A stretch of 64,000 nucleotides of DNA. Origin: Candidatus Brocadiia bacterium. GTDB taxonomy: Bacteria > Planctomycetota > Brocadiia > CAIUPP01. The position numbers and the translations under genes are program-made. Position 1 is the stretch's first letter; every line of letters starts with the position of its first letter. Shown piece after piece: positions 1 through 64,000 of this stretch. Under the pieces are notes generated by a model. The model worked only from the letters and a program-made list of their open reading frames with translations, did no database searches and was not told the DNA's origin. The DNA lies in the NCBI GenBank assembly GCA_050015075.1, contig JBEKCB010000013.1, positions 1 to 64,000 on the forward strand, written 5' to 3'.

Positions 1-200
1 GAAAACACGCAGAAAAACACTCTCGCTGCGCTCGCTTTGAAGGAAGACACCATCCCTAAGCCTGACGGCTTAGCGATGGTGAATCACTCCACTGAGATCG
101 AACGGAATTCGGACAACATCGAACAGTGTTCGGAGATGATCGAAGAGTGTTCGCACTGCGTTCGAGGATCAAGAAACCTGCCGGAAGAGCTTCCGACGGC

Positions 201-431
201 TCAATCTCCCAACGCGGCGACGATCTGCCGCGCCGCGTCAATGCCGTTCAGGTGCGGCATGGCCAGGTCGAGGACGGCGACCGACGGCTTGTGCCGGCGC
301 GCCAATTCCGCGGCGGACCGGCCGTTGTCCGCCTCGGCGACGACCTTCATGTCGCTCTGATGTTCCAGCAGGGCGCGGAGTCCCTCGCGGATCATCCGGT
401 GATCGTCGGCCAGCAGGATCGTAATCGGCAT
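201..431 (-). pseudogene. Truncated NarL/LuxR-type response regulator (N-terminal half of the receiver domain only)
   Basis: MPITILLADDHRMIREGLRALL...VAVLDLAMPHLNGIDAARQI is a typical NarL receiver start. It stops at TGA after 76 aa, and the in-frame sequence beyond is not receiver-like. It lies directly downstream of the kinase gene. Confidence 0.7.
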
Positions 432-432
432 C

Positions 433-2943
433 TCAAGCTCCCTTCGGCGGAACGTCGTTCGATGTCAGCGGCGCGGCGAGCGTCGCGCGCGTGCCGCGGC
501 CGGGCTGCGAATCCACCTCCAGCCGCCCGCCGAGACTTTCGAGCCGCTCGCGCACGCTGAAAAGCCCAAAGCCGTCCATGGCCTTGAGGTTCGACCAGAG
601 TTCGTCGGCGGCGAAGCCGACGCCATCGTCCTCGATCCGAATGCGCACTTCCCGGGGATCGCACTCGACCCGCACCTTCACGGTTTTCGCGCGCGCGTGC
701 TTGACGGCGTTGAAGAGCAGTTCCCGCGCACCCTGGAACAGCGTCACGCGAACATCGTCCCGCAGCGGCGGCGAATGGCGCTCGCCTCGAAACTCCCAGC
801 GGATCGGGTGCTGCTTCCGGAATTCATCTACCAGCCAGCCGACCGCCTCGCCAAGGCCCAACTCGTAGAGGACCGGCGGGCTCAGCTCGAACGTCAGCGA
901 GCGCGTGCGCTTGAGGATCTGCGCGATCATGTCGTAAACCGTCCGGATGAGCACAGTGAATTCCTGGCGGGGCGAAGCGCCGGCCAGCTCGCCGAGCTTG
1001 AGCCGCGCGAGGGCCAGGGCCTGGCCGACCTCGTCGTGCAGGGCGGTGGCAATGCGCCGCCGCTCGCGCTCCTCCGCCAGCGCCAACTGGGAGGCCAGCG
1101 AGCGAAGGCGCTCCTGGTAGGTTTTCAAGCGCTCCTCCGCGCGCTTGCGGTCGGTGACGTCGGCGCCCAGGAGCACGCCGCCCACGAGCCGGCCGCTTTC
1201 GTCCACGAGGTTACTCGAGTGCCACGAGACGATCTTGCGCTGGCCGTCCTTGCAGCGGATGGGCATCTCGAGATTCTCCACACGCTCGCCTTTTCGGGCA
1301 AGCTCCTTGAGCCGGGAGTACAGCTCTTCGCGCTGCGCCGGCTTGGGGAAAATCCATTTCCAGAGTTTCGTGTGTCCGACGACCTCCTCTCGGGAGTAAC
1401 CGGAGACATGCTCGGCGGCGCGGTTCCAGAACGTGACGTTCCCGCGCGCGTCCAGCATGCTGATCCAGATCGCCGCGCTGTCGAGCATTTCATTCTGGAA
1501 CATCAGAAGGGAAGACAGCGCCTTCTCCTTCTCGCGAAGGTCGGTGATATCTTCGCCGGAGGCCAGGACGCCGGTAATGTTGCCGCGCTCATCTCTCAGC
1601 ACCGTGTTGTGCCAGGCGATGGCGCGTTCCTTGCCGGCTTTCGTGACGATCGGGTTCTCGAAGCGCTCCACCGGTTTGATCTCTCCGGCCATCAACTGGA
1701 AGAACGCGGCCCGCACGCGCTCGCGATCGTCCGCCGGGAGCAGGACATCAAACCAGTTCCGGCCGACGATCTCCTTGGCGGAGTATCCGAGGATCTGCTG
1801 CCCTCTTCGGTTGATCATCACCACTCGTTGATCGGCGCCGACCACCAGCATCATCACGCCGGCAATGTCGAGGTACTGCTTGGCGCGGTCGCGCTCCTGC
1901 CGCAGCGCCTCCTCCATCCGCTTGCGCTCGGTGATGTTCTCGACGATGCCTATGATGAAGCGCGGCTTGCCGGCGGCGTCGCGATGGAGGTAGCAATTCA
2001 GCTCGCCCCAGACGATCCGGCCGTCCTTGCTGACATAGCGCTTCTCCACGTGCATGCGCGGTTGTTTTCCCGCAACCGCAGCCCGAAAAAGGCTTGTTTC
2101 CGATTTCATGTCGCGCGGATGAGTGATCGCGGGGATGCTCTTTCCTTGCAGCTCGTCGGCCGTGTAGCCGAGCATCCCCTGAAACGCCGGGTTCGCGTCG
2201 AGAATGCGGCCTTGAAAGGTCACCAGCGCAATGCCGATGGCGGCGTGCTCGAAGACGACGCGGAACTGCTCTTCGCTCTCCCGGAGCGCGGCCTCGGCCT
2301 GCTTGCGCGCGGCGAGTTCGCGGTGGACTTCCTCATAAAGCCGGGCGTTTTCGATGGCCACGCCGAGCTGGTTCGCGATGCGGCCGATCAGTGCGACGTC
2401 CTCTTTCGTGAACTGGTCCGCCCGGCGATCCAGGAGGGCGAACACGCCGAGGACTTTTCTCCTGGAGAGGATCGGCACGCCGACGTACGCACAAAGGCCG
2501 CGGCGGGCGGCCGGCGATCCGCGGAGCCGCGCGTCTTTGCGGAAATCCGGAATCACCAGCGGTTTGCGGGAGGCGGCGACGGCGCCGGAGAAGCTTTCGC
2601 CCAATCGCAAGCCGTAGAGTTCGCGAAGGAGGGCCGCGGAAACACCTCGGTGGGTGGCGGGCGCCAGGCGGCGGCTCGCCTTGTCGTAGAGGTAGATGAT
2701 TCCTCCGCCGATGCGCATCAGCGCCAGGGTCTCTTTCAGCGCGACGTTCAGGACCGTCTTGAGTTCCAGGTGGCGGTAGGCGGCCGACGCCACGGCGTTG
2801 AGGACGGTCAGTTCCTGATTGCGCTGCCGGAGGCGATCCTTCGCGGCGGGGAGTTGATCGCGGCGCGGCGACGAAGGCTTGGCCAGGCGCGAGGCGGAGA
2901 CCTTCTCTTTTTTCCGGGCGCGAAGGGTACGAACTCGAGGCAC
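433..2943 (-). CDS. GAF + 3xPAS sensor histidine kinase (HisKA_3/NarX-like)
   Basis: GAF domain, three PAS/PAC repeats (DITERKR-type ends), H-box EERERRRIATALHDEVGQ, N-box ELLFNAVKHA, DDGVGF and GFGL. An AAGGAG RBS precedes the GTG start. Confidence 0.93.
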   Translation of the reverse strand: MPRVRTLRARKKEKVSASRLAKPSSPRRDQLPAAKDRLRQRNQELTVLNAVASAAYRHLELKTVLNVALKETLALMRIGGGIIYLYDKASRRLAPATHRGVSAALLRELYGLRLGESFSGAVAASRKPLVIPDFRKDARLRGSPAARRGLCAYVGVPILSRRKVLGVFALLDRRADQFTKEDVALIGRIANQLGVAIENARLYEEVHRELAARKQAEAALRESEEQFRVVFEHAAIGIALVTFQGRILDANPAFQGMLGYTADELQGKSIPAITHPRDMKSETSLFRAAVAGKQPRMHVEKRYVSKDGRIVWGELNCYLHRDAAGKPRFIIGIVENITERKRMEEALRQERDRAKQYLDIAGVMMLVVGADQRVVMINRRGQQILGYSAKEIVGRNWFDVLLPADDRERVRAAFFQLMAGEIKPVERFENPIVTKAGKERAIAWHNTVLRDERGNITGVLASGEDITDLREKEKALSSLLMFQNEMLDSAAIWISMLDARGNVTFWNRAAEHVSGYSREEVVGHTKLWKWIFPKPAQREELYSRLKELARKGERVENLEMPIRCKDGQRKIVSWHSSNLVDESGRLVGGVLLGADVTDRKRAEERLKTYQERLRSLASQLALAEERERRRIATALHDEVGQALALARLKLGELAGASPRQEFTVLIRTVYDMIAQILKRTRSLTFELSPPVLYELGLGEAVGWLVDEFRKQHPIRWEFRGERHSPPLRDDVRVTLFQGARELLFNAVKHARAKTVKVRVECDPREVRIRIEDDGVGFAADELWSNLKAMDGFGLFSVRERLESLGGRLEVDSQPGRGTRATLAAPLTSNDVPPKGA

Positions 2944-3376
2944 AGCACAGGCTCCTTGCTGGACGCAAGAAAACGGTCTTACCGAGGGTGTTTTCCTGCC
3001 GTCCGGGTCGCGGACGACGTCCGACCCTGGAGCCTGCTGCGTGACATGCTGCGGAATTTCCGTCGGTTGCGCCGGCGCTAGGGTGCGGCCAGCGGCGCAA
3101 CTCCTTTTATCCTATCACGTATATGCAGCGTTCGCAACAAGCTCATGGGCCAGGCGGCCGACACCCCATTTTGCGAATCGGGCCGACAGGCCCCGCAACC
3201 TACGTTAATGTAACAGTTTAGCCGAGAGAATGTTGTCATAAATCTGCGCAGGCCGGCCGCATATGCAGATAATGCTATTCGAGGGCCCCGCTCCCGCCGG
3301 TGCGATTGCGTTGCTCGCGGCGGCGCCGTCCGGCGCTGCTGCGTATGCCATTGCGCGCGCACTGCGAGCCCGCCGC

Positions 3377-3406
3377 TTGACCCTGTTGCGGGGCGGGTGA
3401 TACTAT
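3377..3406 (+). promoter_or_regulatory. sigma70-type promoter of selD
   Basis: TTGACC-N18-TACTAT with an extended -10 TG. This places the likely start codon at ATG 3431 (RBS GAGGGG at 3415-3420) rather than 3410. Confidence 0.6.
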
Positions 3407-3430
3407 CGAATGCCGAGGGGCGATCGCCGA

Positions 3431-5038
3431 ATGCCGATGGATGAGAATCGAATGGCCCTGAAAGATTCCAAGCGCGCGCGGGTGATGGCGCGGTCGAAGA
3501 AGCTCGGACACTGCATCTGCGACCCGCGAAAGGCCTGCCCCTGCAACCTGCTGATTGAAAAGGACGTCTGCCTTTGCGCCGGCGAGCGGCTGCCGGCGGA
3601 ACGGCGCGGGACTGCCGCGCCGAACGCGGCGCTGACGAAGCTGGTCAAGAACGCCGGCTGCGCCTCGAAAATTCCCGCCGCGGAACTCGCCAAAATCCTG
3701 GCACGGCTGCCGGCGGTCAGCGATCCGCGCCTGCTCGTCGGGCTCGGCACCGCCGACGACGCGGGCGTCTTCCAGGTCAGCCCGGATCTCTGCCTGGTGC
3801 AGACGGTGGATGTCTTCGCTCCGTGCGTGGACGATCCGTACCTCTTCGGCCAGATCGCGGCGGCGAATTCGCTGAGCGACGTGTACGCGATGGGCGGCGC
3901 GCCGCTGACGGCGCTCTCGATCGTCGGCTGGCCGATCCACACGCTGAGCGACGAGTGGCTCGTCCGCATGCTCGAAGGCGGCATGGACAAGCTGCGCGAG
4001 GCGGGCGTCATCCTCGTCGGCGGGCACAGCATCAACGACGAGGAGATCAAGTTCGGGTTCGCGGTGACCGGCACCATCCGGCCGGACGCCATCGTGGCGA
4101 ACTCCGGCGCGCGGCCGGGCGACGCGATGATCCTCACCAAGCCGGTCGGCACGGGCATCATTTCCTTCGCCGCGCAGATCGGGCGCGCCTCCGCCGAAGC
4201 GCTGCGCGCCGCCGGCGAGAGCATGGCCGCGCTCAACCGCGGCGCCGCGCAGGTCATGTGCCGCGCCGGCGCGCATGCGGGGACCGATGTCACCGGCTTC
4301 GGCCTGCTCGGCCATCTCTGGCAGGTCGCGCGCGAGAGCGGCGTGACGGCCGAACTCTGGTGGGACGCGGTCCAGGCGCTGCCGGGAGCCCTCGAATGCG
4401 CCCGGCAGGGCATCGTCTCCGGCGCGGCCGAGCGCAACCGCGAGTTCGCCGGCCCGGCGGTGACCGTCGCCGCCGGCGTGCCGGAATACGCAATGGACCT
4501 GCTCTACGACGCGCAGACTTCCGGCGGGCTGCTGATGTTCGTGCCGGAGCAGGCCGCCGGGCGGACCGTCGCCGAACTGCGCGCCGAAGGCTGTTCTTCC
4601 GCGGCCGTCGTCGGCCGCATTCTGGGGAAATCAAAAGGAGGGATCATCGTGGCGAAAAAACGCGACTCCGCACCCCGCACTCCGCCGCCCGACGCGGCTC
4701 GCGGCGCTGAGCCTGTCGAAGGACACGCCGCAGCCGAAAAGTGCTGCTCGACGGAATCAGCGCCTGCCGGCTCCGCCGGCTCGCCGCAGGAGGCGTTCCA
4801 GGATTTCATGGGAAAGGCCTTCGCGCCCGGCGCGCTCGACGCGGTGCAGAAGGAGATCATGACCATCGCGCTCTCGGTCGCCGTGCAGTGCGAGCCATGC
4901 CTGAAGATCCACCTGGAGAAGGCGCGCAGCATGGGCATCAGCCCCGACGAAATCCGCGAAGCCGCCTGGATGGGCATCGTGTTCGGCGGCTGCAAGGCGA
5001 TGATGTTCTGGAAGGAGAAGGGGCCGAAGGACGGATGA
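3431..5038 (+). CDS. selD: Selenide, water dikinase SelD with an N-terminal Cys-rich extension and a C-terminal CMD/AhpD-like domain
   Basis: SelD motifs LTKLVKNAGCASK (Cys form), DDAGV, VQTVD, FGQIAAANSLSDVYAMGG, GGHS, TDVTGFGLLGH and DAQTSGGLL. N-terminal HCICDPRKACPC..CLC. C-terminal GALDAVQKEIMTIALSVAVQCEPCLKIH. Confidence 0.95.
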   Translation: MPMDENRMALKDSKRARVMARSKKLGHCICDPRKACPCNLLIEKDVCLCAGERLPAERRGTAAPNAALTKLVKNAGCASKIPAAELAKILARLPAVSDPRLLVGLGTADDAGVFQVSPDLCLVQTVDVFAPCVDDPYLFGQIAAANSLSDVYAMGGAPLTALSIVGWPIHTLSDEWLVRMLEGGMDKLREAGVILVGGHSINDEEIKFGFAVTGTIRPDAIVANSGARPGDAMILTKPVGTGIISFAAQIGRASAEALRAAGESMAALNRGAAQVMCRAGAHAGTDVTGFGLLGHLWQVARESGVTAELWWDAVQALPGALECARQGIVSGAAERNREFAGPAVTVAAGVPEYAMDLLYDAQTSGGLLMFVPEQAAGRTVAELRAEGCSSAAVVGRILGKSKGGIIVAKKRDSAPRTPPPDAARGAEPVEGHAAAEKCCSTESAPAGSAGSPQEAFQDFMGKAFAPGALDAVQKEIMTIALSVAVQCEPCLKIHLEKARSMGISPDEIREAAWMGIVFGGCKAMMFWKEKGPKDG

Positions 5039-5095
5039 CGGGCGATGGCTGAGTGCTGATCGTTGACCGGCAACCGCCGGAGAAAGGAGCGGAAC

Positions 5096-5875
5096 ATGGC
5101 CCTCGGAAAAAATCACGTGCTGGTCATCGTCGCCATCGCGGGCATTATGGCGCTCACACTGGCCGGGGCTGGCCTGTTCAGCGGGAAGCAGGGGCCCGGC
5201 TATCTCCGGATCAACGTCTCAGACAAGAGCGCCGCCTACCTTGAATTTGAAGGCGCGGCCCTGCGCGCCGCGGCGAGCATGGAGGGACTGAAGACCGCGG
5301 AGCCGCTGCCGCTGCGTGCGCTGAATTTCCGGGCGGCGCAGTCCAGGGAGTTCACACTCCCGATTCCGGCCGATCAGCTTCCCGCAGGCGTCAGCGCCGT
5401 CAAGGGGATCTTCACGCGGACGGGGAGCAATGTCTCGGGCCAGATGGGAATCTGCCGGACGGACGCGCAGAAAGTCGTCTGGCAATGCGACGCAGGGATC
5501 TTGTCGGGGACCGGCGATCATGCGGAGGCGGCGCCGGCCATCCAGTTGCCAAGCCTGGAGACGCTTGCGCTGGTTGTCACGGGCGCGCCCTCGAATGGGA
5601 AACTGGGCATCGGTGTGCGGCTCGCGGCCGGCGACAACCCGGTGACCGGCGTGCTCAAGGATGGAAAGCCCGTGCCGGTCCAGGTCAGCGTGACGGACGC
5701 CGCCGGCAAAGAGGTGGCCGCGCGGAAAGGGCCGTTGACTGATTTCGGGTTCAGTTGAGGCGGCCCCTGCTGCTCCGTCGGAGTGGCGAAAGGCACGTAC
5801 ACGGTTTCCGCGACTCTCGACGCGGGGCCGTTCGGGTCCGCCGTGAAAGGCCAGGCGAAGGTCGTCGTGCCGTAG
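5096..5875 (+). CDS. Putative exported selenoprotein, paralogue 1 (Sec at TGA 5756-5758; U-G-G-P-C-C), 259 aa
   Basis: AAGGAG RBS and an N-terminal hydrophobic segment. The in-frame TGA is followed by 38 codons (GGPCCSVGVAKGTYTVSATLDAGPFGSAVKGQAKVVVP-TAG) that are conserved in the three downstream paralogues. SECIS-like hairpin at 5769-5787. Confidence 0.88.
5769..5787 (+). promoter_or_regulatory. Bacterial SECIS-like hairpin (paralogue 1)
   Basis: GCTGCTCC-GTC-GGAGTGGC: 8-bp stem with two G-U wobbles, starting 11 nt after the UGA. Confidence 0.8.
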
Positions 5876-5889
5876 CCGCCCGCTGGCTC

Positions 5890-5937
5890 GTAGTGTGCCC
5901 GCCAGGGCATACGAAGCAGCGCCTGACGGCGCCACTA
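5890..5937. repeat. GTAG-type REP-like element (second copy at 34283-34330)
   Basis: GTAGTGTGCCCGCCAGGGCATACGAAGCAGCGCCTGACGGCGCCACTA is near-identical to 34283-34330. Both copies sit just after stop codons. Confidence 0.75.
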
Positions 5938-5970
5938 TAAGCTGCCCGTGAGATTCCGCGGCCCGCTCCA

Positions 5971-6141
5971 CTAGATACGTATCGCACCTAGTCGAGTGCC
6001 GGGTCTGGCGGTCGCCTTTCGTGAGCCGGTTGCGCTGCGCCGGATGAGGGACTAGATACGTATCGTATCTAGCGGCGGCTGAAGCAAGCGAGCGGTTGCA
6101 GGATCACCCGCGGCGCAACGCTAGTTACGTATCGTATCTAG
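5971..6141. repeat. Three 21-bp palindromes, consensus CTAGATACG-TAT-CGTATCTAG
   Basis: Copies at 5971-5991, 6052-6072 and 6121-6141, separated by unrelated 60- and 48-bp gaps. Confidence 0.85.
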
Positions 6142-6206
6142 TGGCAGGCTGACGGATGAGGGGGCGCGCTTCGCGGGGCGGGCGCGGCGCATTCTGAAGT
6201 TACTCC

Positions 6207-6235
6207 TTGACAGACGCGACTTTGTGCCATACGCT
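6207..6235 (+). promoter_or_regulatory. sigma70-type promoter of paralogue 2
   Basis: TTGACA-N17-TACGCT. Confidence 0.6.
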
Positions 6236-6278
6236 TACGCTTGTGAGCCGAACAGGGCATTTGGCGAAGGGTGCCCGC

Positions 6279-7091
6279 ATGTCTCTATGCGGCCGCAGGG
6301 CGCGGGCCGTCGCGATGGCGGGCGCCATGGCGCTGGCGTGGCTGTGGGCCGGCACCAGCTCTGCGCAGACCTCGCAGAAGCCGGCCTTCGCGCGGCTCGC
6401 CGTGTCGGAGAATAGCGTCGTTTACATTCAGATCGAAGGCGGCGAACTCCGCGCGGCGATGAGCGCCGAGGGCTTGCAGACCGCCGCGCCGGTCAGGATG
6501 ACCGCGGAGTCCGCCTACGTAATCGCGTCCCCCGAATTCACGCTGCCCATTCCGGCCGAGCGACTGCCCGCCGGCGTCACGGCGATCAAAGCAACCCTGA
6601 CGCTGATGCAGATTCCGCCATCCACATTGCGGTCCGAGTGGCCGCCCCGTATTAGCGGCAGGTTCAGGATCTTCCGGACCGATGACCGGAAAGTGGAATG
6701 GCAATACGCGTCGTCCGGCGAGGTGCTGACAGGGGCGAACGCGGAGGAAGCGCCGTCCATCATGCTGCCCAACCTGGACAAAGTGAACGCCCGCCTGGCG
6801 GCCGCAGTGAGTGGAGGAACGCTGAGAGTGAACCTGGGGGTCAACGCCGGCGGCGCGCTCCTGGCCGGCGTGCGCAAGGCCGGCCACATGGTCCAGGTGA
6901 AGATGGTCGTGACGGACGCCTCCGGCGCCGTAATCGCCTCGAAAGTCGGGACGCTGTCCGACTTCGGGTTCAGTTGAGGCGGCCCGTGCTACTCCGTTGG
7001 AGTAGCCAAAGGGACTTACACCTGCACCGCGACGATGGATGTCGGGACCGGTTCGCCGCTGAAGGCAACGGCGACGGCTGCGGCTCCGTAA
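6279..7091 (+). CDS. Putative exported selenoprotein, paralogue 2 (Sec at TGA 6975-6977; U-G-G-P-C-Y), 270 aa
   Basis: Signal peptide ending ...LAWLWAGTSSA. After the TGA the frame continues GGPCYSVGVAKGTYTCTATMDVGTGSPLKATATAAAP-TAA. Hairpin GCTACTCC-GTT-GGAGTAGC at 6988-7006. Confidence 0.88.
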
Positions 7092-7185
7092 CGAGAGATT
7101 GCGCGGGTCCGGCGCCTGCGCTTGGGCGGCAGCGGCGTCATAAGTACGAGCCTGTCGCGCGAGGTGCGGAAGAGGAGGCGAGGCT

Positions 7186-7968
7186 ATGTTGCGATCTTGC
7201 GGCAAGAGGCTGATCGTCGCAGTGGCGGGCGTTGCGGCGCTGATGTGGGTCGGGGCCGGCTGCACCTCCGCGCAGGTCTCGCAGGGGCCGGCGTTCGCCC
7301 GGCTCGCCCTGTCGGAGAAGAGCGCCGTCTGCATCCGGATTCAAGGCGGCGAAGTCCGCGCGGCGATGAGCGCCGAGGGCTTGCAGACCGCCGAGCCGGT
7401 CAAAACGCACACCGAATTCACGCTGCCGATTCCGGCCGATCAACTGCCCGCCGGCGTCACGGCGATCAAAGCGAACCTGGCGCTGATGCAGATTCAGACG
7501 GCCGCGTCGGCCGCGCTGGCGCCCTACATTAACGGCACGTTCAGGATCTTCCGGGCGGATGACCAGAAGGCGGAATGGCAATTTGTGTCGGCCGGCGGCG
7601 GCCTGGCCGGGGCGAACGCGGAGAAAGCTCCATCCATCAAGCTGCCTGACCCGGACAAGTTGGACGCCAGCCTTTCGGCCACGGTCACTGGAGAAAAGCT
7701 GGCCGTCGGCCTTCGGGTCACTGCCGGCGGCGCGACCTTGACCGACGTGCGCAAGGACGGGCACCTGGCGGTGGTGAAGATGGTCGTGGCGGACGCCTCC
7801 GGCGTCGAGATAGCCTCAAAAGTCGGCACGCTGGCCGATTTCGGGTTCAGTTGAGGCGGGCCCTGCTACTCCGTGGGAGTAGCTAAAGGGACTTACACCT
7901 GCACCGCCACGCTGGATGTCGGGGCCGGTTCGCCGCTGAAGGCAACGGCGACGGCCGTCGTCCCCTAG
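7186..7968 (+). CDS. Putative lipo-selenoprotein, paralogue 3 (Sec at TGA 7852-7854), 260 aa
   Basis: GAGGAGG RBS and lipobox-like VGAGC. After the TGA the frame continues GGPCYSVGVAKGTYTCTATLDVGAGSPLKATATAVVP-TAG. Hairpin GCTACTCC-GTG-GGAGTAGC at 7865-7883. Confidence 0.88.
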
Positions 7969-8059
7969 CGAGGGATTCTTCGGTCCGGGCTTGTGTTTCG
8001 GCGGCGGCGGCGCTATAAACAAGGACGTGTCGCGCGAGGCGCGAAAGAGGAGGTGGGTT

Positions 8060-8827
8060 ATGTTGAGGGTTTGCAGCAGGGGGCTGGCCGTCGCGGCGTG
8101 CGCCGCGGCGCTGGCTTTGATCGGGGCCGGCTGCGCGGGAGTGCAGACCGCGCAGGCGCCGGCGTTTGCCCGGATCCCCCTGTCGGAGAACTGCGCCGTC
8201 AGCATTCAGATTCAAGGCGGCGAAGTCCGCGCGGCGATGAGCGACCAGGGAGTGCAGGCCGCCGCGCCGGTCAAGGCGGGCTCCGAATTCGCGCTGCCCG
8301 TTCCGGCCGATCAACTTCCCGCCGGCGTCACGGCAATCACCGCGAGCCTGTTGCTGACGCAGTATCAGTCGGGCGAAAACGCCGCGGTTGTCGGCCAGCT
8401 CACGGTCTTCCGGACCGATGACCAGAAGGCGGAATGGAAGTACGTGTCACAGCTCAGCGTCCCGGCCAGGGTGAACTGGGATCACGCGCAGTGCATCAAG
8501 TTGCCCGATCCGGCTGATGTGAAGGCCAGCCTCGAAGCCACGCCCGCCACAGGAAAACTTTCCATCGGCCTCAGGCTCACCCTCTATGGCGCCGCGATGG
8601 CCGACGTTCGCAAGAACGGCAAGCCGGTCCAGGTGAAGATGGTCGTGGCGGACGCCTCCGGAGCCGAGATCGCTTCAAAAGTCGGGACGCTGGCCGACTT
8701 CGGGTTCAGTTGAAACGGCCCCTGCTACTCCGTGAGAGTAGCTAAAGGAACTTATACATGCACGGCCACGGTGGAAGTCGGCGCCGGTTCCCCGCTCAAG
8801 GCGGAAAAGACGGTCACTGTGCCGTAA
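8060..8827 (+). CDS. Putative lipo-selenoprotein, paralogue 4 (Sec at TGA 8711-8713; U-N-G-P-C), 255 aa
   Basis: GAGGAGG RBS and lipobox-like IGAGC. After the TGA the frame continues NGPCYSVRVAKGTYTCTATVEVGAGSPLKAEKTVTVP-TAA. Hairpin GCTACTC-CGTGA-GAGTAGC at 8724-8742. Own promoter TTGTGT-N17-TATAAA at 7991-8019. Confidence 0.88.
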
Positions 8828-8853
8828 TCGCGCGAGACGGTTTCGGACATTTC

Positions 8854-8890
8854 AAGGGCGCTGGCTGATTCGGCCGGCGCCCTTTTGTTT
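8854..8890 (+). terminator. Intrinsic terminator after paralogue 4
   Basis: AAGGGCGCTGGCTG-ATT-CGGCCGGCGCCCTT followed by TTGTTT. It lies just after the extended stop codon (TAA 8827), not after the TGA. Confidence 0.75.
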
Positions 8891-8900
8891 CTGGCGTGTA

Positions 8901-8991
8901 TCGTACTCGTCCTCGTCCTCGGCCGCACGAAACGGCCGTTCGAGGACGAGGACGAGGACGAGGACGAAAACGGCGACGAGCACGAGGACGA
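8901..8991. repeat. (CTCGTC)n/(GACGAG)n palindromic repeat (second copy at 12080-12166)
   Basis: Inverted hexamer arrays that produce spurious LVLVLV/EDEDED ORFs. Confidence 0.8.
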
Positions 8992-8998
8992 CTGGCGC

Positions 8999-9096
8999 GG
9001 GAGCGGATGGGTCCTGGTGGATCTTGCTCCGCTTCAAACGGAGTGCGGGGCCCTGATAAGGTCCTAGGTGGGTTCGATTCCCACACGCTCCCGCCA
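8999..9096 (+). tRNA. selC: tRNA-Sec (anticodon UCA)
   Basis: 8-position acceptor GGGAGCGG/ACGCTCCC followed by GCCA. 6-bp D stem with a 4-nt TGGT loop. Anticodon arm CTCCG-CTTCAAA-CGGAG with TCA at 9034-9036. Long variable arm and T arm GTGGG-TTCGATT-CCCAC. Confidence 0.97.
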
Positions 9097-9159
9097 ACAT
9101 TAATGACGATGGACGATAGACGAGGGACGATGGACGATGGAAAAAACCGGACAGCGCCA

Positions 9160-9828
9160 ATGGGAGAAACTGCCTTGAGCCGCGACAAGATCCTCGAAGA
9201 ACTCGCCCGAACGGTCGTGGCGATGGACGAAGCCGGGGCCGTGGCCGCCGCGCACAAGGCGCTCGCGGGCGGCGTGGACCCGTACGTGGCGATCAACGAC
9301 GGGCTCGCCGTCGGCATGCGCGAGGTCGGGCGGCTCTACGACACGGGCGAATACTTCGTCCCGGAAATCCTCATCTGCTCCGACGCGATGAACGCCGGGA
9401 TCGCCGTCCTCAAGCCGCACATCCGCCGCGCGCCGGGCCGCGAGCCGGTCACCGTCATCCTCGGCGTCATCGAGGGCGACATCCACGACATCGGCAAGAA
9501 CATCGTCAAGATCATGCTCGACGCCTCCGGCTTCCAGGTCGTGGATCTCGGCCGCGACGTGAGCGCCGAGCGCTTCGTCCAGGCCGCGCGCGAGGCCAAG
9601 CGCGGGCTCGTCGGCCTCTCCACGCTCATGTCCACCACCATGGAGAACATGGGCAAGGTCGTCAGCGGCCTCTCCGACGCCGGGCTGCGGAAGGAGTTCC
9701 GCGTGATGCTCGGCGGCGCGCCCTGCTCGGAGGCCTTCGCGCGCGAGATCGGCGCGGACGGGTTCGGGCGGAACGCCAGGGAGGCGGTCGAACTCGCGGA
9801 ACGGTTGTCCGGGAAATTGGGTGATTAG
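9160..9828 (+). CDS. Methyltransferase-cognate corrinoid (B12-binding) protein, MtaC/MtbC-like
   Basis: Cap domain GLAVGMREVGRLYDTGEYFVPE and B12 motif EGDIHDIGKNIV..DLGRDV..GLSTLM..MLGGAP. The start is ATG 9160 or TTG 9175; the longer ORF-track start overlaps the tRNA. Confidence 0.93.
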   Translation: MGETALSRDKILEELARTVVAMDEAGAVAAAHKALAGGVDPYVAINDGLAVGMREVGRLYDTGEYFVPEILICSDAMNAGIAVLKPHIRRAPGREPVTVILGVIEGDIHDIGKNIVKIMLDASGFQVVDLGRDVSAERFVQAAREAKRGLVGLSTLMSTTMENMGKVVSGLSDAGLRKEFRVMLGGAPCSEAFAREIGADGFGRNAREAVELAERLSGKLGD

Positions 9829-9928
9829 GAGATTGGGAGATTAGGTGATTAGGAAATTAGGAGCTTGGGTGATTGAGTTTGGCGATTTTCGCCACCCAAT
9901 TTCCCAATTTCCTAATCTCCCAATCTCC
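9811..9928. repeat. Inverted octamer array (TTGGGAGA/TCTCCCAA type; similar element at 54441-54551)
   Basis: Tandem ~8-bp units followed by their reverse complements. Confidence 0.75.
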
Positions 9929-9953
9929 AGTTGTGAATCAGCAAGGAACTGAA

Positions 9954-10988
9954 ATGCCCAGTGACAAGATGTCGCCCGCCGAACGCTTCACCGCCTTCCT
10001 CAGCGGCAAGCCGATGGACCGCTTCCTGTGCGTGCCGCTGATCCTCAACCATGCCGCGCGCGTCCTCGGCGTGAAGGTCGGCCGGTACAACCGCGACGGC
10101 CGGCTCATGGGCGAATGCCATGCGGCGGCGTACCGGCGCTACGGGCACGACATGATCGCGATCTTCTCGGATACCGCGATCGTCGCCGAGGCGATGGGCA
10201 CGGAACTTTACTATCCGGAGGACGACGTCCCGCGCGTCGAGCGGCCCGCGCTCGCCGACCCGAAGGACCGCAGCCGGCTCGTCACCGCCGACTGGGCCGA
10301 CCGGGGCAAGCTGCCGGTTTTCTACGAGGCGATCCGCGTCGCGGCCGAGGCGCTCCACGGCGAAGCGCCCATCGGCTGCTGCGTCCCGGCGCCCTTCACC
10401 ACCGCCGCCTGCCTGCGTGGCACCGACCAGCTCGCGCGCGACCTCTACCGGAACCCGGCGCTCGCGCATGAACTGCTCGCCCTCGCGCTCGAAGCGGCGA
10501 AGCAGTTCGCCGGCCGCATCATGGATTCGGGCGGCGTGCCGGTGGTCGTGGACCCGGTCGCCACCGGCAGCGTCCTCGGCCGGCGGCAGTTCGAGGAGTT
10601 CGCGCTGCCGTACCTGAAGCCGCTTCACGCGCACGTCGCCGCGCGCGGGTTCCCGGTGGTCCTGCACATCTGCGGACAGACCGCGCGCACGCTCGATCCC
10701 ATGGCCGAATCCGGCGCGGCGCTGCTGAGCCTGGACGACATCTCGATGGCCGAGGCGCGCGACCGCGTCGGCGGCCGCGTGGCGCTCATGGGCAACGTCC
10801 GGCCCGCGCAGACGCTCCTGAAGGGCAAGCCGGAAGACGTCCTCCGCGAGGTCCGCGACCTGTGCGACATCGGCCGCAAATGCCAGGCCGGTTTCATCCT
10901 CGGCAGCGGCTGCGAAGTCCCCATCGCCAGCCCGCCGGAGAACATAGACGCCATGATGGCCGGCGTCAGAGAATACGGGAGAATGTAG
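9954..10988 (+). CDS. Uroporphyrinogen decarboxylase-fold methyltransferase (MtaA/CmuA family)
   Basis: Zn-binding HICG motif, C-terminal GFILGSGCEVPIASPPENI, GNVRP and APFTTA. Adjacent to the corrinoid protein. Confidence 0.88.
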   Translation: MPSDKMSPAERFTAFLSGKPMDRFLCVPLILNHAARVLGVKVGRYNRDGRLMGECHAAAYRRYGHDMIAIFSDTAIVAEAMGTELYYPEDDVPRVERPALADPKDRSRLVTADWADRGKLPVFYEAIRVAAEALHGEAPIGCCVPAPFTTAACLRGTDQLARDLYRNPALAHELLALALEAAKQFAGRIMDSGGVPVVVDPVATGSVLGRRQFEEFALPYLKPLHAHVAARGFPVVLHICGQTARTLDPMAESGAALLSLDDISMAEARDRVGGRVALMGNVRPAQTLLKGKPEDVLREVRDLCDIGRKCQAGFILGSGCEVPIASPPENIDAMMAGVREYGRM

Positions 10989-11040
10989 CAAGGCGCCGGA
11001 AATACGTCCCATATTTCCCATCAATCACATAGGCCCCATT

Positions 11041-12075
11041 ATGTCCTTCACAGCGCGCAGCCGGCTTACCGGCGCCCTTCGCCGCGAACCGGTGGACCGC
11101 CCGCCGGTCATCTGCCCCGGCGGCATGATGACCATGGCCACCGCATCCGCCATGCGCCGAGTCGGCCGCGCCTGGCCGGCGGCGCACTCCGACGCGCGCG
11201 CGATGGCCGAGATCGTCCTCGCCACGCGCGACGAGACCGGGCTCGAATGCCTCGCCGTCCCGTTCTGCATGACCGTCGAGGCCGAAGCGCTCGGCTGCAC
11301 CGTGGACATGGGCAGCGCAACCGTGCTCCCGCACGTCGCGGTCGAATGCATCCGCGATCCGGCGGAGGTCGGCGGCCTGCCGGAGTTCAACCCGGAGCGC
11401 TCCGGCCGCGCGCCGGTGGTGCTCGAGGCGATCGAGCGGCTGAAGAGCGCCTGCGCCGGCGCCCCGGTCCTCGGCGGCGTGCTCGGCCCGGTCACGCTCG
11501 CGGCGATGATCATGGATGCCGGCCTCTTCCTGCGCCTGACGCGGCGCGACCCGGCCGCCGCCGAACAATTCATCGCCGCCCTGGAGCCGGTCGTGGTCCG
11601 GTTCGCGCTCGCGCAGCACGCCGCCGGAGCCGACTGCGTCACCGTGGCCGAGCCTTCGGCCACCGGCGAAGTGCTCGGCGGAAAGCACTTCGAGAAGCTC
11701 GCCGCGCCCGCGCTCGTCCGCGTCCTCCGCGCCTTGCGCGACGGCGGGGCATCGCCTATACTGCATATATGCGGCGACCTGCGGCCGATCCTGCCGCAGG
11801 TGGCGCTCATCGCGCGCAAGCTCGACGCGCCGCTGGCGCTCAGCGTGGACGCGATGGTCAGCGGGCGCGACTTGCAGGCGGCGCTGCCGGAGGTCGTGCG
11901 CGTCGGGAACGTGGACGCGCTCCTGCTGCAGCGCGAAGATGTCGCAACGGTTGAGCGCGTGGCGCGCGCGGCGGCGCTCGATTTCGACATCCTCTCGCCC
12001 GCCTGCGGCCTGGTCCCCACGACGCCGGCGGAAAACCTGCGGGCGATGGTCCGCGCGGCGCAGCGGCAATTATAA
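11041..12075 (+). CDS. Methylcobamide methyltransferase (MtaA/MtbA family)
   Basis: DRPPVICPGGMM, VPFCMTVEAEALGC, LHICG and SPACGL. Confidence 0.9.
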   Translation: MSFTARSRLTGALRREPVDRPPVICPGGMMTMATASAMRRVGRAWPAAHSDARAMAEIVLATRDETGLECLAVPFCMTVEAEALGCTVDMGSATVLPHVAVECIRDPAEVGGLPEFNPERSGRAPVVLEAIERLKSACAGAPVLGGVLGPVTLAAMIMDAGLFLRLTRRDPAAAEQFIAALEPVVVRFALAQHAAGADCVTVAEPSATGEVLGGKHFEKLAAPALVRVLRALRDGGASPILHICGDLRPILPQVALIARKLDAPLALSVDAMVSGRDLQAALPEVVRVGNVDALLLQREDVATVERVARAAALDFDILSPACGLVPTTPAENLRAMVRAAQRQL

Positions 12076-12212
12076 GCGCATCGTACTCGTCCTCGTCGTC
12101 GTCCTCGTCCTCGGCCGTTCAGAACGGCGATTCGAGGACGAGGACGACGACGAGGACGATTACGATAGGTTGCGATTAACGCGCGTCGTATCCTCTGATG
12201 AGAGCCTTGTGA

Positions 12213-13115
12213 ATGAAGCCAAGACCTGAAATCGGAATATGGGGTCGGCGCTTCCCGACGCAGATCGTCTCGCTGATCGCCTTCAACGGTTACTTCTGGC
12301 GCGGGCCGGGAAAGTGGTTCTGCCTGCCGGTCCTGAACTGCTACGCCTGCCCGGTCGGAACGGTCGCCTGCCCGATCGGTAGCCTGACGGCGTTCGCGCT
12401 GGCGCGGAGGATCCCGTTTTACGCCCTGGGACTCCTCGGTGTCATCGGAGTGGCCGTCGGCCGCGCGTTCTGCGGATGGGCCTGCCCGTTCGGGCTTTTC
12501 CAGGACCTGCTGTACCGCATCCGCTCGTTCAAGTTCCGGCTGCCGCGCGCGGCGAACGCGCTGAAGTACGCGCTGCTGGTCGTGCTGGCGCTGGGGCTGC
12601 CGCTGATTATGGGCGGCGGAAAGCGGACCGGCTCCGAGGACCGGATCACCGGCGAGAAGACCGGCGCGCTGGACTATTGCTCGCTGGTCTGCCCGGCCGG
12701 GACGCTCGAAGGCGGCGTGCCGGTCCTGGCGGCGAGCGCCTCGGTGCGCGCGCAAGCCTCGTGGCGAACCTGGAGCAAGATCGGTCTCGCGGTGGGCATT
12801 CTCGGCCTGACGGTCGTCGCGCGCAGGAGCTTCTGCCGCGCGCTCTGTCCGCTCGGCGCGCTGATGGCGCTCACCTCGCGCGTCTCGATGATGCAGTTGC
12901 ACACCGAGGACAAGCTCTGCACGCGCTGCATGCGCTGCGTCAAAGTCTGTCCCACGTACGCGCGGCATCTGCCGTTCAAGCAGTTCAAGACCGAGGCCAC
13001 CGTCGAATGCGTGATGTGCCTCGACTGCGTCCGCAACTGCCCGGAGAAAGGCGCGCTCTCCGCGCGGATGGGCGGGAAATCTTTCTCCGTCAGCGAAGGG
13101 AGGACCCGTGAGTAG
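12213..13115 (+). CDS. Membrane 4Fe-4S binding protein (NapH/MauN-like polyferredoxin)
   Basis: LNCYACP, GRAFCGWACPFG, FCRALCPLG, two CxxCxxCxxxCP motifs and several TM helices. Confidence 0.9.
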   Translation: MKPRPEIGIWGRRFPTQIVSLIAFNGYFWRGPGKWFCLPVLNCYACPVGTVACPIGSLTAFALARRIPFYALGLLGVIGVAVGRAFCGWACPFGLFQDLLYRIRSFKFRLPRAANALKYALLVVLALGLPLIMGGGKRTGSEDRITGEKTGALDYCSLVCPAGTLEGGVPVLAASASVRAQASWRTWSKIGLAVGILGLTVVARRSFCRALCPLGALMALTSRVSMMQLHTEDKLCTRCMRCVKVCPTYARHLPFKQFKTEATVECVMCLDCVRNCPEKGALSARMGGKSFSVSEGRTRE

Positions 13116-13254
13116 AAGAGACTGGATCGTCGCCGCGGCGCTGACGCTGCTGTTCGCGGCCCTGCTGACGTACGGCCTGAGCCAGGGCGACGCGGGCTAC
13201 GTGCGCCAGAACGCCTCAGAGAATTTCTGCTTCTCCTGAGCGCTCGGCGAATGA
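13108..13254 (+). CDS. Small membrane protein with C-x-x-U (CD1871A-like CXXC family; Sec at TGA 13237-13239), 48 aa
   Basis: GGAGG RBS and a GTG start overlapping the upstream stop. Reads MSRRDWIVAAALTLLFAALLTYGLSQGDAGYVRQNASENFCFS-U-ALGE. Perfect hairpin GACCGCGC-GTG-GCGCGGTC at 13253-13271. Absent from the ORF track. Confidence 0.75.
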
Positions 13255-13386
13255 CCGCGCGTGGCGCGGTCGAACGACGGTAAGTTTTGCCGCAAAGAGG
13301 CGCAAGAAGCGCAAGGATCATTGAAATTCCGTGCCTCTTGCGCCTCTTTGCGGCTAAGCGGTTCTTCTGTGCCGGAGGCAAGCTGA

Positions 13387-14790
13387 ATGTCGGACGATTC
13401 CGCGCTCCTGCGCCAGTTGCCGCGCGTGGACGACTTGCTCGTCCATCCGCGAATGGCCGCGGTTCCGGCGGCGCATGCGCTGGCTTTGAAGGCCGCGCGC
13501 GAGGCGGTGGCCGAGACGCGCGCGCGGCTTCTGGCGGGCGAAAGCGCGGTGGACGCGAGCGCCGACGCCGTCGCGGCGCGCGCCGCGGAGATCCTCGAAC
13601 GCGCCGCCGCGCGCAGCCTGCGCCGCGCCGTCAACGCCACCGGCGTCCTGCTCCACACCAACCTCGGCCGCGCGCCGCTCTCGGACGCCGCGCAGCGGGC
13701 GCTCGCCGACGTCGCCGGCGGGTTCTGCAACGTGCAGGCGGACCTCGGCTCCGGCCGCCGCTCCGAGCGCGAGGACCACGTGCAGGGCCTCTTCCAGGCG
13801 CTCACCGGCGCGGAGGCGGCGCTCGTCGTCAACAACAACGCCGCCGCGACCGTGCTGGCGCTCAACACGCTCGCCGCCGGGCGCGAGGTGATCGTCTCGC
13901 GCGGCGAGATGGTCGAGATCGGCGGCGCGTTCCGCATCCCGGAAATCCTCAAGCTCGCCGGCTGCCGGCTCGTCGAGGTCGGCTGCACCAACCGCACTCA
14001 CCTGCGCGATTACGAGCGCGCCCTCACGCCCGAGACCGCGCTGATCCTCTCGGTCCACCAGAGCAACTATCGCATCGTCGGGTTCGCCGAGCAGACGCCC
14101 GTGCGCGAGCTGGCCGAGCTGGCGCACGCCCGCGGGATTCCCTGCGCGCACGACCTCGGCAGCGGCGCGCTGCTCGACCTGCGCGCCTACGGCCTGCCGC
14201 ACGAGCCGACCGCGCCGGAGAGCCTGGCCGCCGGCGCGGACGTGACGCTCTTCAGCGGCGACAAGCTGCTCGGCGGACCGCAGTGCGGCATCCTCCTCGG
14301 CAAAAAGGCGCCGCTGGCGGCGATGCACAAGAACCCGTTCTACCGCGCGTTCCGCGTCGGCAAGCTGACCCTGGCCGCGCTCGAGGCGACGCTGCGTCTC
14401 TTCCTCGAGCCGGAGACGCTGCTCGAGAAGCACCGGCTTATGTCTCTGCTGACGGCCCCGCTCGAAGGAATCCGCCGCCGCGCCGAGTCGCTCGCGCAGG
14501 AAATCGCCGCCTCGTGCGCCGGCTGGCTGGCGGCCGAGGCGCAGGCGGGCGAATCGGAAATCGGCGGCGGCTCGCTCGCCGGATATCCGATCCCGACCGT
14601 CGTGGTCCGCCTGAGCCCGAAGGGCCTCTCACCCGACGACTTGGCCGCGCGCCTGCGCCAGTCCGACCCGCCGATCTTCACCCGCGTCCACGAAGGCTGC
14701 GTGCTCCTCGACGTGCGGACCATGCTTCCCGGCGAAGAGCGGCTCATCGTCGAGGCGCTGAAGCGGATCGGGGCTAAGGTCCAGCAATGA
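13387..14790 (+). CDS. selA: L-seryl-tRNA(Sec) selenium transferase
   Basis: LRQLPRVD, NATGVLLHTNLGRAPL, VVNNNAAA, SRGEMVEIGGAFRIP, EVGCTNRT, DLGSG and the PLP lysine motif FSGDKLLGGPQ. Confidence 0.98.
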   Translation: MSDDSALLRQLPRVDDLLVHPRMAAVPAAHALALKAAREAVAETRARLLAGESAVDASADAVAARAAEILERAAARSLRRAVNATGVLLHTNLGRAPLSDAAQRALADVAGGFCNVQADLGSGRRSEREDHVQGLFQALTGAEAALVVNNNAAATVLALNTLAAGREVIVSRGEMVEIGGAFRIPEILKLAGCRLVEVGCTNRTHLRDYERALTPETALILSVHQSNYRIVGFAEQTPVRELAELAHARGIPCAHDLGSGALLDLRAYGLPHEPTAPESLAAGADVTLFSGDKLLGGPQCGILLGKKAPLAAMHKNPFYRAFRVGKLTLAALEATLRLFLEPETLLEKHRLMSLLTAPLEGIRRRAESLAQEIAASCAGWLAAEAQAGESEIGGGSLAGYPIPTVVVRLSPKGLSPDDLAARLRQSDPPIFTRVHEGCVLLDVRTMLPGEERLIVEALKRIGAKVQQ

Positions 14791-15200
14791 GGACACTTGT
14801 AAGACTTTCCGCAGTCCTGCCGATCGTCTTATTCCTTTGTGGATGCATGACGCCGGATATTGTCGTAGTTGACGATGAAGGCGTTCCGGTGGCAGGTGCT
14901 TCGATAACGTACCACTCTCTTTCAATCAGCGGCCCAACAACGACAGATAGGCGAGGAGGCGCTTCGATTCCCTGGGCCCTGCAAGAGATCAAGTGGATTT
15001 CGGTGGCAAAACAAGGCTATGCCTTCGTATGGGCTTCGGGGATGAACAAGGTTGACGTGAATCAACCGAAGTATTTTAACCTGCCGGTCCTGAACGTTGA
15101 GGTGAATCAGCCGGAGCCTATCAAGCGACCGCCTACCGCGTCGCCCTTCGTTGACGTAAATCAACCGAAGCCTATCAAGATAGTCTTGAAGAAATATTGA
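14787..15200 (+). CDS. Hypothetical lipoprotein with three V(D/E)VNQP repeats
   Basis: Lipobox LFLCGC and a VVDDEGVPVAGASI beta-sandwich-like start. Visibly lower GC than the flanks. ATGA overlap with selA. Confidence 0.65.
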   Translation: MRTLVRLSAVLPIVLFLCGCMTPDIVVVDDEGVPVAGASITYHSLSISGPTTTDRRGGASIPWALQEIKWISVAKQGYAFVWASGMNKVDVNQPKYFNLPVLNVEVNQPEPIKRPPTASPFVDVNQPKPIKIVLKKY

Positions 15201-15234
15201 GCTACGAACCACTTTGGAAATTGGAAATTAGAAC

Positions 15235-17145
15235 TTGGATATTCCTCCGCGCCACATCATCTTCGGCACCGCCGGGCACGTGGACCATGGGAAGTCCATG
15301 CTGGTCCTGGCGCTGACCGGGACCGATCCGGACCGGCTGGCCGAGGAGAAGGCGCGCGAGATGACGATTGATCTCGGCTTCGCTTTCCTCCCGCTGCCCG
15401 GGATCGCCGGCGCCGTCGCGATCGTGGACGTGCCCGGGCACGAGATGTTCCTGCGCAACATGGTGGCGGGCGCGACCGGGATTGACGCGGCGATGCTCGT
15501 GATCGCGTGCGACGAAGGGGTGATGCCGCAGACCGTCGAACACCTCGACGTCTTGCGCTGCCTGCGCATCTCCGAAGGCGTCATCGTCCTGACCAAGGCC
15601 GACAAATCGCCGGACCTGATCCCGGCGGTGACCGAGGAGGCGCGCGAGCTGGTGCGCGGGACGTTCCTGGAGAAGGCGCGGGCCATCCCGGTCTCGTCGG
15701 TGACCGGCGAAGGGCTGCCTGCGCTCAAGGAAGAGCTGGCGCGGATCGCCGCGCGCGTGCAGGCGCGCTCGGCCGAGGGGATCTTCCGCCTGCCGATTGA
15801 CCGCGTCTTCACGCTCAAGGGCGTCGGCACCGTCGTCACCGGCACGGTGATCTCCGGCTCGCTGAAGACCGGCGAGACGGTCGCCTGCCTGCCGCAGAAT
15901 TCGGCGCTGCGCGTGCGCGGGCTCCAGGTGCACAACGAGGCGGCGGCGGAGGTCTTCGCCGGCCAGCGCGCGGCGATCAACTTGGCGGACGCGTCGAAGG
16001 AGGACCTGGAGCGCGGCAATGTCCTCGCCGCGCCGGGCATGCTGGCGCCGACGCTGATGGCCGACGTGCGGCTGGAGCTTTCGCTCCGGTCGCCGAAGCC
16101 GCTGGCGCAGCGCGCGCGGGTGCGCATCCATCACGGGACCAGCGAGCTGATGGCGCGCGTGGTGCTGCTCGACCGGGAGTCGCTGCCGGCCGGCGAGTCG
16201 GCGCTGGTGCAGTTGCGTTTCGAGTCGCCGCTGGTCGCAGCCGCCGGCGACCCGTTCGTCGTCCGCTCGTATTCGCCGATGTTCGTCATCGGCGGCGGCA
16301 GCGTCGTGGACCCGCATCCGCCCAAGCGCCGGAAAGCCGCCGGCGCGGAGGACGTGGCGAAGCGCGAGAGTTCACCGGTCGCCGATGTGATCCTTGACGC
16401 GCTTGACCGCGCCGGCGCGCGCGGGGTGGAGTTCGCCCGGCTCCGGATCCATTGCGGGATCGGCGACGACGCGCTCCGGTCCGCGCTGGCCGGGATGAAA
16501 ACGGACGCGCTCGCCGCCGACGGCCGCCGCGATGTCTGGTTCAGCGCCGGCGCGCTCCGCGAGATGCAGGCGGCGATCACCGCGCGGCTGGCGCGCCTGC
16601 ACGCCGAGGAGCCGCTGCGCCCGTTCGCCGCGCTCAACCAGGTCTCCGCCGGCGCCGCGCCCACGCCGGAGTCGCGCGAGTGCTTCCGCCTGGCGCTCGA
16701 CGGACTGCGCGACCGCGGCGAAGTGATCGCCGCCGGCGAGCGGCTGCGCCTGGCGACTCACCAGCCGCAGTGGGTCGGCCGCTACGCGGCGGTTCGCGAG
16801 AAGCTGCTGGCGCAGTCCCGCGAGAGCGGCCTGGCCGTGCCGGCCGTCGCCGAATGGGCGCCACGAGTCGGGCTGTCCGAGCCGGACTGCCGGCGCTCGC
16901 TCGACGCCCTGGCCGAGGCGGGCGAATTAGTCCTGCTCGCCCCCGGCATTTATGTCCACCCCGAGTGTTTCAGCGGCGCGCGCGACCGGGTGAAGGAATT
17001 CCTGGCGAAGAACGGCCGAATGAATATCGCGCAGGCGCGCGATCTGCTCAGCGCCTCGCGCAAGTACCTGCTCCCGTTCCTCGAAGAACTGGACCGGCAG
17101 CGCGTCACCGCGCGGCAGGGCGACTTCCGGGTTCCCGCTTCTTGA
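15235..17145 (+). CDS. selB: Selenocysteine-specific translation elongation factor
   Basis: GTAGHVDHGKS, EEKAREMTIDLGFA, DVPGHE, NMVAGATG and TKAD. C-terminal winged helix SRKYLLPFLEELD..T.RQGD.R. Confidence 0.98.
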   Translation: MDIPPRHIIFGTAGHVDHGKSMLVLALTGTDPDRLAEEKAREMTIDLGFAFLPLPGIAGAVAIVDVPGHEMFLRNMVAGATGIDAAMLVIACDEGVMPQTVEHLDVLRCLRISEGVIVLTKADKSPDLIPAVTEEARELVRGTFLEKARAIPVSSVTGEGLPALKEELARIAARVQARSAEGIFRLPIDRVFTLKGVGTVVTGTVISGSLKTGETVACLPQNSALRVRGLQVHNEAAAEVFAGQRAAINLADASKEDLERGNVLAAPGMLAPTLMADVRLELSLRSPKPLAQRARVRIHHGTSELMARVVLLDRESLPAGESALVQLRFESPLVAAAGDPFVVRSYSPMFVIGGGSVVDPHPPKRRKAAGAEDVAKRESSPVADVILDALDRAGARGVEFARLRIHCGIGDDALRSALAGMKTDALAADGRRDVWFSAGALREMQAAITARLARLHAEEPLRPFAALNQVSAGAAPTPESRECFRLALDGLRDRGEVIAAGERLRLATHQPQWVGRYAAVREKLLAQSRESGLAVPAVAEWAPRVGLSEPDCRRSLDALAEAGELVLLAPGIYVHPECFSGARDRVKEFLAKNGRMNIAQARDLLSASRKYLLPFLEELDRQRVTARQGDFRVPAS

Positions 17146-17160
17146 ATTGCGGAGGGAAAG

Positions 17161-18090
17161 ATGGCGACCTTCGGCGCGTTCTCAGCGCCCGGCCGGTGGT
17201 TCCGCGGCAACTGCCACACGCACACGTTGCTGAGCGACGGCAGAGCGGGCGCCGCGCAGACCGCGCAGGCGTACCGGCGCGAGGGATACGATTTCGTGGT
17301 GCTGACCGATCACGGGCGCGCGCAGGAAACTCTCTCGGGCCTGGGCGACGACCGCTTCCTGGTCATCAACGGCATCGAGCTGCATCCGCCGGCGCCCGGA
17401 CGCCGGCGCGACGAGCCGTATCACATCGTCGGCATTGGCGTGGAGCGTTCGCCGGCGCCCGAGTGGGTGAAAAAGGCCACGGCGGCGTCGGTCATCCGCT
17501 GGATCGAGCGCGAAGGCGGCGTGCCGGTGTACGCCCATCCGTACTGGTGCGGGCATGACCTCGACCTGATGCGCCAGGGCAAGCGCGCCTTCGGCGTCGA
17601 GGTGTTCAACTCCGTGTGCGAGGCGATGGACGGCCTGGGCGATTCGAGCGTGCACTTCGACCAGGCGCTGTCGGCGGGCATCCGCTGGACGGCGTTCGCG
17701 GTGGACGACACGCACCGGCTCGCACGCGATGCCTTCGGCGGATGGATCATGGTCAAGGCGCGGGAGCTGACGCGGCGCGCCATCCTCGGCGCGATCCGCA
17801 AGGGGCATTTTTACGCCACGCAGGGGCCGGTGATCCGGTCGCTGCGCGTGAGCGGCGGGACCGTCCACTTGACCTGCTCGCCCGCGCGGAAGATCGTCTG
17901 GCACGCGGAAGGGCCTCACGGCGAGGTCCTCATCGCCAAGCGCGGGACGCGCAGCCGAGGCCGGTTCGCGCTCCAGCGCCTCGTCGGCCGCTCCAGATAC
18001 CTGCGCCTGGAAATCGTGGACGCCGCCGGCCGCAAGGCCTGGTGCAATCCCATCTGGCGCGCCGCCCGCGGCGGACGCTGGAGCGACTGA
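17161..18090 (+). CDS. PHP-domain metallohydrolase (CehA/McbA-like)
   Basis: GNCHTHTLLSDG, LTDH, AHPYW, EVFN and DDTH. Confidence 0.85.
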   Translation: MATFGAFSAPGRWFRGNCHTHTLLSDGRAGAAQTAQAYRREGYDFVVLTDHGRAQETLSGLGDDRFLVINGIELHPPAPGRRRDEPYHIVGIGVERSPAPEWVKKATAASVIRWIEREGGVPVYAHPYWCGHDLDLMRQGKRAFGVEVFNSVCEAMDGLGDSSVHFDQALSAGIRWTAFAVDDTHRLARDAFGGWIMVKARELTRRAILGAIRKGHFYATQGPVIRSLRVSGGTVHLTCSPARKIVWHAEGPHGEVLIAKRGTRSRGRFALQRLVGRSRYLRLEIVDAAGRKAWCNPIWRAARGGRWSD

Positions 18091-18306
18091 TCTCCGCACT
18101 CTTATCCATTCCTCACCACGACGGGCACGACGAGCGCGACAGGCACGACGAAAGGCCGATTCTAATTCTGCGCTCTACACTCCCGCCTTCGCTAAAGCTA
18201 CGGCGGGCAAGCCGCACTCAATTTGCCCTCCTTGACAGGCGCGCCGCCCGGCTCCTAAGATGTGCGCACGTCAAAGAAGTCCAGCACGTCGAACTCAGGA
18301 GCCCTC

Positions 18307-19020
18307 ATGGCGGCGCCGAAACTCAGCGTGGTGATCCCGGCGTATAACGAGGAAGAGTGCATCGGCGACTGCGTCCGCGAGGTCTGCTCGGTGATGGACC
18401 GGCTGGGACAGGCGTACGAGGTCGTCGTCGTGGATGACGGCAGCACCGACTCGACGCCCGAGCGGCTGCGCGCGCTCAGGCCGCAGTTCCCGGCGCTGCG
18501 CGTGGTGCGCATCCTGAAGAACTCCGGCGAGACGGCGGCCACCGACGCCGGCTTCCATGCCGCCCGCGGCGAGTTGATCGCCACGGTGGACGCCGACCTG
18601 CAGAACGATCCGGCGGACATCCCGAAAATGGTCGCGATGATGAACGACTGGGATGTCGTCTGCGGCGTGCGCACGAAGCGCGAGGACTCGTTCGTGCGGC
18701 GCGTCTCGTCGCGCGTGGCGAACTGGTCGCGCAACAAGCTCACGCGCGAGAGCATCACCGACGTCGGCTGCACGATGAAGGTCGTCCGCGCCTCCTACGC
18801 GAAAAAAGTGAAGCTCTTCACCGGCATGCACCGCTTCCTGCCGACGCTCCTGCGCATGGAAGGCGCGCGCGTGACGGAGATCCCCGTCAATCACCGGCCG
18901 CGCCTCAAGGGCCATTCCAAGTACGGCGTCTGGAACCGCGTGTTCCGCGGATTGTACGACCTGTTCGGCGTTCGGTGGATGCAATCACGCTGGCTGCGAT
19001 ACGAAAGCAGGGAGGAATGA
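18307..19020 (+). CDS. Glycosyltransferase family 2 (polyprenol-phosphate glycosyltransferase, ArnC/Dpm1-like)
   Basis: SVVIPAYNEE, VDDGSTD, DADLQNDP, HRFLP and SKYG. Upstream TTGACA-N18-TAAGAT at 18232-18261. Confidence 0.92.
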   Translation: MAAPKLSVVIPAYNEEECIGDCVREVCSVMDRLGQAYEVVVVDDGSTDSTPERLRALRPQFPALRVVRILKNSGETAATDAGFHAARGELIATVDADLQNDPADIPKMVAMMNDWDVVCGVRTKREDSFVRRVSSRVANWSRNKLTRESITDVGCTMKVVRASYAKKVKLFTGMHRFLPTLLRMEGARVTEIPVNHRPRLKGHSKYGVWNRVFRGLYDLFGVRWMQSRWLRYESREE

Positions 19021-19337
19021 GAGTGGACTGGGCAGCGATCTGGACCTGGCTTGGCCAGCAGTGGGGCTTGTGGAAGCTGATCGGCTACGCGGGCAATGCG
19101 GCGTTCGCCACGCGGTTCTTGATCCAATGGATCGCCTCCGAGCGCGCGGGGAAGAGCATCATCCCGGTGCAGTTCTGGTACATGAGCATCGTCGGCAGCG
19201 TCATCCTGGCGGTTTACGCCTTCCACACGGGCGACCTCGTGGTCATCTTCGCCTTCGCCCCGAACAGCCTGGTCTATATCCGCAACCTTATGCTGCTGCA
19301 CAAAGAGAAAAAAGCCAAACAGGCCGGCGCGGCGTGA
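19017..19337 (+). CDS. Lipid-A-disaccharide synthase N-terminal domain (LAB_N) membrane protein
   Basis: F.TRFLIQWIASERAGKS..P..FWY.S..G and YIRNL. Confidence 0.9.
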   Translation: MRVDWAAIWTWLGQQWGLWKLIGYAGNAAFATRFLIQWIASERAGKSIIPVQFWYMSIVGSVILAVYAFHTGDLVVIFAFAPNSLVYIRNLMLLHKEKKAKQAGAA

Positions 19338-19421
19338 AGACGAACGTCTTTGCCACGGATTGCACGGATTAACGACAGAGAGCGTCAAAGGGTTCACTGT
19401 TGACTTCTACGGCATAAGACC

Positions 19422-20894
19422 ATGCTGATAGATACCAAGTACCGCATTCCGGTCTACCTGAGCCTTCTTCTTTGCGCCATCCTGTGCCTCACGATGAATC
19501 TTTATGGCGTTACCCTGGATGAGCCGGTGTACCTAACTGCCGGGCGCACCTATATTGTATGGGCTGAGCATCCCATAAAGCATAATCTGGATTCCTACTG
19601 GATGTATGGCCAGGAGCATCCTTCTTTTGGAAAAGTTCTGGGCGGGCTCACTTGCTATATATTCCATGATAAGCTGGGCACAGTCGGCTTAGTCAAAGCT
19701 TTCAGGCTGCAGAACCTGATCTACTGTTTTGCGTTCTGTTTCATTATGTATTGGTGGATGCAGGAACTCACCAATAAATACATGGCGATTGCCGCTGTCC
19801 TCGTTGCGTGTTTTCTCCCCAGAATGTACTTCAGCGCGCACATCGGGATGCTGGATTATCCTGTCACGGTCCTGATCTTCCTGGCATCCTATGCGTTCTG
19901 GAAAGGCTTGAGCGATCCGAAGCATATCATTACCGCTTCCATCCTGACAGGGCTTGCATTAGTCACAAAAATCAACGGCGCTTTTCTATATGTCTTTCTC
20001 ATTTTCTGGCTGGTCATAGCCTGGAGAAAGGAGTTGAGGGACAGGCTGTGGTACATCTTGTCATTGATAGCTTTTCCGCCCGTCGTTTTTGTTTTATTGT
20101 GGCCCTGGTTGTGGCATCATCCTGTGGCGAGGATCCTCGGTTATTTCATTCGATTGAAGGATCATCGTCCTATACCGCTGTACTATCTGGGGCAGATATA
20201 TTATGGGAACAGCCCGTGGCACTATCCGTTTGTGCTAATGTTAGCCACGCTGCCTTGCATCATCCTGCTGGCGCTAGTGTACTATGGAGTGGCCGCGAGG
20301 AAGAGAGCGGTAGATTACTTCCTGATTGCCGGCGCCTTGATACCGCCGGCGGCGATCGCATTCTTTTCGCCTTGCAAGAACGACGGTGTAAGGCTGTTTC
20401 TGCCCGCGTTCCCCTTTATCGCCATGCTGGCATCGCTGGGAATCTATGAATTCTTCAAGAGATATACGCATACCAAGCTGGCAATATTCAGTGTCCTGTT
20501 ATGCCTTTCCATTGCATTCGCGATAGGCAAATATCACAGGTACCAGGAATGCTATTACAACGAGCTAGTCGCCGTCAGCCATACGGACGCGGCCTTCGAG
20601 ACCGAGTATGAGAACTGCGCCTACCAGGAGCTTGTACCGTGGCTGAATGAACATCCTCATATCAAGCTTTATGCGCCTGTTATGGGCGACCATCTGATGA
20701 TTCACCAGGCGCTGGGGACATTAAGCACGTCTGTCGAAGGCAGTGCCTACAAAGACGCAGACTATGTTGTCATACTTGCGAGAGAGGGCAGCTTTGACGA
20801 GGTCGCCTGGAGTTATTACTACTCGAACGAGACTCCAGTCTTCGCGATCAGGGAAGGGAACGGCATTCCGATACTAAGCGTTTATAAGAAGTAG
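19422..20894 (+). CDS. ArnT/PMT-family (GT-C) membrane glycosyltransferase
   Basis: TLDEPVY, EHP, many TM helices and RLFLPAFPF. Markedly AT-rich compared with the flanks. Confidence 0.82.
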   Translation: MLIDTKYRIPVYLSLLLCAILCLTMNLYGVTLDEPVYLTAGRTYIVWAEHPIKHNLDSYWMYGQEHPSFGKVLGGLTCYIFHDKLGTVGLVKAFRLQNLIYCFAFCFIMYWWMQELTNKYMAIAAVLVACFLPRMYFSAHIGMLDYPVTVLIFLASYAFWKGLSDPKHIITASILTGLALVTKINGAFLYVFLIFWLVIAWRKELRDRLWYILSLIAFPPVVFVLLWPWLWHHPVARILGYFIRLKDHRPIPLYYLGQIYYGNSPWHYPFVLMLATLPCIILLALVYYGVAARKRAVDYFLIAGALIPPAAIAFFSPCKNDGVRLFLPAFPFIAMLASLGIYEFFKRYTHTKLAIFSVLLCLSIAFAIGKYHRYQECYYNELVAVSHTDAAFETEYENCAYQELVPWLNEHPHIKLYAPVMGDHLMIHQALGTLSTSVEGSAYKDADYVVILAREGSFDEVAWSYYYSNETPVFAIREGNGIPILSVYKK

Positions 20895-20931
20895 GGAGGC
20901 GCGGAGCGGCGGAGTTCGGCGTCGCCCGGTT

Positions 20932-21090
20932 CTATGGCGTGACTTTGATCCAATCCAGCTTGCGCATGCACATGGGCAATGAGCGTCTGCCCAGGTGGTT
21001 TTTCAGGCACTCGCAGCAAATGCCGCGGCGCTCGCAGTCGGTGTTCGGACACGCGCACTTTTCCTTGTTGGCCTCGAGCGTACAGTCCAT
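20932..21090 (-). CDS. Small Cys-rich protein (DUF6485-like), 52 aa
   Basis: MDCTLEANKEKCACPNTDCERRGICCECLKNHLGRRSLPMCMRKLDWIKVTP. AAGGAAG RBS and a minus-strand promoter TTGTAA-N17-TATACT at 21162-21190. Absent from the ORF track. Confidence 0.8.
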   Translation of the reverse strand: MDCTLEANKEKCACPNTDCERRGICCECLKNHLGRRSLPMCMRKLDWIKVTP

Positions 21091-21204
21091 GTAATGACTT
21101 CCTTTGCCTGCTCAAAGAATCGGAATTCGCCCGCCGACGCGCTGAGACCGACAACAAGTCCAGTATAAACCCCGACGCGATTTTTTACAAGACCCGCGCG
21201 CAGG

Positions 21205-22521
21205 CTACGGCCGGCCGATGGCCAGGTAGAACAGCCCGGCCTTTTCGACCTGCTCCGCCTTCCAGAAATTGCGGCCGTCGAGGACGGCTTTCAGGCCGAG
21301 GGCGGCGAGTTTCTTGAAGTCGAGGTCCGCGTACGCGGCGTGGGCGGTGTTGAGGATCAGGAGTTCGTGCATCGGGCTTTCCTCCCGGCTCAGGGTTTTC
21401 CATCGGGCGCCTTTGACGGCAAACGCGCCGGGGCTGAAGCCGCGGTTCCTGATCTCGTCGGGCGTGTAGAGCGGGTCGTGGAGTTCCACGCGCGCGCGAC
21501 GGCGGGCGAGTTCGGCGGCCAGGGTGTAGGCAGGCGAGCAGGCGTCTTCCTTGACCTGCGGGCGGAACCCGAGGCCGAGGATCAACACGCGCTTGCCGCG
21601 GACCGGCTGCCATTCGCGCTCGAGGCGGTCGAGGACTTTTGCGGGTTGCTGGTCGTTGAGGAGCCGGCCGAGTTCGGCGAGCGGGGCGTGAACGCCGAAA
21701 CGCTCGCTCTCCTGGAAAAGGAAGTGCGGATAAACCGGGGTGCAGTGTCCGCCGACGCCGATGCCGGCGTGCAGGAGGCTGGCTTCGCCGTCGTTGTTGG
21801 CGGCCTGGACGACGGTCGGGAAGTCGATCCCGGCGGCTTCGCAATACCGCGCCAGCTCGTTGGCGAGGGCGATGTTGACGTCGCGGTAGACCATTCCGGC
21901 GAGCTTGACCATCTCGGCGGTCTCGAGGGCGCCGACGTTGATGACCGGCGCGCCGAGGTACTCTCCATAAAACGCCGCCGCGCGCGCGGCCGCTTCGGGG
22001 GTGAGGCCGCCGACGATCTTCGGGTTCTTCGTCAATCGCTCGATGACGAGCTGGCTCTTGACGCGCTCAGGCGAGAAGACGAGGTCGAAGTCCCGCCCGC
22101 CGCGGAGCCCGCCGGATTCGAGGATCGGCAGCAGCGCGCGCGTGCCGCCGATGGGCAGCGTGGTTTCGTAAGAGACCATCGTTCCGGGCCGCAGGCGCAG
22201 GGCGATCTGGCGGGTGACGCTTTCGATGATGCGCGTGTCGGCCTTCTTCTCGAGCGTGAGGAGGACCGGCACGATGACGACGACGGCTTCGCTCTGCGCG
22301 ACCGCTTCAGGCGTGTCGGTGGTGGCGCTGAGCCGGCCGGCCTGGACGGCGCGCTGGAGGATGTCCTGGACGCCGGGTTCGTCAATCGGCGATCGGCCGG
22401 AGTTGATGGCCTCGACGACCTGGGGATTGGCGTCGCAGGCGATGACCCGGCCGCCGCGGTCGGCGAAGACGCAGGCGAGCGGCAGGCCCATCTTTCCGGC
22501 GCCGATGAGGGCGATGTTCAT
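21205..22521 (-). CDS. Nucleotide-sugar 6-dehydrogenase (WbpA/WecC-like)
   Basis: [20 protein letters not shown], catalytic GVGGHC and LGLGFR. Confidence 0.9.
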   Translation of the reverse strand: MNIALIGAGKMGLPLACVFADRGGRVIACDANPQVVEAINSGRSPIDEPGVQDILQRAVQAGRLSATTDTPEAVAQSEAVVVIVPVLLTLEKKADTRIIESVTRQIALRLRPGTMVSYETTLPIGGTRALLPILESGGLRGGRDFDLVFSPERVKSQLVIERLTKNPKIVGGLTPEAAARAAAFYGEYLGAPVINVGALETAEMVKLAGMVYRDVNIALANELARYCEAAGIDFPTVVQAANNDGEASLLHAGIGVGGHCTPVYPHFLFQESERFGVHAPLAELGRLLNDQQPAKVLDRLEREWQPVRGKRVLILGLGFRPQVKEDACSPAYTLAAELARRRARVELHDPLYTPDEIRNRGFSPGAFAVKGARWKTLSREESPMHELLILNTAHAAYADLDFKKLAALGLKAVLDGRNFWKAEQVEKAGLFYLAIGRP

Positions 22522-22581
22522 AAAAGCTCTTTTCAAGTCAGAAGTATGAATGAGCACTTCATCACTCATCACTCTGACTTC

Positions 22582-23685
22582 TTACTTTCTTCCGCTTTCT
22601 TTCCGCACCGCTTCGCAGACTGTGCGGACCTGCTCTTCGGTCAATTCGGCGAACAGCGGCAGCGACAGGGTTTCCCTGGCGGCGCGCTCGGCCTCGGGGA
22701 AATCGCCCTCTTTATATCCCAGGTCGGCGTGCGCTTTGACGAGATGGATCGGGATCGGGTAGTGGATTCCGGAGTCCACGCCGTCGTTGTGGAGCGCCTC
22801 CTTGAGCGCGTCGCGGCGCTGCGCGCGGACGGCGTAGACGTGATAGACATGCCGCGCGTACGGCATTTCGACGGGCGGCTCGACGCCGGAGCCGGCGAGG
22901 AGTTTTCCATACTGCGCGGCGCGCGCGCGGCGGGCCTCGGTCCACGCGGGCAGGTGGCGCAGCTTGACGCGCAGGACGGCGCCCTGGAAACCTTCCATGC
23001 GGTAATTGAAGCCTTTGAGGACGTGCTGGTACTTCGCCTCCGCGCCCCAGTCGCGGAGCATGCGCAGCGTGCGGAGGAATTCCGGGTTGCCGGTGGTCAC
23101 CATGCCGGCCTCGCCGCACGCGCCCAGGTTCTTGCTGGGATAGAAACTGAAACAGCCGAGGTCGCCCAGGCTGCCGCAGCGGCGGCCTTTGTACTCGGCG
23201 CCGTGGGCCTGCGCGGCGTCCTCGATGACGGCCAGGCGGCGCTTGCGCGCGATGGCGAGGATCGGGTCCATGTCCGCGGGCTGGCCGTAGAGGTGCACGG
23301 GGATGATCGCCTTCGTGCGCGGCGTGATGGCGGCCTCCAGGCGCGCGGGATCCATCGTGTAAGTGCGCGGGTCAATGTCCACCAGCCGCGCGCGCGCGCC
23401 CGTATAGCCGATCGCCGCCACGGTGGCGACGAAGGTGAAGGGCACGGTGATGACCTCGTCGCCGGGCCCGACCCCGGCGGCGAGCAGCGCCAGGTGCAGC
23501 GCGCTGGTGCCGGAGTTGACCGCGACGCCGTGTTTGACAGAGCAGTACGCGGCGAATTCCTCCTCGAACGCGGCGACCTCGCTGCCGAGCGCGAACTGGC
23601 AGGAGTCGAGGACGCGGGCCAGCGCGGCGTCGAGTTCGGCGCGGATGGCCTGGTGCTGGAGCTTGAGGTTCACGAGCGGGATCAC
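22582..23685 (-). CDS. DegT/DnrJ/EryC1/StrS sugar aminotransferase (WbpE-like)
   Basis: NSGTSAL, PVHLYGQ, EDAAQAHGA and FSFYPSKNLG. Confidence 0.95.
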   Translation of the reverse strand: MIPLVNLKLQHQAIRAELDAALARVLDSCQFALGSEVAAFEEEFAAYCSVKHGVAVNSGTSALHLALLAAGVGPGDEVITVPFTFVATVAAIGYTGARARLVDIDPRTYTMDPARLEAAITPRTKAIIPVHLYGQPADMDPILAIARKRRLAVIEDAAQAHGAEYKGRRCGSLGDLGCFSFYPSKNLGACGEAGMVTTGNPEFLRTLRMLRDWGAEAKYQHVLKGFNYRMEGFQGAVLRVKLRHLPAWTEARRARAAQYGKLLAGSGVEPPVEMPYARHVYHVYAVRAQRRDALKEALHNDGVDSGIHYPIPIHLVKAHADLGYKEGDFPEAERAARETLSLPLFAELTEEQVRTVCEAVRKESGRK

Positions 23686-23688
23686 GCG

Positions 23689-24708
23689 TCAGGCCTCCTT
23701 CTGGATTTGGACGGGCCGGCCGCGGTCCTTGATGGACTCGGTGGCGGCCTCGAGGATGCGGACGATGCGCAGGCCGGCGTGGGCGTCGGTGAGCGGGCGC
23801 TCGCCGGTCTCGATGCAGCGGATGAAGTGCGCCGCCTCGGCGGCCAGCGCCTCCTTGCCGTCGAGCCGCGGCGCCCACATGTCGCCGGTGCGGTAGCCGA
23901 TGCGCACGCGATAGAGGTTCTCCGTGTCGTCGGCGACCGTCACGCCGCGGTCGTAGACTTTGACTTTTTCGCTCGGCTCGAGGTCGTCGTAGACGATCAT
24001 CTTCTTGCTGCCGCCGATCAGCGTCCGGCGCACCTTGACCGGCGCGAGCCAGTTGACGTGGATGTGCGCGATCAGGTCGGTCGGGAAGAAGAGCGTCAGG
24101 TACGCCACGTTCTCCGGCGCGCGCGCCACGTGGCTCATGCCCTCGGCCGACACCGCCGACGGCACTTGCCCGAGCACGTAGTCCATGATCGCCAGGTCGT
24201 GGACGGCCAGGTCCCAGATCACGTTCACGTCGTGCTGGAACAGGCCGAGATTGATACGGACGGAGTCGTAGTAATAGATGTCGCCGAGGTCGCCGGCCAC
24301 GACCAGGTCGCGGATTTTCCGCACCGCGCCGGTGAAGACGAACGTGTGGTCCACCATGAGGACGCGCTTGCAGCGGGCGGCCTCGTCAATGAGGCGACGG
24401 GCCTGGCCCGAAGTCGCCGTGAGCGGCTTCTCGACGAGCACGTGCTTGCCCGCCGCGAGCGCCTTCATGGCGAGGTCGAAGTGGGACGAGACGGAGGTCG
24501 CCACCGCGATGGCGTCCACGGCCGGGTTGGCCAGCAATTCGTCCACGTTCTGCGTCGTGCGGATCGCCGGGTAGCGCGCGCGCACCAGCGCCAGGCGTTC
24601 GGGGCGCAGGTCGCTCACGGCGACGACCTCCGAGCCGGGCGTCTCCGCGAAGTTCCGCACCAGGTTCGGTCCCCAATAGCCGTAACCGATCACCCCGACT
24701 CGAACCAT
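23689..24708 (-). CDS. Gfo/Idh/MocA oxidoreductase (sugar 3-dehydrogenase, WbpB/GnnA-like)
   Basis: GYGYWGPNL, VEKP and WDLAVHD. Confidence 0.92.
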   Translation of the reverse strand: MVRVGVIGYGYWGPNLVRNFAETPGSEVVAVSDLRPERLALVRARYPAIRTTQNVDELLANPAVDAIAVATSVSSHFDLAMKALAAGKHVLVEKPLTATSGQARRLIDEAARCKRVLMVDHTFVFTGAVRKIRDLVVAGDLGDIYYYDSVRINLGLFQHDVNVIWDLAVHDLAIMDYVLGQVPSAVSAEGMSHVARAPENVAYLTLFFPTDLIAHIHVNWLAPVKVRRTLIGGSKKMIVYDDLEPSEKVKVYDRGVTVADDTENLYRVRIGYRTGDMWAPRLDGKEALAAEAAHFIRCIETGERPLTDAHAGLRIVRILEAATESIKDRGRPVQIQKEA

Positions 24709-24847
24709 AACCGCCTCTCCTCAAATCCCTCATCTGTAAACGCAACGACGACTCTCACCACGACGACACGACGGGCACGACGTACGGAAAGGCAGATTAA
24801 CAATTCCAAGCTGTACGTCGTGCACGTTGTGTCGTCGTGGTGAAGAA

Positions 24848-25321
24848 TTATTTGCGCTCGCGCATGTCGCCTCGCAGGCGGCCCGGCACGCCGACCACAA
24901 TCGCGTGAGCGGGCACGTCGCGCGTCACTACCGCGCCGGCGCCGATCATCGCCTCCTCGCCGATCGTCACGCCGCACAAAATCACTGCGCCGCTGCCGAT
25001 CGAAGCGCCGCGTTTCACGCGCGTCGGCGCCACCGCCCAGTCTGACTCCGTCTGCAATCGGCCGCCCGCGGTCGCGCGGGGATAGCGGTCATTGATGAAC
25101 ATAACCCCGTGTCCGACAAATACTTCCGCCTCAAGGACTACTCCCTCGCAGAGAAAGCTGTGCGACGAGATTTTGCATCGCGGACCGACGGCCGCGTTTT
25201 TCTGGATTTCCACGAACGCCCCGATTTTCGTCTCGTCGCCGATCGTGCAGCCGTAGAGGTTGACGAGGTCCGGCTGCCGGATCGCCACATCCTTGCCCAG
25301 CTTCACATCCGGCGCGATCAT
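24848..25321 (-). CDS. Hexapeptide-repeat N-acyltransferase (WbpD-like)
   Basis: IGAFVEIQK, KISSHSFLCEGV, FINDRYP and GASIGSGA. Confidence 0.92.
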   Translation of the reverse strand: MIAPDVKLGKDVAIRQPDLVNLYGCTIGDETKIGAFVEIQKNAAVGPRCKISSHSFLCEGVVLEAEVFVGHGVMFINDRYPRATAGGRLQTESDWAVAPTRVKRGASIGSGAVILCGVTIGEEAMIGAGAVVTRDVPAHAIVVGVPGRLRGDMRERK

Positions 25322-25528
25322 GTCACTCAACCTCGGAAACGGTAATTCATTTTGACCGCGAAAACGCGAAAGCGCGAAAACGGAAACGAATGTGGAACCA
25401 CAGATGGACACAGAGCGATAGCGCGAGCTGGCGAGCGCTGCCTATCGCCACAGATACGGACTAATCCGTTTTTCTTATCTGTGCCCATCTGTGTTCATCT
25501 GTGGTTCAAGCTTTGCCGTGGTTTAAAC

Positions 25529-26485
25529 TCAGCCGTCGCGCATCGTCTTGCGGTACCACTCTACGAACAGCGGCACGCCGCTCTCGATCGGGAAGCTGGG
25601 GTTGTAGCCCAGCAGCCGGCGCGCCTTCTCGATGTTCGCGAACGTAATCGGCACGTCGCCCGGCGCCGGCGGCAGGCGGTTGATCTGCGGCGTCTTGCCC
25701 GTCGCCTGGGCGATCAGCTCGATCAGGCGGCGCAGCTCCACCGTGCGCGACTCGCCGAGGTTCACGATCTCGAAGCCGAACTCCGCCCGCACCGCGCCGA
25801 CGATGCCCGAGACGATGTCCTCCACGAAAGTGTAATCGCGCCGGCTCGACCCGTCGCCGAACACATCAATCGGCCGCCCGTGCACCATCGCGTCGGTGAA
25901 CAGGAACACCGCCATATCCGGCCGGCCGCGCGGGCCGTACACCGTGAAGAACCGCAGGCACATCACCGGCAGCCCGTAAATCTCGTGCCAGGCGCGGCAG
26001 AGCAGCTCCGCCGCCCGCTTGGACGCCGCGTAGGGCGAAACCTGCGCGTCCGCCGGGTCATCTTCGGTGAACGGGATCCGCTTCGTCGCCCCATACGCGG
26101 AACTCGTCGAGCCGAAGATGAACCGCTTCACCCCGTTCTTCCGGGCCAGTTCCAGCAGCGCCGTCGTGCCGCCGCAATTGACCCGCTCGTAGAGCAGGGG
26201 ATGCTGCAGCGAATGCCGCACGCCCGCGCGCGCCGCCAGGTGCACGATCGTCTCGATCCGCTCCTTGCGGAAAATCTCCTCGCCGAGGGCCACGTCGCAG
26301 ATATCGCCCGAGTACAGCCGGATCTCCTTCCGCTCCAACAGCGGCGCGATATTGGCGCGCTTGCGGCGGGGATCGTAGTAATCGTTGAAATCGTCCCAGC
26401 AGACCGCATCGGCGCCTTCCGCGACGAGCCGATCCAGCAGCGTCGAGCCGATAAACCCCGCTCCGCCCGTCACCAGGATCGCCAT
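25529..26485 (-). CDS. NAD-dependent epimerase (UDP-glucuronate 4-epimerase-like)
   Basis: TGGAGFIG, HLAARAGVR, YAASK and RFFTVYGPRGRPDMA. GGAGG RBS. Confidence 0.93.
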   Translation of the reverse strand: MAILVTGGAGFIGSTLLDRLVAEGADAVCWDDFNDYYDPRRKRANIAPLLERKEIRLYSGDICDVALGEEIFRKERIETIVHLAARAGVRHSLQHPLLYERVNCGGTTALLELARKNGVKRFIFGSTSSAYGATKRIPFTEDDPADAQVSPYAASKRAAELLCRAWHEIYGLPVMCLRFFTVYGPRGRPDMAVFLFTDAMVHGRPIDVFGDGSSRRDYTFVEDIVSGIVGAVRAEFGFEIVNLGESRTVELRRLIELIAQATGKTPQINRLPPAPGDVPITFANIEKARRLLGYNPSFPIESGVPLFVEWYRKTMRDG

Positions 26486-26745
26486 GAAACCTCCGTCAAA
26501 GCGGTTTTCAGCCGCGAAGCTGAGAGCCGACCGCTTCATTCTACTATCTTCTGGATTCTATCTCCTGTCGTTCGGAGATAACACCACAACCGGCAGTTGT
26601 TGTCAAGAATGCCCTTCCGACGCGGCAGGCCGACGGCAAAGAAAATTTGGAGATTCATGGAAGGGCGTTCCCTCTCGCTCGACTTGGTGCTATATTTTTC
26701 TCGCCGAATAGATGGATTTCCCAGCCGCGCGACTCTATCTGGGTG

Positions 26746-27306
26746 ATGGAAGTGATCGGCGCCGACCAGGATGACGGAGCCAGCCCTTTGCTGGAGCGAT
26801 TAGCGGAAGGCGATCCTTCCGCCCTGGAGATGCTCTATGACAAGTTTGCGCCGCAGCTTTACGGATATGCCTTGGGGATGCTGGGCCGGCCGGAGGCGGC
26901 TGAAGATGGATTGCAGGAGCTTTTTCTCAACCTGGCGCGCTCGCGCGGCAAGCTCGGACACGTCCGTTCCGTCCGGGCGTACCTCTTCGTCATGCTTCGG
27001 AATGCGATCTGGCGACGCTTGCGCCGCAACGCAGCGGGTGAATTCAGCGTTGATCCGGCCGCGATCTTCCAACGGCCCGGACCGCCTGGGTTGCCTGAAG
27101 GCGCGGCCGCAGACATTGAATCCGCTCTGGCCAGGCTGCCGGCGGAGCAGAAGGAAGTGATTTTGCTGAAGGTTTACCAGGACATGACGTTCCCTGAAAT
27201 CGCGGATGTGACCGGCGTCTCGGCGAATACGGCGACCAGCCGGTACCGCTATGCGCTCGACAAACTCCGGGCGCTTCTGCCGCCGGATTTGCTGCAGGAG
27301 AGATGA
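26746..27306 (+). CDS. ECF (group 4) RNA polymerase sigma factor
   Basis: AAEDGLQELF in region 2 and LPAEQKEVILLK..MTFPEIA..S.NTATSRYRYA in region 4. Confidence 0.92.
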   Translation: MEVIGADQDDGASPLLERLAEGDPSALEMLYDKFAPQLYGYALGMLGRPEAAEDGLQELFLNLARSRGKLGHVRSVRAYLFVMLRNAIWRRLRRNAAGEFSVDPAAIFQRPGPPGLPEGAAADIESALARLPAEQKEVILLKVYQDMTFPEIADVTGVSANTATSRYRYALDKLRALLPPDLLQER

Positions 27307-27307
27307 C

Positions 27308-27703
27308 ATGGAAGAGCTGCTTCGGAAACTGAAGATTCAGTCCCCGCCGCCGGGCGCGCGCGAAAGGGTGCTGGCCGCCGCACGCGCCGAGTTGCAGCAA
27401 GCCGCGGAGAGGCGGGATTGGCTGGACCGGCTGTGGGAGTCGCGCGCGTTCTGGCGCTCGGCCGCGGCCGTTGTGCTGGTTTGCCTGGTCGCCATCTTCG
27501 TCGCGCCCGCCGGAGCGACACCGGGAAACGCGGCGCAGGTCGCGGCCGATCCCATCGTCGTGGCGGCGGCCAAGGAACTCGCCGCGTCGCTGGGCGACGG
27601 CCCGGTGCTGGAGCGGCGGCTCATCGCGCAACTTTCCCCGACGGAGGCGCCTGCGCGAAATCACGAATTCTTCAGCCATGATCTATTAAGGAGCACCCAA
27701 TGA
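27308..27703 (+). CDS. Putative single-TM anti-sigma-like protein
   Basis: Directly follows the ECF gene. Short cytoplasmic N-terminus and one TM helix. Confidence 0.6.
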   Translation: MEELLRKLKIQSPPPGARERVLAAARAELQQAAERRDWLDRLWESRAFWRSAAAVVLVCLVAIFVAPAGATPGNAAQVAADPIVVAAAKELAASLGDGPVLERRLIAQLSPTEAPARNHEFFSHDLLRSTQ

Positions 27704-29190
27704 AACTCGCACGAAAGTACCGCATTCTGCTGATGGCCGTCGTGGGCCTGTTCATCCTGTGGCTGGTCTATTATGCCGCCGTCAGCGTCATCTACGGCAT
27801 CAAGCTCCGGAACCTGAAAGCGCAGGTGCGCGCGGAGGGCAGTTCGCTCAGCCTTCAGGAGCTGGCTGCCCGTTGCGCGGGCGTTACATTAGACCCAGGC
27901 ATGAAGGACGAAGATCTCAGGCCGGTGCCGGAGTACGAGAACGCGGCCTTCCTATATCAGGCAGCCGGGCCCCTGCTGGAAATGCGCTGCGACCCGAGCA
28001 CGCCCGGAATAGCCCCTTACGATGCTTTCCTCATGACTAAGCCGGGCGAGAAGGCCAAACAGGTGTCGGAGAAACGCGCAGAACTGGAAACCTGGCTGCG
28101 CGACAGCGCCGTGCCGCTTCAACTGCTGCACCAAGCCGCCCATTATGAACGCGCATGGTTCGAACTGCCCTACTACGAAGGCTACCGGCTTCACCTGTCC
28201 CCTATTATGATACATCTGATGTTGGGGACGCGCCTGCTCAGTCTGGAAGCCTGGCTGGCCGCCGAACAGGGCGACCCTCACAAAGCTTTGCAGGCGGTCT
28301 GGGCCTGGCTCAGGATCAGGCATGCCGTAGAGAACGCGCCTCTCGAGATGAGCCAAGTCGGCGGCATGGATTGGGATTCCAGGGCGCTGGGCGCCTTGCA
28401 GCGCATTCTGCCTGCCCTCCAACCGCAGGAGGCGGATTTGCGGTTGATCCTGGCTGAATTACAGTCGCGCAATCCGGCATGCTACCGCCTGGCCGCCGAG
28501 AGCGACCGCGCCACGGGCGAAGACCTCTTTGAATTGGCCCGGAAGGAGGGCTTCGGCCGCGTTTTCCAAGCTGTGGAGGGCGGCACGCTTACGGGCTGGA
28601 TGCGATTCATGCGCATTCTTGTCGCCGCCAAGGTGCGGGCATTGAATACGCTGCCGCCGGATGAGGCTTATTACCTGTCGGTTATGAATCGTTTCGTCGA
28701 AGACGCAGCGCGGGCGCCTTCATTAACGCGCGCCGAGCTCCAGAGTTTCCAAAAGGACGCCGAGACCTCGCCAACGGTTCCTGACAATCCCTCTTACTAT
28801 GCGGATCCCCGATCTTCGCGTCCGTTGTCGTGGCTGCTCCTGCAGTCGGTTAACCCGTTTCTTAGTATGGCCAAGAAGGATATCGCCCGCCGTGATGTGG
28901 CGGAGTGCGGGATCGCGGCGGAGCTGTATCGGCTCGATCACGGCGCCTATCCCAAGAGCCTGGAGGCCCTGACGCCGAAGTACCTCGCCGCGTTGCCGAA
29001 CGACACCTTCAGCGGGCAGCCGCTGCTCTTCAAGTCCTTGCCTGACGGCGTCCTCATCTATAGCGTCGGCCCCAATGGGAAGGACGATGGAGGAGTGAAC
29101 GACGAGTCGCGGGACGGGACACCCCCGAAATCGCCCGCCGACGACATCGCCTGGCGCGTGGAACGGACAGCGGCGGCGAAGGCGCCGTAA
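27700..29190 (+). CDS. Hypothetical membrane-anchored protein with a GspG-like C-terminal motif
   Basis: N-terminal TM helix. C-terminal YRLDHGAYPKSLEALTPKYL..LP.D.FSG...YSVGPNGKDDGG. Confidence 0.75.
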   Translation: MKLARKYRILLMAVVGLFILWLVYYAAVSVIYGIKLRNLKAQVRAEGSSLSLQELAARCAGVTLDPGMKDEDLRPVPEYENAAFLYQAAGPLLEMRCDPSTPGIAPYDAFLMTKPGEKAKQVSEKRAELETWLRDSAVPLQLLHQAAHYERAWFELPYYEGYRLHLSPIMIHLMLGTRLLSLEAWLAAEQGDPHKALQAVWAWLRIRHAVENAPLEMSQVGGMDWDSRALGALQRILPALQPQEADLRLILAELQSRNPACYRLAAESDRATGEDLFELARKEGFGRVFQAVEGGTLTGWMRFMRILVAAKVRALNTLPPDEAYYLSVMNRFVEDAARAPSLTRAELQSFQKDAETSPTVPDNPSYYADPRSSRPLSWLLLQSVNPFLSMAKKDIARRDVAECGIAAELYRLDHGAYPKSLEALTPKYLAALPNDTFSGQPLLFKSLPDGVLIYSVGPNGKDDGGVNDESRDGTPPKSPADDIAWRVERTAAAKAP

Positions 29191-29200
29191 CCTGGCCAAT

Positions 29201-29865
29201 CTACAGATCGTCGCCGCCTCTGCGTTGCCGGCGGATTCGGTACAGCCGTTCGGTGAAGCCGCCGTCGCGCTCGAACGCGGCCGCCTGGGCGGCCAGTTGG
29301 CGGTCCAGCAGGCTGCATGCTACGGTGATTAAAACCAGGGCGGCGTTGGCGGCGGCTTCGGCGTAGGCGGGCCGAATTGTGGACTTTGTGGACGATGTGG
29401 ACTTTATGGACGGTCCACTTTGTCCATTCTGTCCACCCTGTCCACGCTTGTCCTTTGGCACAGCGCTGCCGTGCACTTCCCGGACCCAGACGGCCACTTC
29501 GTCGGCGGTGGCGGGGCGGCGGGCGATCAATTGCGCTCGGCGCGGGTCGTCGCGGTCCCACTGCGCCAGGCGCGCTGCCGCAGGAAATCTTCGTAGTCGC
29601 GCCGCAACTCCTCCAGGCTCGACCGGCCGACGTTCGTCAGTTTCAGTTCCGTCTTCTTCGACGTGCCGGAGGCCTGGCTGCCTTCGGCGATGTTCTGAAC
29701 GCCGGAGCGCGCGGCCTGCGTCATCTGGTCGTGAGTGCGGCTCCTGCGGTCAATGTAGCGGTCGCAGAACCGGACCGTCACATCGTACACCAACTGCGCG
29801 ATCTGGAAGCTTTTGAGCTTGCGATAGCCGCCGTGCTTGGGGATCAAAGGCTCATGGCCGGGCAT
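29201..29865 (-). pseudogene. Four-helix-bundle protein (with suffix domain), frameshifted near 29570
   Basis: GGYRKLKSFQ..YD.T..FC...RTHDQMTQAARSGVQNIAEG...SLEEL..DYEDFLRQR. A one-base shift restores GLAQWDRDDP...ANAALVLI..ACSLLDRQL...F..DGGFTERLY. Confidence 0.85.
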
Positions 29866-29983
29866 CGCGCGGACTCCTTTAATCAGCATGGACGGGGTGG
29901 ACTTTGTGGACGGCATGGACGACTCCGTTACCGGCCACAGGCGGAAGGCTAACCGCGCACGATCCTGAAGTCAACCGCGGCCT

Positions 29984-30012
29984 TTGACTGGTCCGTCGGG
30001 CGCGGATATAAT
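29984..30012 (+). promoter_or_regulatory. sigma70 promoter
   Basis: TTGACT-N17-TATAAT. Confidence 0.75.
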
Positions 30013-30036
30013 CCTGGGGGTTTCAGGAGTGACCGA

Positions 30037-30474
30037 ATGCGCGGGGCAAAATTCGCGGTGCTGCTGGCGGCGCTGGTCCTCGGGCCGGCGATGGCCTGCG
30101 CGTCCGAGGAAGGCTCAATTCCCCTGAAGGACCTGCCGGTCCGGGAAAAGCTCGCGAGCCGCATGGACGTCAATTTTCAGGGGACGACGTTGGGCGAGCT
30201 GTTGCAGTTCTTCCGTCAGCGGCTGGAGATCAACGTGGTGCTGGACAGCTCGGCATCGGACCTCGCGGAGAAACCGATCACCCTGCAGTTGAAGGATGTC
30301 CGCGCGCAGGACGCCCTGGCCTGGTCGCTGCGGCAGGTCGGACTGCAATACGCGCTCGTCAGCGGGATTGTGCTCGTGGGCGACCGGCAGTACGTGCACG
30401 CGATGGAGCCGATGACGCTGCGACAATATGACGTGGCCGACCTTCTCGTGATTCCCTCATCCGTGCAGCCATAA
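30037..30474 (+). CDS. Exported protein resembling a secretin/TonB N-terminal (STN/N0) domain
   Basis: Signal peptide, then VNFQGTTLGELLQFF..INVVLD..ITLQLKDV..AL..YDVADL. Confidence 0.6.
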   Translation: MRGAKFAVLLAALVLGPAMACASEEGSIPLKDLPVREKLASRMDVNFQGTTLGELLQFFRQRLEINVVLDSSASDLAEKPITLQLKDVRAQDALAWSLRQVGLQYALVSGIVLVGDRQYVHAMEPMTLRQYDVADLLVIPSSVQP

Positions 30475-30479
30475 ACGCG

Positions 30480-31538
30480 ATGAACAATACCTCCGGCTCG
30501 AACGGCACCCGGGTCAGCATGAATATCAATCATCCGTCGTACTCTCCGCTTCCGGCGGCGGCGCTGGAGGTGCAGCGCCGCGTGGCCGCGTGCCGCCGGC
30601 CGCTGCTGGTGGCGCATATCCGGCTGGACGGCGACGCGCTCGGCAGCGAGCTGGGCCTTGCCGGCATCCTCCGCGCGCGCGGGCAGCAGCCGCACATCGT
30701 CAATGACAGCGCCATCCCGGAGGCGTACCGGTTCCTGCCGGGCGTGAACGAAGCGGGGACTTCCGCCGCCGACGTGCGCGACGATTACGATCTCGTGATC
30801 GCCCTGGACCTCCCGAGCTGGAGCCGAGCGAAGGCCATCCGCGAGCGGCTGCCGGCGAAGCTGCCGGCGGTGGCCATAGACCATCATCCGCCCATTGAGC
30901 GGCTCGGCGACGTGGACTGGGTGGATCCCTCGTGCAGCTCGGTCGGCGAGATGGTCTATCGCCTCGCCTCGTCCGCCGGCTGGGCGATTCCGGCCGAGGC
31001 GGCGACCTGCCTCTACGTGGCCATTCTCACGGACACCGGCCGGTTCGCGTTCTCGAACACCACGGCGGCTTCGCTGCGCGCGGCGGCCGACCTGGTGGAG
31101 CGCGGGGCGCAGCACGTGCTCGCCGCGGAGAAAATTTACCAGGAGAACAGCCCCGCGTTCATCGCCCTGCGCGGCGAGGCGCTGCGCACGCTGAAGCTGT
31201 ACGCGGGCGGGCGCATCGCCGTCATGCGGGTGACGCTCGACATGCTCGCGCGCACCGGCGTGGACCCGATTGACACGCACGACTTGGCGGACGAGCCGCG
31301 CTCGGTCCGCGGCGCGCAAATCGGCGTGCTGCTCCGCGAGATGGGGCCGCCGGCGGAGGTCAAGGTGAGCCTGCGCGCGCACACCGGCGTGAATGTCGAG
31401 CCGGTCGCGCGCAAACTTGGCGGCGGCGGCCACCGCCAGGCCGCCGGCTGCGAGGTGCCCGGCGGAATGGACCAGGTCGAAAAGACCGTCATCGCGGAGC
31501 TGACGCAACTGCTCGGCGCCGGCGGCGATCATTTATAG
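30480..31538 (+). CDS. nrnA: DHH-family nanoRNase/pAp phosphatase
   Basis: H..DGDALGS, IDHH, TDTGRF and [10 protein letters not shown]. The start may be ATG 30519. Confidence 0.9.
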
Positions 31539-31556
31539 CGAGAATAGCGAGAGACC

Positions 31557-32324
31557 ATGGCGCGCTGCTCCGCCGAAGACCCGCGCGACGAATTGACCGG
31601 GATCATCGCGGCGGCGCGGATGCACCTGGAGATGGAGCGCTCGCTCGGCGCGGAGCATCTGCCGTTCAGCCCTGAGCGCGTGAAGGAGTTGCGCGGCCGG
31701 CGCCGCGCGGCCGCAGGGGCGAGCACGGCCGCGAAAAAAGCCGCTGAGCTGGAGAAGCTCCGCCGCGAACTCGAGCCGTGCTGCCGCTGCGAGCTGGGCA
31801 AGGGCCGGACGAACCTGGTCTTCGGCGTCGGCCGGCCGGACGCCGACCTGATGTTCATCGGCGAAGGACCCGGCCAGCAGGAAGACGAGCAGGGCATCCC
31901 GTTCGTCGGACTCGCCGGCCAGCTCCTCACGAAGATCATCGAAGCGATCGGCCTGACGCGCGACGAGGTCTACATCGCCAACATCGTCAAGTGCCGTCCG
32001 CCGAAAAACCGCGCGCCGCTGCCCGAAGAGTCCGCGCTGTGCCTGCCCTACCTGCGACGCCAGATCGAGATCATCCGCCCGCGCATCATCGTGACGCTCG
32101 GCAACGTCCCGACGCAGACGCTGCTCCAGACCACCGTCGGCATCACGAAGACGCGCGGCATCTTCGTCGAGCGCGACGGCATCCTCTTCATGCCCACCTT
32201 CCATCCCGCGTACCTCCTGCGAGACCCGAACAAGAAGAAGGAGGTCTGGGAGGACATGAAAAAGGTCTGGGCGAAGATGAAGGAACTGGGCCTCCGGATC
32301 GGCGAGTTGAAGTCCGCAAGATGA
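31557..32324 (+). CDS. Uracil-DNA glycosylase family 4 (4Fe-4S)
   Basis: CxxC.L, GEGPG..ED..G.PFVG, KCRPP.NR.P and FHPAYLLR. Confidence 0.95.
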
Positions 32325-32367
32325 AGCGGCCGGCTTGGCCCGACGCGAATCAGTAAGGTGAAAACCC

Positions 32368-34275
32368 ATGCGAAAATTCTGGATGGATCTGGAAGAATGC
32401 CCCGCTGAACTCCGCGGCGGGCTGGCGGAAATCGCTGCCGAATATCCGAAGCGCTTCACGCGCGCGAAACGGCTCGGCACGGCGCTGACGTTCGAGCAGG
32501 ACCCTGCGCTCAAGGGCGGCGGACTGGCGGTCGCGAAGCGCGGCTCGGCCTGCGCTGTTCGGTACGGGCGCAAGACGGATGCCTTCCGCGCGCTCGGCCG
32601 GCTGATGGGCGAGGCCGCCGACGGCGCCGCGCGGCGCGGGAGTTTCTCCGAGACGCCTCGCTTCGATCTGCTCGGGATCATGATTGATATCTCCCGCAAC
32701 GGCGTCCTGACGCCCCAGGCGGCGCGGGCGATGCTCCGCCGCTGCGCGCTGATGGGCCTCAACATGGCGATCCTCTACTCCGAGGATACCTACGAAGTCC
32801 CCGGCGAGCCGTTCTTCGGCTACCTGCGCGGGCGCTGCACGCACGACGAGATGAAGTCGCTCGACGACTACGCCGACGCGCTCGGCATCGAAATGTTCCC
32901 CTGCATCCAGGCGCTCGCCCACTTGCAGCAGGTCCTCCAATGGCCCGCTTATGCGGAATACCGCGACACGGGCGACGTGGTGCTCGCCGGCGAGCAGAGG
33001 AGCTACGCGCTGCTCGACAAGATGATCGCGGCCGCCTCGGCCCCGTTCCGCTCGCGGCGCATCCACCTCGGGATGGACGAGGCCTGGGGCATCGGCTCGG
33101 GCCGGTTCAAAGAACTCCACGGCGAAAAGCGCCCGTTCGACATCCTCAACGACCACCTCGCCCGCGTGCGCGATCTCTGCCGCAAGCGCGGCCTGCGGCC
33201 GATGATCTGGAGCGACATGTACTTCCACCTCGGCTCCAAATCCGGCGACTACTACGACCGCGACTGCGTTATCCCGCCGGACGTCGTCGCGAAAATCCCC
33301 AGGGACGTGCAGCTCGTGTATTGGGATTACTATCATTACGAGACCGACTTCTACCGCGGCATGATCCGGCGCCACCGCGCACTCGGCTCCGAGCCGGTCA
33401 TGGCCGGCGGCGTCTGGACGTGGAACCACTTTTGGGCCGCGCTGCCGCACAGCTTCAGCGTGGTCAACGCCTGCATGCGCGCGTGCCGGGAGGAAAAACT
33501 GCGCGAGGTCTTCATGACGATGTGGGGCGACGACGGGATGGAGTGCGACGTGTTCTCCGCGCTGCCGGGCCTGCAGCTTTTCGCCGAGCACGGCTATGCG
33601 GATGCCGTGGACCCGGCGCTGCTGCGCGCGAATTTCCGCGGCTCGTGCGACGCCGTCCTCGACGACTGGGTCCAGGCGTCCGGCGTGGATTCCGTCCCCT
33701 GTCTGGCCGACCGCGCGAAGAGCCGCACGAACGTCGGCAAGTGGCTGCTCTGGCAGGACCCGATGCTCGCGCTGATGGACCCGGAACTCGAGGGCTGCTC
33801 GCTGCGCGGGCATTATGAGAAGCTCTCCGCCGCGCTCTTCCGCGCCGCGAAGGAGACGCCCGCCTCGCGCCGGCTGATCTTCCCCGCGCGGCTGGCGCGG
33901 GCGCTGGCGCTCAAGTGCGACCTGCGCCGCAACCTGGCCGAGGCGTACGCCGCCGGCAACCGCAGGAAGCTCAGACGAATCCACGAGGGCGACCTGGTCG
34001 CGCTCCGCAAGGCGGTGGACGAACTCTGGAAATGCCACCGCGACATGTGGCTGGCGACGTACAAGCCGTTCGGCCTGGAGGTGATCGAGAAGCGCTACGG
34101 CGGGCTGCGCGCGCGGCTGGAGAGCCTGTCCGACCGGCTGTACGCCTACCTCAGCGGCAAGGTCCCGGAGATTCCCGAGCTCGAGGTCCGGCTCGAAAAG
34201 ATCGGCCCGAGGACGCCCGGCGACCTGCCGACCGTCGCCTACTCGCGCGTCTCGACGCCGAGTTGCATCAAGTGA
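32368..34275 (+). CDS. Beta-N-acetylhexosaminidase (GH20, GcnA-like)
   Basis: D.SRNGV, Y.EDTYE, PCIQ.LAH, HLGMDEA, YWDYY and WGDDG. Confidence 0.9.
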   Translation: MRKFWMDLEECPAELRGGLAEIAAEYPKRFTRAKRLGTALTFEQDPALKGGGLAVAKRGSACAVRYGRKTDAFRALGRLMGEAADGAARRGSFSETPRFDLLGIMIDISRNGVLTPQAARAMLRRCALMGLNMAILYSEDTYEVPGEPFFGYLRGRCTHDEMKSLDDYADALGIEMFPCIQALAHLQQVLQWPAYAEYRDTGDVVLAGEQRSYALLDKMIAAASAPFRSRRIHLGMDEAWGIGSGRFKELHGEKRPFDILNDHLARVRDLCRKRGLRPMIWSDMYFHLGSKSGDYYDRDCVIPPDVVAKIPRDVQLVYWDYYHYETDFYRGMIRRHRALGSEPVMAGGVWTWNHFWAALPHSFSVVNACMRACREEKLREVFMTMWGDDGMECDVFSALPGLQLFAEHGYADAVDPALLRANFRGSCDAVLDDWVQASGVDSVPCLADRAKSRTNVGKWLLWQDPMLALMDPELEGCSLRGHYEKLSAALFRAAKETPASRRLIFPARLARALALKCDLRRNLAEAYAAGNRRKLRRIHEGDLVALRKAVDELWKCHRDMWLATYKPFGLEVIEKRYGGLRARLESLSDRLYAYLSGKVPEIPELEVRLEKIGPRTPGDLPTVAYSRVSTPSCIK

Positions 34276-34282
34276 GCCGCTG

Positions 34283-34330
34283 GTAGTGTGCCCGTCAGGG
34301 CATACGAATTAGCGCCTTACGGCGCCACGA
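34283..34330. repeat. GTAG-type REP-like element (copy of 5890-5937)
   Basis: GTAGTGTGCCCGTCAGGGCATACGAATTAGCGCCTTACGGCGCCACGA, between convergent genes. Confidence 0.75.
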
Positions 34331-34357
34331 CCAGCGACGCCTGCGCTCCGCGGCGGA

Positions 34358-35152
34358 TCAGGGTGATCGCGGCGGGATTGCCGGCTGAGGAGCGGTCGGA
34401 CGATTTTCAAGAAACTGCTGCACGGTTCTCCCCTCGAGGCTCCGCGAAATTTCCGCCGGCTCGCCGGTCGCGGAGGGGCTGACGATCCGCAGCGTGTGGC
34501 CGGCGTGCGCCAGGTCCGGCGTGAGGAACGGCGCGAGGTCGAACCGCACCGTGCCCTCCGCGTCGCTGACGCCGCTGGCGAGCGGGCGGCCGTCCAGGCT
34601 CAGCGTCACGTCGCGGCCGGCGACCGGCGCGCGCCGCTCGCGGGTCACCGCGACGACCTGCTCCAGGAGGATCCGCTCCTCCTGCATTCGGACTTCCCGG
34701 CCGCCCATCGGCACGGCGGAGCAGAGGTTGAACCACGCGCCCACGTCGTGGAAATAGTCCCAGCGCGTCCAGGTTCCGCCGCCGTACGTGGTCGGATCAT
34801 GGAACGCCAGGAAGAACGGCGGGAAGATCGTCACCGCGATGGGCAGCTTGACCAGCGGATGATACCAGCGCCAGGGAACGTACGTCGGCTTGCCGAACCG
34901 CTCGAGCTGCGCCGGCCCGATGGTCGTCTCGAGCAGGTCGACGCGCACTTCGAGGACGGCGTTGCGCTCGGAGATCTCGCGCGTGATCCGCAGCGGCCGT
35001 TCGAGCGGCGCATTCGTGACGCGGCTCTCGCCGAGCGGCGTCAGCACGGACCGGATATCCACATAGCCGGTCGGATGCGCGCAGCCGGCGATCAACGCCA
35101 GGCCGGCCAGCGACGCCAGCCCGCGAAGGCTCCAATGCGGCGCTCGATTCAC
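34358..35152 (-). CDS. Hypothetical lipoprotein
   Basis: GTG start with a GGAG RBS and lipobox LIAGC. Confidence 0.65.
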   Translation of the reverse strand: MNRAPHWSLRGLASLAGLALIAGCAHPTGYVDIRSVLTPLGESRVTNAPLERPLRITREISERNAVLEVRVDLLETTIGPAQLERFGKPTYVPWRWYHPLVKLPIAVTIFPPFFLAFHDPTTYGGGTWTRWDYFHDVGAWFNLCSAVPMGGREVRMQEERILLEQVVAVTRERRAPVAGRDVTLSLDGRPLASGVSDAEGTVRFDLAPFLTPDLAHAGHTLRIVSPSATGEPAEISRSLEGRTVQQFLENRPTAPQPAIPPRSP

Positions 35153-35491
35153 AGGGATCTCCGGTTTTTGGCGATATCGCGCTTGAAGCAGGCAAGGGCC
35201 GAGTATAGGCGCGCCGCCGCCAAAATGCAACCGCGGCGGCCGCGCAGGCGGTCCGGGGAGTTGACACGGGCCGCGCCGGCGGGTATTTTTGGCCGTCGGC
35301 GGGAATATGGCGCGGAGCATAAGTCATGCTTCACCACGACGGCACGACGAGCACTACGTACGGATTAGAACCATTAATCTAACTTTCCGTACGTCGTGTT
35401 CGTCGCGCCGTCGTGGTAAAAGCGTGTGCTTCGTGGTGAGAGGATGAGGATGTTTTCGTTGAGGCCGCTGGTTCGCGGGAGGAGCGCCCCG

Positions 35492-36964
35492 ATGCCGGAT
35501 CCACTTCGCACGCCGTGCGCCATCCTCGTCGCCGCCCTGGCGGTGTCGCTCGCGGGCGGTTGTTTCGACACGACCGGGCTGAAGTCGGATGTCCTGGCCG
35601 GCCGCGAGAGCCGGTACGAGGGCTGGCGCTCCGAGAAGCGCGGCGAGGAAGCCCAGCGCCCGACGCTCTCGGGCCAGCTTTCGCTCGAGGACGGCATCCT
35701 GACCGCGCTGCGGAACAGCCGGCAGATCGAAATTGCGGTGCTCGAACGCGTGAAGGCGGGCGCTCGCATTGAGGAGGCGTGGTCGCAGGCGCTGCCGGAC
35801 CTGGACCTGGGCGCCAGTTACACGCGCCTCGGCGAGGCGCCCAAGGTCAGCTTCAACGGCAACACGATTACGGTCGGCACGCTGGACAACTATGCCCTGA
35901 CGGCGAAGGTCAGCCAGCCGCTCTATCGCGGCGGCGCGATCACCGCCGGCGTCCGCGGCGCCCGAATCTACTCCGTCCTCGTGGACGAGGAAATGCGCGG
36001 CACGCGGCAGGCGGTGATCTTCGCCGCCCGCAAAGCTTACTACGACGCGCGCCTGGCGCTGGAACTCAAAGCCGCCAGTGCCGACGCCGTCAGCGTAGCG
36101 CAGCGCCACCTCGAAGACGTGGACAAGAACGTCAAGGCCGGCAAGCTCTCCGATTTCGACCACCTCCGCGCCGGGGTGGAACTCAAGACCCTCATCGCGC
36201 AGAACGTGCAGGACGAGAACCGCTACCACGTGGCGCTGACCACGCTGCTCAACGTGCTCGGCGTCTCGCAGGAGAGCCAGATCGAGCTGTCCGAGCCGCT
36301 GCATTACCGGCCCCTGACGCCGGTGCTCGAGGAGACCGTGCATATGGCCTTCACGCAGAACTCCGATATCCTCCAGGCCGAACTCACGATCCGGCTCCAG
36401 CGCGAGGCGGTCAACGTCGCGCGCGCCGGATATTACCCGCAGATGGACGCGTTCGCCCAAACCGAGGAGGCGAAGCCGAACCCGAATAACGAGACGGACA
36501 CCGCGTGGGGCAGCGCGTGGAGCGCCGGGGTGACGCTGACGTACCGCGTCTTCGACGGCTTCAAGACGCGTTCGCAGGTGCGGCAGGCGGAGGCGCAGTT
36601 GGAGCAGTACGAGGTGACGCTGCGCGACACGGAGGAGCGAACGCTTTTGCAGATCAAGCAGGCGATCCTCAGCATCGAGGACGCGTCGAAGGAAGTGACC
36701 GCGCAGCAGGCGAACGTCGAGGAGGCGCAGGAGGCGCAGCGGCTGGCCGAGCTCGGTTTCAGCCAAGGCGTGCGCTTGCAGGTGGAGGTGCTCGACGCGC
36801 AGCGCGCGCTCACCAGCGCCCAGGCGACCTACGCGACGGCGGTGTACAACCACGAGCTGGCGCGACTTCAGTTGGAGCAGGCCATCGGCACGCTCGAAGC
36901 GCCGGAAGGCGCCGAGCAGGAACCGTTAGCGCCGCCCGCGCCCGTCGCGCCGGAAGCGAAGTAA
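35492..36964 (+). CDS. TolC-family outer membrane efflux protein (lipoprotein)
   Basis: GGAGGAG RBS, lipobox LAGGC and two OEP repeats (ARAGYYPQ..., EVLDAQRAL). Confidence 0.9.
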   Translation: MPDPLRTPCAILVAALAVSLAGGCFDTTGLKSDVLAGRESRYEGWRSEKRGEEAQRPTLSGQLSLEDGILTALRNSRQIEIAVLERVKAGARIEEAWSQALPDLDLGASYTRLGEAPKVSFNGNTITVGTLDNYALTAKVSQPLYRGGAITAGVRGARIYSVLVDEEMRGTRQAVIFAARKAYYDARLALELKAASADAVSVAQRHLEDVDKNVKAGKLSDFDHLRAGVELKTLIAQNVQDENRYHVALTTLLNVLGVSQESQIELSEPLHYRPLTPVLEETVHMAFTQNSDILQAELTIRLQREAVNVARAGYYPQMDAFAQTEEAKPNPNNETDTAWGSAWSAGVTLTYRVFDGFKTRSQVRQAEAQLEQYEVTLRDTEERTLLQIKQAILSIEDASKEVTAQQANVEEAQEAQRLAELGFSQGVRLQVEVLDAQRALTSAQATYATAVYNHELARLQLEQAIGTLEAPEGAEQEPLAPPAPVAPEAK

Positions 36965-37009
36965 CCGACCCCGCGCGCGGCCGGGCATGCGATGCGCCGA
37001 ACGGCGCGC

Positions 37010-38062
37010 TCACCCGCCCGGATCGCGCTCCTCCGCCGACCCGCTGCGATCCCAGCGTTTCGTTCTCCACGAGACCAGCCTCGCCGCGATCGGCGGGCAG
37101 AACGTGGCGCTCCACAATGCCAGCGTTGCAGGCTTCGGCCGGGCTCGCAGCGCGGCAATGTAATGGGCGCGCGCCTCGCGCATCTCGCCCTGGTTCACCC
37201 GCGCCGTCGCGCAGTTGTCGTGCAGCCGGGCCATGCTCGAGAGGATGGTCCGCCGCCCGGCCTGCCGGCATATTTCCGGCGACCGGAGCCACCGCTCCAT
37301 CACCACCAGCAGGTCGCGGAGCATCTGCGTTCCTCCGTGCTGCGTGTGCTGCCGCGCGTGATGCCGGTACTGGTAAAGCGCCTCCGGGATGTACGCGAAG
37401 GAATACCGGACGGCCAGCCGCATCCAGAGATCCCAATCGTCCGGCCCTCGAAGCCCGGCATCGAAACCGCCGACCTCCATGAGGACCGACTTCCGGGCGA
37501 TGACTCCGGAACAGGAGTTGACCAGGCACCGCTTCACGAGGGCCTCGGTGAAAGGCTTTTCGGGAAGCAGCACGGCGCCTCGCCCGAGCGGTTTTGCCTG
37601 CCGGCTCACCGAATCGAGCAGGCGATCCCGCTCAGCCGTTGAACCGTGCGTCATGGGCTTTCCCTGGTCGTCAATGTGGCTCCATCGGGTGAAGCAGACG
37701 ACGGTGGACGGCTCTTCCAGGAACACGGCGGCCTGCCGTTCGAGTTTCTCCGGCAGCCAGAGGTCGTCCTGGTCGAGGAAGGCCACCCAGTCGCCGCGCG
37801 CGGCCGCAATGCCCTGGTTTCGCGCCGCGGCCCCGCCCTGGTTGCTCTGCCGGAGGTATCGGACGCGGTCGCCGAAGCGGCGCACGACTTCCGGCGTGGC
37901 ATCGGTCGAGCCGTCATCCACGACGATGATCTCGACGTTGGAGTAGGTCTGTGCGAGGGCGCTCTCGATGGTCTGGCCGATGAAGCGCTCGCCGTTGAAT
38001 GCCGGGATGACCACACTGACCAGCGGGGCTGCCGGTCCGGCGTGCGTCACTTGGGCCTCCAT
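37010..38062 (-). CDS. Glycosyltransferase family 2
   Basis: VSVVIPAFN, VDDGSTD, FLDQDD.W.P.KL and DWDLW.R. Confidence 0.92.
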   Translation of the reverse strand: MEAQVTHAGPAAPLVSVVIPAFNGERFIGQTIESALAQTYSNVEIIVVDDGSTDATPEVVRRFGDRVRYLRQSNQGGAAARNQGIAAARGDWVAFLDQDDLWLPEKLERQAAVFLEEPSTVVCFTRWSHIDDQGKPMTHGSTAERDRLLDSVSRQAKPLGRGAVLLPEKPFTEALVKRCLVNSCSGVIARKSVLMEVGGFDAGLRGPDDWDLWMRLAVRYSFAYIPEALYQYRHHARQHTQHGGTQMLRDLLVVMERWLRSPEICRQAGRRTILSSMARLHDNCATARVNQGEMREARAHYIAALRARPKPATLALWSATFCPPIAARLVSWRTKRWDRSGSAEERDPGG

Positions 38063-38451
38063 TCCGGTGCGCTCCGCCTCTCGGGACGAACGCGCCGCGC
38101 CTCGCGGATCCGGCTGCGTCGGTTGGATACATGGCGCCGTATGAACGATCGGGCGGCGCCGGCAAATCTTACCCTGAGCGGCCCGGACAAGTCAACGTCT
38201 GGCTGCAGGCCGGCGGATATAACCATCTTAGCAGGCCATGCTTACGCGCATGATCTGCGCTGTGTACGGGAATATCAACAGAACGAAGGCGACGGTGTGG
38301 ACTTTCTTATACAAAGCCTGTCCCATTTTGCGTAAATAACGTTTCATGTCTGCACAGCCTGCATATTGTAGCGTTAAGCGACCGTCATATCGTGCGCTCA
38401 GACAGTGATATAGGACATCACTTCTCGATTTGGCCGCGTCGCGACATGGCA

Positions 38452-38467
38452 TGGTATGGCAATTGCT
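38452..38467 (+). promoter_or_regulatory. Predicted sigma54 (-24/-12) promoter of the PEP-CTERM gene
   Basis: TGGTAT-GGCAA-TTGCT (GG-N10-GC). Upstream TGT-N12-ACA motifs at 38263-38280 and 38296-38313. Confidence 0.65.
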
Positions 38468-38563
38468 AAGATTTCATTGTGCAGTTCGACTTGTCGAATC
38501 TGCGCCATCATCTGCTGGGGCTCAGCATGATGAGGAAAACGTAGATCAGAAAAAGGGCATGTC

Positions 38564-38956
38564 ATGTCTGAAAAAGCTGCGCGTAAATTGTCGGTCGTTC
38601 TTGTCGGCGCTGTCGTTCTCTTGCTGATCGGCTGCACGCCTGGTTCGAGCGGCAGCTCGAATGATCCTGCTGCGAGTTCCACCGGCGGCTCCGGCGTCAC
38701 CGCGCTCGCGACAGATCCCATTAAGGATCCGCCTCCGGGCTCCACCGGCGGTTCCGGCGGCACCACGCTCGTCGGTGATCCCGTTAATGATCCGCCTTCG
38801 GACCCCGTCAGTTTGGGCAACGGCCCGCTCGGCGGAGATCCCCCTGCCAACGATCCGCCTCCGGCCAGTCTTCCCGAACCGGCGACCGGCCTGTTGTTCC
38901 TTTGCGCGGCGGGCTCTGCGGCGTTGGCCCGATTGAGGGCGCGCAAGCGCGCCTGA
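38564..38956 (+). CDS. Small PEP-CTERM sorting-domain protein with a lipoprotein-like signal
   Basis: C-terminal LPEPATGLLFLCAAGSAALARLRARKRA, N-terminal LLLIGC and S/G/T/P/D-rich repeats. Confidence 0.88.
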   Translation: MSEKAARKLSVVLVGAVVLLLIGCTPGSSGSSNDPAASSTGGSGVTALATDPIKDPPPGSTGGSGGTTLVGDPVNDPPSDPVSLGNGPLGGDPPANDPPPASLPEPATGLLFLCAAGSAALARLRARKRA

Positions 38957-39233
38957 CGGCCGGGAGTTTTCCCGGACGACCGTTTCCCTTCCGAGATGTT
39001 TTTCGGGCAGGACTGCCCGATCTGCATCCGTGCCTGCCTTGTTCCGGCAGCGCTTCCATCTCGATGCCGTTGACACGCGGATGAAACTCTCCGATAATTG
39101 GGCGTCATTGAGGCGCCGCCGCCCCAGCCGAGGGGCGCATCGGACGAGCGGATTCCCGCCCGCTCGAAGGGCGCAGGAACGCCAGGGAGGGCCGTGCCAT
39201 CCGGCTCACCGTGAAATCAGCCCAGGAAACCGC

Positions 39234-40541
39234 GTGAGCGACGAAACGGTCACGAACCGCGCCCAGCATGCCCAGGCGCACTTCATCGCCATGGCGGTCG
39301 CGTTCTCGCTGGGGGTGTTCAACGATAACTTCTTCAAGCAGGCGGCGCTGCTGATCGCCATCGCTATCGGCCGCAGCTCGATGCAGGGCTGGGCGACGGC
39401 CATTTTTTCGCTGCCGTTCCTCCTCTTCGCCGCGCAGGCCGGCTGGCTGGCCGACCGGTTCCCGAAACGGAACATCGTCATCAGCGCGAAGGTGCTCGAA
39501 CTGGCGGCGATGATCTGCGGAGCGATCGGCATCTGCATGCCGCAGATCAACGTTACGCTCATCCTGATCATGCTCGGCGTAATGGGGTTGCAAGCCACGC
39601 TCATCAACCCCGCGCTGAACGCCTCCATCGCCGAGCTTTATCCGGCCGCCGGCGTCCTGAAGGCGAACGCGGTCCTGCGGCCGATCATCACGAGCAACGT
39701 GCTCGCCGGCGTGGCGCTGGCCGGCTTTGCGCTGGCGCGGCCCGGCGCGGCGCTCTACGGCATTCCGCGCGGGCGGCTGACCGTGGCGGTGACGGTGGTG
39801 GCTGTCGCCGTGGTCGGAGTGCTGGCCAGCCTGGGTGCGCCGCGCCGTTCGGCGGCGGCGCCCGCCCTGAAATTCCCGTGGAGCGGGCCGCTGGATACCA
39901 TCCGCGAACTCAACGCCATCCGCAAGGATTTCCTGCTGTACCTGACGATCATCGCCGACGTGTTCATCTGGTTCGCCGGCACCGTGCTGATGCTGGTGAT
40001 CAACCAAATGGGGATGTACCAATACCAGGCCGTATTCGGCGGGCGCCGGGAGTACGCGACCAGCGGGCTGGTCGTGGCGCAACTGGTCGGGTTCGCGTTC
40101 GGCGGCGGGATCAGCAGCAAGCTGGCCGCCGGCGAACGATGGCACCGCGTGCTGGTGCCGGGGGCGCTGGGCATGGCGGCGCTGATGTCCATGATGCCCT
40201 GGGTTCCGAGCCTGAGCCTTGCGATGCAGCCGGCCGCGCTGTTCGCGCTGATCTGCCTGATCGGCATCGGCGGCGGCATCGTCCTGGTTCCGTGCGAGAG
40301 CTTCATCCAGCTGCGGCCGGCGCTGGAGAAGAAAGGGGCGGTGATCGCCGCGTCGAACTTTGCGGCCTTCAGCGGAATCCTGCTTTCCGGGCCGGTGGCC
40401 AACCTGCTGAATGCGCATCTGCTCCCCACGGACAGCTTCGGCGTGATCGGGCTGCTGGCGTGGGGTGTCGGGGTGGGCGTACTGGTGGCGCTCAGACGCG
40501 GCCTGAAGCCCGTTCCGGTCTCTCCTTCGATCCGGGCGTAG
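39234..40541 (+). CDS. MFS transporter (LplT/Aas-like)
   Basis: LGVFNDNFFKQA, F.LPFLLF...AGWLADRF.K and about 12 TM helices. Start uncertain. Confidence 0.88.
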   Translation: MSDETVTNRAQHAQAHFIAMAVAFSLGVFNDNFFKQAALLIAIAIGRSSMQGWATAIFSLPFLLFAAQAGWLADRFPKRNIVISAKVLELAAMICGAIGICMPQINVTLILIMLGVMGLQATLINPALNASIAELYPAAGVLKANAVLRPIITSNVLAGVALAGFALARPGAALYGIPRGRLTVAVTVVAVAVVGVLASLGAPRRSAAAPALKFPWSGPLDTIRELNAIRKDFLLYLTIIADVFIWFAGTVLMLVINQMGMYQYQAVFGGRREYATSGLVVAQLVGFAFGGGISSKLAAGERWHRVLVPGALGMAALMSMMPWVPSLSLAMQPAALFALICLIGIGGGIVLVPCESFIQLRPALEKKGAVIAASNFAAFSGILLSGPVANLLNAHLLPTDSFGVIGLLAWGVGVGVLVALRRGLKPVPVSPSIRA

Positions 40542-40757
40542 CCAATCGGCAAGAAGCCAGGCGGGGCAGTCTTGCGGCTGCATGGCGTGTTGCCGACGCT
40601 GATTCCTTAGACATTTCTCAAGCGCAGTTGATAAAACGCCACAAGAGTGTATAGTTTTTAGGACACTGCGCTATTCGAGGAAGAGGCTCCCAAGCTGTAA
40701 AGCATTGGTATAAGGCATGTTGCGAATTCGCGCAGATTATACATTTTCGTTTTTGAG

Positions 40758-40773
40758 GGGCACAACTTTTGCT
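40758..40773 (+). promoter_or_regulatory. Predicted sigma54 promoter of the EPS operon
   Basis: GGGCAC-AACTT-TTGCT (GG-N10-GC). Upstream TGT-N12-ACA at 40648-40665. Confidence 0.65.
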
Positions 40774-40841
40774 AAGTCTGTAACTATTCAGCCGGCGCGC
40801 TGTCGGCTGATGCTCTGTTCTTTTCGGGAAAAGGGACCTTC

Positions 40842-42161
40842 TTGGCGTACGCCTCGCTGATCGCCTACGTTCTGATCCTCTTCATCCGCCCGCAGGAGTG
40901 GGTGTCGTGGATGCTGAACCTGAATATCATGGTTTTCGTGGCCGGCTTCGCGGTGTTCGCGACCCTGATAGGGATCGCCAGCAACAAGTGGCGCTTCAAG
41001 AACGCGCCGCAGAACGTGCTGGTCTTCTGGTTCTTCGTTGCCGTGCTCGTGAGCAACCTGCTGTGCTTCGAAAGTCCGTTCAATAAACGCCCTACGCTGT
41101 TCGCCTTCACGAATTTCGGGAAGGTCGTCTTCTTCTTCTTCCTCATCTCGATCAACCTCCGGACGGCAAGGCAGGTGAGAGGGTTGATCGTGGCGGTCAT
41201 CATCGGCTGCCTGTTCATGTCCATCCACGGGATATTGCAGATCCATACCGGCTCCGGGTTCGGCGCAGGCGTCAACAGCCCCTCCGCGCTGCCGCTGAAC
41301 ATGGTGTACGAGCACACGCAGCGCATCCAGGCTTTCGGTTTTTTCGCGGACCCGAACGACCTGGCGCTGGCGCTGGTGGTGGCGCTGCCGTTCGTGATCA
41401 ACGTGATTCACCGGCCGGGGTCCTCCGCTCCGGCGCGGCTGCTCTGCCTGGGGATCGCCGGCGTCCTCGGTTATGCCATTTTCCTCACCAACTCGCGCGG
41501 AGGCTGGCTGGCGCTGGCCATCACGACGATGTGCTACCTGCTGCTGAACTTCCGCATGAAGAAGATCGCGGTCGTGACGGGGATCCTGTTTACGGTCGGG
41601 CTGATGATGCTGGCGCCCGGGCGCGTCTCCTCATCCTCGATGAGCAGTCATGACGAATCCGCGCGCGGCCGCATGGTGGCGTGGACCGATGGCAACCGCA
41701 TGTTGAAGAGTTCGCCTATTTTCGGCGTCGGCTATGAACGGTTCACCGACTTCGCCGAAGGCAACCGGGTGGCGCACAATTCCTTCGTGCATTGCTACGG
41801 GGAGCTGGGCCTGTTCGGCTACTTCTTCTGGCTGGCGCTGCTGTTCGCGTCGGTGAAGGACTGTTACGCGATGGGGAAGGACCTGACTTCAGACGATCCC
41901 GAGCGGCGCGAGATGGGCCGCCTGGCCCGGGTCATGCTCGCCTCGTTCATCGGATATATAGCGGCGTCCGTGTTCCTGAGTCGAACGTACACGCCGCTGC
42001 TGTTCCTCATGTTCGGGCTGATTGCGGCGCTGCACGCCGCCTACGAGCGGCAATTCGGCGCACTCAAGGGCGGCATGATTCGGCGCGACCTGAAGTATGT
42101 CCTGCTCATCGAGTTGGCGAGCATCCCGTTCTTCTACCTGTTCCTGCGTTTCGCGCTGTGA
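40842..42161 (+). CDS. O-antigen ligase/Wzy-like membrane protein
   Basis: IRPQE, DPNDLA, T.SRGG, P.FGVG and AHNSF...GELG. Confidence 0.88.
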   Translation: MAYASLIAYVLILFIRPQEWVSWMLNLNIMVFVAGFAVFATLIGIASNKWRFKNAPQNVLVFWFFVAVLVSNLLCFESPFNKRPTLFAFTNFGKVVFFFFLISINLRTARQVRGLIVAVIIGCLFMSIHGILQIHTGSGFGAGVNSPSALPLNMVYEHTQRIQAFGFFADPNDLALALVVALPFVINVIHRPGSSAPARLLCLGIAGVLGYAIFLTNSRGGWLALAITTMCYLLLNFRMKKIAVVTGILFTVGLMMLAPGRVSSSSMSSHDESARGRMVAWTDGNRMLKSSPIFGVGYERFTDFAEGNRVAHNSFVHCYGELGLFGYFFWLALLFASVKDCYAMGKDLTSDDPERREMGRLARVMLASFIGYIAASVFLSRTYTPLLFLMFGLIAALHAAYERQFGALKGGMIRRDLKYVLLIELASIPFFYLFLRFAL

Positions 42162-42189
42162 CGAGGTCATCCTGGAGAGACGCAGTCCG

Positions 42190-43713
42190 GTGAGCGACAA
42201 ACATATCGCGGTCAGAAACGTCGCTGCGAATTGGATCGGCGCGGCCTTCACCATGATGGCCGGGTTCTTCCTGATGCCCTACACGATCCACAAGCTCGGC
42301 GACGCTGTGTACGGGCTCTGGATGCTGCTCTCCCTGTTCACCGGCAATTTCGGCGTGCTGGACCTGGGCGTCCGCGACGCCGTAGGGCGGTACATTGCGT
42401 TCCACCGCGCGCGGGGCCAGCCGGAAGAAGTCAACTCGATCCTCAGCACGGCCATGGTAATCCTGTTGACGGCCGCCTGCGTGTCCTTCCTCATCTTCCT
42501 GGTCACGCAGTTCCTGTTCTACCGGGTCTTCCAGGTCCCGCCGGGCACGGAGACCATGGCGCGGCTGGCTTTCCTGGCCATCGGGCTCAACATGGCGCTG
42601 AGGTTCCCCCTGAGCGTGTTCGACGCCACCCTCTGGGCGAACCAGCGGTTCGATCAGATCAACGCGGTCAACATCGTGACCGACCTGTTAAGGGCCGGGG
42701 CGATGTTCCTGTTCCTTTGGAGGGGATACGGCCTGGTGATGCTGACCGTGCTGACGCTGGCCAGCACGATCGCCAACGCGGGGCTCAAGGCGGTGCTCTC
42801 ATTCCGGCAGAATCCGGAAATGGTCATCCATCCCAGGTTCTTCCGCCGGAAATCGGTCCGGGAGCTGTTCAGTTTCGGCCTCTCGAGCTTCATGAACGCC
42901 ATGGGCAGCCGGCTGAGCTCGTTTCTGACGGCCGCATTTGCGGGCCACTACCTGGCGCTGGCCGCCGTCACGGGCCTGAGCATCGCGCAGAGGCTCTGCG
43001 ACTACGCCACGCAATTCGTCTGCGACGCGGCCGCCGTGCTCACGCCCATCGCGACCAAGTTCCACGCCAAGAACGACCTGGCGCGCCAGCAGAACCTGGC
43101 CGTCACGGCCGGCCGGTACATGTTCGCGCTGAGCCTGTATTTCTTCATCGGCTTCGCGTTTCTCGGCGGGCCTTTGATCGTGCGGTGGATGGGGCCCTCC
43201 TACGGCCATCTCCACGCGATCCTCGTCATCCTGGCCGCCGGCGCGCTGTTCGGAGCCGCCCAGAATGTCAGCACCAACATCATCCTGAGCATGGCCAAGC
43301 ACAGGATTCTCGCCTATGTCCGGGTCGCCGCCGCGCTGCTGCTCATCGGCACTTCCTACATGCTGCTGCAGTACGGCCTGACAGGCCTGGCGGTGGCCAA
43401 AGCCGTTTTCATCGGGGGATTCCTTCCCACGATCGGGGTCATCTACGCCTGCCATCTTCTCCACTTGCCGCTGTGGAGCTACTTCATCCGCACGCTCGTG
43501 CGGCCGACCCTGACGGCCCTGGTTCCTGCGGCGATCCTGTGGGGCATGGTGACCTTGCATCGGCCGGCGACGTGGGCCGGCATTCTGCTCATGGGCGCGG
43601 CCTATTCGGTCGTCTACGCCGCGGCCTGCGTTCACCTGGTCGGCTACCGGCAGTCCGCAGAGCTGGTCCGGGGAGTCCTGGGGCGGCGCGCTGAAGTCGG
43701 GGAGTCCGCATGA
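42190..43713 (+). CDS. Oligosaccharide flippase (Wzx)
   Basis: LGDAVYGLW..DLG and about 13 TM helices, within a polysaccharide operon. Confidence 0.88.
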   Translation: MSDKHIAVRNVAANWIGAAFTMMAGFFLMPYTIHKLGDAVYGLWMLLSLFTGNFGVLDLGVRDAVGRYIAFHRARGQPEEVNSILSTAMVILLTAACVSFLIFLVTQFLFYRVFQVPPGTETMARLAFLAIGLNMALRFPLSVFDATLWANQRFDQINAVNIVTDLLRAGAMFLFLWRGYGLVMLTVLTLASTIANAGLKAVLSFRQNPEMVIHPRFFRRKSVRELFSFGLSSFMNAMGSRLSSFLTAAFAGHYLALAAVTGLSIAQRLCDYATQFVCDAAAVLTPIATKFHAKNDLARQQNLAVTAGRYMFALSLYFFIGFAFLGGPLIVRWMGPSYGHLHAILVILAAGALFGAAQNVSTNIILSMAKHRILAYVRVAAALLLIGTSYMLLQYGLTGLAVAKAVFIGGFLPTIGVIYACHLLHLPLWSYFIRTLVRPTLTALVPAAILWGMVTLHRPATWAGILLMGAAYSVVYAAACVHLVGYRQSAELVRGVLGRRAEVGESA

Positions 43714-44897
43714 ACATCTGCTTTCACTGCTTCTCCCTGTTTCCGACCACGCTGCGCGGCGGCATTTCGTATTATGTCCTGCGCATAGCGCGCGAGCTGA
43801 CCGCGCAGGGTGAACACTCGATCCACATCCTGACCGACCATGAACCGGACGCGGACTGGACCGATCCGCCGAACGTGCGGTTGCACGTGGTCAAGGTCCG
43901 CTGGCTTCCCGTGGTCGGGCGATGGTTCCCCGGAGTGCGGGAGAGCGCTCAGATCGCGCGCGCCCTCTGGCGGGTGCACCGGCGGTATGGCATTGACGTG
44001 GTGGAGTTCCCGAACTGGGAGGCGCCCAACCTGATTTATAACTGGTGGAAGCCCGCCCCGAGCGTCACGCGCTTGTCCACCTCGTTCGCCGAGACGCGGC
44101 GGATTGACGAGCTGCAGCTCGGCCCGTCGGAGCGTTTCGCGCTCTGGAGCGAGCGCGCGGCCGCCCTCGACAGCACCGCGCTGATGACCCATACCCTGGC
44201 GCATCGCCGCACCATGGTCGCCGAACTCGGCGTGCGCGAAGAGCGGATCGGCCTCGTCCCGCACGGCATCGAAGTGCCCGAGCAGTTCCCCGAGCCGGCC
44301 GCGCGCGCGCCGGATGCGCCGCTCAAGGTCCTCTTCGTCGGGCGGCTGGAGCATCGCAAAGGGATATTCGATCTCTTGCAGGCCCTGCCGGCGGTCGTGG
44401 ACCGCGCGCCGCGTTTCGACCTGACGATCATCGGGCGGGACCGGCGGCATGCGCCCGGCGGCCGGACGTTCCGGCAGTATTTCGAGCAGGAGTTCCCGCC
44501 GGCGATGAAGGCGCGGGTGACCTTCTGCGACGTGGCCTCGGATGCGGAACTGGACAACGCCTACCGAACCACCGACCTGTTCGTGGCCCCGGCGCTGTAC
44601 GAATCCTTCGGCTTGACCTATATTGAAGCGATGCGCTACGGCAAGCCGGTGATCGGCTGCCGCGCCGGCGGAGTGCCCGAGGTGGTCAAGGACGGCGTCA
44701 CGGGCGTGCTGGTTCCGCCTTCCGATCCCGAGGAGCTTGCGAAGGCAATGATCGCCCTCCTGTCGAATGACGCGTTGCGCAATTCGATGGGACGCGAGGC
44801 GCATCGCTGGACGAAAGCGACTTACTCCATCCACCACACGGCCCGGCGCCAGGTGGAGTTCTATCGCGAAGTGATTGCGCGGGAGAATCGCCGATGA
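43710..44897 (+). CDS. Glycosyltransferase family 4
   Basis: FVGRLEHRKG and YESFGLTYIEAM. Confidence 0.92.
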   Translation: MNICFHCFSLFPTTLRGGISYYVLRIARELTAQGEHSIHILTDHEPDADWTDPPNVRLHVVKVRWLPVVGRWFPGVRESAQIARALWRVHRRYGIDVVEFPNWEAPNLIYNWWKPAPSVTRLSTSFAETRRIDELQLGPSERFALWSERAAALDSTALMTHTLAHRRTMVAELGVREERIGLVPHGIEVPEQFPEPAARAPDAPLKVLFVGRLEHRKGIFDLLQALPAVVDRAPRFDLTIIGRDRRHAPGGRTFRQYFEQEFPPAMKARVTFCDVASDAELDNAYRTTDLFVAPALYESFGLTYIEAMRYGKPVIGCRAGGVPEVVKDGVTGVLVPPSDPEELAKAMIALLSNDALRNSMGREAHRWTKATYSIHHTARRQVEFYREVIARENRR

Positions 44898-45838
44898 TCG
44901 CGGAGGCGCATCCGCTGGTCAGCGCGATCATACCCACGTACAATTACGGCCGGTTCGTCGTCGAGGCGGTGGAGAGCGCCCTGGCGCAGACCTGGTCGCC
45001 GGTGGAGGTGGTCGTCGTGGACGACGGCTCGACGGACGACACTGCGGAGCGCCTGCGGCCTTACGGCGAGCGCATCCGCTATATCCACCAGCAGAACCGC
45101 GGCCTTTCCGGCGCGCGCAACGCCGGCATCCGCGCGGCGCGCGGAGAGTACGTGGCGCTGCTGGACTCCGACGACACGTGGAAGCCGGAGAAGATCGCCG
45201 CGCAGATGTCGCTGGTCAGCGCGAAAGGCTACCCGGCCGTCGTCTGCCGGACCTCATGGCCGAAAGGCGCGGCTGAGGAACTCGGCTTCGAGGACTGCTT
45301 CTTCTCCGGCCCCGGGTTCGGCTCGACGGCGCTGATGCGCAAGTCGCTTTTCAACGAGGTCGGGGAGTTCGATGAGACCCTGCGGAGCGTCGAGGACCGC
45401 GACATGATGCTCCGCCTGACCCGTGGCCGGCGGAAGATCGGCGTGCTCGTCGGCGACTACGTGACGATCCGCCACCATCCCGGGAACATGAGCAAGAACG
45501 CCGCGACCATGGAACGCAACTTCCTGCGCGTCTTGGACAAGGCCTTCGACTGGCCCGAGGCGCGCCGCCGCTACGTCCTCAAAGCGAAGGCCCGCAGCAA
45601 TGCCTGCATGGATTGCTCCTGGGTGTATTTCGTCCAGGGAGACCGCGGGAAGGCGCTGGCCCGGCTGGTCGCATCGTTCTGCCTCTTCCCGCTCCCGGCC
45701 GGAGCGAGCTTCGGCCGGACGCGTTTCATCCGGTTGAAACTGCTGCTGCGCTACCTGCTCGGCGACCGGCGGAGCGGCGCGATGAGGGCGGCTTCCGGCG
45801 GAGCTGAATCAGATCGAGGAGGCTCGGTGCGCGGATGA
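44894..45838 (+). CDS. Glycosyltransferase family 2
   Basis: IIPTYN, VDDGSTD and LDSDD.W.P.K. Confidence 0.92.
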   Translation: MIAEAHPLVSAIIPTYNYGRFVVEAVESALAQTWSPVEVVVVDDGSTDDTAERLRPYGERIRYIHQQNRGLSGARNAGIRAARGEYVALLDSDDTWKPEKIAAQMSLVSAKGYPAVVCRTSWPKGAAEELGFEDCFFSGPGFGSTALMRKSLFNEVGEFDETLRSVEDRDMMLRLTRGRRKIGVLVGDYVTIRHHPGNMSKNAATMERNFLRVLDKAFDWPEARRRYVLKAKARSNACMDCSWVYFVQGDRGKALARLVASFCLFPLPAGASFGRTRFIRLKLLLRYLLGDRRSGAMRAASGGAESDRGGSVRG

Positions 45839-46593
45839 ACCTCGTGCAACGAATGAAGGACAAGCTGCGGAACCCTCAGACGCCGTTCACCCGGCTTCTC
45901 CGGGCCGCGGTGCTGTTCGTTTACAACTTCTCCATCCGGCCGGTGGGGCCGCTGAAATGGTTCTACTTGGCGCTGTACTACAGCGGCCACGCCGGCGCCG
46001 AGGTCTGGCGGCGGGTCATTGCCGGAATCCTGTGGAAGCCGATGTTCATAGCCCGCTGCCGCCGCGTCGGCCGGCGGCTGCAACTCGAGCAACTGCCCTA
46101 CGTCACCGGCGCCGGGATCATCGAGCTGGGCGACGATGTGCGGATCAGCGGGAAGATCGGCATCACGTTCAACGACCGGTTCGCCGAGGCGCCGCGGCTC
46201 GTCGTCGGCGACAAAACGTTCATCGGGACCGGGTGCAGTTTTTCGCTGGCCAGCCGCATCACCATCGGGCAGAGGTGCCTGCTCGCCTCTCGCGTTTCCA
46301 TTCGCGACAACGACGGCCATCCGCTGAACCCCGAGCAGCGCGGCCAGGGCCAGGCCATTCCCGCCGAGAGCGCCCGGCCGGTGACCCTCGGAGACAACGT
46401 GTGGCTGGGCCGAGGCTGTCAGATCCTGAAAGGCGTGACGATCGGGAACAACTCCGTGATCGGCATCGGTTCCCTCGTCAACAAGGATGTCCCCGCGAAC
46501 TGCGTGGCCGCCGGCACCCCCGCGAAGGTCATCCGTGAATTCAGCGGCGACACGCCGGCAGCGCGGCCGGCTCCGGACGCGGCCGAGGCATGA
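45835..46593 (+). CDS. Hexapeptide-repeat O-acyltransferase
   Basis: DNDGHP, PVTLGDNVWLG, GVTIG.NSVIG and AGTPAKVI. Confidence 0.9.
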   Translation: MNLVQRMKDKLRNPQTPFTRLLRAAVLFVYNFSIRPVGPLKWFYLALYYSGHAGAEVWRRVIAGILWKPMFIARCRRVGRRLQLEQLPYVTGAGIIELGDDVRISGKIGITFNDRFAEAPRLVVGDKTFIGTGCSFSLASRITIGQRCLLASRVSIRDNDGHPLNPEQRGQGQAIPAESARPVTLGDNVWLGRGCQILKGVTIGNNSVIGIGSLVNKDVPANCVAAGTPAKVIREFSGDTPAARPAPDAAEA

Positions 46594-46630
46594 CTCCGCC
46601 GGCGAAGGCCGCGCATGAAAGGACACGGGC

Positions 46631-47656
46631 ATGGAATTTCTGAAGCGGTCCGGCGTTCAATTGTGGAATCCCTTTGAGGTCGAGTCGCTGCCGCTGCTCG
46701 CCGCGACCTTCATGCAGGGATATCGCCATTACCCCAAGCGAAGCCTGGCGACCGCTCTTCGCAAGCGCCCGTTCCGACTGCTCTACAAGATGCTCCGTTC
46801 CGCCGGCGTCGGCGGCCGCGGCCGGGCGCTTTATCGCCGCGGCGGCCAGGTCCGGCCGTTCAGCTTCAACGCGCGCAACATTCAGTTCGAGAGCATCTAC
46901 ATGCCGCACCTCGTCGGCGCGTACGAGCCGGAAACCCTGGCGTTGCTGGACGCCCTGATCGGCGCCGGGGATGTCTTTTACGACATCGGCAGCAACTGGG
47001 GGCATTATACCCTCCACGTCGCGAGCCAGCCCGGATTCCAGGGAAAAATCCACTCCTTCGAGCCGTTCCCGGCGACCTTCAAGGACCTCGAGGAAACGGT
47101 CCGCCAGGCGGGCCTGCAGGAGATCGCGACCTGCCACAACTTCGCGCTGTCGAACGCGCGCGCCGAAAGCGCGATGACGCTGCCCGACGGCCTCCGGTCC
47201 GGCCTGGCGACTTTGAGCAATGCCGGCGGCGGCGTCCCCGTGACCACGCGCAGGCTGGACGATCTGGGGCTGCCTCCGCCGGCGGTCATGAAGGTGGACG
47301 TGGAAGGGCACGAAGCGCAGGTCTTCGAGGGCGGACGGAAACTCCTGACCGCCGCCGCGCCTTTCATCGTCTTCGAGAACCAGGCCGGCTACGAGAACCC
47401 GGCCCAGGCCGTGGAACCGTTGAATGTCCTCGAGGCGCTCGGCTATGTTTTCTTTGTGCCGGTGCTCCTCGCGCAGAAGGACGGCGTCCTCTGCGCGCTG
47501 CCTTCCGGCGTGGGCGAGCGGCGCTACGCCGCGCTGGACCTCGGCCTGTTCCGGCTCCGCAAAGAGGCCCGCTTTCTCTTCGAGGAGCAGATCAACATTC
47601 TGGCCTGCCCGGCCTCGAAGCTCGAAGAGTTCGCGCGCCGGTTCGAGCAAGCCTGA
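46631..47656 (+). CDS. FkbM-family methyltransferase
   Basis: FYDIGSNWG, FEP and KVDVEGHE. Confidence 0.9.
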   Translation: MEFLKRSGVQLWNPFEVESLPLLAATFMQGYRHYPKRSLATALRKRPFRLLYKMLRSAGVGGRGRALYRRGGQVRPFSFNARNIQFESIYMPHLVGAYEPETLALLDALIGAGDVFYDIGSNWGHYTLHVASQPGFQGKIHSFEPFPATFKDLEETVRQAGLQEIATCHNFALSNARAESAMTLPDGLRSGLATLSNAGGGVPVTTRRLDDLGLPPPAVMKVDVEGHEAQVFEGGRKLLTAAAPFIVFENQAGYENPAQAVEPLNVLEALGYVFFVPVLLAQKDGVLCALPSGVGERRYAALDLGLFRLRKEARFLFEEQINILACPASKLEEFARRFEQA

Positions 47657-47703
47657 AGGCGGGGTTTCATGTCTCGGACACCAGGGGACGAAGAGCGGCT
47701 CGA

Positions 47704-49122
47704 ATGAAGAAGGTGCTTTTCATATCCTATTTCTTTCCGCCCTCGGCCGGCTCGGCCGCGAAGTGCACCGCGCCCTTCGCGAAGTACCTGCGCGAGTTCG
47801 GATACGAGCCGATCGTCCTCGCGCCGGAGCCGCGGACGTTCGCCGAGGACCCGCTGTCGCTGGGCGTGGACCACTCGGGCGATGCCGAGATCCCGCGCGA
47901 CGTGCGCGTCTACCGCGTGCCGCCGTGCGAGCCGTTCGAGCTGCTGCGCCTGCTGAAAAAACTGAAGCTGCTCTGGGTTTTCCATTTCTTCGCGCGGCCC
48001 GACGAGCGGCTCACCTGGTCGCTGGCGGCGATCGCGAAAGGGCTCGACGTCGCGCGGAGCGAGAACGTGGACCTGATTTGCCAGAACCTCGGCCCCTGGA
48101 GCACGTCGGCGACCGGCTACGTGCTGAAATCGGTCCTGCAGAAGCCGCTCGTGTACGACATCAACGATCCATGGACGCAGTGGGCGCTGGGCGTCTGGCC
48201 GACGCCGCTGCATTTCGCGCTGGAACGCCGGATGGAATCGCGCGTCCTGGCCAAGGCGGACGGTATCAGCATGCGCGGCGACACCTATCGCGCGGAACTG
48301 CTCCAGGCGCACCCGGAACTCGATCCGGCGAAGGTCGTCGTCTTCCCGAACGGCTACGATTCGAGCCGTTTGCCGTCGCGCGAGGAGTTGCTGCGCGACC
48401 GGCCCGCCGACGGCCTGCTCCGCATCGTCCACGCCGGAAAATTTTACGACACGTGGGGCCGCCAGGACCGGACCGCCCTGAGCGCAACGCTCAAGTGCGC
48501 CTACGACGCCACGCTGGGCCGGCTGCGGTACTCGCCGCGCGGGCTCGATACCGCCGTCGCCGGGCCGCGCTTTCTCCTGGAAGGTCTCGCGCTCGCGCGA
48601 CGGCGCGATCCCGCCGCGGGGCGAATCCGGCTGGAGTTCATCGGCCGCGTGCATCCCAGCGTCCGCCGGCAGGTCGAGGCGCTCGGCCTCGGCGACGTCG
48701 TCAGGTTGCCCGGCCCGATGCCGCACGACCAATGCCTGCGAAAACTCTTCCAGGCCGATGCGCTTTTCCTGCCGCTCTTCCGCTGGCGCGACGGCGCGCG
48801 CATGGGCGTGCTGCCGCTGAAGCTGTACGAGTACATGGCGACCGGAAACCCCGTCCTCGCCGCCGTGTCCGAGGGCGACCTGAAGGACACGCTCGGACGC
48901 GCCGGCACCGGCATCTTCGTCCGGCCGGACTCGCCGGAGGATTTCGCCGACGCGCTCCTACGCCTCCAGCGCGAGCACGCCGGCGGCGGCATCCGCGTCG
49001 CGCCGGACTGGGACTATATCCGGCAGTTCGAGCGCCGCGCGCTCACGGGGCGGCTGGCGAAACTCATGGACGCGGTCCTCGAGAATCACGCCAGAGGCCG
49101 CCTGAAAAGAAAAGGGGCATGA
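47704..49122 (+). CDS. Glycosyltransferase family 4
   Basis: ISYFFPP, PNGYD and P.KLYEYMATG.P. Confidence 0.88.
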   Translation: MKKVLFISYFFPPSAGSAAKCTAPFAKYLREFGYEPIVLAPEPRTFAEDPLSLGVDHSGDAEIPRDVRVYRVPPCEPFELLRLLKKLKLLWVFHFFARPDERLTWSLAAIAKGLDVARSENVDLICQNLGPWSTSATGYVLKSVLQKPLVYDINDPWTQWALGVWPTPLHFALERRMESRVLAKADGISMRGDTYRAELLQAHPELDPAKVVVFPNGYDSSRLPSREELLRDRPADGLLRIVHAGKFYDTWGRQDRTALSATLKCAYDATLGRLRYSPRGLDTAVAGPRFLLEGLALARRRDPAAGRIRLEFIGRVHPSVRRQVEALGLGDVVRLPGPMPHDQCLRKLFQADALFLPLFRWRDGARMGVLPLKLYEYMATGNPVLAAVSEGDLKDTLGRAGTGIFVRPDSPEDFADALLRLQREHAGGGIRVAPDWDYIRQFERRALTGRLAKLMDAVLENHARGRLKRKGA

Positions 49123-50753
49123 TGAACGGAGAGGAAAAACCGAAACCGGCGCCGAGTCTCGCGGCCCGCGTCGCGATCGTCCTGGCCATCGTCCTGGCCG
49201 GCGCAGCGGTGCGCATGGTGATGGTGGCCGGAAAGGCCCAGTTGACTCACGACGAGTGCGACGCCTTCGTGCTCGCGCTCGGCCATGCGCCGCAATACTT
49301 CCACGCGCAGCAGGGCGCGTACCCGGCCGGCCAATGGGTGCCGGCGCGCGTCTGGAAGGACTTCCTGCGAGTGGACCAGCGGTTCTGCTTCGCCGCCATC
49401 CGCTACGGGTGCGCCTTCTACGACAATCATCCGCCGCTCTATTTCTCGCTGCTGCACGTGTGGATGCTGCTGATGGGCGTGACGCCCTGGTCGGGCGTGC
49501 TGCTCAACACGGCGATCGCCATGGCGACCACCGCGGCGCTGTACGGCTTCGCGCGCTTCCTGACCGGCAGCCACTGGGAGGCCGCCTTCATCGCCGCGGC
49601 CTGGGCGCTGAGCCCGATCGTCGTGTCGGTCGCGTTCGAGGCGCGCCCGTACGAACTCAAGGCGCTGATCGCGGTCCTCTTCGTGTGGCAGTCGCTTCGG
49701 ATGATCCGGAACGACCCGACCGCAGGCTGGGGAAACCGCACGGCGATACTGGTCACGGCGCTGGCCGGGATGCTGACCCATTATTACTTCGCGTTCGTGA
49801 TCGCGGCGACCGGGTTCTACGCGCTCGTCCGGCTGGCGCGGCGCGACAACCGGCGGCTGGCGCTCTGGATCGCCCTGTCCGCGGCCGGCTGCCTGCTCCT
49901 CTTCGCGGTCCATCCGGGAGCGCTCGGCGCCGTCGGCCGGCAGCAGCAGACCGTTCCGCCCTTCCAGGCCGAGAACCTGCCCGTGCGGGCCTACCGCGTG
50001 GGCACCACGCTCCTCGGGTTCGCCGCCTATCCTAAATTGCTGAAGGCGGCGCTGCTGGCGGCGCTGATCGTCGGCTTCGTCGCCGGGGCCGTCTGGGTTG
50101 GTCGGCACCGCGAGAAGGCCCTCGCGCTCTACAGGGCCAACGCCGCGGCGCTGATCCCGGTTTACTACTTCGCATTCGTGGGGAGCCTGATCATCCTGCT
50201 CTACATGGCCTTCTTCAGCCACGCCCTAGCGATGGGCGGCAAGTACCTGGCGGCGGCGTGGCCGTTTTGCGCGTTCATTCCGGCGCTGCTGCTGCGGCTG
50301 GTCCCGCGGCGCAAGGCGCTCGTCGCGGGAGTGTTCCTCGCGCTGCTGGCGGCGCAGAGCCTCTGGCAGGCGGCCAATGTCTGGCAGCGGTCGCCTGCGG
50401 CGGATCCTGCGCCCATTTTCGCCGGGCGCGCCCGCCTTCTCTGCGACGATCCGGTCCGAGGTTTCTTCCCGAGGGTGTTCATCCACGCGCCGGACGACAT
50501 GGTGGTCTTCGCCGCGCCGGTGAGCGATCTGCTCAAAAAGCCGGATACCTGGCTCAATGATCTGGGTCCCAGCGCGGTCTACGTGAGCGACTGCACCGAC
50601 GAGTTCGGGAACAGCGACGAGCTGACGCAAATGCTCGGCCTCGTCCGGCCGAACTATACGGCGACACTCCGCGGCGGTGGAATCTACGGCGTCGGCGAGG
50701 TGTTCATGCTCGATCGGTCCACGCCATCCGTTGCACGTCAAGGGAGCCATTAA
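49119..50753 (+). CDS. GT-C (ArnT/PMT-like) membrane glycosyltransferase
   Basis: HDE, HPPLYF.LLH.W, EARPY and THYY with many TM helices. The true start lies inside the 47424 ORF and overlaps the upstream stop (ATGA). Confidence 0.85.
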   Translation: MMNGEEKPKPAPSLAARVAIVLAIVLAGAAVRMVMVAGKAQLTHDECDAFVLALGHAPQYFHAQQGAYPAGQWVPARVWKDFLRVDQRFCFAAIRYGCAFYDNHPPLYFSLLHVWMLLMGVTPWSGVLLNTAIAMATTAALYGFARFLTGSHWEAAFIAAAWALSPIVVSVAFEARPYELKALIAVLFVWQSLRMIRNDPTAGWGNRTAILVTALAGMLTHYYFAFVIAATGFYALVRLARRDNRRLALWIALSAAGCLLLFAVHPGALGAVGRQQQTVPPFQAENLPVRAYRVGTTLLGFAAYPKLLKAALLAALIVGFVAGAVWVGRHREKALALYRANAAALIPVYYFAFVGSLIILLYMAFFSHALAMGGKYLAAAWPFCAFIPALLLRLVPRRKALVAGVFLALLAAQSLWQAANVWQRSPAADPAPIFAGRARLLCDDPVRGFFPRVFIHAPDDMVVFAAPVSDLLKKPDTWLNDLGPSAVYVSDCTDEFGNSDELTQMLGLVRPNYTATLRGGGIYGVGEVFMLDRSTPSVARQGSH

Positions 50754-50754
50754 A

Positions 50755-52116
50755 ATGTATGGCCCGGTTTTCCGCAATTTGATCTGGCCGGTCTGGGAGC
50801 GGCTGCACGGCCGGAAGACGCCCGGCTACCTGTCGGAACTCGAACGGACGCAGTGGCTTCCGATGCGCGAGGTTCTGGCGCGGCAGTCCGAGCGGCGCCG
50901 GCGCATCGTGGAGTATGCACACCGCGAAGTGCCGTTCTACCGTCAGCGGTTCGACGCGCTCGGGATTGATCCGGCGCGCTGCCTGGAGCCGGAGACCTGG
51001 CGGCGCATCCCGCTCCTGACGAAGTCGGACCTGCGCGAGCACTTGGAAGAGATGATCGCCGACCGCTTTCGCGGCAAGCCGCTCATCGTCTCGCACTCCG
51101 GCGGCTCGACCGGCACACCCGTCGAGTTCCGTTTCGACCGCGATTACTACGACCGCCGCATCGCCGGTTGGTATCGCGCCGACCGATGGGCCGGATGGGA
51201 CCTCGGCGAGCGGCACATCCTGTTCTGGCTCGGCGTCGGCACCGGCGTCGGCGAGCGCCGGAAGACCGAAGCCTGGAAGGAGCACCTGCACTGGCGTCTC
51301 CTCCGGTGGAAGACGCTCACCGTCACGCGCCTGAGCCCGGAGCGCATTCACCTATATCACCGGGAGCTGCTCAAGTATCGGCCGCGCTCGATCTACGGCA
51401 TCGGCAACGCCATGTACACCGTCGCGGCGCTCCTGGAAGAGGCCGGTCTGGAGCCTCCGCCGGTCCGGGGCATCATCGTCTCAGGCGAGAAGATCTTCGC
51501 GCACCAGAAGGAGCGCATCGCGAAGGTGTTCCGGTCGCCCGTCTTCGAGCGGTACGGCTGCCAGGAATTCACGAACATCGGCGAGGAATGCGACCGGCAC
51601 GACGGCATGCACATCAACGCGGACAGCCTCTACGTCGAGATCACCGACGACCAGGGCGCGCCGGTGCCGCCCGGCGAGGTCGGCCAGGTCGTGGTCACCA
51701 GTTTCGACTCGACAGCCATGCCGTTCATCCGCTACAAGATGGGCGACCTGGCCAGCCTGATCGAAAAACCGTGCGCGTGCGGACGCGGCCTGCCGCGCAT
51801 CGGCGAGGTCCTCGGGCGCGAGATGGACATGATCCACACGCCCGAGGGGAACATCTGCGCGGGGATCATGATGCCGCATTTCATGAAGGAATTCGCGCAC
51901 ATCCGCGGCTTCCAGTTCGTACAGGAGGAACTCGGGCGGCTGCGCGTGCGGCTGGTCCTGGAAAAGGGATTCGATAAGGCGATCCTCGGCTTCATGGAGG
52001 AGCAACTGCGCCGATATCTCGGGCCGACGATGAAAATCGAGTTCGAGTTCGTGGACGAGCTGGAAACGCTGATGTCCGGGAAGTACAAGATGGTGGTCTC
52101 CAAGCTGAAGAAATAG
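50755..52116 (+). CDS. Phenylacetate-CoA ligase-like adenylating enzyme (CapK-like)
   Basis: PFYR, HSGGSTGTP, YGCQE, MPFIRY..GD and SGK. Confidence 0.9.
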   Translation: MYGPVFRNLIWPVWERLHGRKTPGYLSELERTQWLPMREVLARQSERRRRIVEYAHREVPFYRQRFDALGIDPARCLEPETWRRIPLLTKSDLREHLEEMIADRFRGKPLIVSHSGGSTGTPVEFRFDRDYYDRRIAGWYRADRWAGWDLGERHILFWLGVGTGVGERRKTEAWKEHLHWRLLRWKTLTVTRLSPERIHLYHRELLKYRPRSIYGIGNAMYTVAALLEEAGLEPPPVRGIIVSGEKIFAHQKERIAKVFRSPVFERYGCQEFTNIGEECDRHDGMHINADSLYVEITDDQGAPVPPGEVGQVVVTSFDSTAMPFIRYKMGDLASLIEKPCACGRGLPRIGEVLGREMDMIHTPEGNICAGIMMPHFMKEFAHIRGFQFVQEELGRLRVRLVLEKGFDKAILGFMEEQLRRYLGPTMKIEFEFVDELETLMSGKYKMVVSKLKK

Positions 52117-52127
52117 GAGCGCGGGCG

Positions 52128-53243
52128 GTGAAGTTCGTCGTGGCACAAGTCATCAGTTCGTTCCAGGTCGGCGGCGCGGAGGCGCTGGCGCTCGAGCTGG
52201 CCTCGCGCGCGAGCCGCGACCGCTTCGAGCCGATCGCGATCGCGCTGAGGCACACCGGCGACATGGAGCCGCGCTTCCGGCAGGCCGGGATCGAGACGCT
52301 CATGCTCGGTTGCGCGGAAGGGCGCGGACTGGACCTCGGCGGCGTGGTGCGCCTGGCCGGGGCGCTTAGGCGGCGGCGCGTGAGGGTGCTGCACTGTCAC
52401 AATTCCATGGCGACGGTCTACGGCGTGCCCGCCGCGCGGCTGGCCGGCGTGCCGGTGATTGTCTGCACGCGCCACGCCGCGCCGACGATCTATAGCGACC
52501 GCGGGCGGCCGAGGCTGCTCGAACGGATGGCCATCCCGTTCGTGGACCATTTCGCGGCGGTGTCGAACGAGGTCCGCGAGACCGCCGCGCGGCTCGGAAG
52601 GCTTCCTGAGAAGCGCTCCAGCGTAATCTACAACGGCGCGGACATGCAGCGGTTCCGCCCGGCCGACCCGCCGAGGCGCGCGGAAAAGACCGCGCTGATC
52701 TGCGTCGCACGGCTCTCGCCGGAGAAGCGGCACGACGTGCTGCTCGCGGCGGTCCGGCGGCTGCTGGATTCCGGGCTCGCGCTCGAGTTGTCCATCGTCG
52801 GCGACGGGGCGACGCGCCCGGCGCTGGAGAAGCAGATCGCCGACCTGCGCCTGGAGGGCGCCGTCCGCCTGCTCGGCATGCGCGGCGACGTCGCCGAACT
52901 CCTGCGCGAGGCCGACCTCTTCACGATGCCGTCCTCCACGGAGGGAATGCCGATCACCGTCATCGAGGCCATGGCCTGCGCACTGCCGATCGTGGCGACG
53001 GCGGTCGGCGGGTTCCTCGAGCTGGTCAAGGAGGGCGAGAACGGCTTCCTGGTCCCGGTCGGCGACGCGGCGGCGCTCGCGCAGGCCCTAGGCCGGTTGA
53101 TCAAAGACCGCGACCTGCTCCACCGCGTCGGCGCGGTGAACCGGCGCGTCGCCGAGGAGAAGTTCGACATCGCCGACACGGTGCGCAACTACGAGGCGCT
53201 CTTCCTTCGGCTGCTGGAGGCGAAGATCGGAGGCCGCCGCTGA
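52128..53243 (+). CDS. Glycosyltransferase family 4
   Basis: GGAE, VARLSPEK and EGMPITVIEAMA. Confidence 0.92.
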   Translation: MKFVVAQVISSFQVGGAEALALELASRASRDRFEPIAIALRHTGDMEPRFRQAGIETLMLGCAEGRGLDLGGVVRLAGALRRRRVRVLHCHNSMATVYGVPAARLAGVPVIVCTRHAAPTIYSDRGRPRLLERMAIPFVDHFAAVSNEVRETAARLGRLPEKRSSVIYNGADMQRFRPADPPRRAEKTALICVARLSPEKRHDVLLAAVRRLLDSGLALELSIVGDGATRPALEKQIADLRLEGAVRLLGMRGDVAELLREADLFTMPSSTEGMPITVIEAMACALPIVATAVGGFLELVKEGENGFLVPVGDAAALAQALGRLIKDRDLLHRVGAVNRRVAEEKFDIADTVRNYEALFLRLLEAKIGGRR

Positions 53244-53278
53244 CGAAAGAGATCCCGAATTCGCCGCTGCGCTGCCTG

Positions 53279-54475
53279 GTGCTGGCGGACACGTTCCCCA
53301 GCGCGCTGGAGCCGTGGCGCGGCCCGTACAACCGCCGGCAGATCGAGTGCCTCGCGCGGCTCTGCCGCGTGACGGCGATGGACCCGATGCCCTGGCCGCG
53401 CCTGCTGCGGGACCGGCGCGCGTGGGCGCTTGCGGCGCGGCCTGACGGCGTGCTCGACGGGATGACGATCCATCATCCGGTCTTCTGGTACCTGCCGGTG
53501 CTCGGCCGCGGGCGGACGTGGCGCGGTGTGGCTTCCGCAGTCGAACGCGCTCTGAAGCGCGAGCCGGACGCGCGCTGGGACGTGATCCTGGCGACGTTCG
53601 CCTATCCGCACGGCCTGGCCGCCAAACGGCTGGCGGAGCGGATGGGCGTGCCGTACCTGATCAAGGCGCGCGGGAGCGACCTGCACTCGCTGCCGGCCTC
53701 CGGCGCGCGCCGCGAGCTGACCGGCGAGGCGATCCGCGGCGCGGCGGGCGTCGTCGCCGTCAGCCGGACCCTGGCCGAGATCGCGCTGCAGCTCGGCGCG
53801 AAGCCGGACGGCGTGCGCGTGCTCACGAACGGCATTGACGCGGCGGCGTTCCAGGTGCTGGACCGCGCGGGCGCGCGGCGAGAACTCGGCCTGCCGGAAA
53901 TCGGCAAGCTGGTCCTTTTCGTCGGGAGCCTTCTGCCGGTGAAAGGGATTGACGTGCTGATGGAGGCGTTCCTGGCGATGCGCGCGCGGAACCCGGCGCT
54001 TTTCGCGCAGACGCAGTTGCTGATCGCCGGCGAAGGGCCGAAGCGAAGCTGGATCGTCCGGCGCATGGCCGACGAGGGATTGAGCGGCTCGGTGAAGCTG
54101 CTCGGCCACGTCGGGCGGGAAAGGATCGCCCGGCTGATGAGCGCGGCGGACGTCCTGGCGCTGCCGAGCCGGAACGAGGGCTGCCCGAACGTCGTGCTTG
54201 AGGCCCTCGCCTGCGGCACGCCGGTCGTCGCGGCGCGGGTCGGCGCGGTCCCGGACCTGCTGGACGAAAGCAGCGGGATCATCGTGCCGCCGGAGGATCG
54301 CGCGCAGTTCGCCGCGGCGCTGGAGCGGGCGCTCGCGAGGCCCTGGGACCGCGCGGCGCTGCGGCGGCGCGTGGAAGGAATGTCCTGGGAAGCGAACGCG
54401 CGGGCGCTGTATGAAATGCTGGCGCTGGTGGTTGGGAGAGTGGGAGATTTGGAAACTGGGAAATTGGGAGATTAG
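53279..54475 (+). CDS. Glycosyltransferase family 4 (TuaC-like)
   Basis: GSD, FVG.L...KG and EG.PNVVLEALACG.PV. Start uncertain. Confidence 0.9.
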   Translation: MLADTFPSALEPWRGPYNRRQIECLARLCRVTAMDPMPWPRLLRDRRAWALAARPDGVLDGMTIHHPVFWYLPVLGRGRTWRGVASAVERALKREPDARWDVILATFAYPHGLAAKRLAERMGVPYLIKARGSDLHSLPASGARRELTGEAIRGAAGVVAVSRTLAEIALQLGAKPDGVRVLTNGIDAAAFQVLDRAGARRELGLPEIGKLVLFVGSLLPVKGIDVLMEAFLAMRARNPALFAQTQLLIAGEGPKRSWIVRRMADEGLSGSVKLLGHVGRERIARLMSAADVLALPSRNEGCPNVVLEALACGTPVVAARVGAVPDLLDESSGIIVPPEDRAQFAAALERALARPWDRAALRRRVEGMSWEANARALYEMLALVVGRVGDLETGKLGD

Positions 54476-54562
54476 GAGATTGGGAGATTGGGTCACGGAT
54501 AACCGCGTCACCCAATTTCCTGATTTCCCAATCTCCTAATCTCCCAGTTCCGAGGAAAGCGC

Positions 54563-55201
54563 ATGAAGTTTCTGACGGACCAGTTCCAGGAAGTGCAAAT
54601 CGAGAACGGCGGCCGCCGGCCGTGGCTCTTTCCCGACCTGCGCGCCGACATGCGCGCGAAGGCCGTCTGGTATTACGGGGCGCAGCGGCAGGGCCGGCTC
54701 GACGGCCTGCGAATGCTGATGAGCGACGGGAGCCTCTGCACCGTGCTGTACCGGCTGATGCGCGCGCTGCGGCGGATGCATCTCGGCCCTCTGGCCGCGG
54801 CGGTGTACAAGCTGAATGCGTTCCTGACGCGGGCGGTCATCGGGCGCGGCGCGGAGTTCGGGCCGGGGCTGATCATCCTGCACAGCGTCGGCGTCATCGT
54901 CAACACGGCGGTGCGCGGCGGCGAAAACGTGATCCTGGAGGGCGGCGTGACGCTCGGCGCTGAGAAGAAGCAGTCGCCGACGCTGGGCGACAACGTCTTT
55001 ATCGGAGGCGGCGCCAAAGTGATCGGAGGCGTTCGTCTCGGAAACGGCGCGCGCATCGGCGCGAACGCGGTGGTCGTGGAAGACGTGCCCGAAGGCGCGA
55101 CGGCGGTCGGCATCCCGGCGCGCGTGGTCCGTGTTCGCGGCGGCGAACATTCTGATTCACCACCAAGACACCAAGGCACCAAGGACGGAGAGTCAGGCTA
55201 A
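54563..55201 (+). CDS. Serine O-acetyltransferase-like (EpsC/CysE family) acetyltransferase
   Basis: GPGL.I.H..G, PTLGDNVFIGGGAKVIG, IGANAVV and VGIPAR. Confidence 0.88.
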   Translation: MKFLTDQFQEVQIENGGRRPWLFPDLRADMRAKAVWYYGAQRQGRLDGLRMLMSDGSLCTVLYRLMRALRRMHLGPLAAAVYKLNAFLTRAVIGRGAEFGPGLIILHSVGVIVNTAVRGGENVILEGGVTLGAEKKQSPTLGDNVFIGGGAKVIGGVRLGNGARIGANAVVVEDVPEGATAVGIPARVVRVRGGEHSDSPPRHQGTKDGESG

Positions 55202-55260
55202 CTTCAAAGGATTCGTTCTTGGTGTCTTGGTGCCTTGGTGGTTAAACTGGGCGCGGCAGC

Positions 55261-56517
55261 ATGCACGTATTGTATCACCATCGGACGGCCGGCGACCGCG
55301 TGGAGGCGGTGCACATCCTCGGGATCGTGCGCGCGCTGCGCGCGATGGGACACACCGTCGAGATTTCCAGCCCGCCCGGCTGCAACCCGGAACGCAAGGC
55401 GGCGGAGCCGCAACGCGCGGAAGGCCACGCGCCGCAGGAAGGGGCGCTGCGCGGCCGGCTGAAGCGGTTCGCGCGGAAGGCGCCGCCGTGGGTTTTCGAG
55501 GCCGCCGAACTAGGGTACAATGCGTATTCGCTCTTCGACATGCTGCGGCGCCGTTTTGCCACGGGCCGGCCGGAGATGATCCTCGAGCGGGCCACGTCGA
55601 ACAGCTTCGCGCCGACGTGGCTGGCCGGGCGGTGGAACGTCCCGATCGTTCAGGAAGTGAACGTGACGACGCGCATCGGCCGGCTGCGGCCGCTGGTGCT
55701 GCGCGGCACGACGCAGCGCATCGAGCGCTGGGTCTACGGGCGCGCGGCGGTGATCGTGACCGTCTCCCGCGCGTTCGAGCGCATGCTGGCCGAGGACGGC
55801 TGGCCGGCGGAGAAGATGCTGGTCTGCCAGAACGCGATTGACCCGGCGGAGTTCGCCCCGGAATCGGTGAAGCCCGCCGCGCGCCCGGCCGGAATGAAGG
55901 AGGCTTTCATCGCCGGCTACGTCGGCGCGTTCGTGCCGTGGCACCGCGTGGACTTGATGGTCGAGTCGGCGCGCGAGCTGGCGCCGCGATATCCGCGCCT
56001 GCGCTGGCTGCTGGTCGGCGACGGCGTCGAGCGGCCGCGGATCGAGAAGATGCTGGCCGACTTCGGGCTGGCGGAAAAATTCTGGCTGCCCGGCGCGGTG
56101 AAGCACTCACTGATCCCATCGTATCTGATGGCGATGGACGCGGCGGTGATGCCGCATTCGAACCTGTTCGGTTCGCCGATGAAGCTCTTCGAGTACATGG
56201 CGATGGGCCGCGCGGTCGTGATGCCGGACGTGCCGCCGATCGCCGAGGTCGTGGAAGACGGCGTGAACGGGATGCTCTTCCGCGCGGAGGACGCCGCGGC
56301 GCTCAGCGGCGCGCTGGCGAAACTCGTCGAGGACGAGGCGTTCCGGCGCCGGCTCGGAGCGCGGGCGCGGCAGGACGCGCTCGAACGGCACACCTGGGCG
56401 GCGAACGCCCGGCGGCTGCTGGCGGCAGTCGCGGAACATAAAGGATTAACCACCAAGGCGCCAAGGCACAAAGAAACAACAGCTTCCACCACGGAAAACA
56501 CGGAGCACACGGAATGA
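55261..56517 (+). CDS. Glycosyltransferase family 4
   Basis: G.F.PWH and SPMKLFEYMAMG. Confidence 0.9.
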   Translation: MHVLYHHRTAGDRVEAVHILGIVRALRAMGHTVEISSPPGCNPERKAAEPQRAEGHAPQEGALRGRLKRFARKAPPWVFEAAELGYNAYSLFDMLRRRFATGRPEMILERATSNSFAPTWLAGRWNVPIVQEVNVTTRIGRLRPLVLRGTTQRIERWVYGRAAVIVTVSRAFERMLAEDGWPAEKMLVCQNAIDPAEFAPESVKPAARPAGMKEAFIAGYVGAFVPWHRVDLMVESARELAPRYPRLRWLLVGDGVERPRIEKMLADFGLAEKFWLPGAVKHSLIPSYLMAMDAAVMPHSNLFGSPMKLFEYMAMGRAVVMPDVPPIAEVVEDGVNGMLFRAEDAAALSGALAKLVEDEAFRRRLGARARQDALERHTWAANARRLLAAVAEHKGLTTKAPRHKETTASTTENTEHTE

Positions 56518-56630
56518 ATTGCCTAAACACCTTCAGTGTCTTCCGTGTGTTCGGTGGTTGCAATATCAGCTGACGTTCTTGGCGCCTTGGTGGTGAGAAT
56601 GGGGTTTTCGGGAAACGGAGAGACTGAAGC

Positions 56631-58778
56631 ATGAAAGCGCTGATCACCGGAGCGAGCGGGTTCCTGGGCGGCTACGTCGCGGAGGCGCTCGTCAAAGCCG
56701 GGCACACCGTGCGCGTCCTGGTCCGGAACACCAGCCGGACCGACCGCCTGGAGAAGCTCGGCGTGGAAATTCTCCGCGGCGACCTGAAGGACGCCGAGTC
56801 GCTTCAGCACGCGGTCGCCGGCATCGAGACGGTGATCAACACGGCGGCCAGCGTGGACGCGCCCGCGCAGGAATTCGAGGCGGCGACGATCCAGGGCACG
56901 CGCGCGCTGCTCCAGGCCGCCGAGGCCGCCGGCGTCGGCCGCTTCGTCCACATCAGCTCGGTCGGCATCTACGCGATCCGGCCGCGCCGCGGGACCACGC
57001 AGATCAGCGAGGATTGGCCGCTCGAGGAGGACCCGCGGTTCCTGAGCGTCTACGTCAGGTCCAAGCTCGAGTCGGAACGCGCCGCCGTCGAGTTCGGCGG
57101 GCACGGCAAGATGCAGGTGATCGTCCTCCGCTCGGGAATCCTCTACGGCCCCGGCGGCAAGTGGACGCTGCCGCGGATGGGCTATCCGCTCGGCCGGAAC
57201 CGGTACGTCGTCATCGGCCGCGGGAGCAACCCGCTGCCGGTCTGCTACGTGGAAAACTGCGCGAAGGCGGCGGTGCTCGCGGCAGAGAAGCCGGACCTTT
57301 CCGAAGGGATTTTCAATATCGTGGACGACGAGCCGTTCACGACGATCGAGTTCCTGCGCCGCCTCCGGAAGGAGGCGCGGCCCCGGCTGAAGATCGTGCG
57401 CTTCCCGTACGCGCTCGCGTACGGCATGGCGACGATCGGCGAGGCGCTGGGCAAGCGGCTCAAGCTGCCCTGCCCGATCCGCACGACGTACCTGACGATC
57501 TGCCGCTGGCGCGTGAGGTATTCGAACGAGCGCGCGAAGAAGCTGCTGGGCTGGCGGCCGGAGATCGCGAAGGAGGAGGCGCTCGCGCGGACGATGCGGT
57601 TCCTCGCGCAGGGCGAGCGCGTCAGCCGGCGCGCGGACCTGGCGCTGCTGCGGAGTTCGCCTGCGAACGTGGAGAAGCCCCTCACCGCCTGCGTGATCGG
57701 CTGCGGCGCGATCGCCGAGGTGCACCTGGGAATCCTCAACCGGCTGGACTGCGTGAAGGTGCGCGGCGTGTGCGACTCCAATCCCGATGTCGCGCGCAGG
57801 ACGGCGGAGAAATTCATGCTCCTGCGCTCCTACACGGACCCGGAGGAGATGCTGATCAAGGAGAAGCCGCAGGTCGTGCACATCGTCACGCCGCCGCAGT
57901 CCCACGCGGCGCTGACGGAGCTGGCCACGAAGCACGGCTGCCACGTGCTCGTCGAGAAGCCGATGGCCGTGAACGCCGCCGAGGCGCGGCTCATGGCCGC
58001 CGCCGCCAAAGAGCGCGGCGTGACGCTCTGCGTGGACCACAACCTGCTCTACGAGCCGGTGATGGTCCAGGCGCGGCGGTTCATCGAGCAGAAGGAGTTC
58101 GGGGACATTCTCTGGGTGGAGAGCTATTACGGCTTCGACCTGGGCTCGTCCCCGGCGAACCGCTACCTGCTTCCCGGCGGCGAGAAGCACTGGACGTTTC
58201 AGCTTCCCGGCGGGATGTATCAAAACCTGGCGCCGCATCCGCTTTCGCTGGCGCTGGACGTGCTCGGGCCGCCGGATCAGGTGCAGGCGCACGCCCGCTA
58301 CGGACGCGTGCTGCCGCATGCGGCGACCGACGAGCTGCGCATCCTGCTCGAGACGCCGCGCGCCGGCGGCATCGCCACCGTCTCGATCGCCGCCAGCCCG
58401 CGCTTCATGTACCTGAACATCTTCGGCACGAAGATGGCGCTTTTCGCGGACCTGCTGAACAAGTGGATCATTCCGCAGCGCGCCGCGCGCGGCATCCCCA
58501 GGCCGATCTCGCGGGCGATGATGAACCTCCAACACGGCCGCGCCGTCCTCGGCGGCACCTTCGGCGGCGCGATCCGCATTCTCCAGAGAAGCTGGTCCGA
58601 GTACGAGGGAATGGACCTGCTCATCCGTGAGTTCTACGCCTCGCTCCAGGAAAAGCGCCCGCCGCCGGTCACCGCGGAAGAGGGCCTGCGCGTGATGGAG
58701 GTCATGGACGACGTCTGGGCGCGGATCGGCGCCGGCGCGGTCGGCCCGGCCTCGGCGGAACACCCTCCGGTGCGCTGA
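56631..58778 (+). CDS. Fusion of an NAD-dependent epimerase/dehydratase and a Gfo/Idh/MocA oxidoreductase
   Basis: N-terminal TGASGFLG and YVRSK. C-terminal IGCGAIA, TPPQSH and VEKP. Confidence 0.88.
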   Translation: MKALITGASGFLGGYVAEALVKAGHTVRVLVRNTSRTDRLEKLGVEILRGDLKDAESLQHAVAGIETVINTAASVDAPAQEFEAATIQGTRALLQAAEAAGVGRFVHISSVGIYAIRPRRGTTQISEDWPLEEDPRFLSVYVRSKLESERAAVEFGGHGKMQVIVLRSGILYGPGGKWTLPRMGYPLGRNRYVVIGRGSNPLPVCYVENCAKAAVLAAEKPDLSEGIFNIVDDEPFTTIEFLRRLRKEARPRLKIVRFPYALAYGMATIGEALGKRLKLPCPIRTTYLTICRWRVRYSNERAKKLLGWRPEIAKEEALARTMRFLAQGERVSRRADLALLRSSPANVEKPLTACVIGCGAIAEVHLGILNRLDCVKVRGVCDSNPDVARRTAEKFMLLRSYTDPEEMLIKEKPQVVHIVTPPQSHAALTELATKHGCHVLVEKPMAVNAAEARLMAAAAKERGVTLCVDHNLLYEPVMVQARRFIEQKEFGDILWVESYYGFDLGSSPANRYLLPGGEKHWTFQLPGGMYQNLAPHPLSLALDVLGPPDQVQAHARYGRVLPHAATDELRILLETPRAGGIATVSIAASPRFMYLNIFGTKMALFADLLNKWIIPQRAARGIPRPISRAMMNLQHGRAVLGGTFGGAIRILQRSWSEYEGMDLLIREFYASLQEKRPPPVTAEEGLRVMEVMDDVWARIGAGAVGPASAEHPPVR

Positions 58779-58847
58779 CCCGCGTAAAACCGTGTTGAAA
58801 TCGCGCTACAGCCGGGGGTATCTCGAAAAATCAACATGTAGAATTTC

Positions 58848-58876
58848 TTGACACGACGCGGAAGGCGGGGTATACT
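58848..58876 (+). promoter_or_regulatory. sigma70 promoter of the kinase/regulator operon
   Basis: TTGACA-N17-TATACT. Confidence 0.75.
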
Positions 58877-59005
58877 TGGTTAAATCGCATCGGTTGCGCC
58901 GCTGCAACACGATGCCGGGGGCCAGGCTGCCAGGCGGAATGGGACGATCTGCCATGGCGCTGAGACTTACAAATACCGATTTCCAGCGCGGAGAGACTTG
59001 CTCTG

Positions 59006-61129
59006 ATGAGCGGGGCTGAACATATCTTCGTTATTTCCATGGGCCGCCCGTCGGATATCATGCTGGAAGATACCATCGCGGCGGAGGGGTATAAAGTCAC
59101 GCACACCCCGACGTTGCAGGAAGGCCTGGCGAAACACGGCCCGAAAGCATGCAGCGCGGTGGTTTTCCTGGCCGGACTGCCCGAAAGCAAGCAGGTCGAA
59201 GCGCTCCTGCGCGAGGCCACCGAACAGCTTCCGGCGGCGAAGTTCCTCGTCGCCATGGACGACGGCGCCCTGACGGTGATCTCGAGCGATTTGGAGAAGG
59301 CGCTCGCCGGCCGGCTGCTGCGGCTCGAGGGCGAAATCGCTCTCTCGAAGAACATTGAGAAAATTCGCCGTTTCCTCCGGGGCGAAGGCTATAGCTGGGC
59401 CAGCGACCTGGGCGGCGCGGCCGACCACGACGACTCGCTGCTGGCGGCGACCGGCAGCCTGCCGGAGGGCCGGCAGGACAAGCTGCGCAGCATCCATCGG
59501 TTCGCCAGCGACCTTTCGCGGTACACCGAACTCCAGCCGATGCTGCAGGAGGCGTTGCGGCGCTACCTCGACATTCTGCAATGCGACGCCGGCAGCATCT
59601 ATCTCTGGGACGAGAACACCGAGACGCTGATCCTGGAAGCCGCGCACGGGGCCGATGAGCACGAGCGGGTCGGCCTGCGCCAGAAACTTGGCGAAGGGCT
59701 GGCCGGCTGGGTGGCGCAGGTCGGCGAGCCGATCCTCGTCACCGACTCGCGCAAGGTGCACAAGCTCCAGGGCCGGGTCAGCAGCCGCTACAGCAACTTC
59801 AGTTGCATCGCCGCGCCGATCACGCACGGCGGGCAGTTGTTCGGCATCGTCTGCCTGACCATGCCGAAGGACAACGAGCCGTTCGACCCGGAGGAGTTGC
59901 GCCTGGCGCAAGCCCTCTCGCAGAAGCTCGCCAGCGCCATCCGGCCGCTGAGCGTGCTCTCCGAACTGCGGCGCTTCAGCGAGCGGCTCCTGGGCGCCTT
60001 CAAGTCCTCCAGCGACAGCGAAATCAAGAAGGACGCGCAGGTGGAATCGCTGCGCGTCCTCAGCGGGAACATCCTCGAGAGCGTGCCGATGGCCATCATC
60101 GCGTACGACCGCGAACTGCGCGTCCGGTCGTCGAACCGCGTCGCCCGGTCGCTCTTCGCCATCGAGACGCCGGCGGCCTCCGAGCCGGGGCCCGCGCCGC
60201 TCGAGCAGGGCGTCGAACTGGACAAGGCGCTCTGGCGCAACCGGCTCCTGAGCGTCATCGAGGCCGGGCGCAAGTTCCGGCTCCAGCGCGTCGGCTATCG
60301 CGCCCGCCCGACGGATGGCGGCCAAACCGGCGACCGCAAGCTGGTGCTGGACATCCATTGCTCGCCGCTGACGGACCCGGAAGGGCAGACCGTCGGCGGC
60401 ATCCTGACCGTGCAGGACGTGACCGAAGACCTGGAGATGGAGGCCAAGCTCTCCTCGGCCGAACGGCTGGCGCTCGTCGGCAAGCTGGCCGCCAAGGTGG
60501 CGCACGAGCTCAACAACCCGCTCGACGGCATCCTGCGCTTCCTCAACCTGGCCATGCGGCAGCTCGACAAGCCGGAGCAGGCGCGGGCGTACTTGGAGGA
60601 CAGCCGCATCGGCCTGCTGCGGATGAGCAACATCCTCAAGGAACTGCTGGTCTTTTCGCGCAGCCACCGCGAGCCGGCCACCGTGGCCAGCCTCAGCCTG
60701 GTGATCCAGCAGGCGCTGGCCCCGTACGAGCACCGCGCGCGCGAGTGCCACACGCAGATCCGGCTCGACGTGCCGCCGAACCTGCCGCCCTGCCCGAGCA
60801 ACGAACTGTGGGAGGTCATCGGCAACGTCGTCAAGAACGCCCTCGACGCGATGGGCGAAAACGGCACGCTGACGATCCGCGCCGTTCAGGACGACCAGCG
60901 GGTGACGATCACCATCTCCGACACCGGCCCGGGCGTACCGGAAGAGCTTCGCGAGAAGATCTTCGAGCCGTTCTTCACCACCAAGCAGGACCGCCATGGA
61001 ACCGGCCTCGGCCTGGCGCTTTGCCGCGACGCCCTCCGCCGGATCGGCGGCGAAATCACCCTGGTCCCGTCCGAGCGCGGCGCCGCGTTCCAACTGGTCT
61101 GTCCGATCAAACCCATGTCGGAGAGTTGA
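59006..61129 (+). CDS. Cytoplasmic GAF/PAS sensor histidine kinase (NtrB-like)
   Basis: AHELNNPL, NALDA, DTGPG, FEPFFTTK and GTGLGL. Confidence 0.93.
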   Translation: MSGAEHIFVISMGRPSDIMLEDTIAAEGYKVTHTPTLQEGLAKHGPKACSAVVFLAGLPESKQVEALLREATEQLPAAKFLVAMDDGALTVISSDLEKALAGRLLRLEGEIALSKNIEKIRRFLRGEGYSWASDLGGAADHDDSLLAATGSLPEGRQDKLRSIHRFASDLSRYTELQPMLQEALRRYLDILQCDAGSIYLWDENTETLILEAAHGADEHERVGLRQKLGEGLAGWVAQVGEPILVTDSRKVHKLQGRVSSRYSNFSCIAAPITHGGQLFGIVCLTMPKDNEPFDPEELRLAQALSQKLASAIRPLSVLSELRRFSERLLGAFKSSSDSEIKKDAQVESLRVLSGNILESVPMAIIAYDRELRVRSSNRVARSLFAIETPAASEPGPAPLEQGVELDKALWRNRLLSVIEAGRKFRLQRVGYRARPTDGGQTGDRKLVLDIHCSPLTDPEGQTVGGILTVQDVTEDLEMEAKLSSAERLALVGKLAAKVAHELNNPLDGILRFLNLAMRQLDKPEQARAYLEDSRIGLLRMSNILKELLVFSRSHREPATVASLSLVIQQALAPYEHRARECHTQIRLDVPPNLPPCPSNELWEVIGNVVKNALDAMGENGTLTIRAVQDDQRVTITISDTGPGVPEELREKIFEPFFTTKQDRHGTGLGLALCRDALRRIGGEITLVPSERGAAFQLVCPIKPMSES

Positions 61130-61133
61130 ATCT

Positions 61134-62507
<1,374 letters not shown>

Positions 62508-62569
62508 CGCGCGGCGAAGGCCGAAGTTATTCCCGAGATCGCATAACGCGCGTGGCTCACGAGGGGCTT

Positions 62570-62654
62570 GTCATGCCGAGCGCAGCGAAGCATCTCACAC
62601 GCTTCGGCCTGCAGGCATGCTGTGTATGAGATTCTTCGCTTCGCTCAGAATGAC
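62570..62654. repeat. Palindromic intergenic repeat (GTCAT..GAGC..AGCGAAG.ATCT type)
   Basis: GTCATGCCGAGCGCAGCGAAGCATCTC ... GAGATTCTTCGCTTCGCTCAGAATGAC, between convergent genes. Confidence 0.75.
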
Positions 62655-62714
62655 GGCGCAACAGGAACTGCGTCTGGGAAGCGGACCATCACGGACAGCG
62701 GCGGGGCTTCGCGG

Positions 62715-63116
62715 TCATTCCAGCCAGCGGTACACCTCGAAGTACGGACGCTCGCTGAACCGGGCGGCGACGCCCGCCTTCGCGTACGCGGTGCTGTTCT
62801 CCGTGGGCCTTTCCACGCGGAGCACGGTCGCTCGGGCGCGAAGGCTGCGGAAAAGCGGGCCGGTTCCATAGCCGGACAGGCCGGAAAGCCGAATCCCCAG
62901 CTCCTGCCCGACCTTGAGGTCCTTCCACTCGTCCGCGAGGAAGTAGATTCCGCCGGCGGAGACATTCCCCGATGTGCCGATCCGCTGGGCGGTGCGGCTC
63001 TCGCCCTCTCGGAGATACTCGACGTTCAGTCGCAGGTTCAGCCTGGGTGATTCGCGCCGGTCAGTGTCGCTCTTCGCCACGCCATCAGCGCCCCCCGCTG
63101 CGCATGAGCTTGCCAC
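62715..63116 (-). CDS. PilZ-domain protein (c-di-GMP binding)
   Basis: RRESPR (RxxxR) and NVSAGG (D/NxSxxG). Confidence 0.82.
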   Translation of the reverse strand: MASSCAAGGADGVAKSDTDRRESPRLNLRLNVEYLREGESRTAQRIGTSGNVSAGGIYFLADEWKDLKVGQELGIRLSGLSGYGTGPLFRSLRARATVLRVERPTENSTAYAKAGVAARFSERPYFEVYRWLE

Positions 63117-63195
63117 CGTTTTTGACCCATTTCAGTTGCTGAATGTAAGGCCACAGCCCAGGACGGCAACTTGGGCGCGCGTATATCTACTCGGA

Positions 63196-64000
63196 TCAGG
63201 CCCATTTGTCAAGATTGAAACGCCGTTTCGCGCCCGCCATGGCGCGAATCGGCGCTCCGCTCGAGATTCCGCGCGGCTCAAGCTCCTCCAGATCGAACTT
63301 TTTCATCTTCTTATAGAGAGTCGAACGGCTGATCCCCAGCTCGGAAGCGGCGTTCCGCTTGTTCCAGCCGGCGACGTTCAAAGCGCGCATGATCCATTGG
63401 CGTTCCGGCTCGTGCATCGCCTCGCGCAGCGGCCGGGGCTTGTGCCGCGGCGCCGCCTCCGCCGGGAAAGGCTTCGTGCAGAGCACCCACGACGGCAGGT
63501 GTTCCGCCAGCAGCATCTCGCCCCGCGCCAGCACCACGGCATGCTCGATGACGTGCCGCAGCTCCCTCACGTTCCCGGGCCACGGGTAATGCACCAGGCA
63601 CTCCAGCGCGCTCGGCGAAATCCCGCGCACCCGGCGCCGGTGCTGCAGGGCGAAGTGCTGGAGGAACTGCCGCGCCAGCAGCGGGATGTCCGCCACGCGC
63701 TCGCGCAGCGGCAGCAGTTGGAGCTTGAGCGTGCTCACGCGGCGATAGAGGTCCTCCCGGAACCGGCCGCGCGCGACGGCCTCCTCGAGCGGCGTGTTCG
63801 CCGCCGCGATCAGCCGCGCGTCGCTCTGGATCATCCGCGTGTCGCCGACGCGATGGAACTCGCCCGACTCGAGCGTCCCCAGCAGCCGCTCCTGGAGCGC
63901 CGGCGAGGCGTTCTCGATCTCGTCGAGCAGTATCGTGCCCCGGTCGGCCAGCTCGAACTTGCCCGCGCGCTCCGGGCACTTGGATTCCGGCGTCCCGCGC
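63196..64000 (-). CDS. sigma54-interaction-family AAA+ regulator, 5'-partial
   Basis: The frame is open to the window edge: ..ERAGKFELADRGTILLDEI..., FREDLY.R, WPGNVREL and HTH LGISRSTLYKK. Confidence 0.9.
   Translation of the reverse strand, partial: RGTPESKCPERAGKFELADRGTILLDEIENASPALQERLLGTLESGEFHRVGDTRMIQSDARLIAAANTPLEEAVARGRFREDLYRRVSTLKLQLLPLRERVADIPLLARQFLQHFALQHRRRVRGISPSALECLVHYPWPGNVRELRHVIEHAVVLARGEMLLAEHLPSWVLCTKPFPAEAAPRHKPRPLREAMHEPERQWIMRALNVAGWNKRNAASELGISRSTLYKKMKKFDLEELEPRGISSGAPIRAMAGAKRRFNLDKWA

What the first reader, a model, noticed from the sequence alone, without database searches (positions are those of the whole stretch)
13108..13271. Unannotated 48-aa membrane micro-selenoprotein (CxxU) coupled to a polyferredoxin
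Seen: a GTG-start ORF overlapping the stop of the 4Fe-4S gene encodes one TM helix, then ...ENF-C-F-S-TGA-ALGE-TGA. A perfect 8-bp GTG-loop hairpin has its loop 22 nt after the first TGA. Established: CD1871A-like small proteins end in CxxC-(I)G and usually flank this 4Fe-4S family. Inference: the second Cys is replaced by Sec. The same mRNA would read one UGA as Sec and the next, 15 nt later at the hairpin base, as stop. Together with the polyferredoxin it may relay electrons across the membrane to the exported selenoproteins or to the corrinoid.
Basis: partly seen in the sequence, partly recalled or inferred. Interest (0 to 1): 0.78.

Follow-up and report, generated by a model that had tools for sequence, protein, structure and literature searches.

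The report
Tiny membrane selenoprotein beside an iron-sulfur protein
A 48-codon gene that gene callers cut short at a TGA is most likely a very small membrane selenoprotein: a selenium-using form of the uncharacterised CD1871A protein family, made together with a membrane iron-sulfur protein.

Summary
A GTG ORF (13108) overlaps the stop of a membrane 4Fe-4S gene by 8 nt. It encodes one hydrophobic helix and then ...NFCFS-TGA-ALGE-TGA. An 8-9 bp hairpin with a GUG loop starts 13 nt after the first TGA.

All 44 relatives seen end at the same C-[FL]-[STA]-stop. Their profile matches CD1871A proteins (hhalign 95.8%, E 7.9e-9), and the TGA falls on the second Cys of CXXC. Exactly four codons follow the TGA, the same tail length as in 119 of 121 CD1871A proteins.

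A true CD1871A gene overlaps a 40%-identical 4Fe-4S gene in Peptoclostridium acidaminophilum. Four other in-frame-TGA genes in the window carry the same kind of hairpin: 7-9 bp stem, GU-first loop, 18 nt spacing against 21 here. tRNA-Sec, selA, selB and selD are all in the window.

Weak points:
- DNA exists for only two close relatives.
- The window protein itself scores poorly against CD1871A models.
- The hairpin's energy is not unusual for this GC content.
- There is no experimental evidence.

Function is inferred: a redox or metal-binding CxxU partner of the polyferredoxin. Neither CD1871A nor NF040920 occurs in the papers searched, including a 2026 selenoprotein review.

I rate this a probable new selenoprotein family (confidence about 0.8) of moderate interest.

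The parts
13098..13103 (+). Shine-Dalgarno-like GGGAGG, 4 nt before the GTG start
   Evidence: Read; identical in L001.
13108..13254 (+). Small ORF: 43 codons, TGA (Sec44), ALGE, TGA stop. It gives a 48-aa product, and its start overlaps the 4Fe-4S gene's end by 8 nt.
   Evidence: 44 relatives seen, with invariant G23, V32, C41 and F42 in the 28-sequence alignment.
13126..13179 (+). Hydrophobic stretch (residues 7-24, IVAAALTLLFAALLTYGL), read as one transmembrane helix
   Evidence: Sequence. This part varies among relatives but stays hydrophobic. No topology program was run.
13237..13239 (+). In-frame TGA read as selenocysteine (C41-F-S-U44)
   Evidence: Aligns with the second Cys of CXXC in the CD1871A family. 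TGA is also present in L001.
13252..13254 (+). Second TGA, the true stop; its G and A are the first two bases of the hairpin stem
   Evidence: The sequence beyond the hairpin is not conserved in L001, so reading does not go on.
13253..13271 (+). SECIS-type hairpin: 8 bp, or 9 with the U-G pair 13252/13272; loop GUG at 13261-13263
   Evidence: Meets the bSECIS constraints quoted in PMC13188914. 36 of 36 nt from the TGA to the hairpin end are identical in L001.
12213..13115 (+). Membrane 4Fe-4S protein (two Fer4_5 repeats plus a 2x[4Fe-4S] ferredoxin domain), the likely partner
   Evidence: Pfam Fer4_5 at 72.5 bits, and NapH/NosR-like NCBIfam hits far below their cut-offs. 40% identical, with all Cys motifs kept, to the gene overlapping CD1871A in P. 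acidaminophilum.
13286..13357 (+). Long hairpin (25-nt arms, -47.9 kcal/mol) between the small ORF and selA. It belongs to the window's class of intergenic hairpins and is not part of the SECIS.
   Evidence: (z = -7.79, 0 of 200 shuffles). L001 has another long hairpin of different sequence at the same place.
13387..14790 (+). selA (selenocysteine synthase)
   Evidence: TIGR00474 at 533 bits.
15235..17145 (+). selB (Sec-specific elongation factor, with a C-terminal winged-helix SECIS-binding domain)
   Evidence: TIGR00475 at 344 bits; Pfam SelB-wing_3.
8999..9096 (+). tRNA-Sec (selC)
   Evidence: ARAGORN; Rfam RF01852 at 60.9 bits.
3410..5038 (+). selD fused to an AhpD/CMD-like domain
   Evidence: TIGR00476 at 362.8 bits; PF02627.

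Best explanation
The ORF 13108..13254 is a real gene for a 48-residue, single-helix membrane selenoprotein. It is a divergent, Sec-using subfamily of the CD1871A CXXC family.

Proposed steps (inferred):
1. Ribosomes finishing the 4Fe-4S gene at UAG 13113-15 restart at the overlapping GUG 13108.
2. At UGA-44, SelB carrying Sec-tRNA(Sec) is held by the GUG-loop hairpin 13253-13271 and inserts selenocysteine.
3. Four more codons (ALGE) are read.
4. The second UGA, at the foot of the hairpin and with no SECIS of its own, ends translation.

The product carries a C41-x-x-U44 pair near its C-terminus. It most likely sits on the NapH-like membrane polyferredoxin encoded just upstream, as a redox-active (selenylsulfide) or metal-binding site fed by that protein's Fe-S clusters.

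Inferred: actual Sec insertion, binding to the polyferredoxin, and the chemistry.
For: 1. Family. All 44 relatives seen (42-98% identical) stop after C-[FL]-[STA]. The helix varies, while G23, V32, C41 and F42 are invariant.

2. The stop falls on a conserved Cys.
- hhalign of the family (A3) against 43 CD1871A proteins (A4): 95.8%, E 7.9e-9, U44 on the second Cys.
- Against one member alone: 62.9%, E 7.1e-5.
- NF040920 positions 31 and 34 are the two Cys in true member P0048. The family's Cys aligns to position 31 in the 8 of 18 scanned members that hit.

3. Tail length. Four codons follow the TGA, and 119 of 121 CD1871A proteins have four residues after CXXC. By chance this happens after 2.5% of TGAs.

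4. Same gene pair elsewhere. In P. acidaminophilum an annotated CD1871A gene overlaps by 8 nt a 4Fe-4S gene that is 40% identical, with all Cys motifs kept.

5. SECIS.
- The hairpin meets all four bSECIS constraints quoted in PMC13188914 (passages read): 3-nt loop, 8-9 bp stem, G then U first in the loop, 21 nt spacing, and -15.3 kcal/mol for the hairpin alone.
- Four paralogous genes whose frame runs on 37-38 conserved codons past a TGA carry 7-9 bp hairpins. Their loops are GUC, GUU, GUG and CGUGA, at 18 nt spacing.
- Only 6 of 1,533 TGAs have this strict shape.

6. Conservation. 36 of 36 nt from the TGA to the hairpin end are identical in L001. The coding part upstream is 122 of 129 identical, and the next 36 nt only 8 of 36, ungapped.

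7. Machinery. tRNA-Sec, selA, selB and selD are all in the window.

8. TGA is otherwise a stop. It ends 29 of the other 47 predicted genes, so this is not a genome-wide recoding.

9. Complex prediction gives weak support only.
- Score 0.37, best control 0.01.
- The mark was reached by 116 of 157 solved complexes and 2 of 215 mismatched pairs. At 0.60 or under it was reached by only 18 of those 157 and by both of those mismatches.
- Runs agree in at least 78% of contacts; partner pLDDT is at least 67.
- My own alignments were used, and the partner was the 43-aa form.
Against: - The window's own 48-aa reading, and L001's, give no NF040920 hit even at E <= 10.
- Against my own CD1871A HMM the window protein scores 9.6 bits. 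The read-through adds only 1.7 bits, all from the Cys. ALGE adds nothing, and 2 of 500 random tails do as well.
- All NF040920 hits of relatives are below the 32-bit cut-off, and 10 of the 18 scanned do not hit at all.
- No Cys-form was found inside the subfamily.
- DNA is available for only two members, about 95% identical. Whether the other 42 stops are TGA, and whether their hairpins co-vary, is unknown.
- The hairpin's energy is ordinary for 66% GC (36 of 200 shuffles).
- Hairpins after ordinary TGA stops do occur. One follows the GH20 gene's stop at 34273 (8 bp, loop GUCA, spacing 18).
- The CD1871A set was gathered by shared words with one member, so its uniform CLECIGIG end is partly a selection effect.
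- Adjacency to the 4Fe-4S family was seen in one Cys-type genome only.
- There are no expression or selenium data.
Confidence: 0.8

Rival explanations
1. The protein really ends at Ser43. On this view it is a CD1871A relative that lost its second Cys through a TGC/TGT-to-TGA change. The conserved hairpin is then something else: a SelB-binding, SECIS-like control element in the leader of selA-selB, or an mRNA-end or stability hairpin.
For: - The hairpin lies 116 nt upstream of the selA start, and in L001 the arrangement is the same.
- A SECIS-like element in the E. coli selAB leader that binds SelB is known (recalled, Thanbichler and Boeck 2002; not read here).
- The hairpin energy is ordinary.
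- ALGE is unlike IGIG.
- All database entries are 42-43 aa.
Against: - A one-Cys remnant would not be expected to keep C41 and F42 invariant, and the stop at exactly the Cys position, over 44 sequences down to 42% identity.
- The four-codon tail fits the family length.
- The hairpin's spacing from the TGA matches the window's four other Sec-type sites.
- The genome's usual intergenic hairpins are long with repetitive arms, and one follows separately at 13286-13357.
- A regulatory role for selA does not exclude Sec insertion.
Confidence: 0.13
2. The small ORF is not a gene. On this view, the apparent family is a conserved non-coding tail of the 4Fe-4S operon picked up by gene callers.
For: The ORF is short. 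Its 43-aa form has no Pfam or NCBIfam hit. The Atlas look-alikes are at chance level (0.80, MgrB).
Against: - The substitution pattern is that of a protein: a variable but hydrophobic helix, an invariant C-terminal motif, and ATG/GTG starts.
- There is a Shine-Dalgarno site and an 8-nt overlap with the upstream stop.
- There is significant profile homology to an annotated protein family.
Confidence: 0.02
3. TGA-44 is read through by something other than Sec, such as near-cognate Trp or Cys insertion, or a local recoding.
For: None specific. It gives the same open 4-codon tail.
Against: A full Sec machinery sits next door, and a hairpin meeting the SelB-type SECIS model is at the right distance. 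TGA ends 29 of the other 47 predicted genes.
Confidence: 0.03

Closest known systems
CD1871A family CXXC motif-containing protein (NCBIfam NF040920); example WP_168023683.1 of Peptoclostridium acidaminophilum (L002 4859..4996)
   Same: - About 45 aa, with an N-terminal hydrophobic helix.
- A conserved G-[DE]-x-A-x-V-x-x-x-A-x-N-x-C-x-x-[C/U] region, then four residues to the end.
- The gene overlaps a Fer4_5-type membrane 4Fe-4S gene by 8 nt.
   Different: - Sec (TGA) in place of the second Cys.
- CFS-U-ALGE instead of CLEC-IGIG.
- Scores below the family cut-off; the window copy gets no hit.
- The small gene is downstream, not upstream, of the 4Fe-4S gene.
- Found in a Brocadiia (Planctomycetota) relative rather than in Clostridia.
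[quoted passage not shown]
   Same: Sec lies within a few residues of the stop, so the SECIS must lie on or beyond the stop codon. They are typically truncated in databases (passages read; Haft and Gwadz preprint passages).
   Different: No sequence relation was tested or claimed. Here the motif is CxxU plus 4 residues, in a 48-aa membrane-anchored protein.
NapH / NosR / CcoG-type membrane polyferredoxins (Pfam Fer4_5), for the partner gene 12213..13115
   Same: Two Fer4_5 repeats with CxxxCP motifs, plus a C-terminal two-cluster ferredoxin domain.
   Different: Far below the NapH (66.8 against 234 bits) and NosR (47 against 1000) cut-offs. It has an extra N-terminal Cys-rich motif shared with the P. 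acidaminophilum protein, and is paired with a CXXC/CXXU micro-protein.
SECIS-like SelB-binding element in the E. coli selAB leader (recalled, not read here)
   Same: A SelB-type hairpin upstream of selA.
   Different: Here the hairpin follows an in-frame UGA of a conserved ORF at SECIS distance. A long separate hairpin lies between it and selA.

Membership tests
CD1871A family (NF040920) | Score at or above the curated cut-off (32 bits) of the NCBIfam model | tested here: not met
   The window and L001 48-aa readings get no hit at E <= 10. Relatives score 12.1-28.4 bits, and 8 of 18 scanned hit at all. True member P0048 scores 63.4 bits.
CD1871A family (NF040920) | Homology over the whole small protein | tested here: met
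   hhalign A3 against A4: 95.8%, E 7.9e-9, 42 columns. My own HMM from A4 scores relatives at 9.8-30 bits and the window copy at 9.6.
CD1871A family (NF040920) | C-terminal CXXC followed by four residues | tested here: inconclusive
   Met only if the TGA is read as Sec, giving C41-F-S-U44 plus ALGE. The tail length fits 119 of 121 members. The tail sequence does not resemble IGIG.
CD1871A family (NF040920) | Gene adjacent to a Fer4_5 membrane 4Fe-4S gene | tested here: met
   An 8-nt overlap in the window, in L001 and in P. acidaminophilum; in the last the order is reversed. Only one Cys-type genome could be examined.
Bacterial selenoprotein gene | In-frame UGA aligned with Cys in homologues | tested here: met
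Bacterial selenoprotein gene | bSECIS model: 3-9 nt loop, 4-16 bp stem, G in the first two loop positions, 16-37 nt spacing, MFE <= -7.5 kcal/mol (PMC13188914, Fig. 2 legend) | tested here: met
   Loop GUG, 8-9 bp stem, 21 nt spacing, -15.3 kcal/mol for the hairpin alone. The model is permissive in GC-rich DNA.
Bacterial selenoprotein gene | TGA-containing homologues in other Sec-using organisms | tested here: inconclusive
   L001 (Ca. Brocadiia MAG) has the same TGA, tail and hairpin, but it is a close relative. The other 42 members stop at the same place, but their codon is unseen because the metagenome contigs are closed.
Bacterial selenoprotein gene | Sec machinery in the genome | tested here: met
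   selC, selA, selB and selD are in the window.
Bacterial selenoprotein gene | Selenium in the protein | not testable with these tools
   Needs 75Se labelling or mass spectrometry.
NapH (quinol dehydrogenase ferredoxin subunit), for the partner gene | Equivalog score | tested here: not met
   66.8 bits against a cut-off of 234. It is of the same domain type only.

The most novel reading that the evidence does not exclude
The micro-gene does double duty. Besides giving the polyferredoxin a selenocysteine, its UGA and SECIS sit directly in front of selA-selB. There they could act as a selenium-supply sensor, like a leader peptide. On this reading, whether the ribosome passes UGA-44 and melts the SelB-bound hairpin, or stops short of it, would set how much selA and selB are made. 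That would couple Sec-decoding capacity to its own synthesis.

A second bold reading, also not excluded, concerns topology. The charges around the helix suggest N-in, C-out. The CxxU end would then lie on the outer face, making the pair a transmembrane relay from cytoplasmic Fe-S clusters to the four exported selenoproteins encoded nearby.
Probability: 0.1. Interest if true: 0.8.

Novelty: new variant of a known kind. Interest (0 to 1): 0.55.

Why it matters
If true, this adds a selenoprotein family that is absent from the papers searched. 'CD1871A' and 'NF040920' each return 0 papers, and that search covers the 2026 review whose Table 1 catalogues the known families. At 48 residues it would be a very small selenoprotein.

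It also gives the first functional hint for the CD1871A + 4Fe-4S gene pair, which carries the name of a Clostridioides difficile gene and is found in other Clostridia. Nature replacing the second Cys by Sec marks the CXXC as a reactive redox or metal site rather than a structural one.

For annotation, it is another case where every database entry (44 of 44 seen) is truncated at the Sec codon. It is also a natural example of one message reading UGA as Sec and, 15 nt later, as stop.

Tried and rejected
- **Pfam and NCBIfam on the 48-aa reading:** nothing useful.
- **ESM Atlas:** The 43-aa form gave only chance-level MgrB look-alikes at 0.80.
- **Rfam:** at gathering scores only tRNA-Sec. At E <= 10 over 13150-13400 there were only miRNA-precursor-type hits to the long hairpin, far below gathering, and no SECIS family.
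- **Promoter and terminator scan of 12000-13600:** no promoter-like site, and one terminator-like site inside the 4Fe-4S gene, at chance level.
- **Genome scan for relatives:** one locus only, so no covariation test of the hairpin was possible.
- **tblastn of the CD1871A protein on plasmids:** only the source record. The 4Fe-4S hits H2, H30 and H39 have no annotated CD1871A neighbour and match only part of the query.
- **Two long proteins among the phmmer hits** (P0017, P0018; several short stretches each) were not fetched. I took them for hydrophobic-stretch matches.
- **TGA 23691 between 23689..24708 and 22582..23685:** two ordinary overlapping genes (oxidoreductase and aminotransferase), not a selenoprotein.
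- **TGA 34273 with a hairpin at spacing 18:** the end of a GH20 hydrolase; the extension runs into the antisense of a convergent gene.
- **The listing of cluster members** (for names and taxa of relatives) could not be made.
- **Covariance model from the four paralog hairpins:** not built. The four are nearly identical in sequence, so a miss would have meant nothing.
Full report
**What is there**

The window is 66% G+C. Around the finding lies a selenium gene cluster:

| Feature | Coordinates |
|---|---|
| selD fused to an AhpD-like domain | 3410..5038 |
| Four paralogous genes with an in-frame TGA | 5063..8827 |
| tRNA-Sec | 8999..9096 |
| Corrinoid protein | 8896..9828 |
| Two MtaA/URO-D-type methyltransferases | 9873..10988 and 11041..12075 |
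| Membrane 4Fe-4S protein (two Fer4_5 repeats plus a two-cluster ferredoxin domain) | 12213..13115 |
| selA | 13387..14790 |
| selB | 15235..17145 |

The finding sits between the 4Fe-4S gene and selA. Its anatomy, read:

- GTG 13108 lies 4 nt after a GGGAGG and overlaps the 4Fe-4S stop (TAG 13113-15) by 8 nt.
- It opens 43 codons: MSRRDW, a hydrophobic stretch, then GLSQGDAGYVRQNASENFCFS.
- Then come TGA (13237-9), four codons (ALGE) and a second TGA (13252-4).
- The stem GACCGCGC/GCGCGGUC with loop GUG occupies 13253-13271.
- 21 nt lie between the first TGA and the loop.

**Is it more than chance?**

- The hairpin's energy is not unusual in this GC-rich DNA: z = -0.79, and 36 of 200 shuffles fold as well.
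- Its shape and place are unusual. Of 1,533 TGA triplets on both strands, 6 are followed at 16-37 nt by a hairpin of >=8 bp with a 3-nt loop starting GU.
  - Three are the in-frame TGAs of the paralogs.
  - One is a second TGA before one of those hairpins.
  - One is this site.
  - One is an out-of-frame TGA at 18392.
- With looser rules, ordinary stops qualify too. The GH20 gene's stop at 34273 is one. A hairpin alone therefore proves nothing.

**The ORF is a gene, and every copy stops at the same place**

- A word-indexed search found 10 relatives.
- phmmer over 1.84 billion representatives gave 9 hits at E <= 0.001. Seven were fetched and are family members. Two long proteins were not fetched.
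- A profile search gave 42 proteins.

In all I saw 44 distinct sequences, down to 42% identity.

- The helix varies but stays hydrophobic.
- Starts are ATG or GTG.
- G23, V32, C41 and F42 are invariant in a 28-sequence alignment.
- All 44 end C-[FL]-[STA] and then stop.
- None continues, and none has a second Cys.

**The stop falls on a conserved Cys of a known family**

- NCBIfam holds NF040920, 'CD1871A family CXXC motif-containing protein' (38 positions, cut-off 32 bits).
- 8 of 18 scanned family members hit it weakly, at 12.1-28.4 bits. The best is P0047 at E 1.1e-6. The alignment ends at profile position 31 on the family's Cys in 7 of the 8; in P0041 it runs one residue further, to position 32.
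- The window and L001 copies do not hit at all.

A tblastn of the 4Fe-4S protein on plasmids gave a real member.

- The best hit is a 4Fe-4S gene on the Peptoclostridium acidaminophilum megaplasmid, 40% identical over its whole length with every Cys motif kept.
- Its start is overlapped by 8 nt by an annotated CD1871A gene.
- That protein (P0048, 45 aa) ends ...NICLECIGIG.
- It scores 63.4 bits, and its two Cys lie at profile positions 31 and 34, with its end at 38.

Hence in the window's family the stop, two residues after the Cys, falls on position 34, the second Cys. Four positions remain after it.

Further comparisons:

- hhalign of the family profile against 43 CD1871A proteins gives 95.8% and E 7.9e-9, with U44 on the second Cys. 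Against P0048 alone it gives 62.9% and E 7.1e-5.
- 119 of 121 CD1871A proteins retrieved have exactly four residues after CXXC. This set was gathered by shared words, so it is biased towards one ending.
- A second stop exactly four codons after a TGA occurs at 2.5% of TGAs in the window.

Against: the window protein itself scores only 9.6 bits on my own CD1871A HMM. The read-through adds 1.7 bits from the Cys alone, and ALGE is not like IGIG.

**The hairpin is of the genome's SECIS type**

- The four paralogs (...DFGFS-TGA-GGPCYSVGVAKGTYT...) stay open and conserved for 37-38 codons past their TGA. They are therefore good internal examples of Sec decoding.
- Each has a 7-9 bp stem starting 13 nt from the T of TGA. 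The loops are GUC, GUU, GUG and CGUGA.
- The small ORF has an 8-9 bp stem starting at +16 with loop GUG, one codon further out. Its apical C-GUG-G is the same as in the third paralog.
- All meet the bacterial SECIS model quoted in PMC13188914 (passages and Fig. 2 legend read): loop 3-9 nt, stem 4-16 bp, G in the first two loop positions usually followed by G or U, spacing 16-37 nt, MFE <= -7.5 kcal/mol.
- The genome's ordinary intergenic hairpins are different: long, with internally repetitive arms. One of them follows separately at 13286-13357 (-47.9 kcal/mol).

**Conservation of the DNA**

- The one related genome locus, L001 (a Ca. Brocadiia MAG), has the same gene order, including tRNA-Sec.
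- From the first TGA to the end of the hairpin, 36 of 36 nt are identical.
- The ORF upstream is 122 of 129 identical.
- The next 36 nt are 8 of 36 identical, ungapped.
- So constraint extends through the tail and the hairpin and then ends. This also shows that the second TGA is the real stop.
- With only two close sequences this is modest evidence, and no covariation could be tested.

**Mechanism proposed**

1. Translational coupling to the 4Fe-4S gene.
2. SelB bound to the hairpin delivers Sec at UGA-44.
3. Four more codons are read.
4. Translation ends at the second UGA, whose last two bases lie in the stem and which has no SECIS at a working distance.

Sec close to a C-terminus has precedents in the UXX-star and SaoC families (PMC13188914 Table 1, passages read; Haft and Gwadz preprint, outline and passages).

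The product would be a one-helix protein with C41-x-x-U44 near its end. Conserved overlap of the two genes in two distant phyla suggests that it binds the polyferredoxin.

A complex prediction with the 43-aa form gave weak support only:

- Score 0.37, best control 0.01.
- The mark was reached by 116 of 157 solved complexes and 2 of 215 mismatched pairs. At 0.60 or under it was reached by only 18 of those 157 and by both of those mismatches.
- Runs agree in at least 78% of contacts; partner pLDDT is at least 67.
- My own alignments were used.

The chemistry is inference: a selenylsulfide or metal site fed by Fe-S clusters, in the manner of cluster-adjacent disulfides. The charges around the helix suggest N-in, C-out, but no topology tool was run.

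**Rivals**

- **A true 43-aa end with a regulatory hairpin for selA, about 0.13.** It is not excluded, and a dual role is possible.
- **Not a gene, about 0.02.**
- **Non-Sec read-through, about 0.03.**

TGA ends 29 of the other 47 predicted genes, so the code is standard.

**Novelty**

- 'CD1871A' and 'NF040920' each occur in 0 papers of the library. That library includes the main text of the 2026 review that tabulates known and predicted prokaryotic selenoprotein families.
- The review passages I read show no such family.
- I did not read that table end to end, nor any supplements, nor the BSepDB paper. Subscription journals are not covered.
- I therefore rate this as a new, Sec-using variant of a known but uncharacterised family. 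It is found in the usual way such families are found.

**What stayed unchecked**

- The DNA of the other 42 family members, because the metagenome contigs are closed.
- Names and taxa of relatives (could not be made).
- The neighbourhoods of Cys-type CD1871A genes beyond one plasmid.

Noticed in passing
window 5063..5875, 6207..7091, 7186..7968, 7991..8827 (+): Four paralogous genes with hydrophobic, signal-peptide-like N-termini. Each has an in-frame TGA in ...DFGFS-U-[GN]GPC[YC]SV..., followed by 37-38 conserved codons and a SECIS-type hairpin. None has a Pfam or NCBIfam family, so this may be an undescribed selenoprotein family. L001 has a copy too.
   Followed up: partly
window 3410..5038 (+): SelD (Cys-type) is fused at its C-terminus to an AhpD/CMD-like domain with a CxxC motif. 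The domain weakly resembles the AhpD domains of known selenoproteins (NF041537, NF041047).
   Followed up: no
window 8871-8997, 9828-9928, 12080-12166, 13286-13357, 24755-24843, 35330-35420, 54433-54549, 55161-55240; L001 about 6190-6275: Long intergenic hairpins whose arms are built of short tandem repeats, such as TCGTCCTCG..., GGGAGATT... and CACCAAGG.... They differ in sequence from place to place. At the place homologous to 13286-13357, L001 has a different one, which resembles the window's 55161-55240. They could be terminators or a mobile hairpin class; unexplained.
   Followed up: partly
window 12213..13115 with 8896..12075: The 4Fe-4S membrane protein weakly matches the membrane-plus-ferredoxin part of 'HgcAB-like fusion protein' (NF043039, E 4.4e-8, far below cut-off). 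It follows a corrinoid protein and two methylcobamide-type methyltransferases. This loosely recalls corrinoid-dependent metal or metalloid methylation systems; not tested.
   Followed up: no
window 34273-34310 (+): The TGA stop of a GH20-type glycosidase (32368..34275) is followed at 18 nt by an 8-bp hairpin with loop GUCA. The open frame beyond it runs antisense into the convergent gene. I read it as an ordinary terminator-like hairpin, and it shows that SECIS-like shapes do occur at plain stops.
   Followed up: yes
L002 (P. acidaminophilum plasmid NZ_CP007453.1) 2751..3341 and 4859..7107: The Cys-type CD1871A + 4Fe-4S pair lies near a TlpA-family disulfide reductase and a nitroreductase-family gene, and there is no corrinoid gene. 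Only the pair itself is shared with the window.
   Followed up: no
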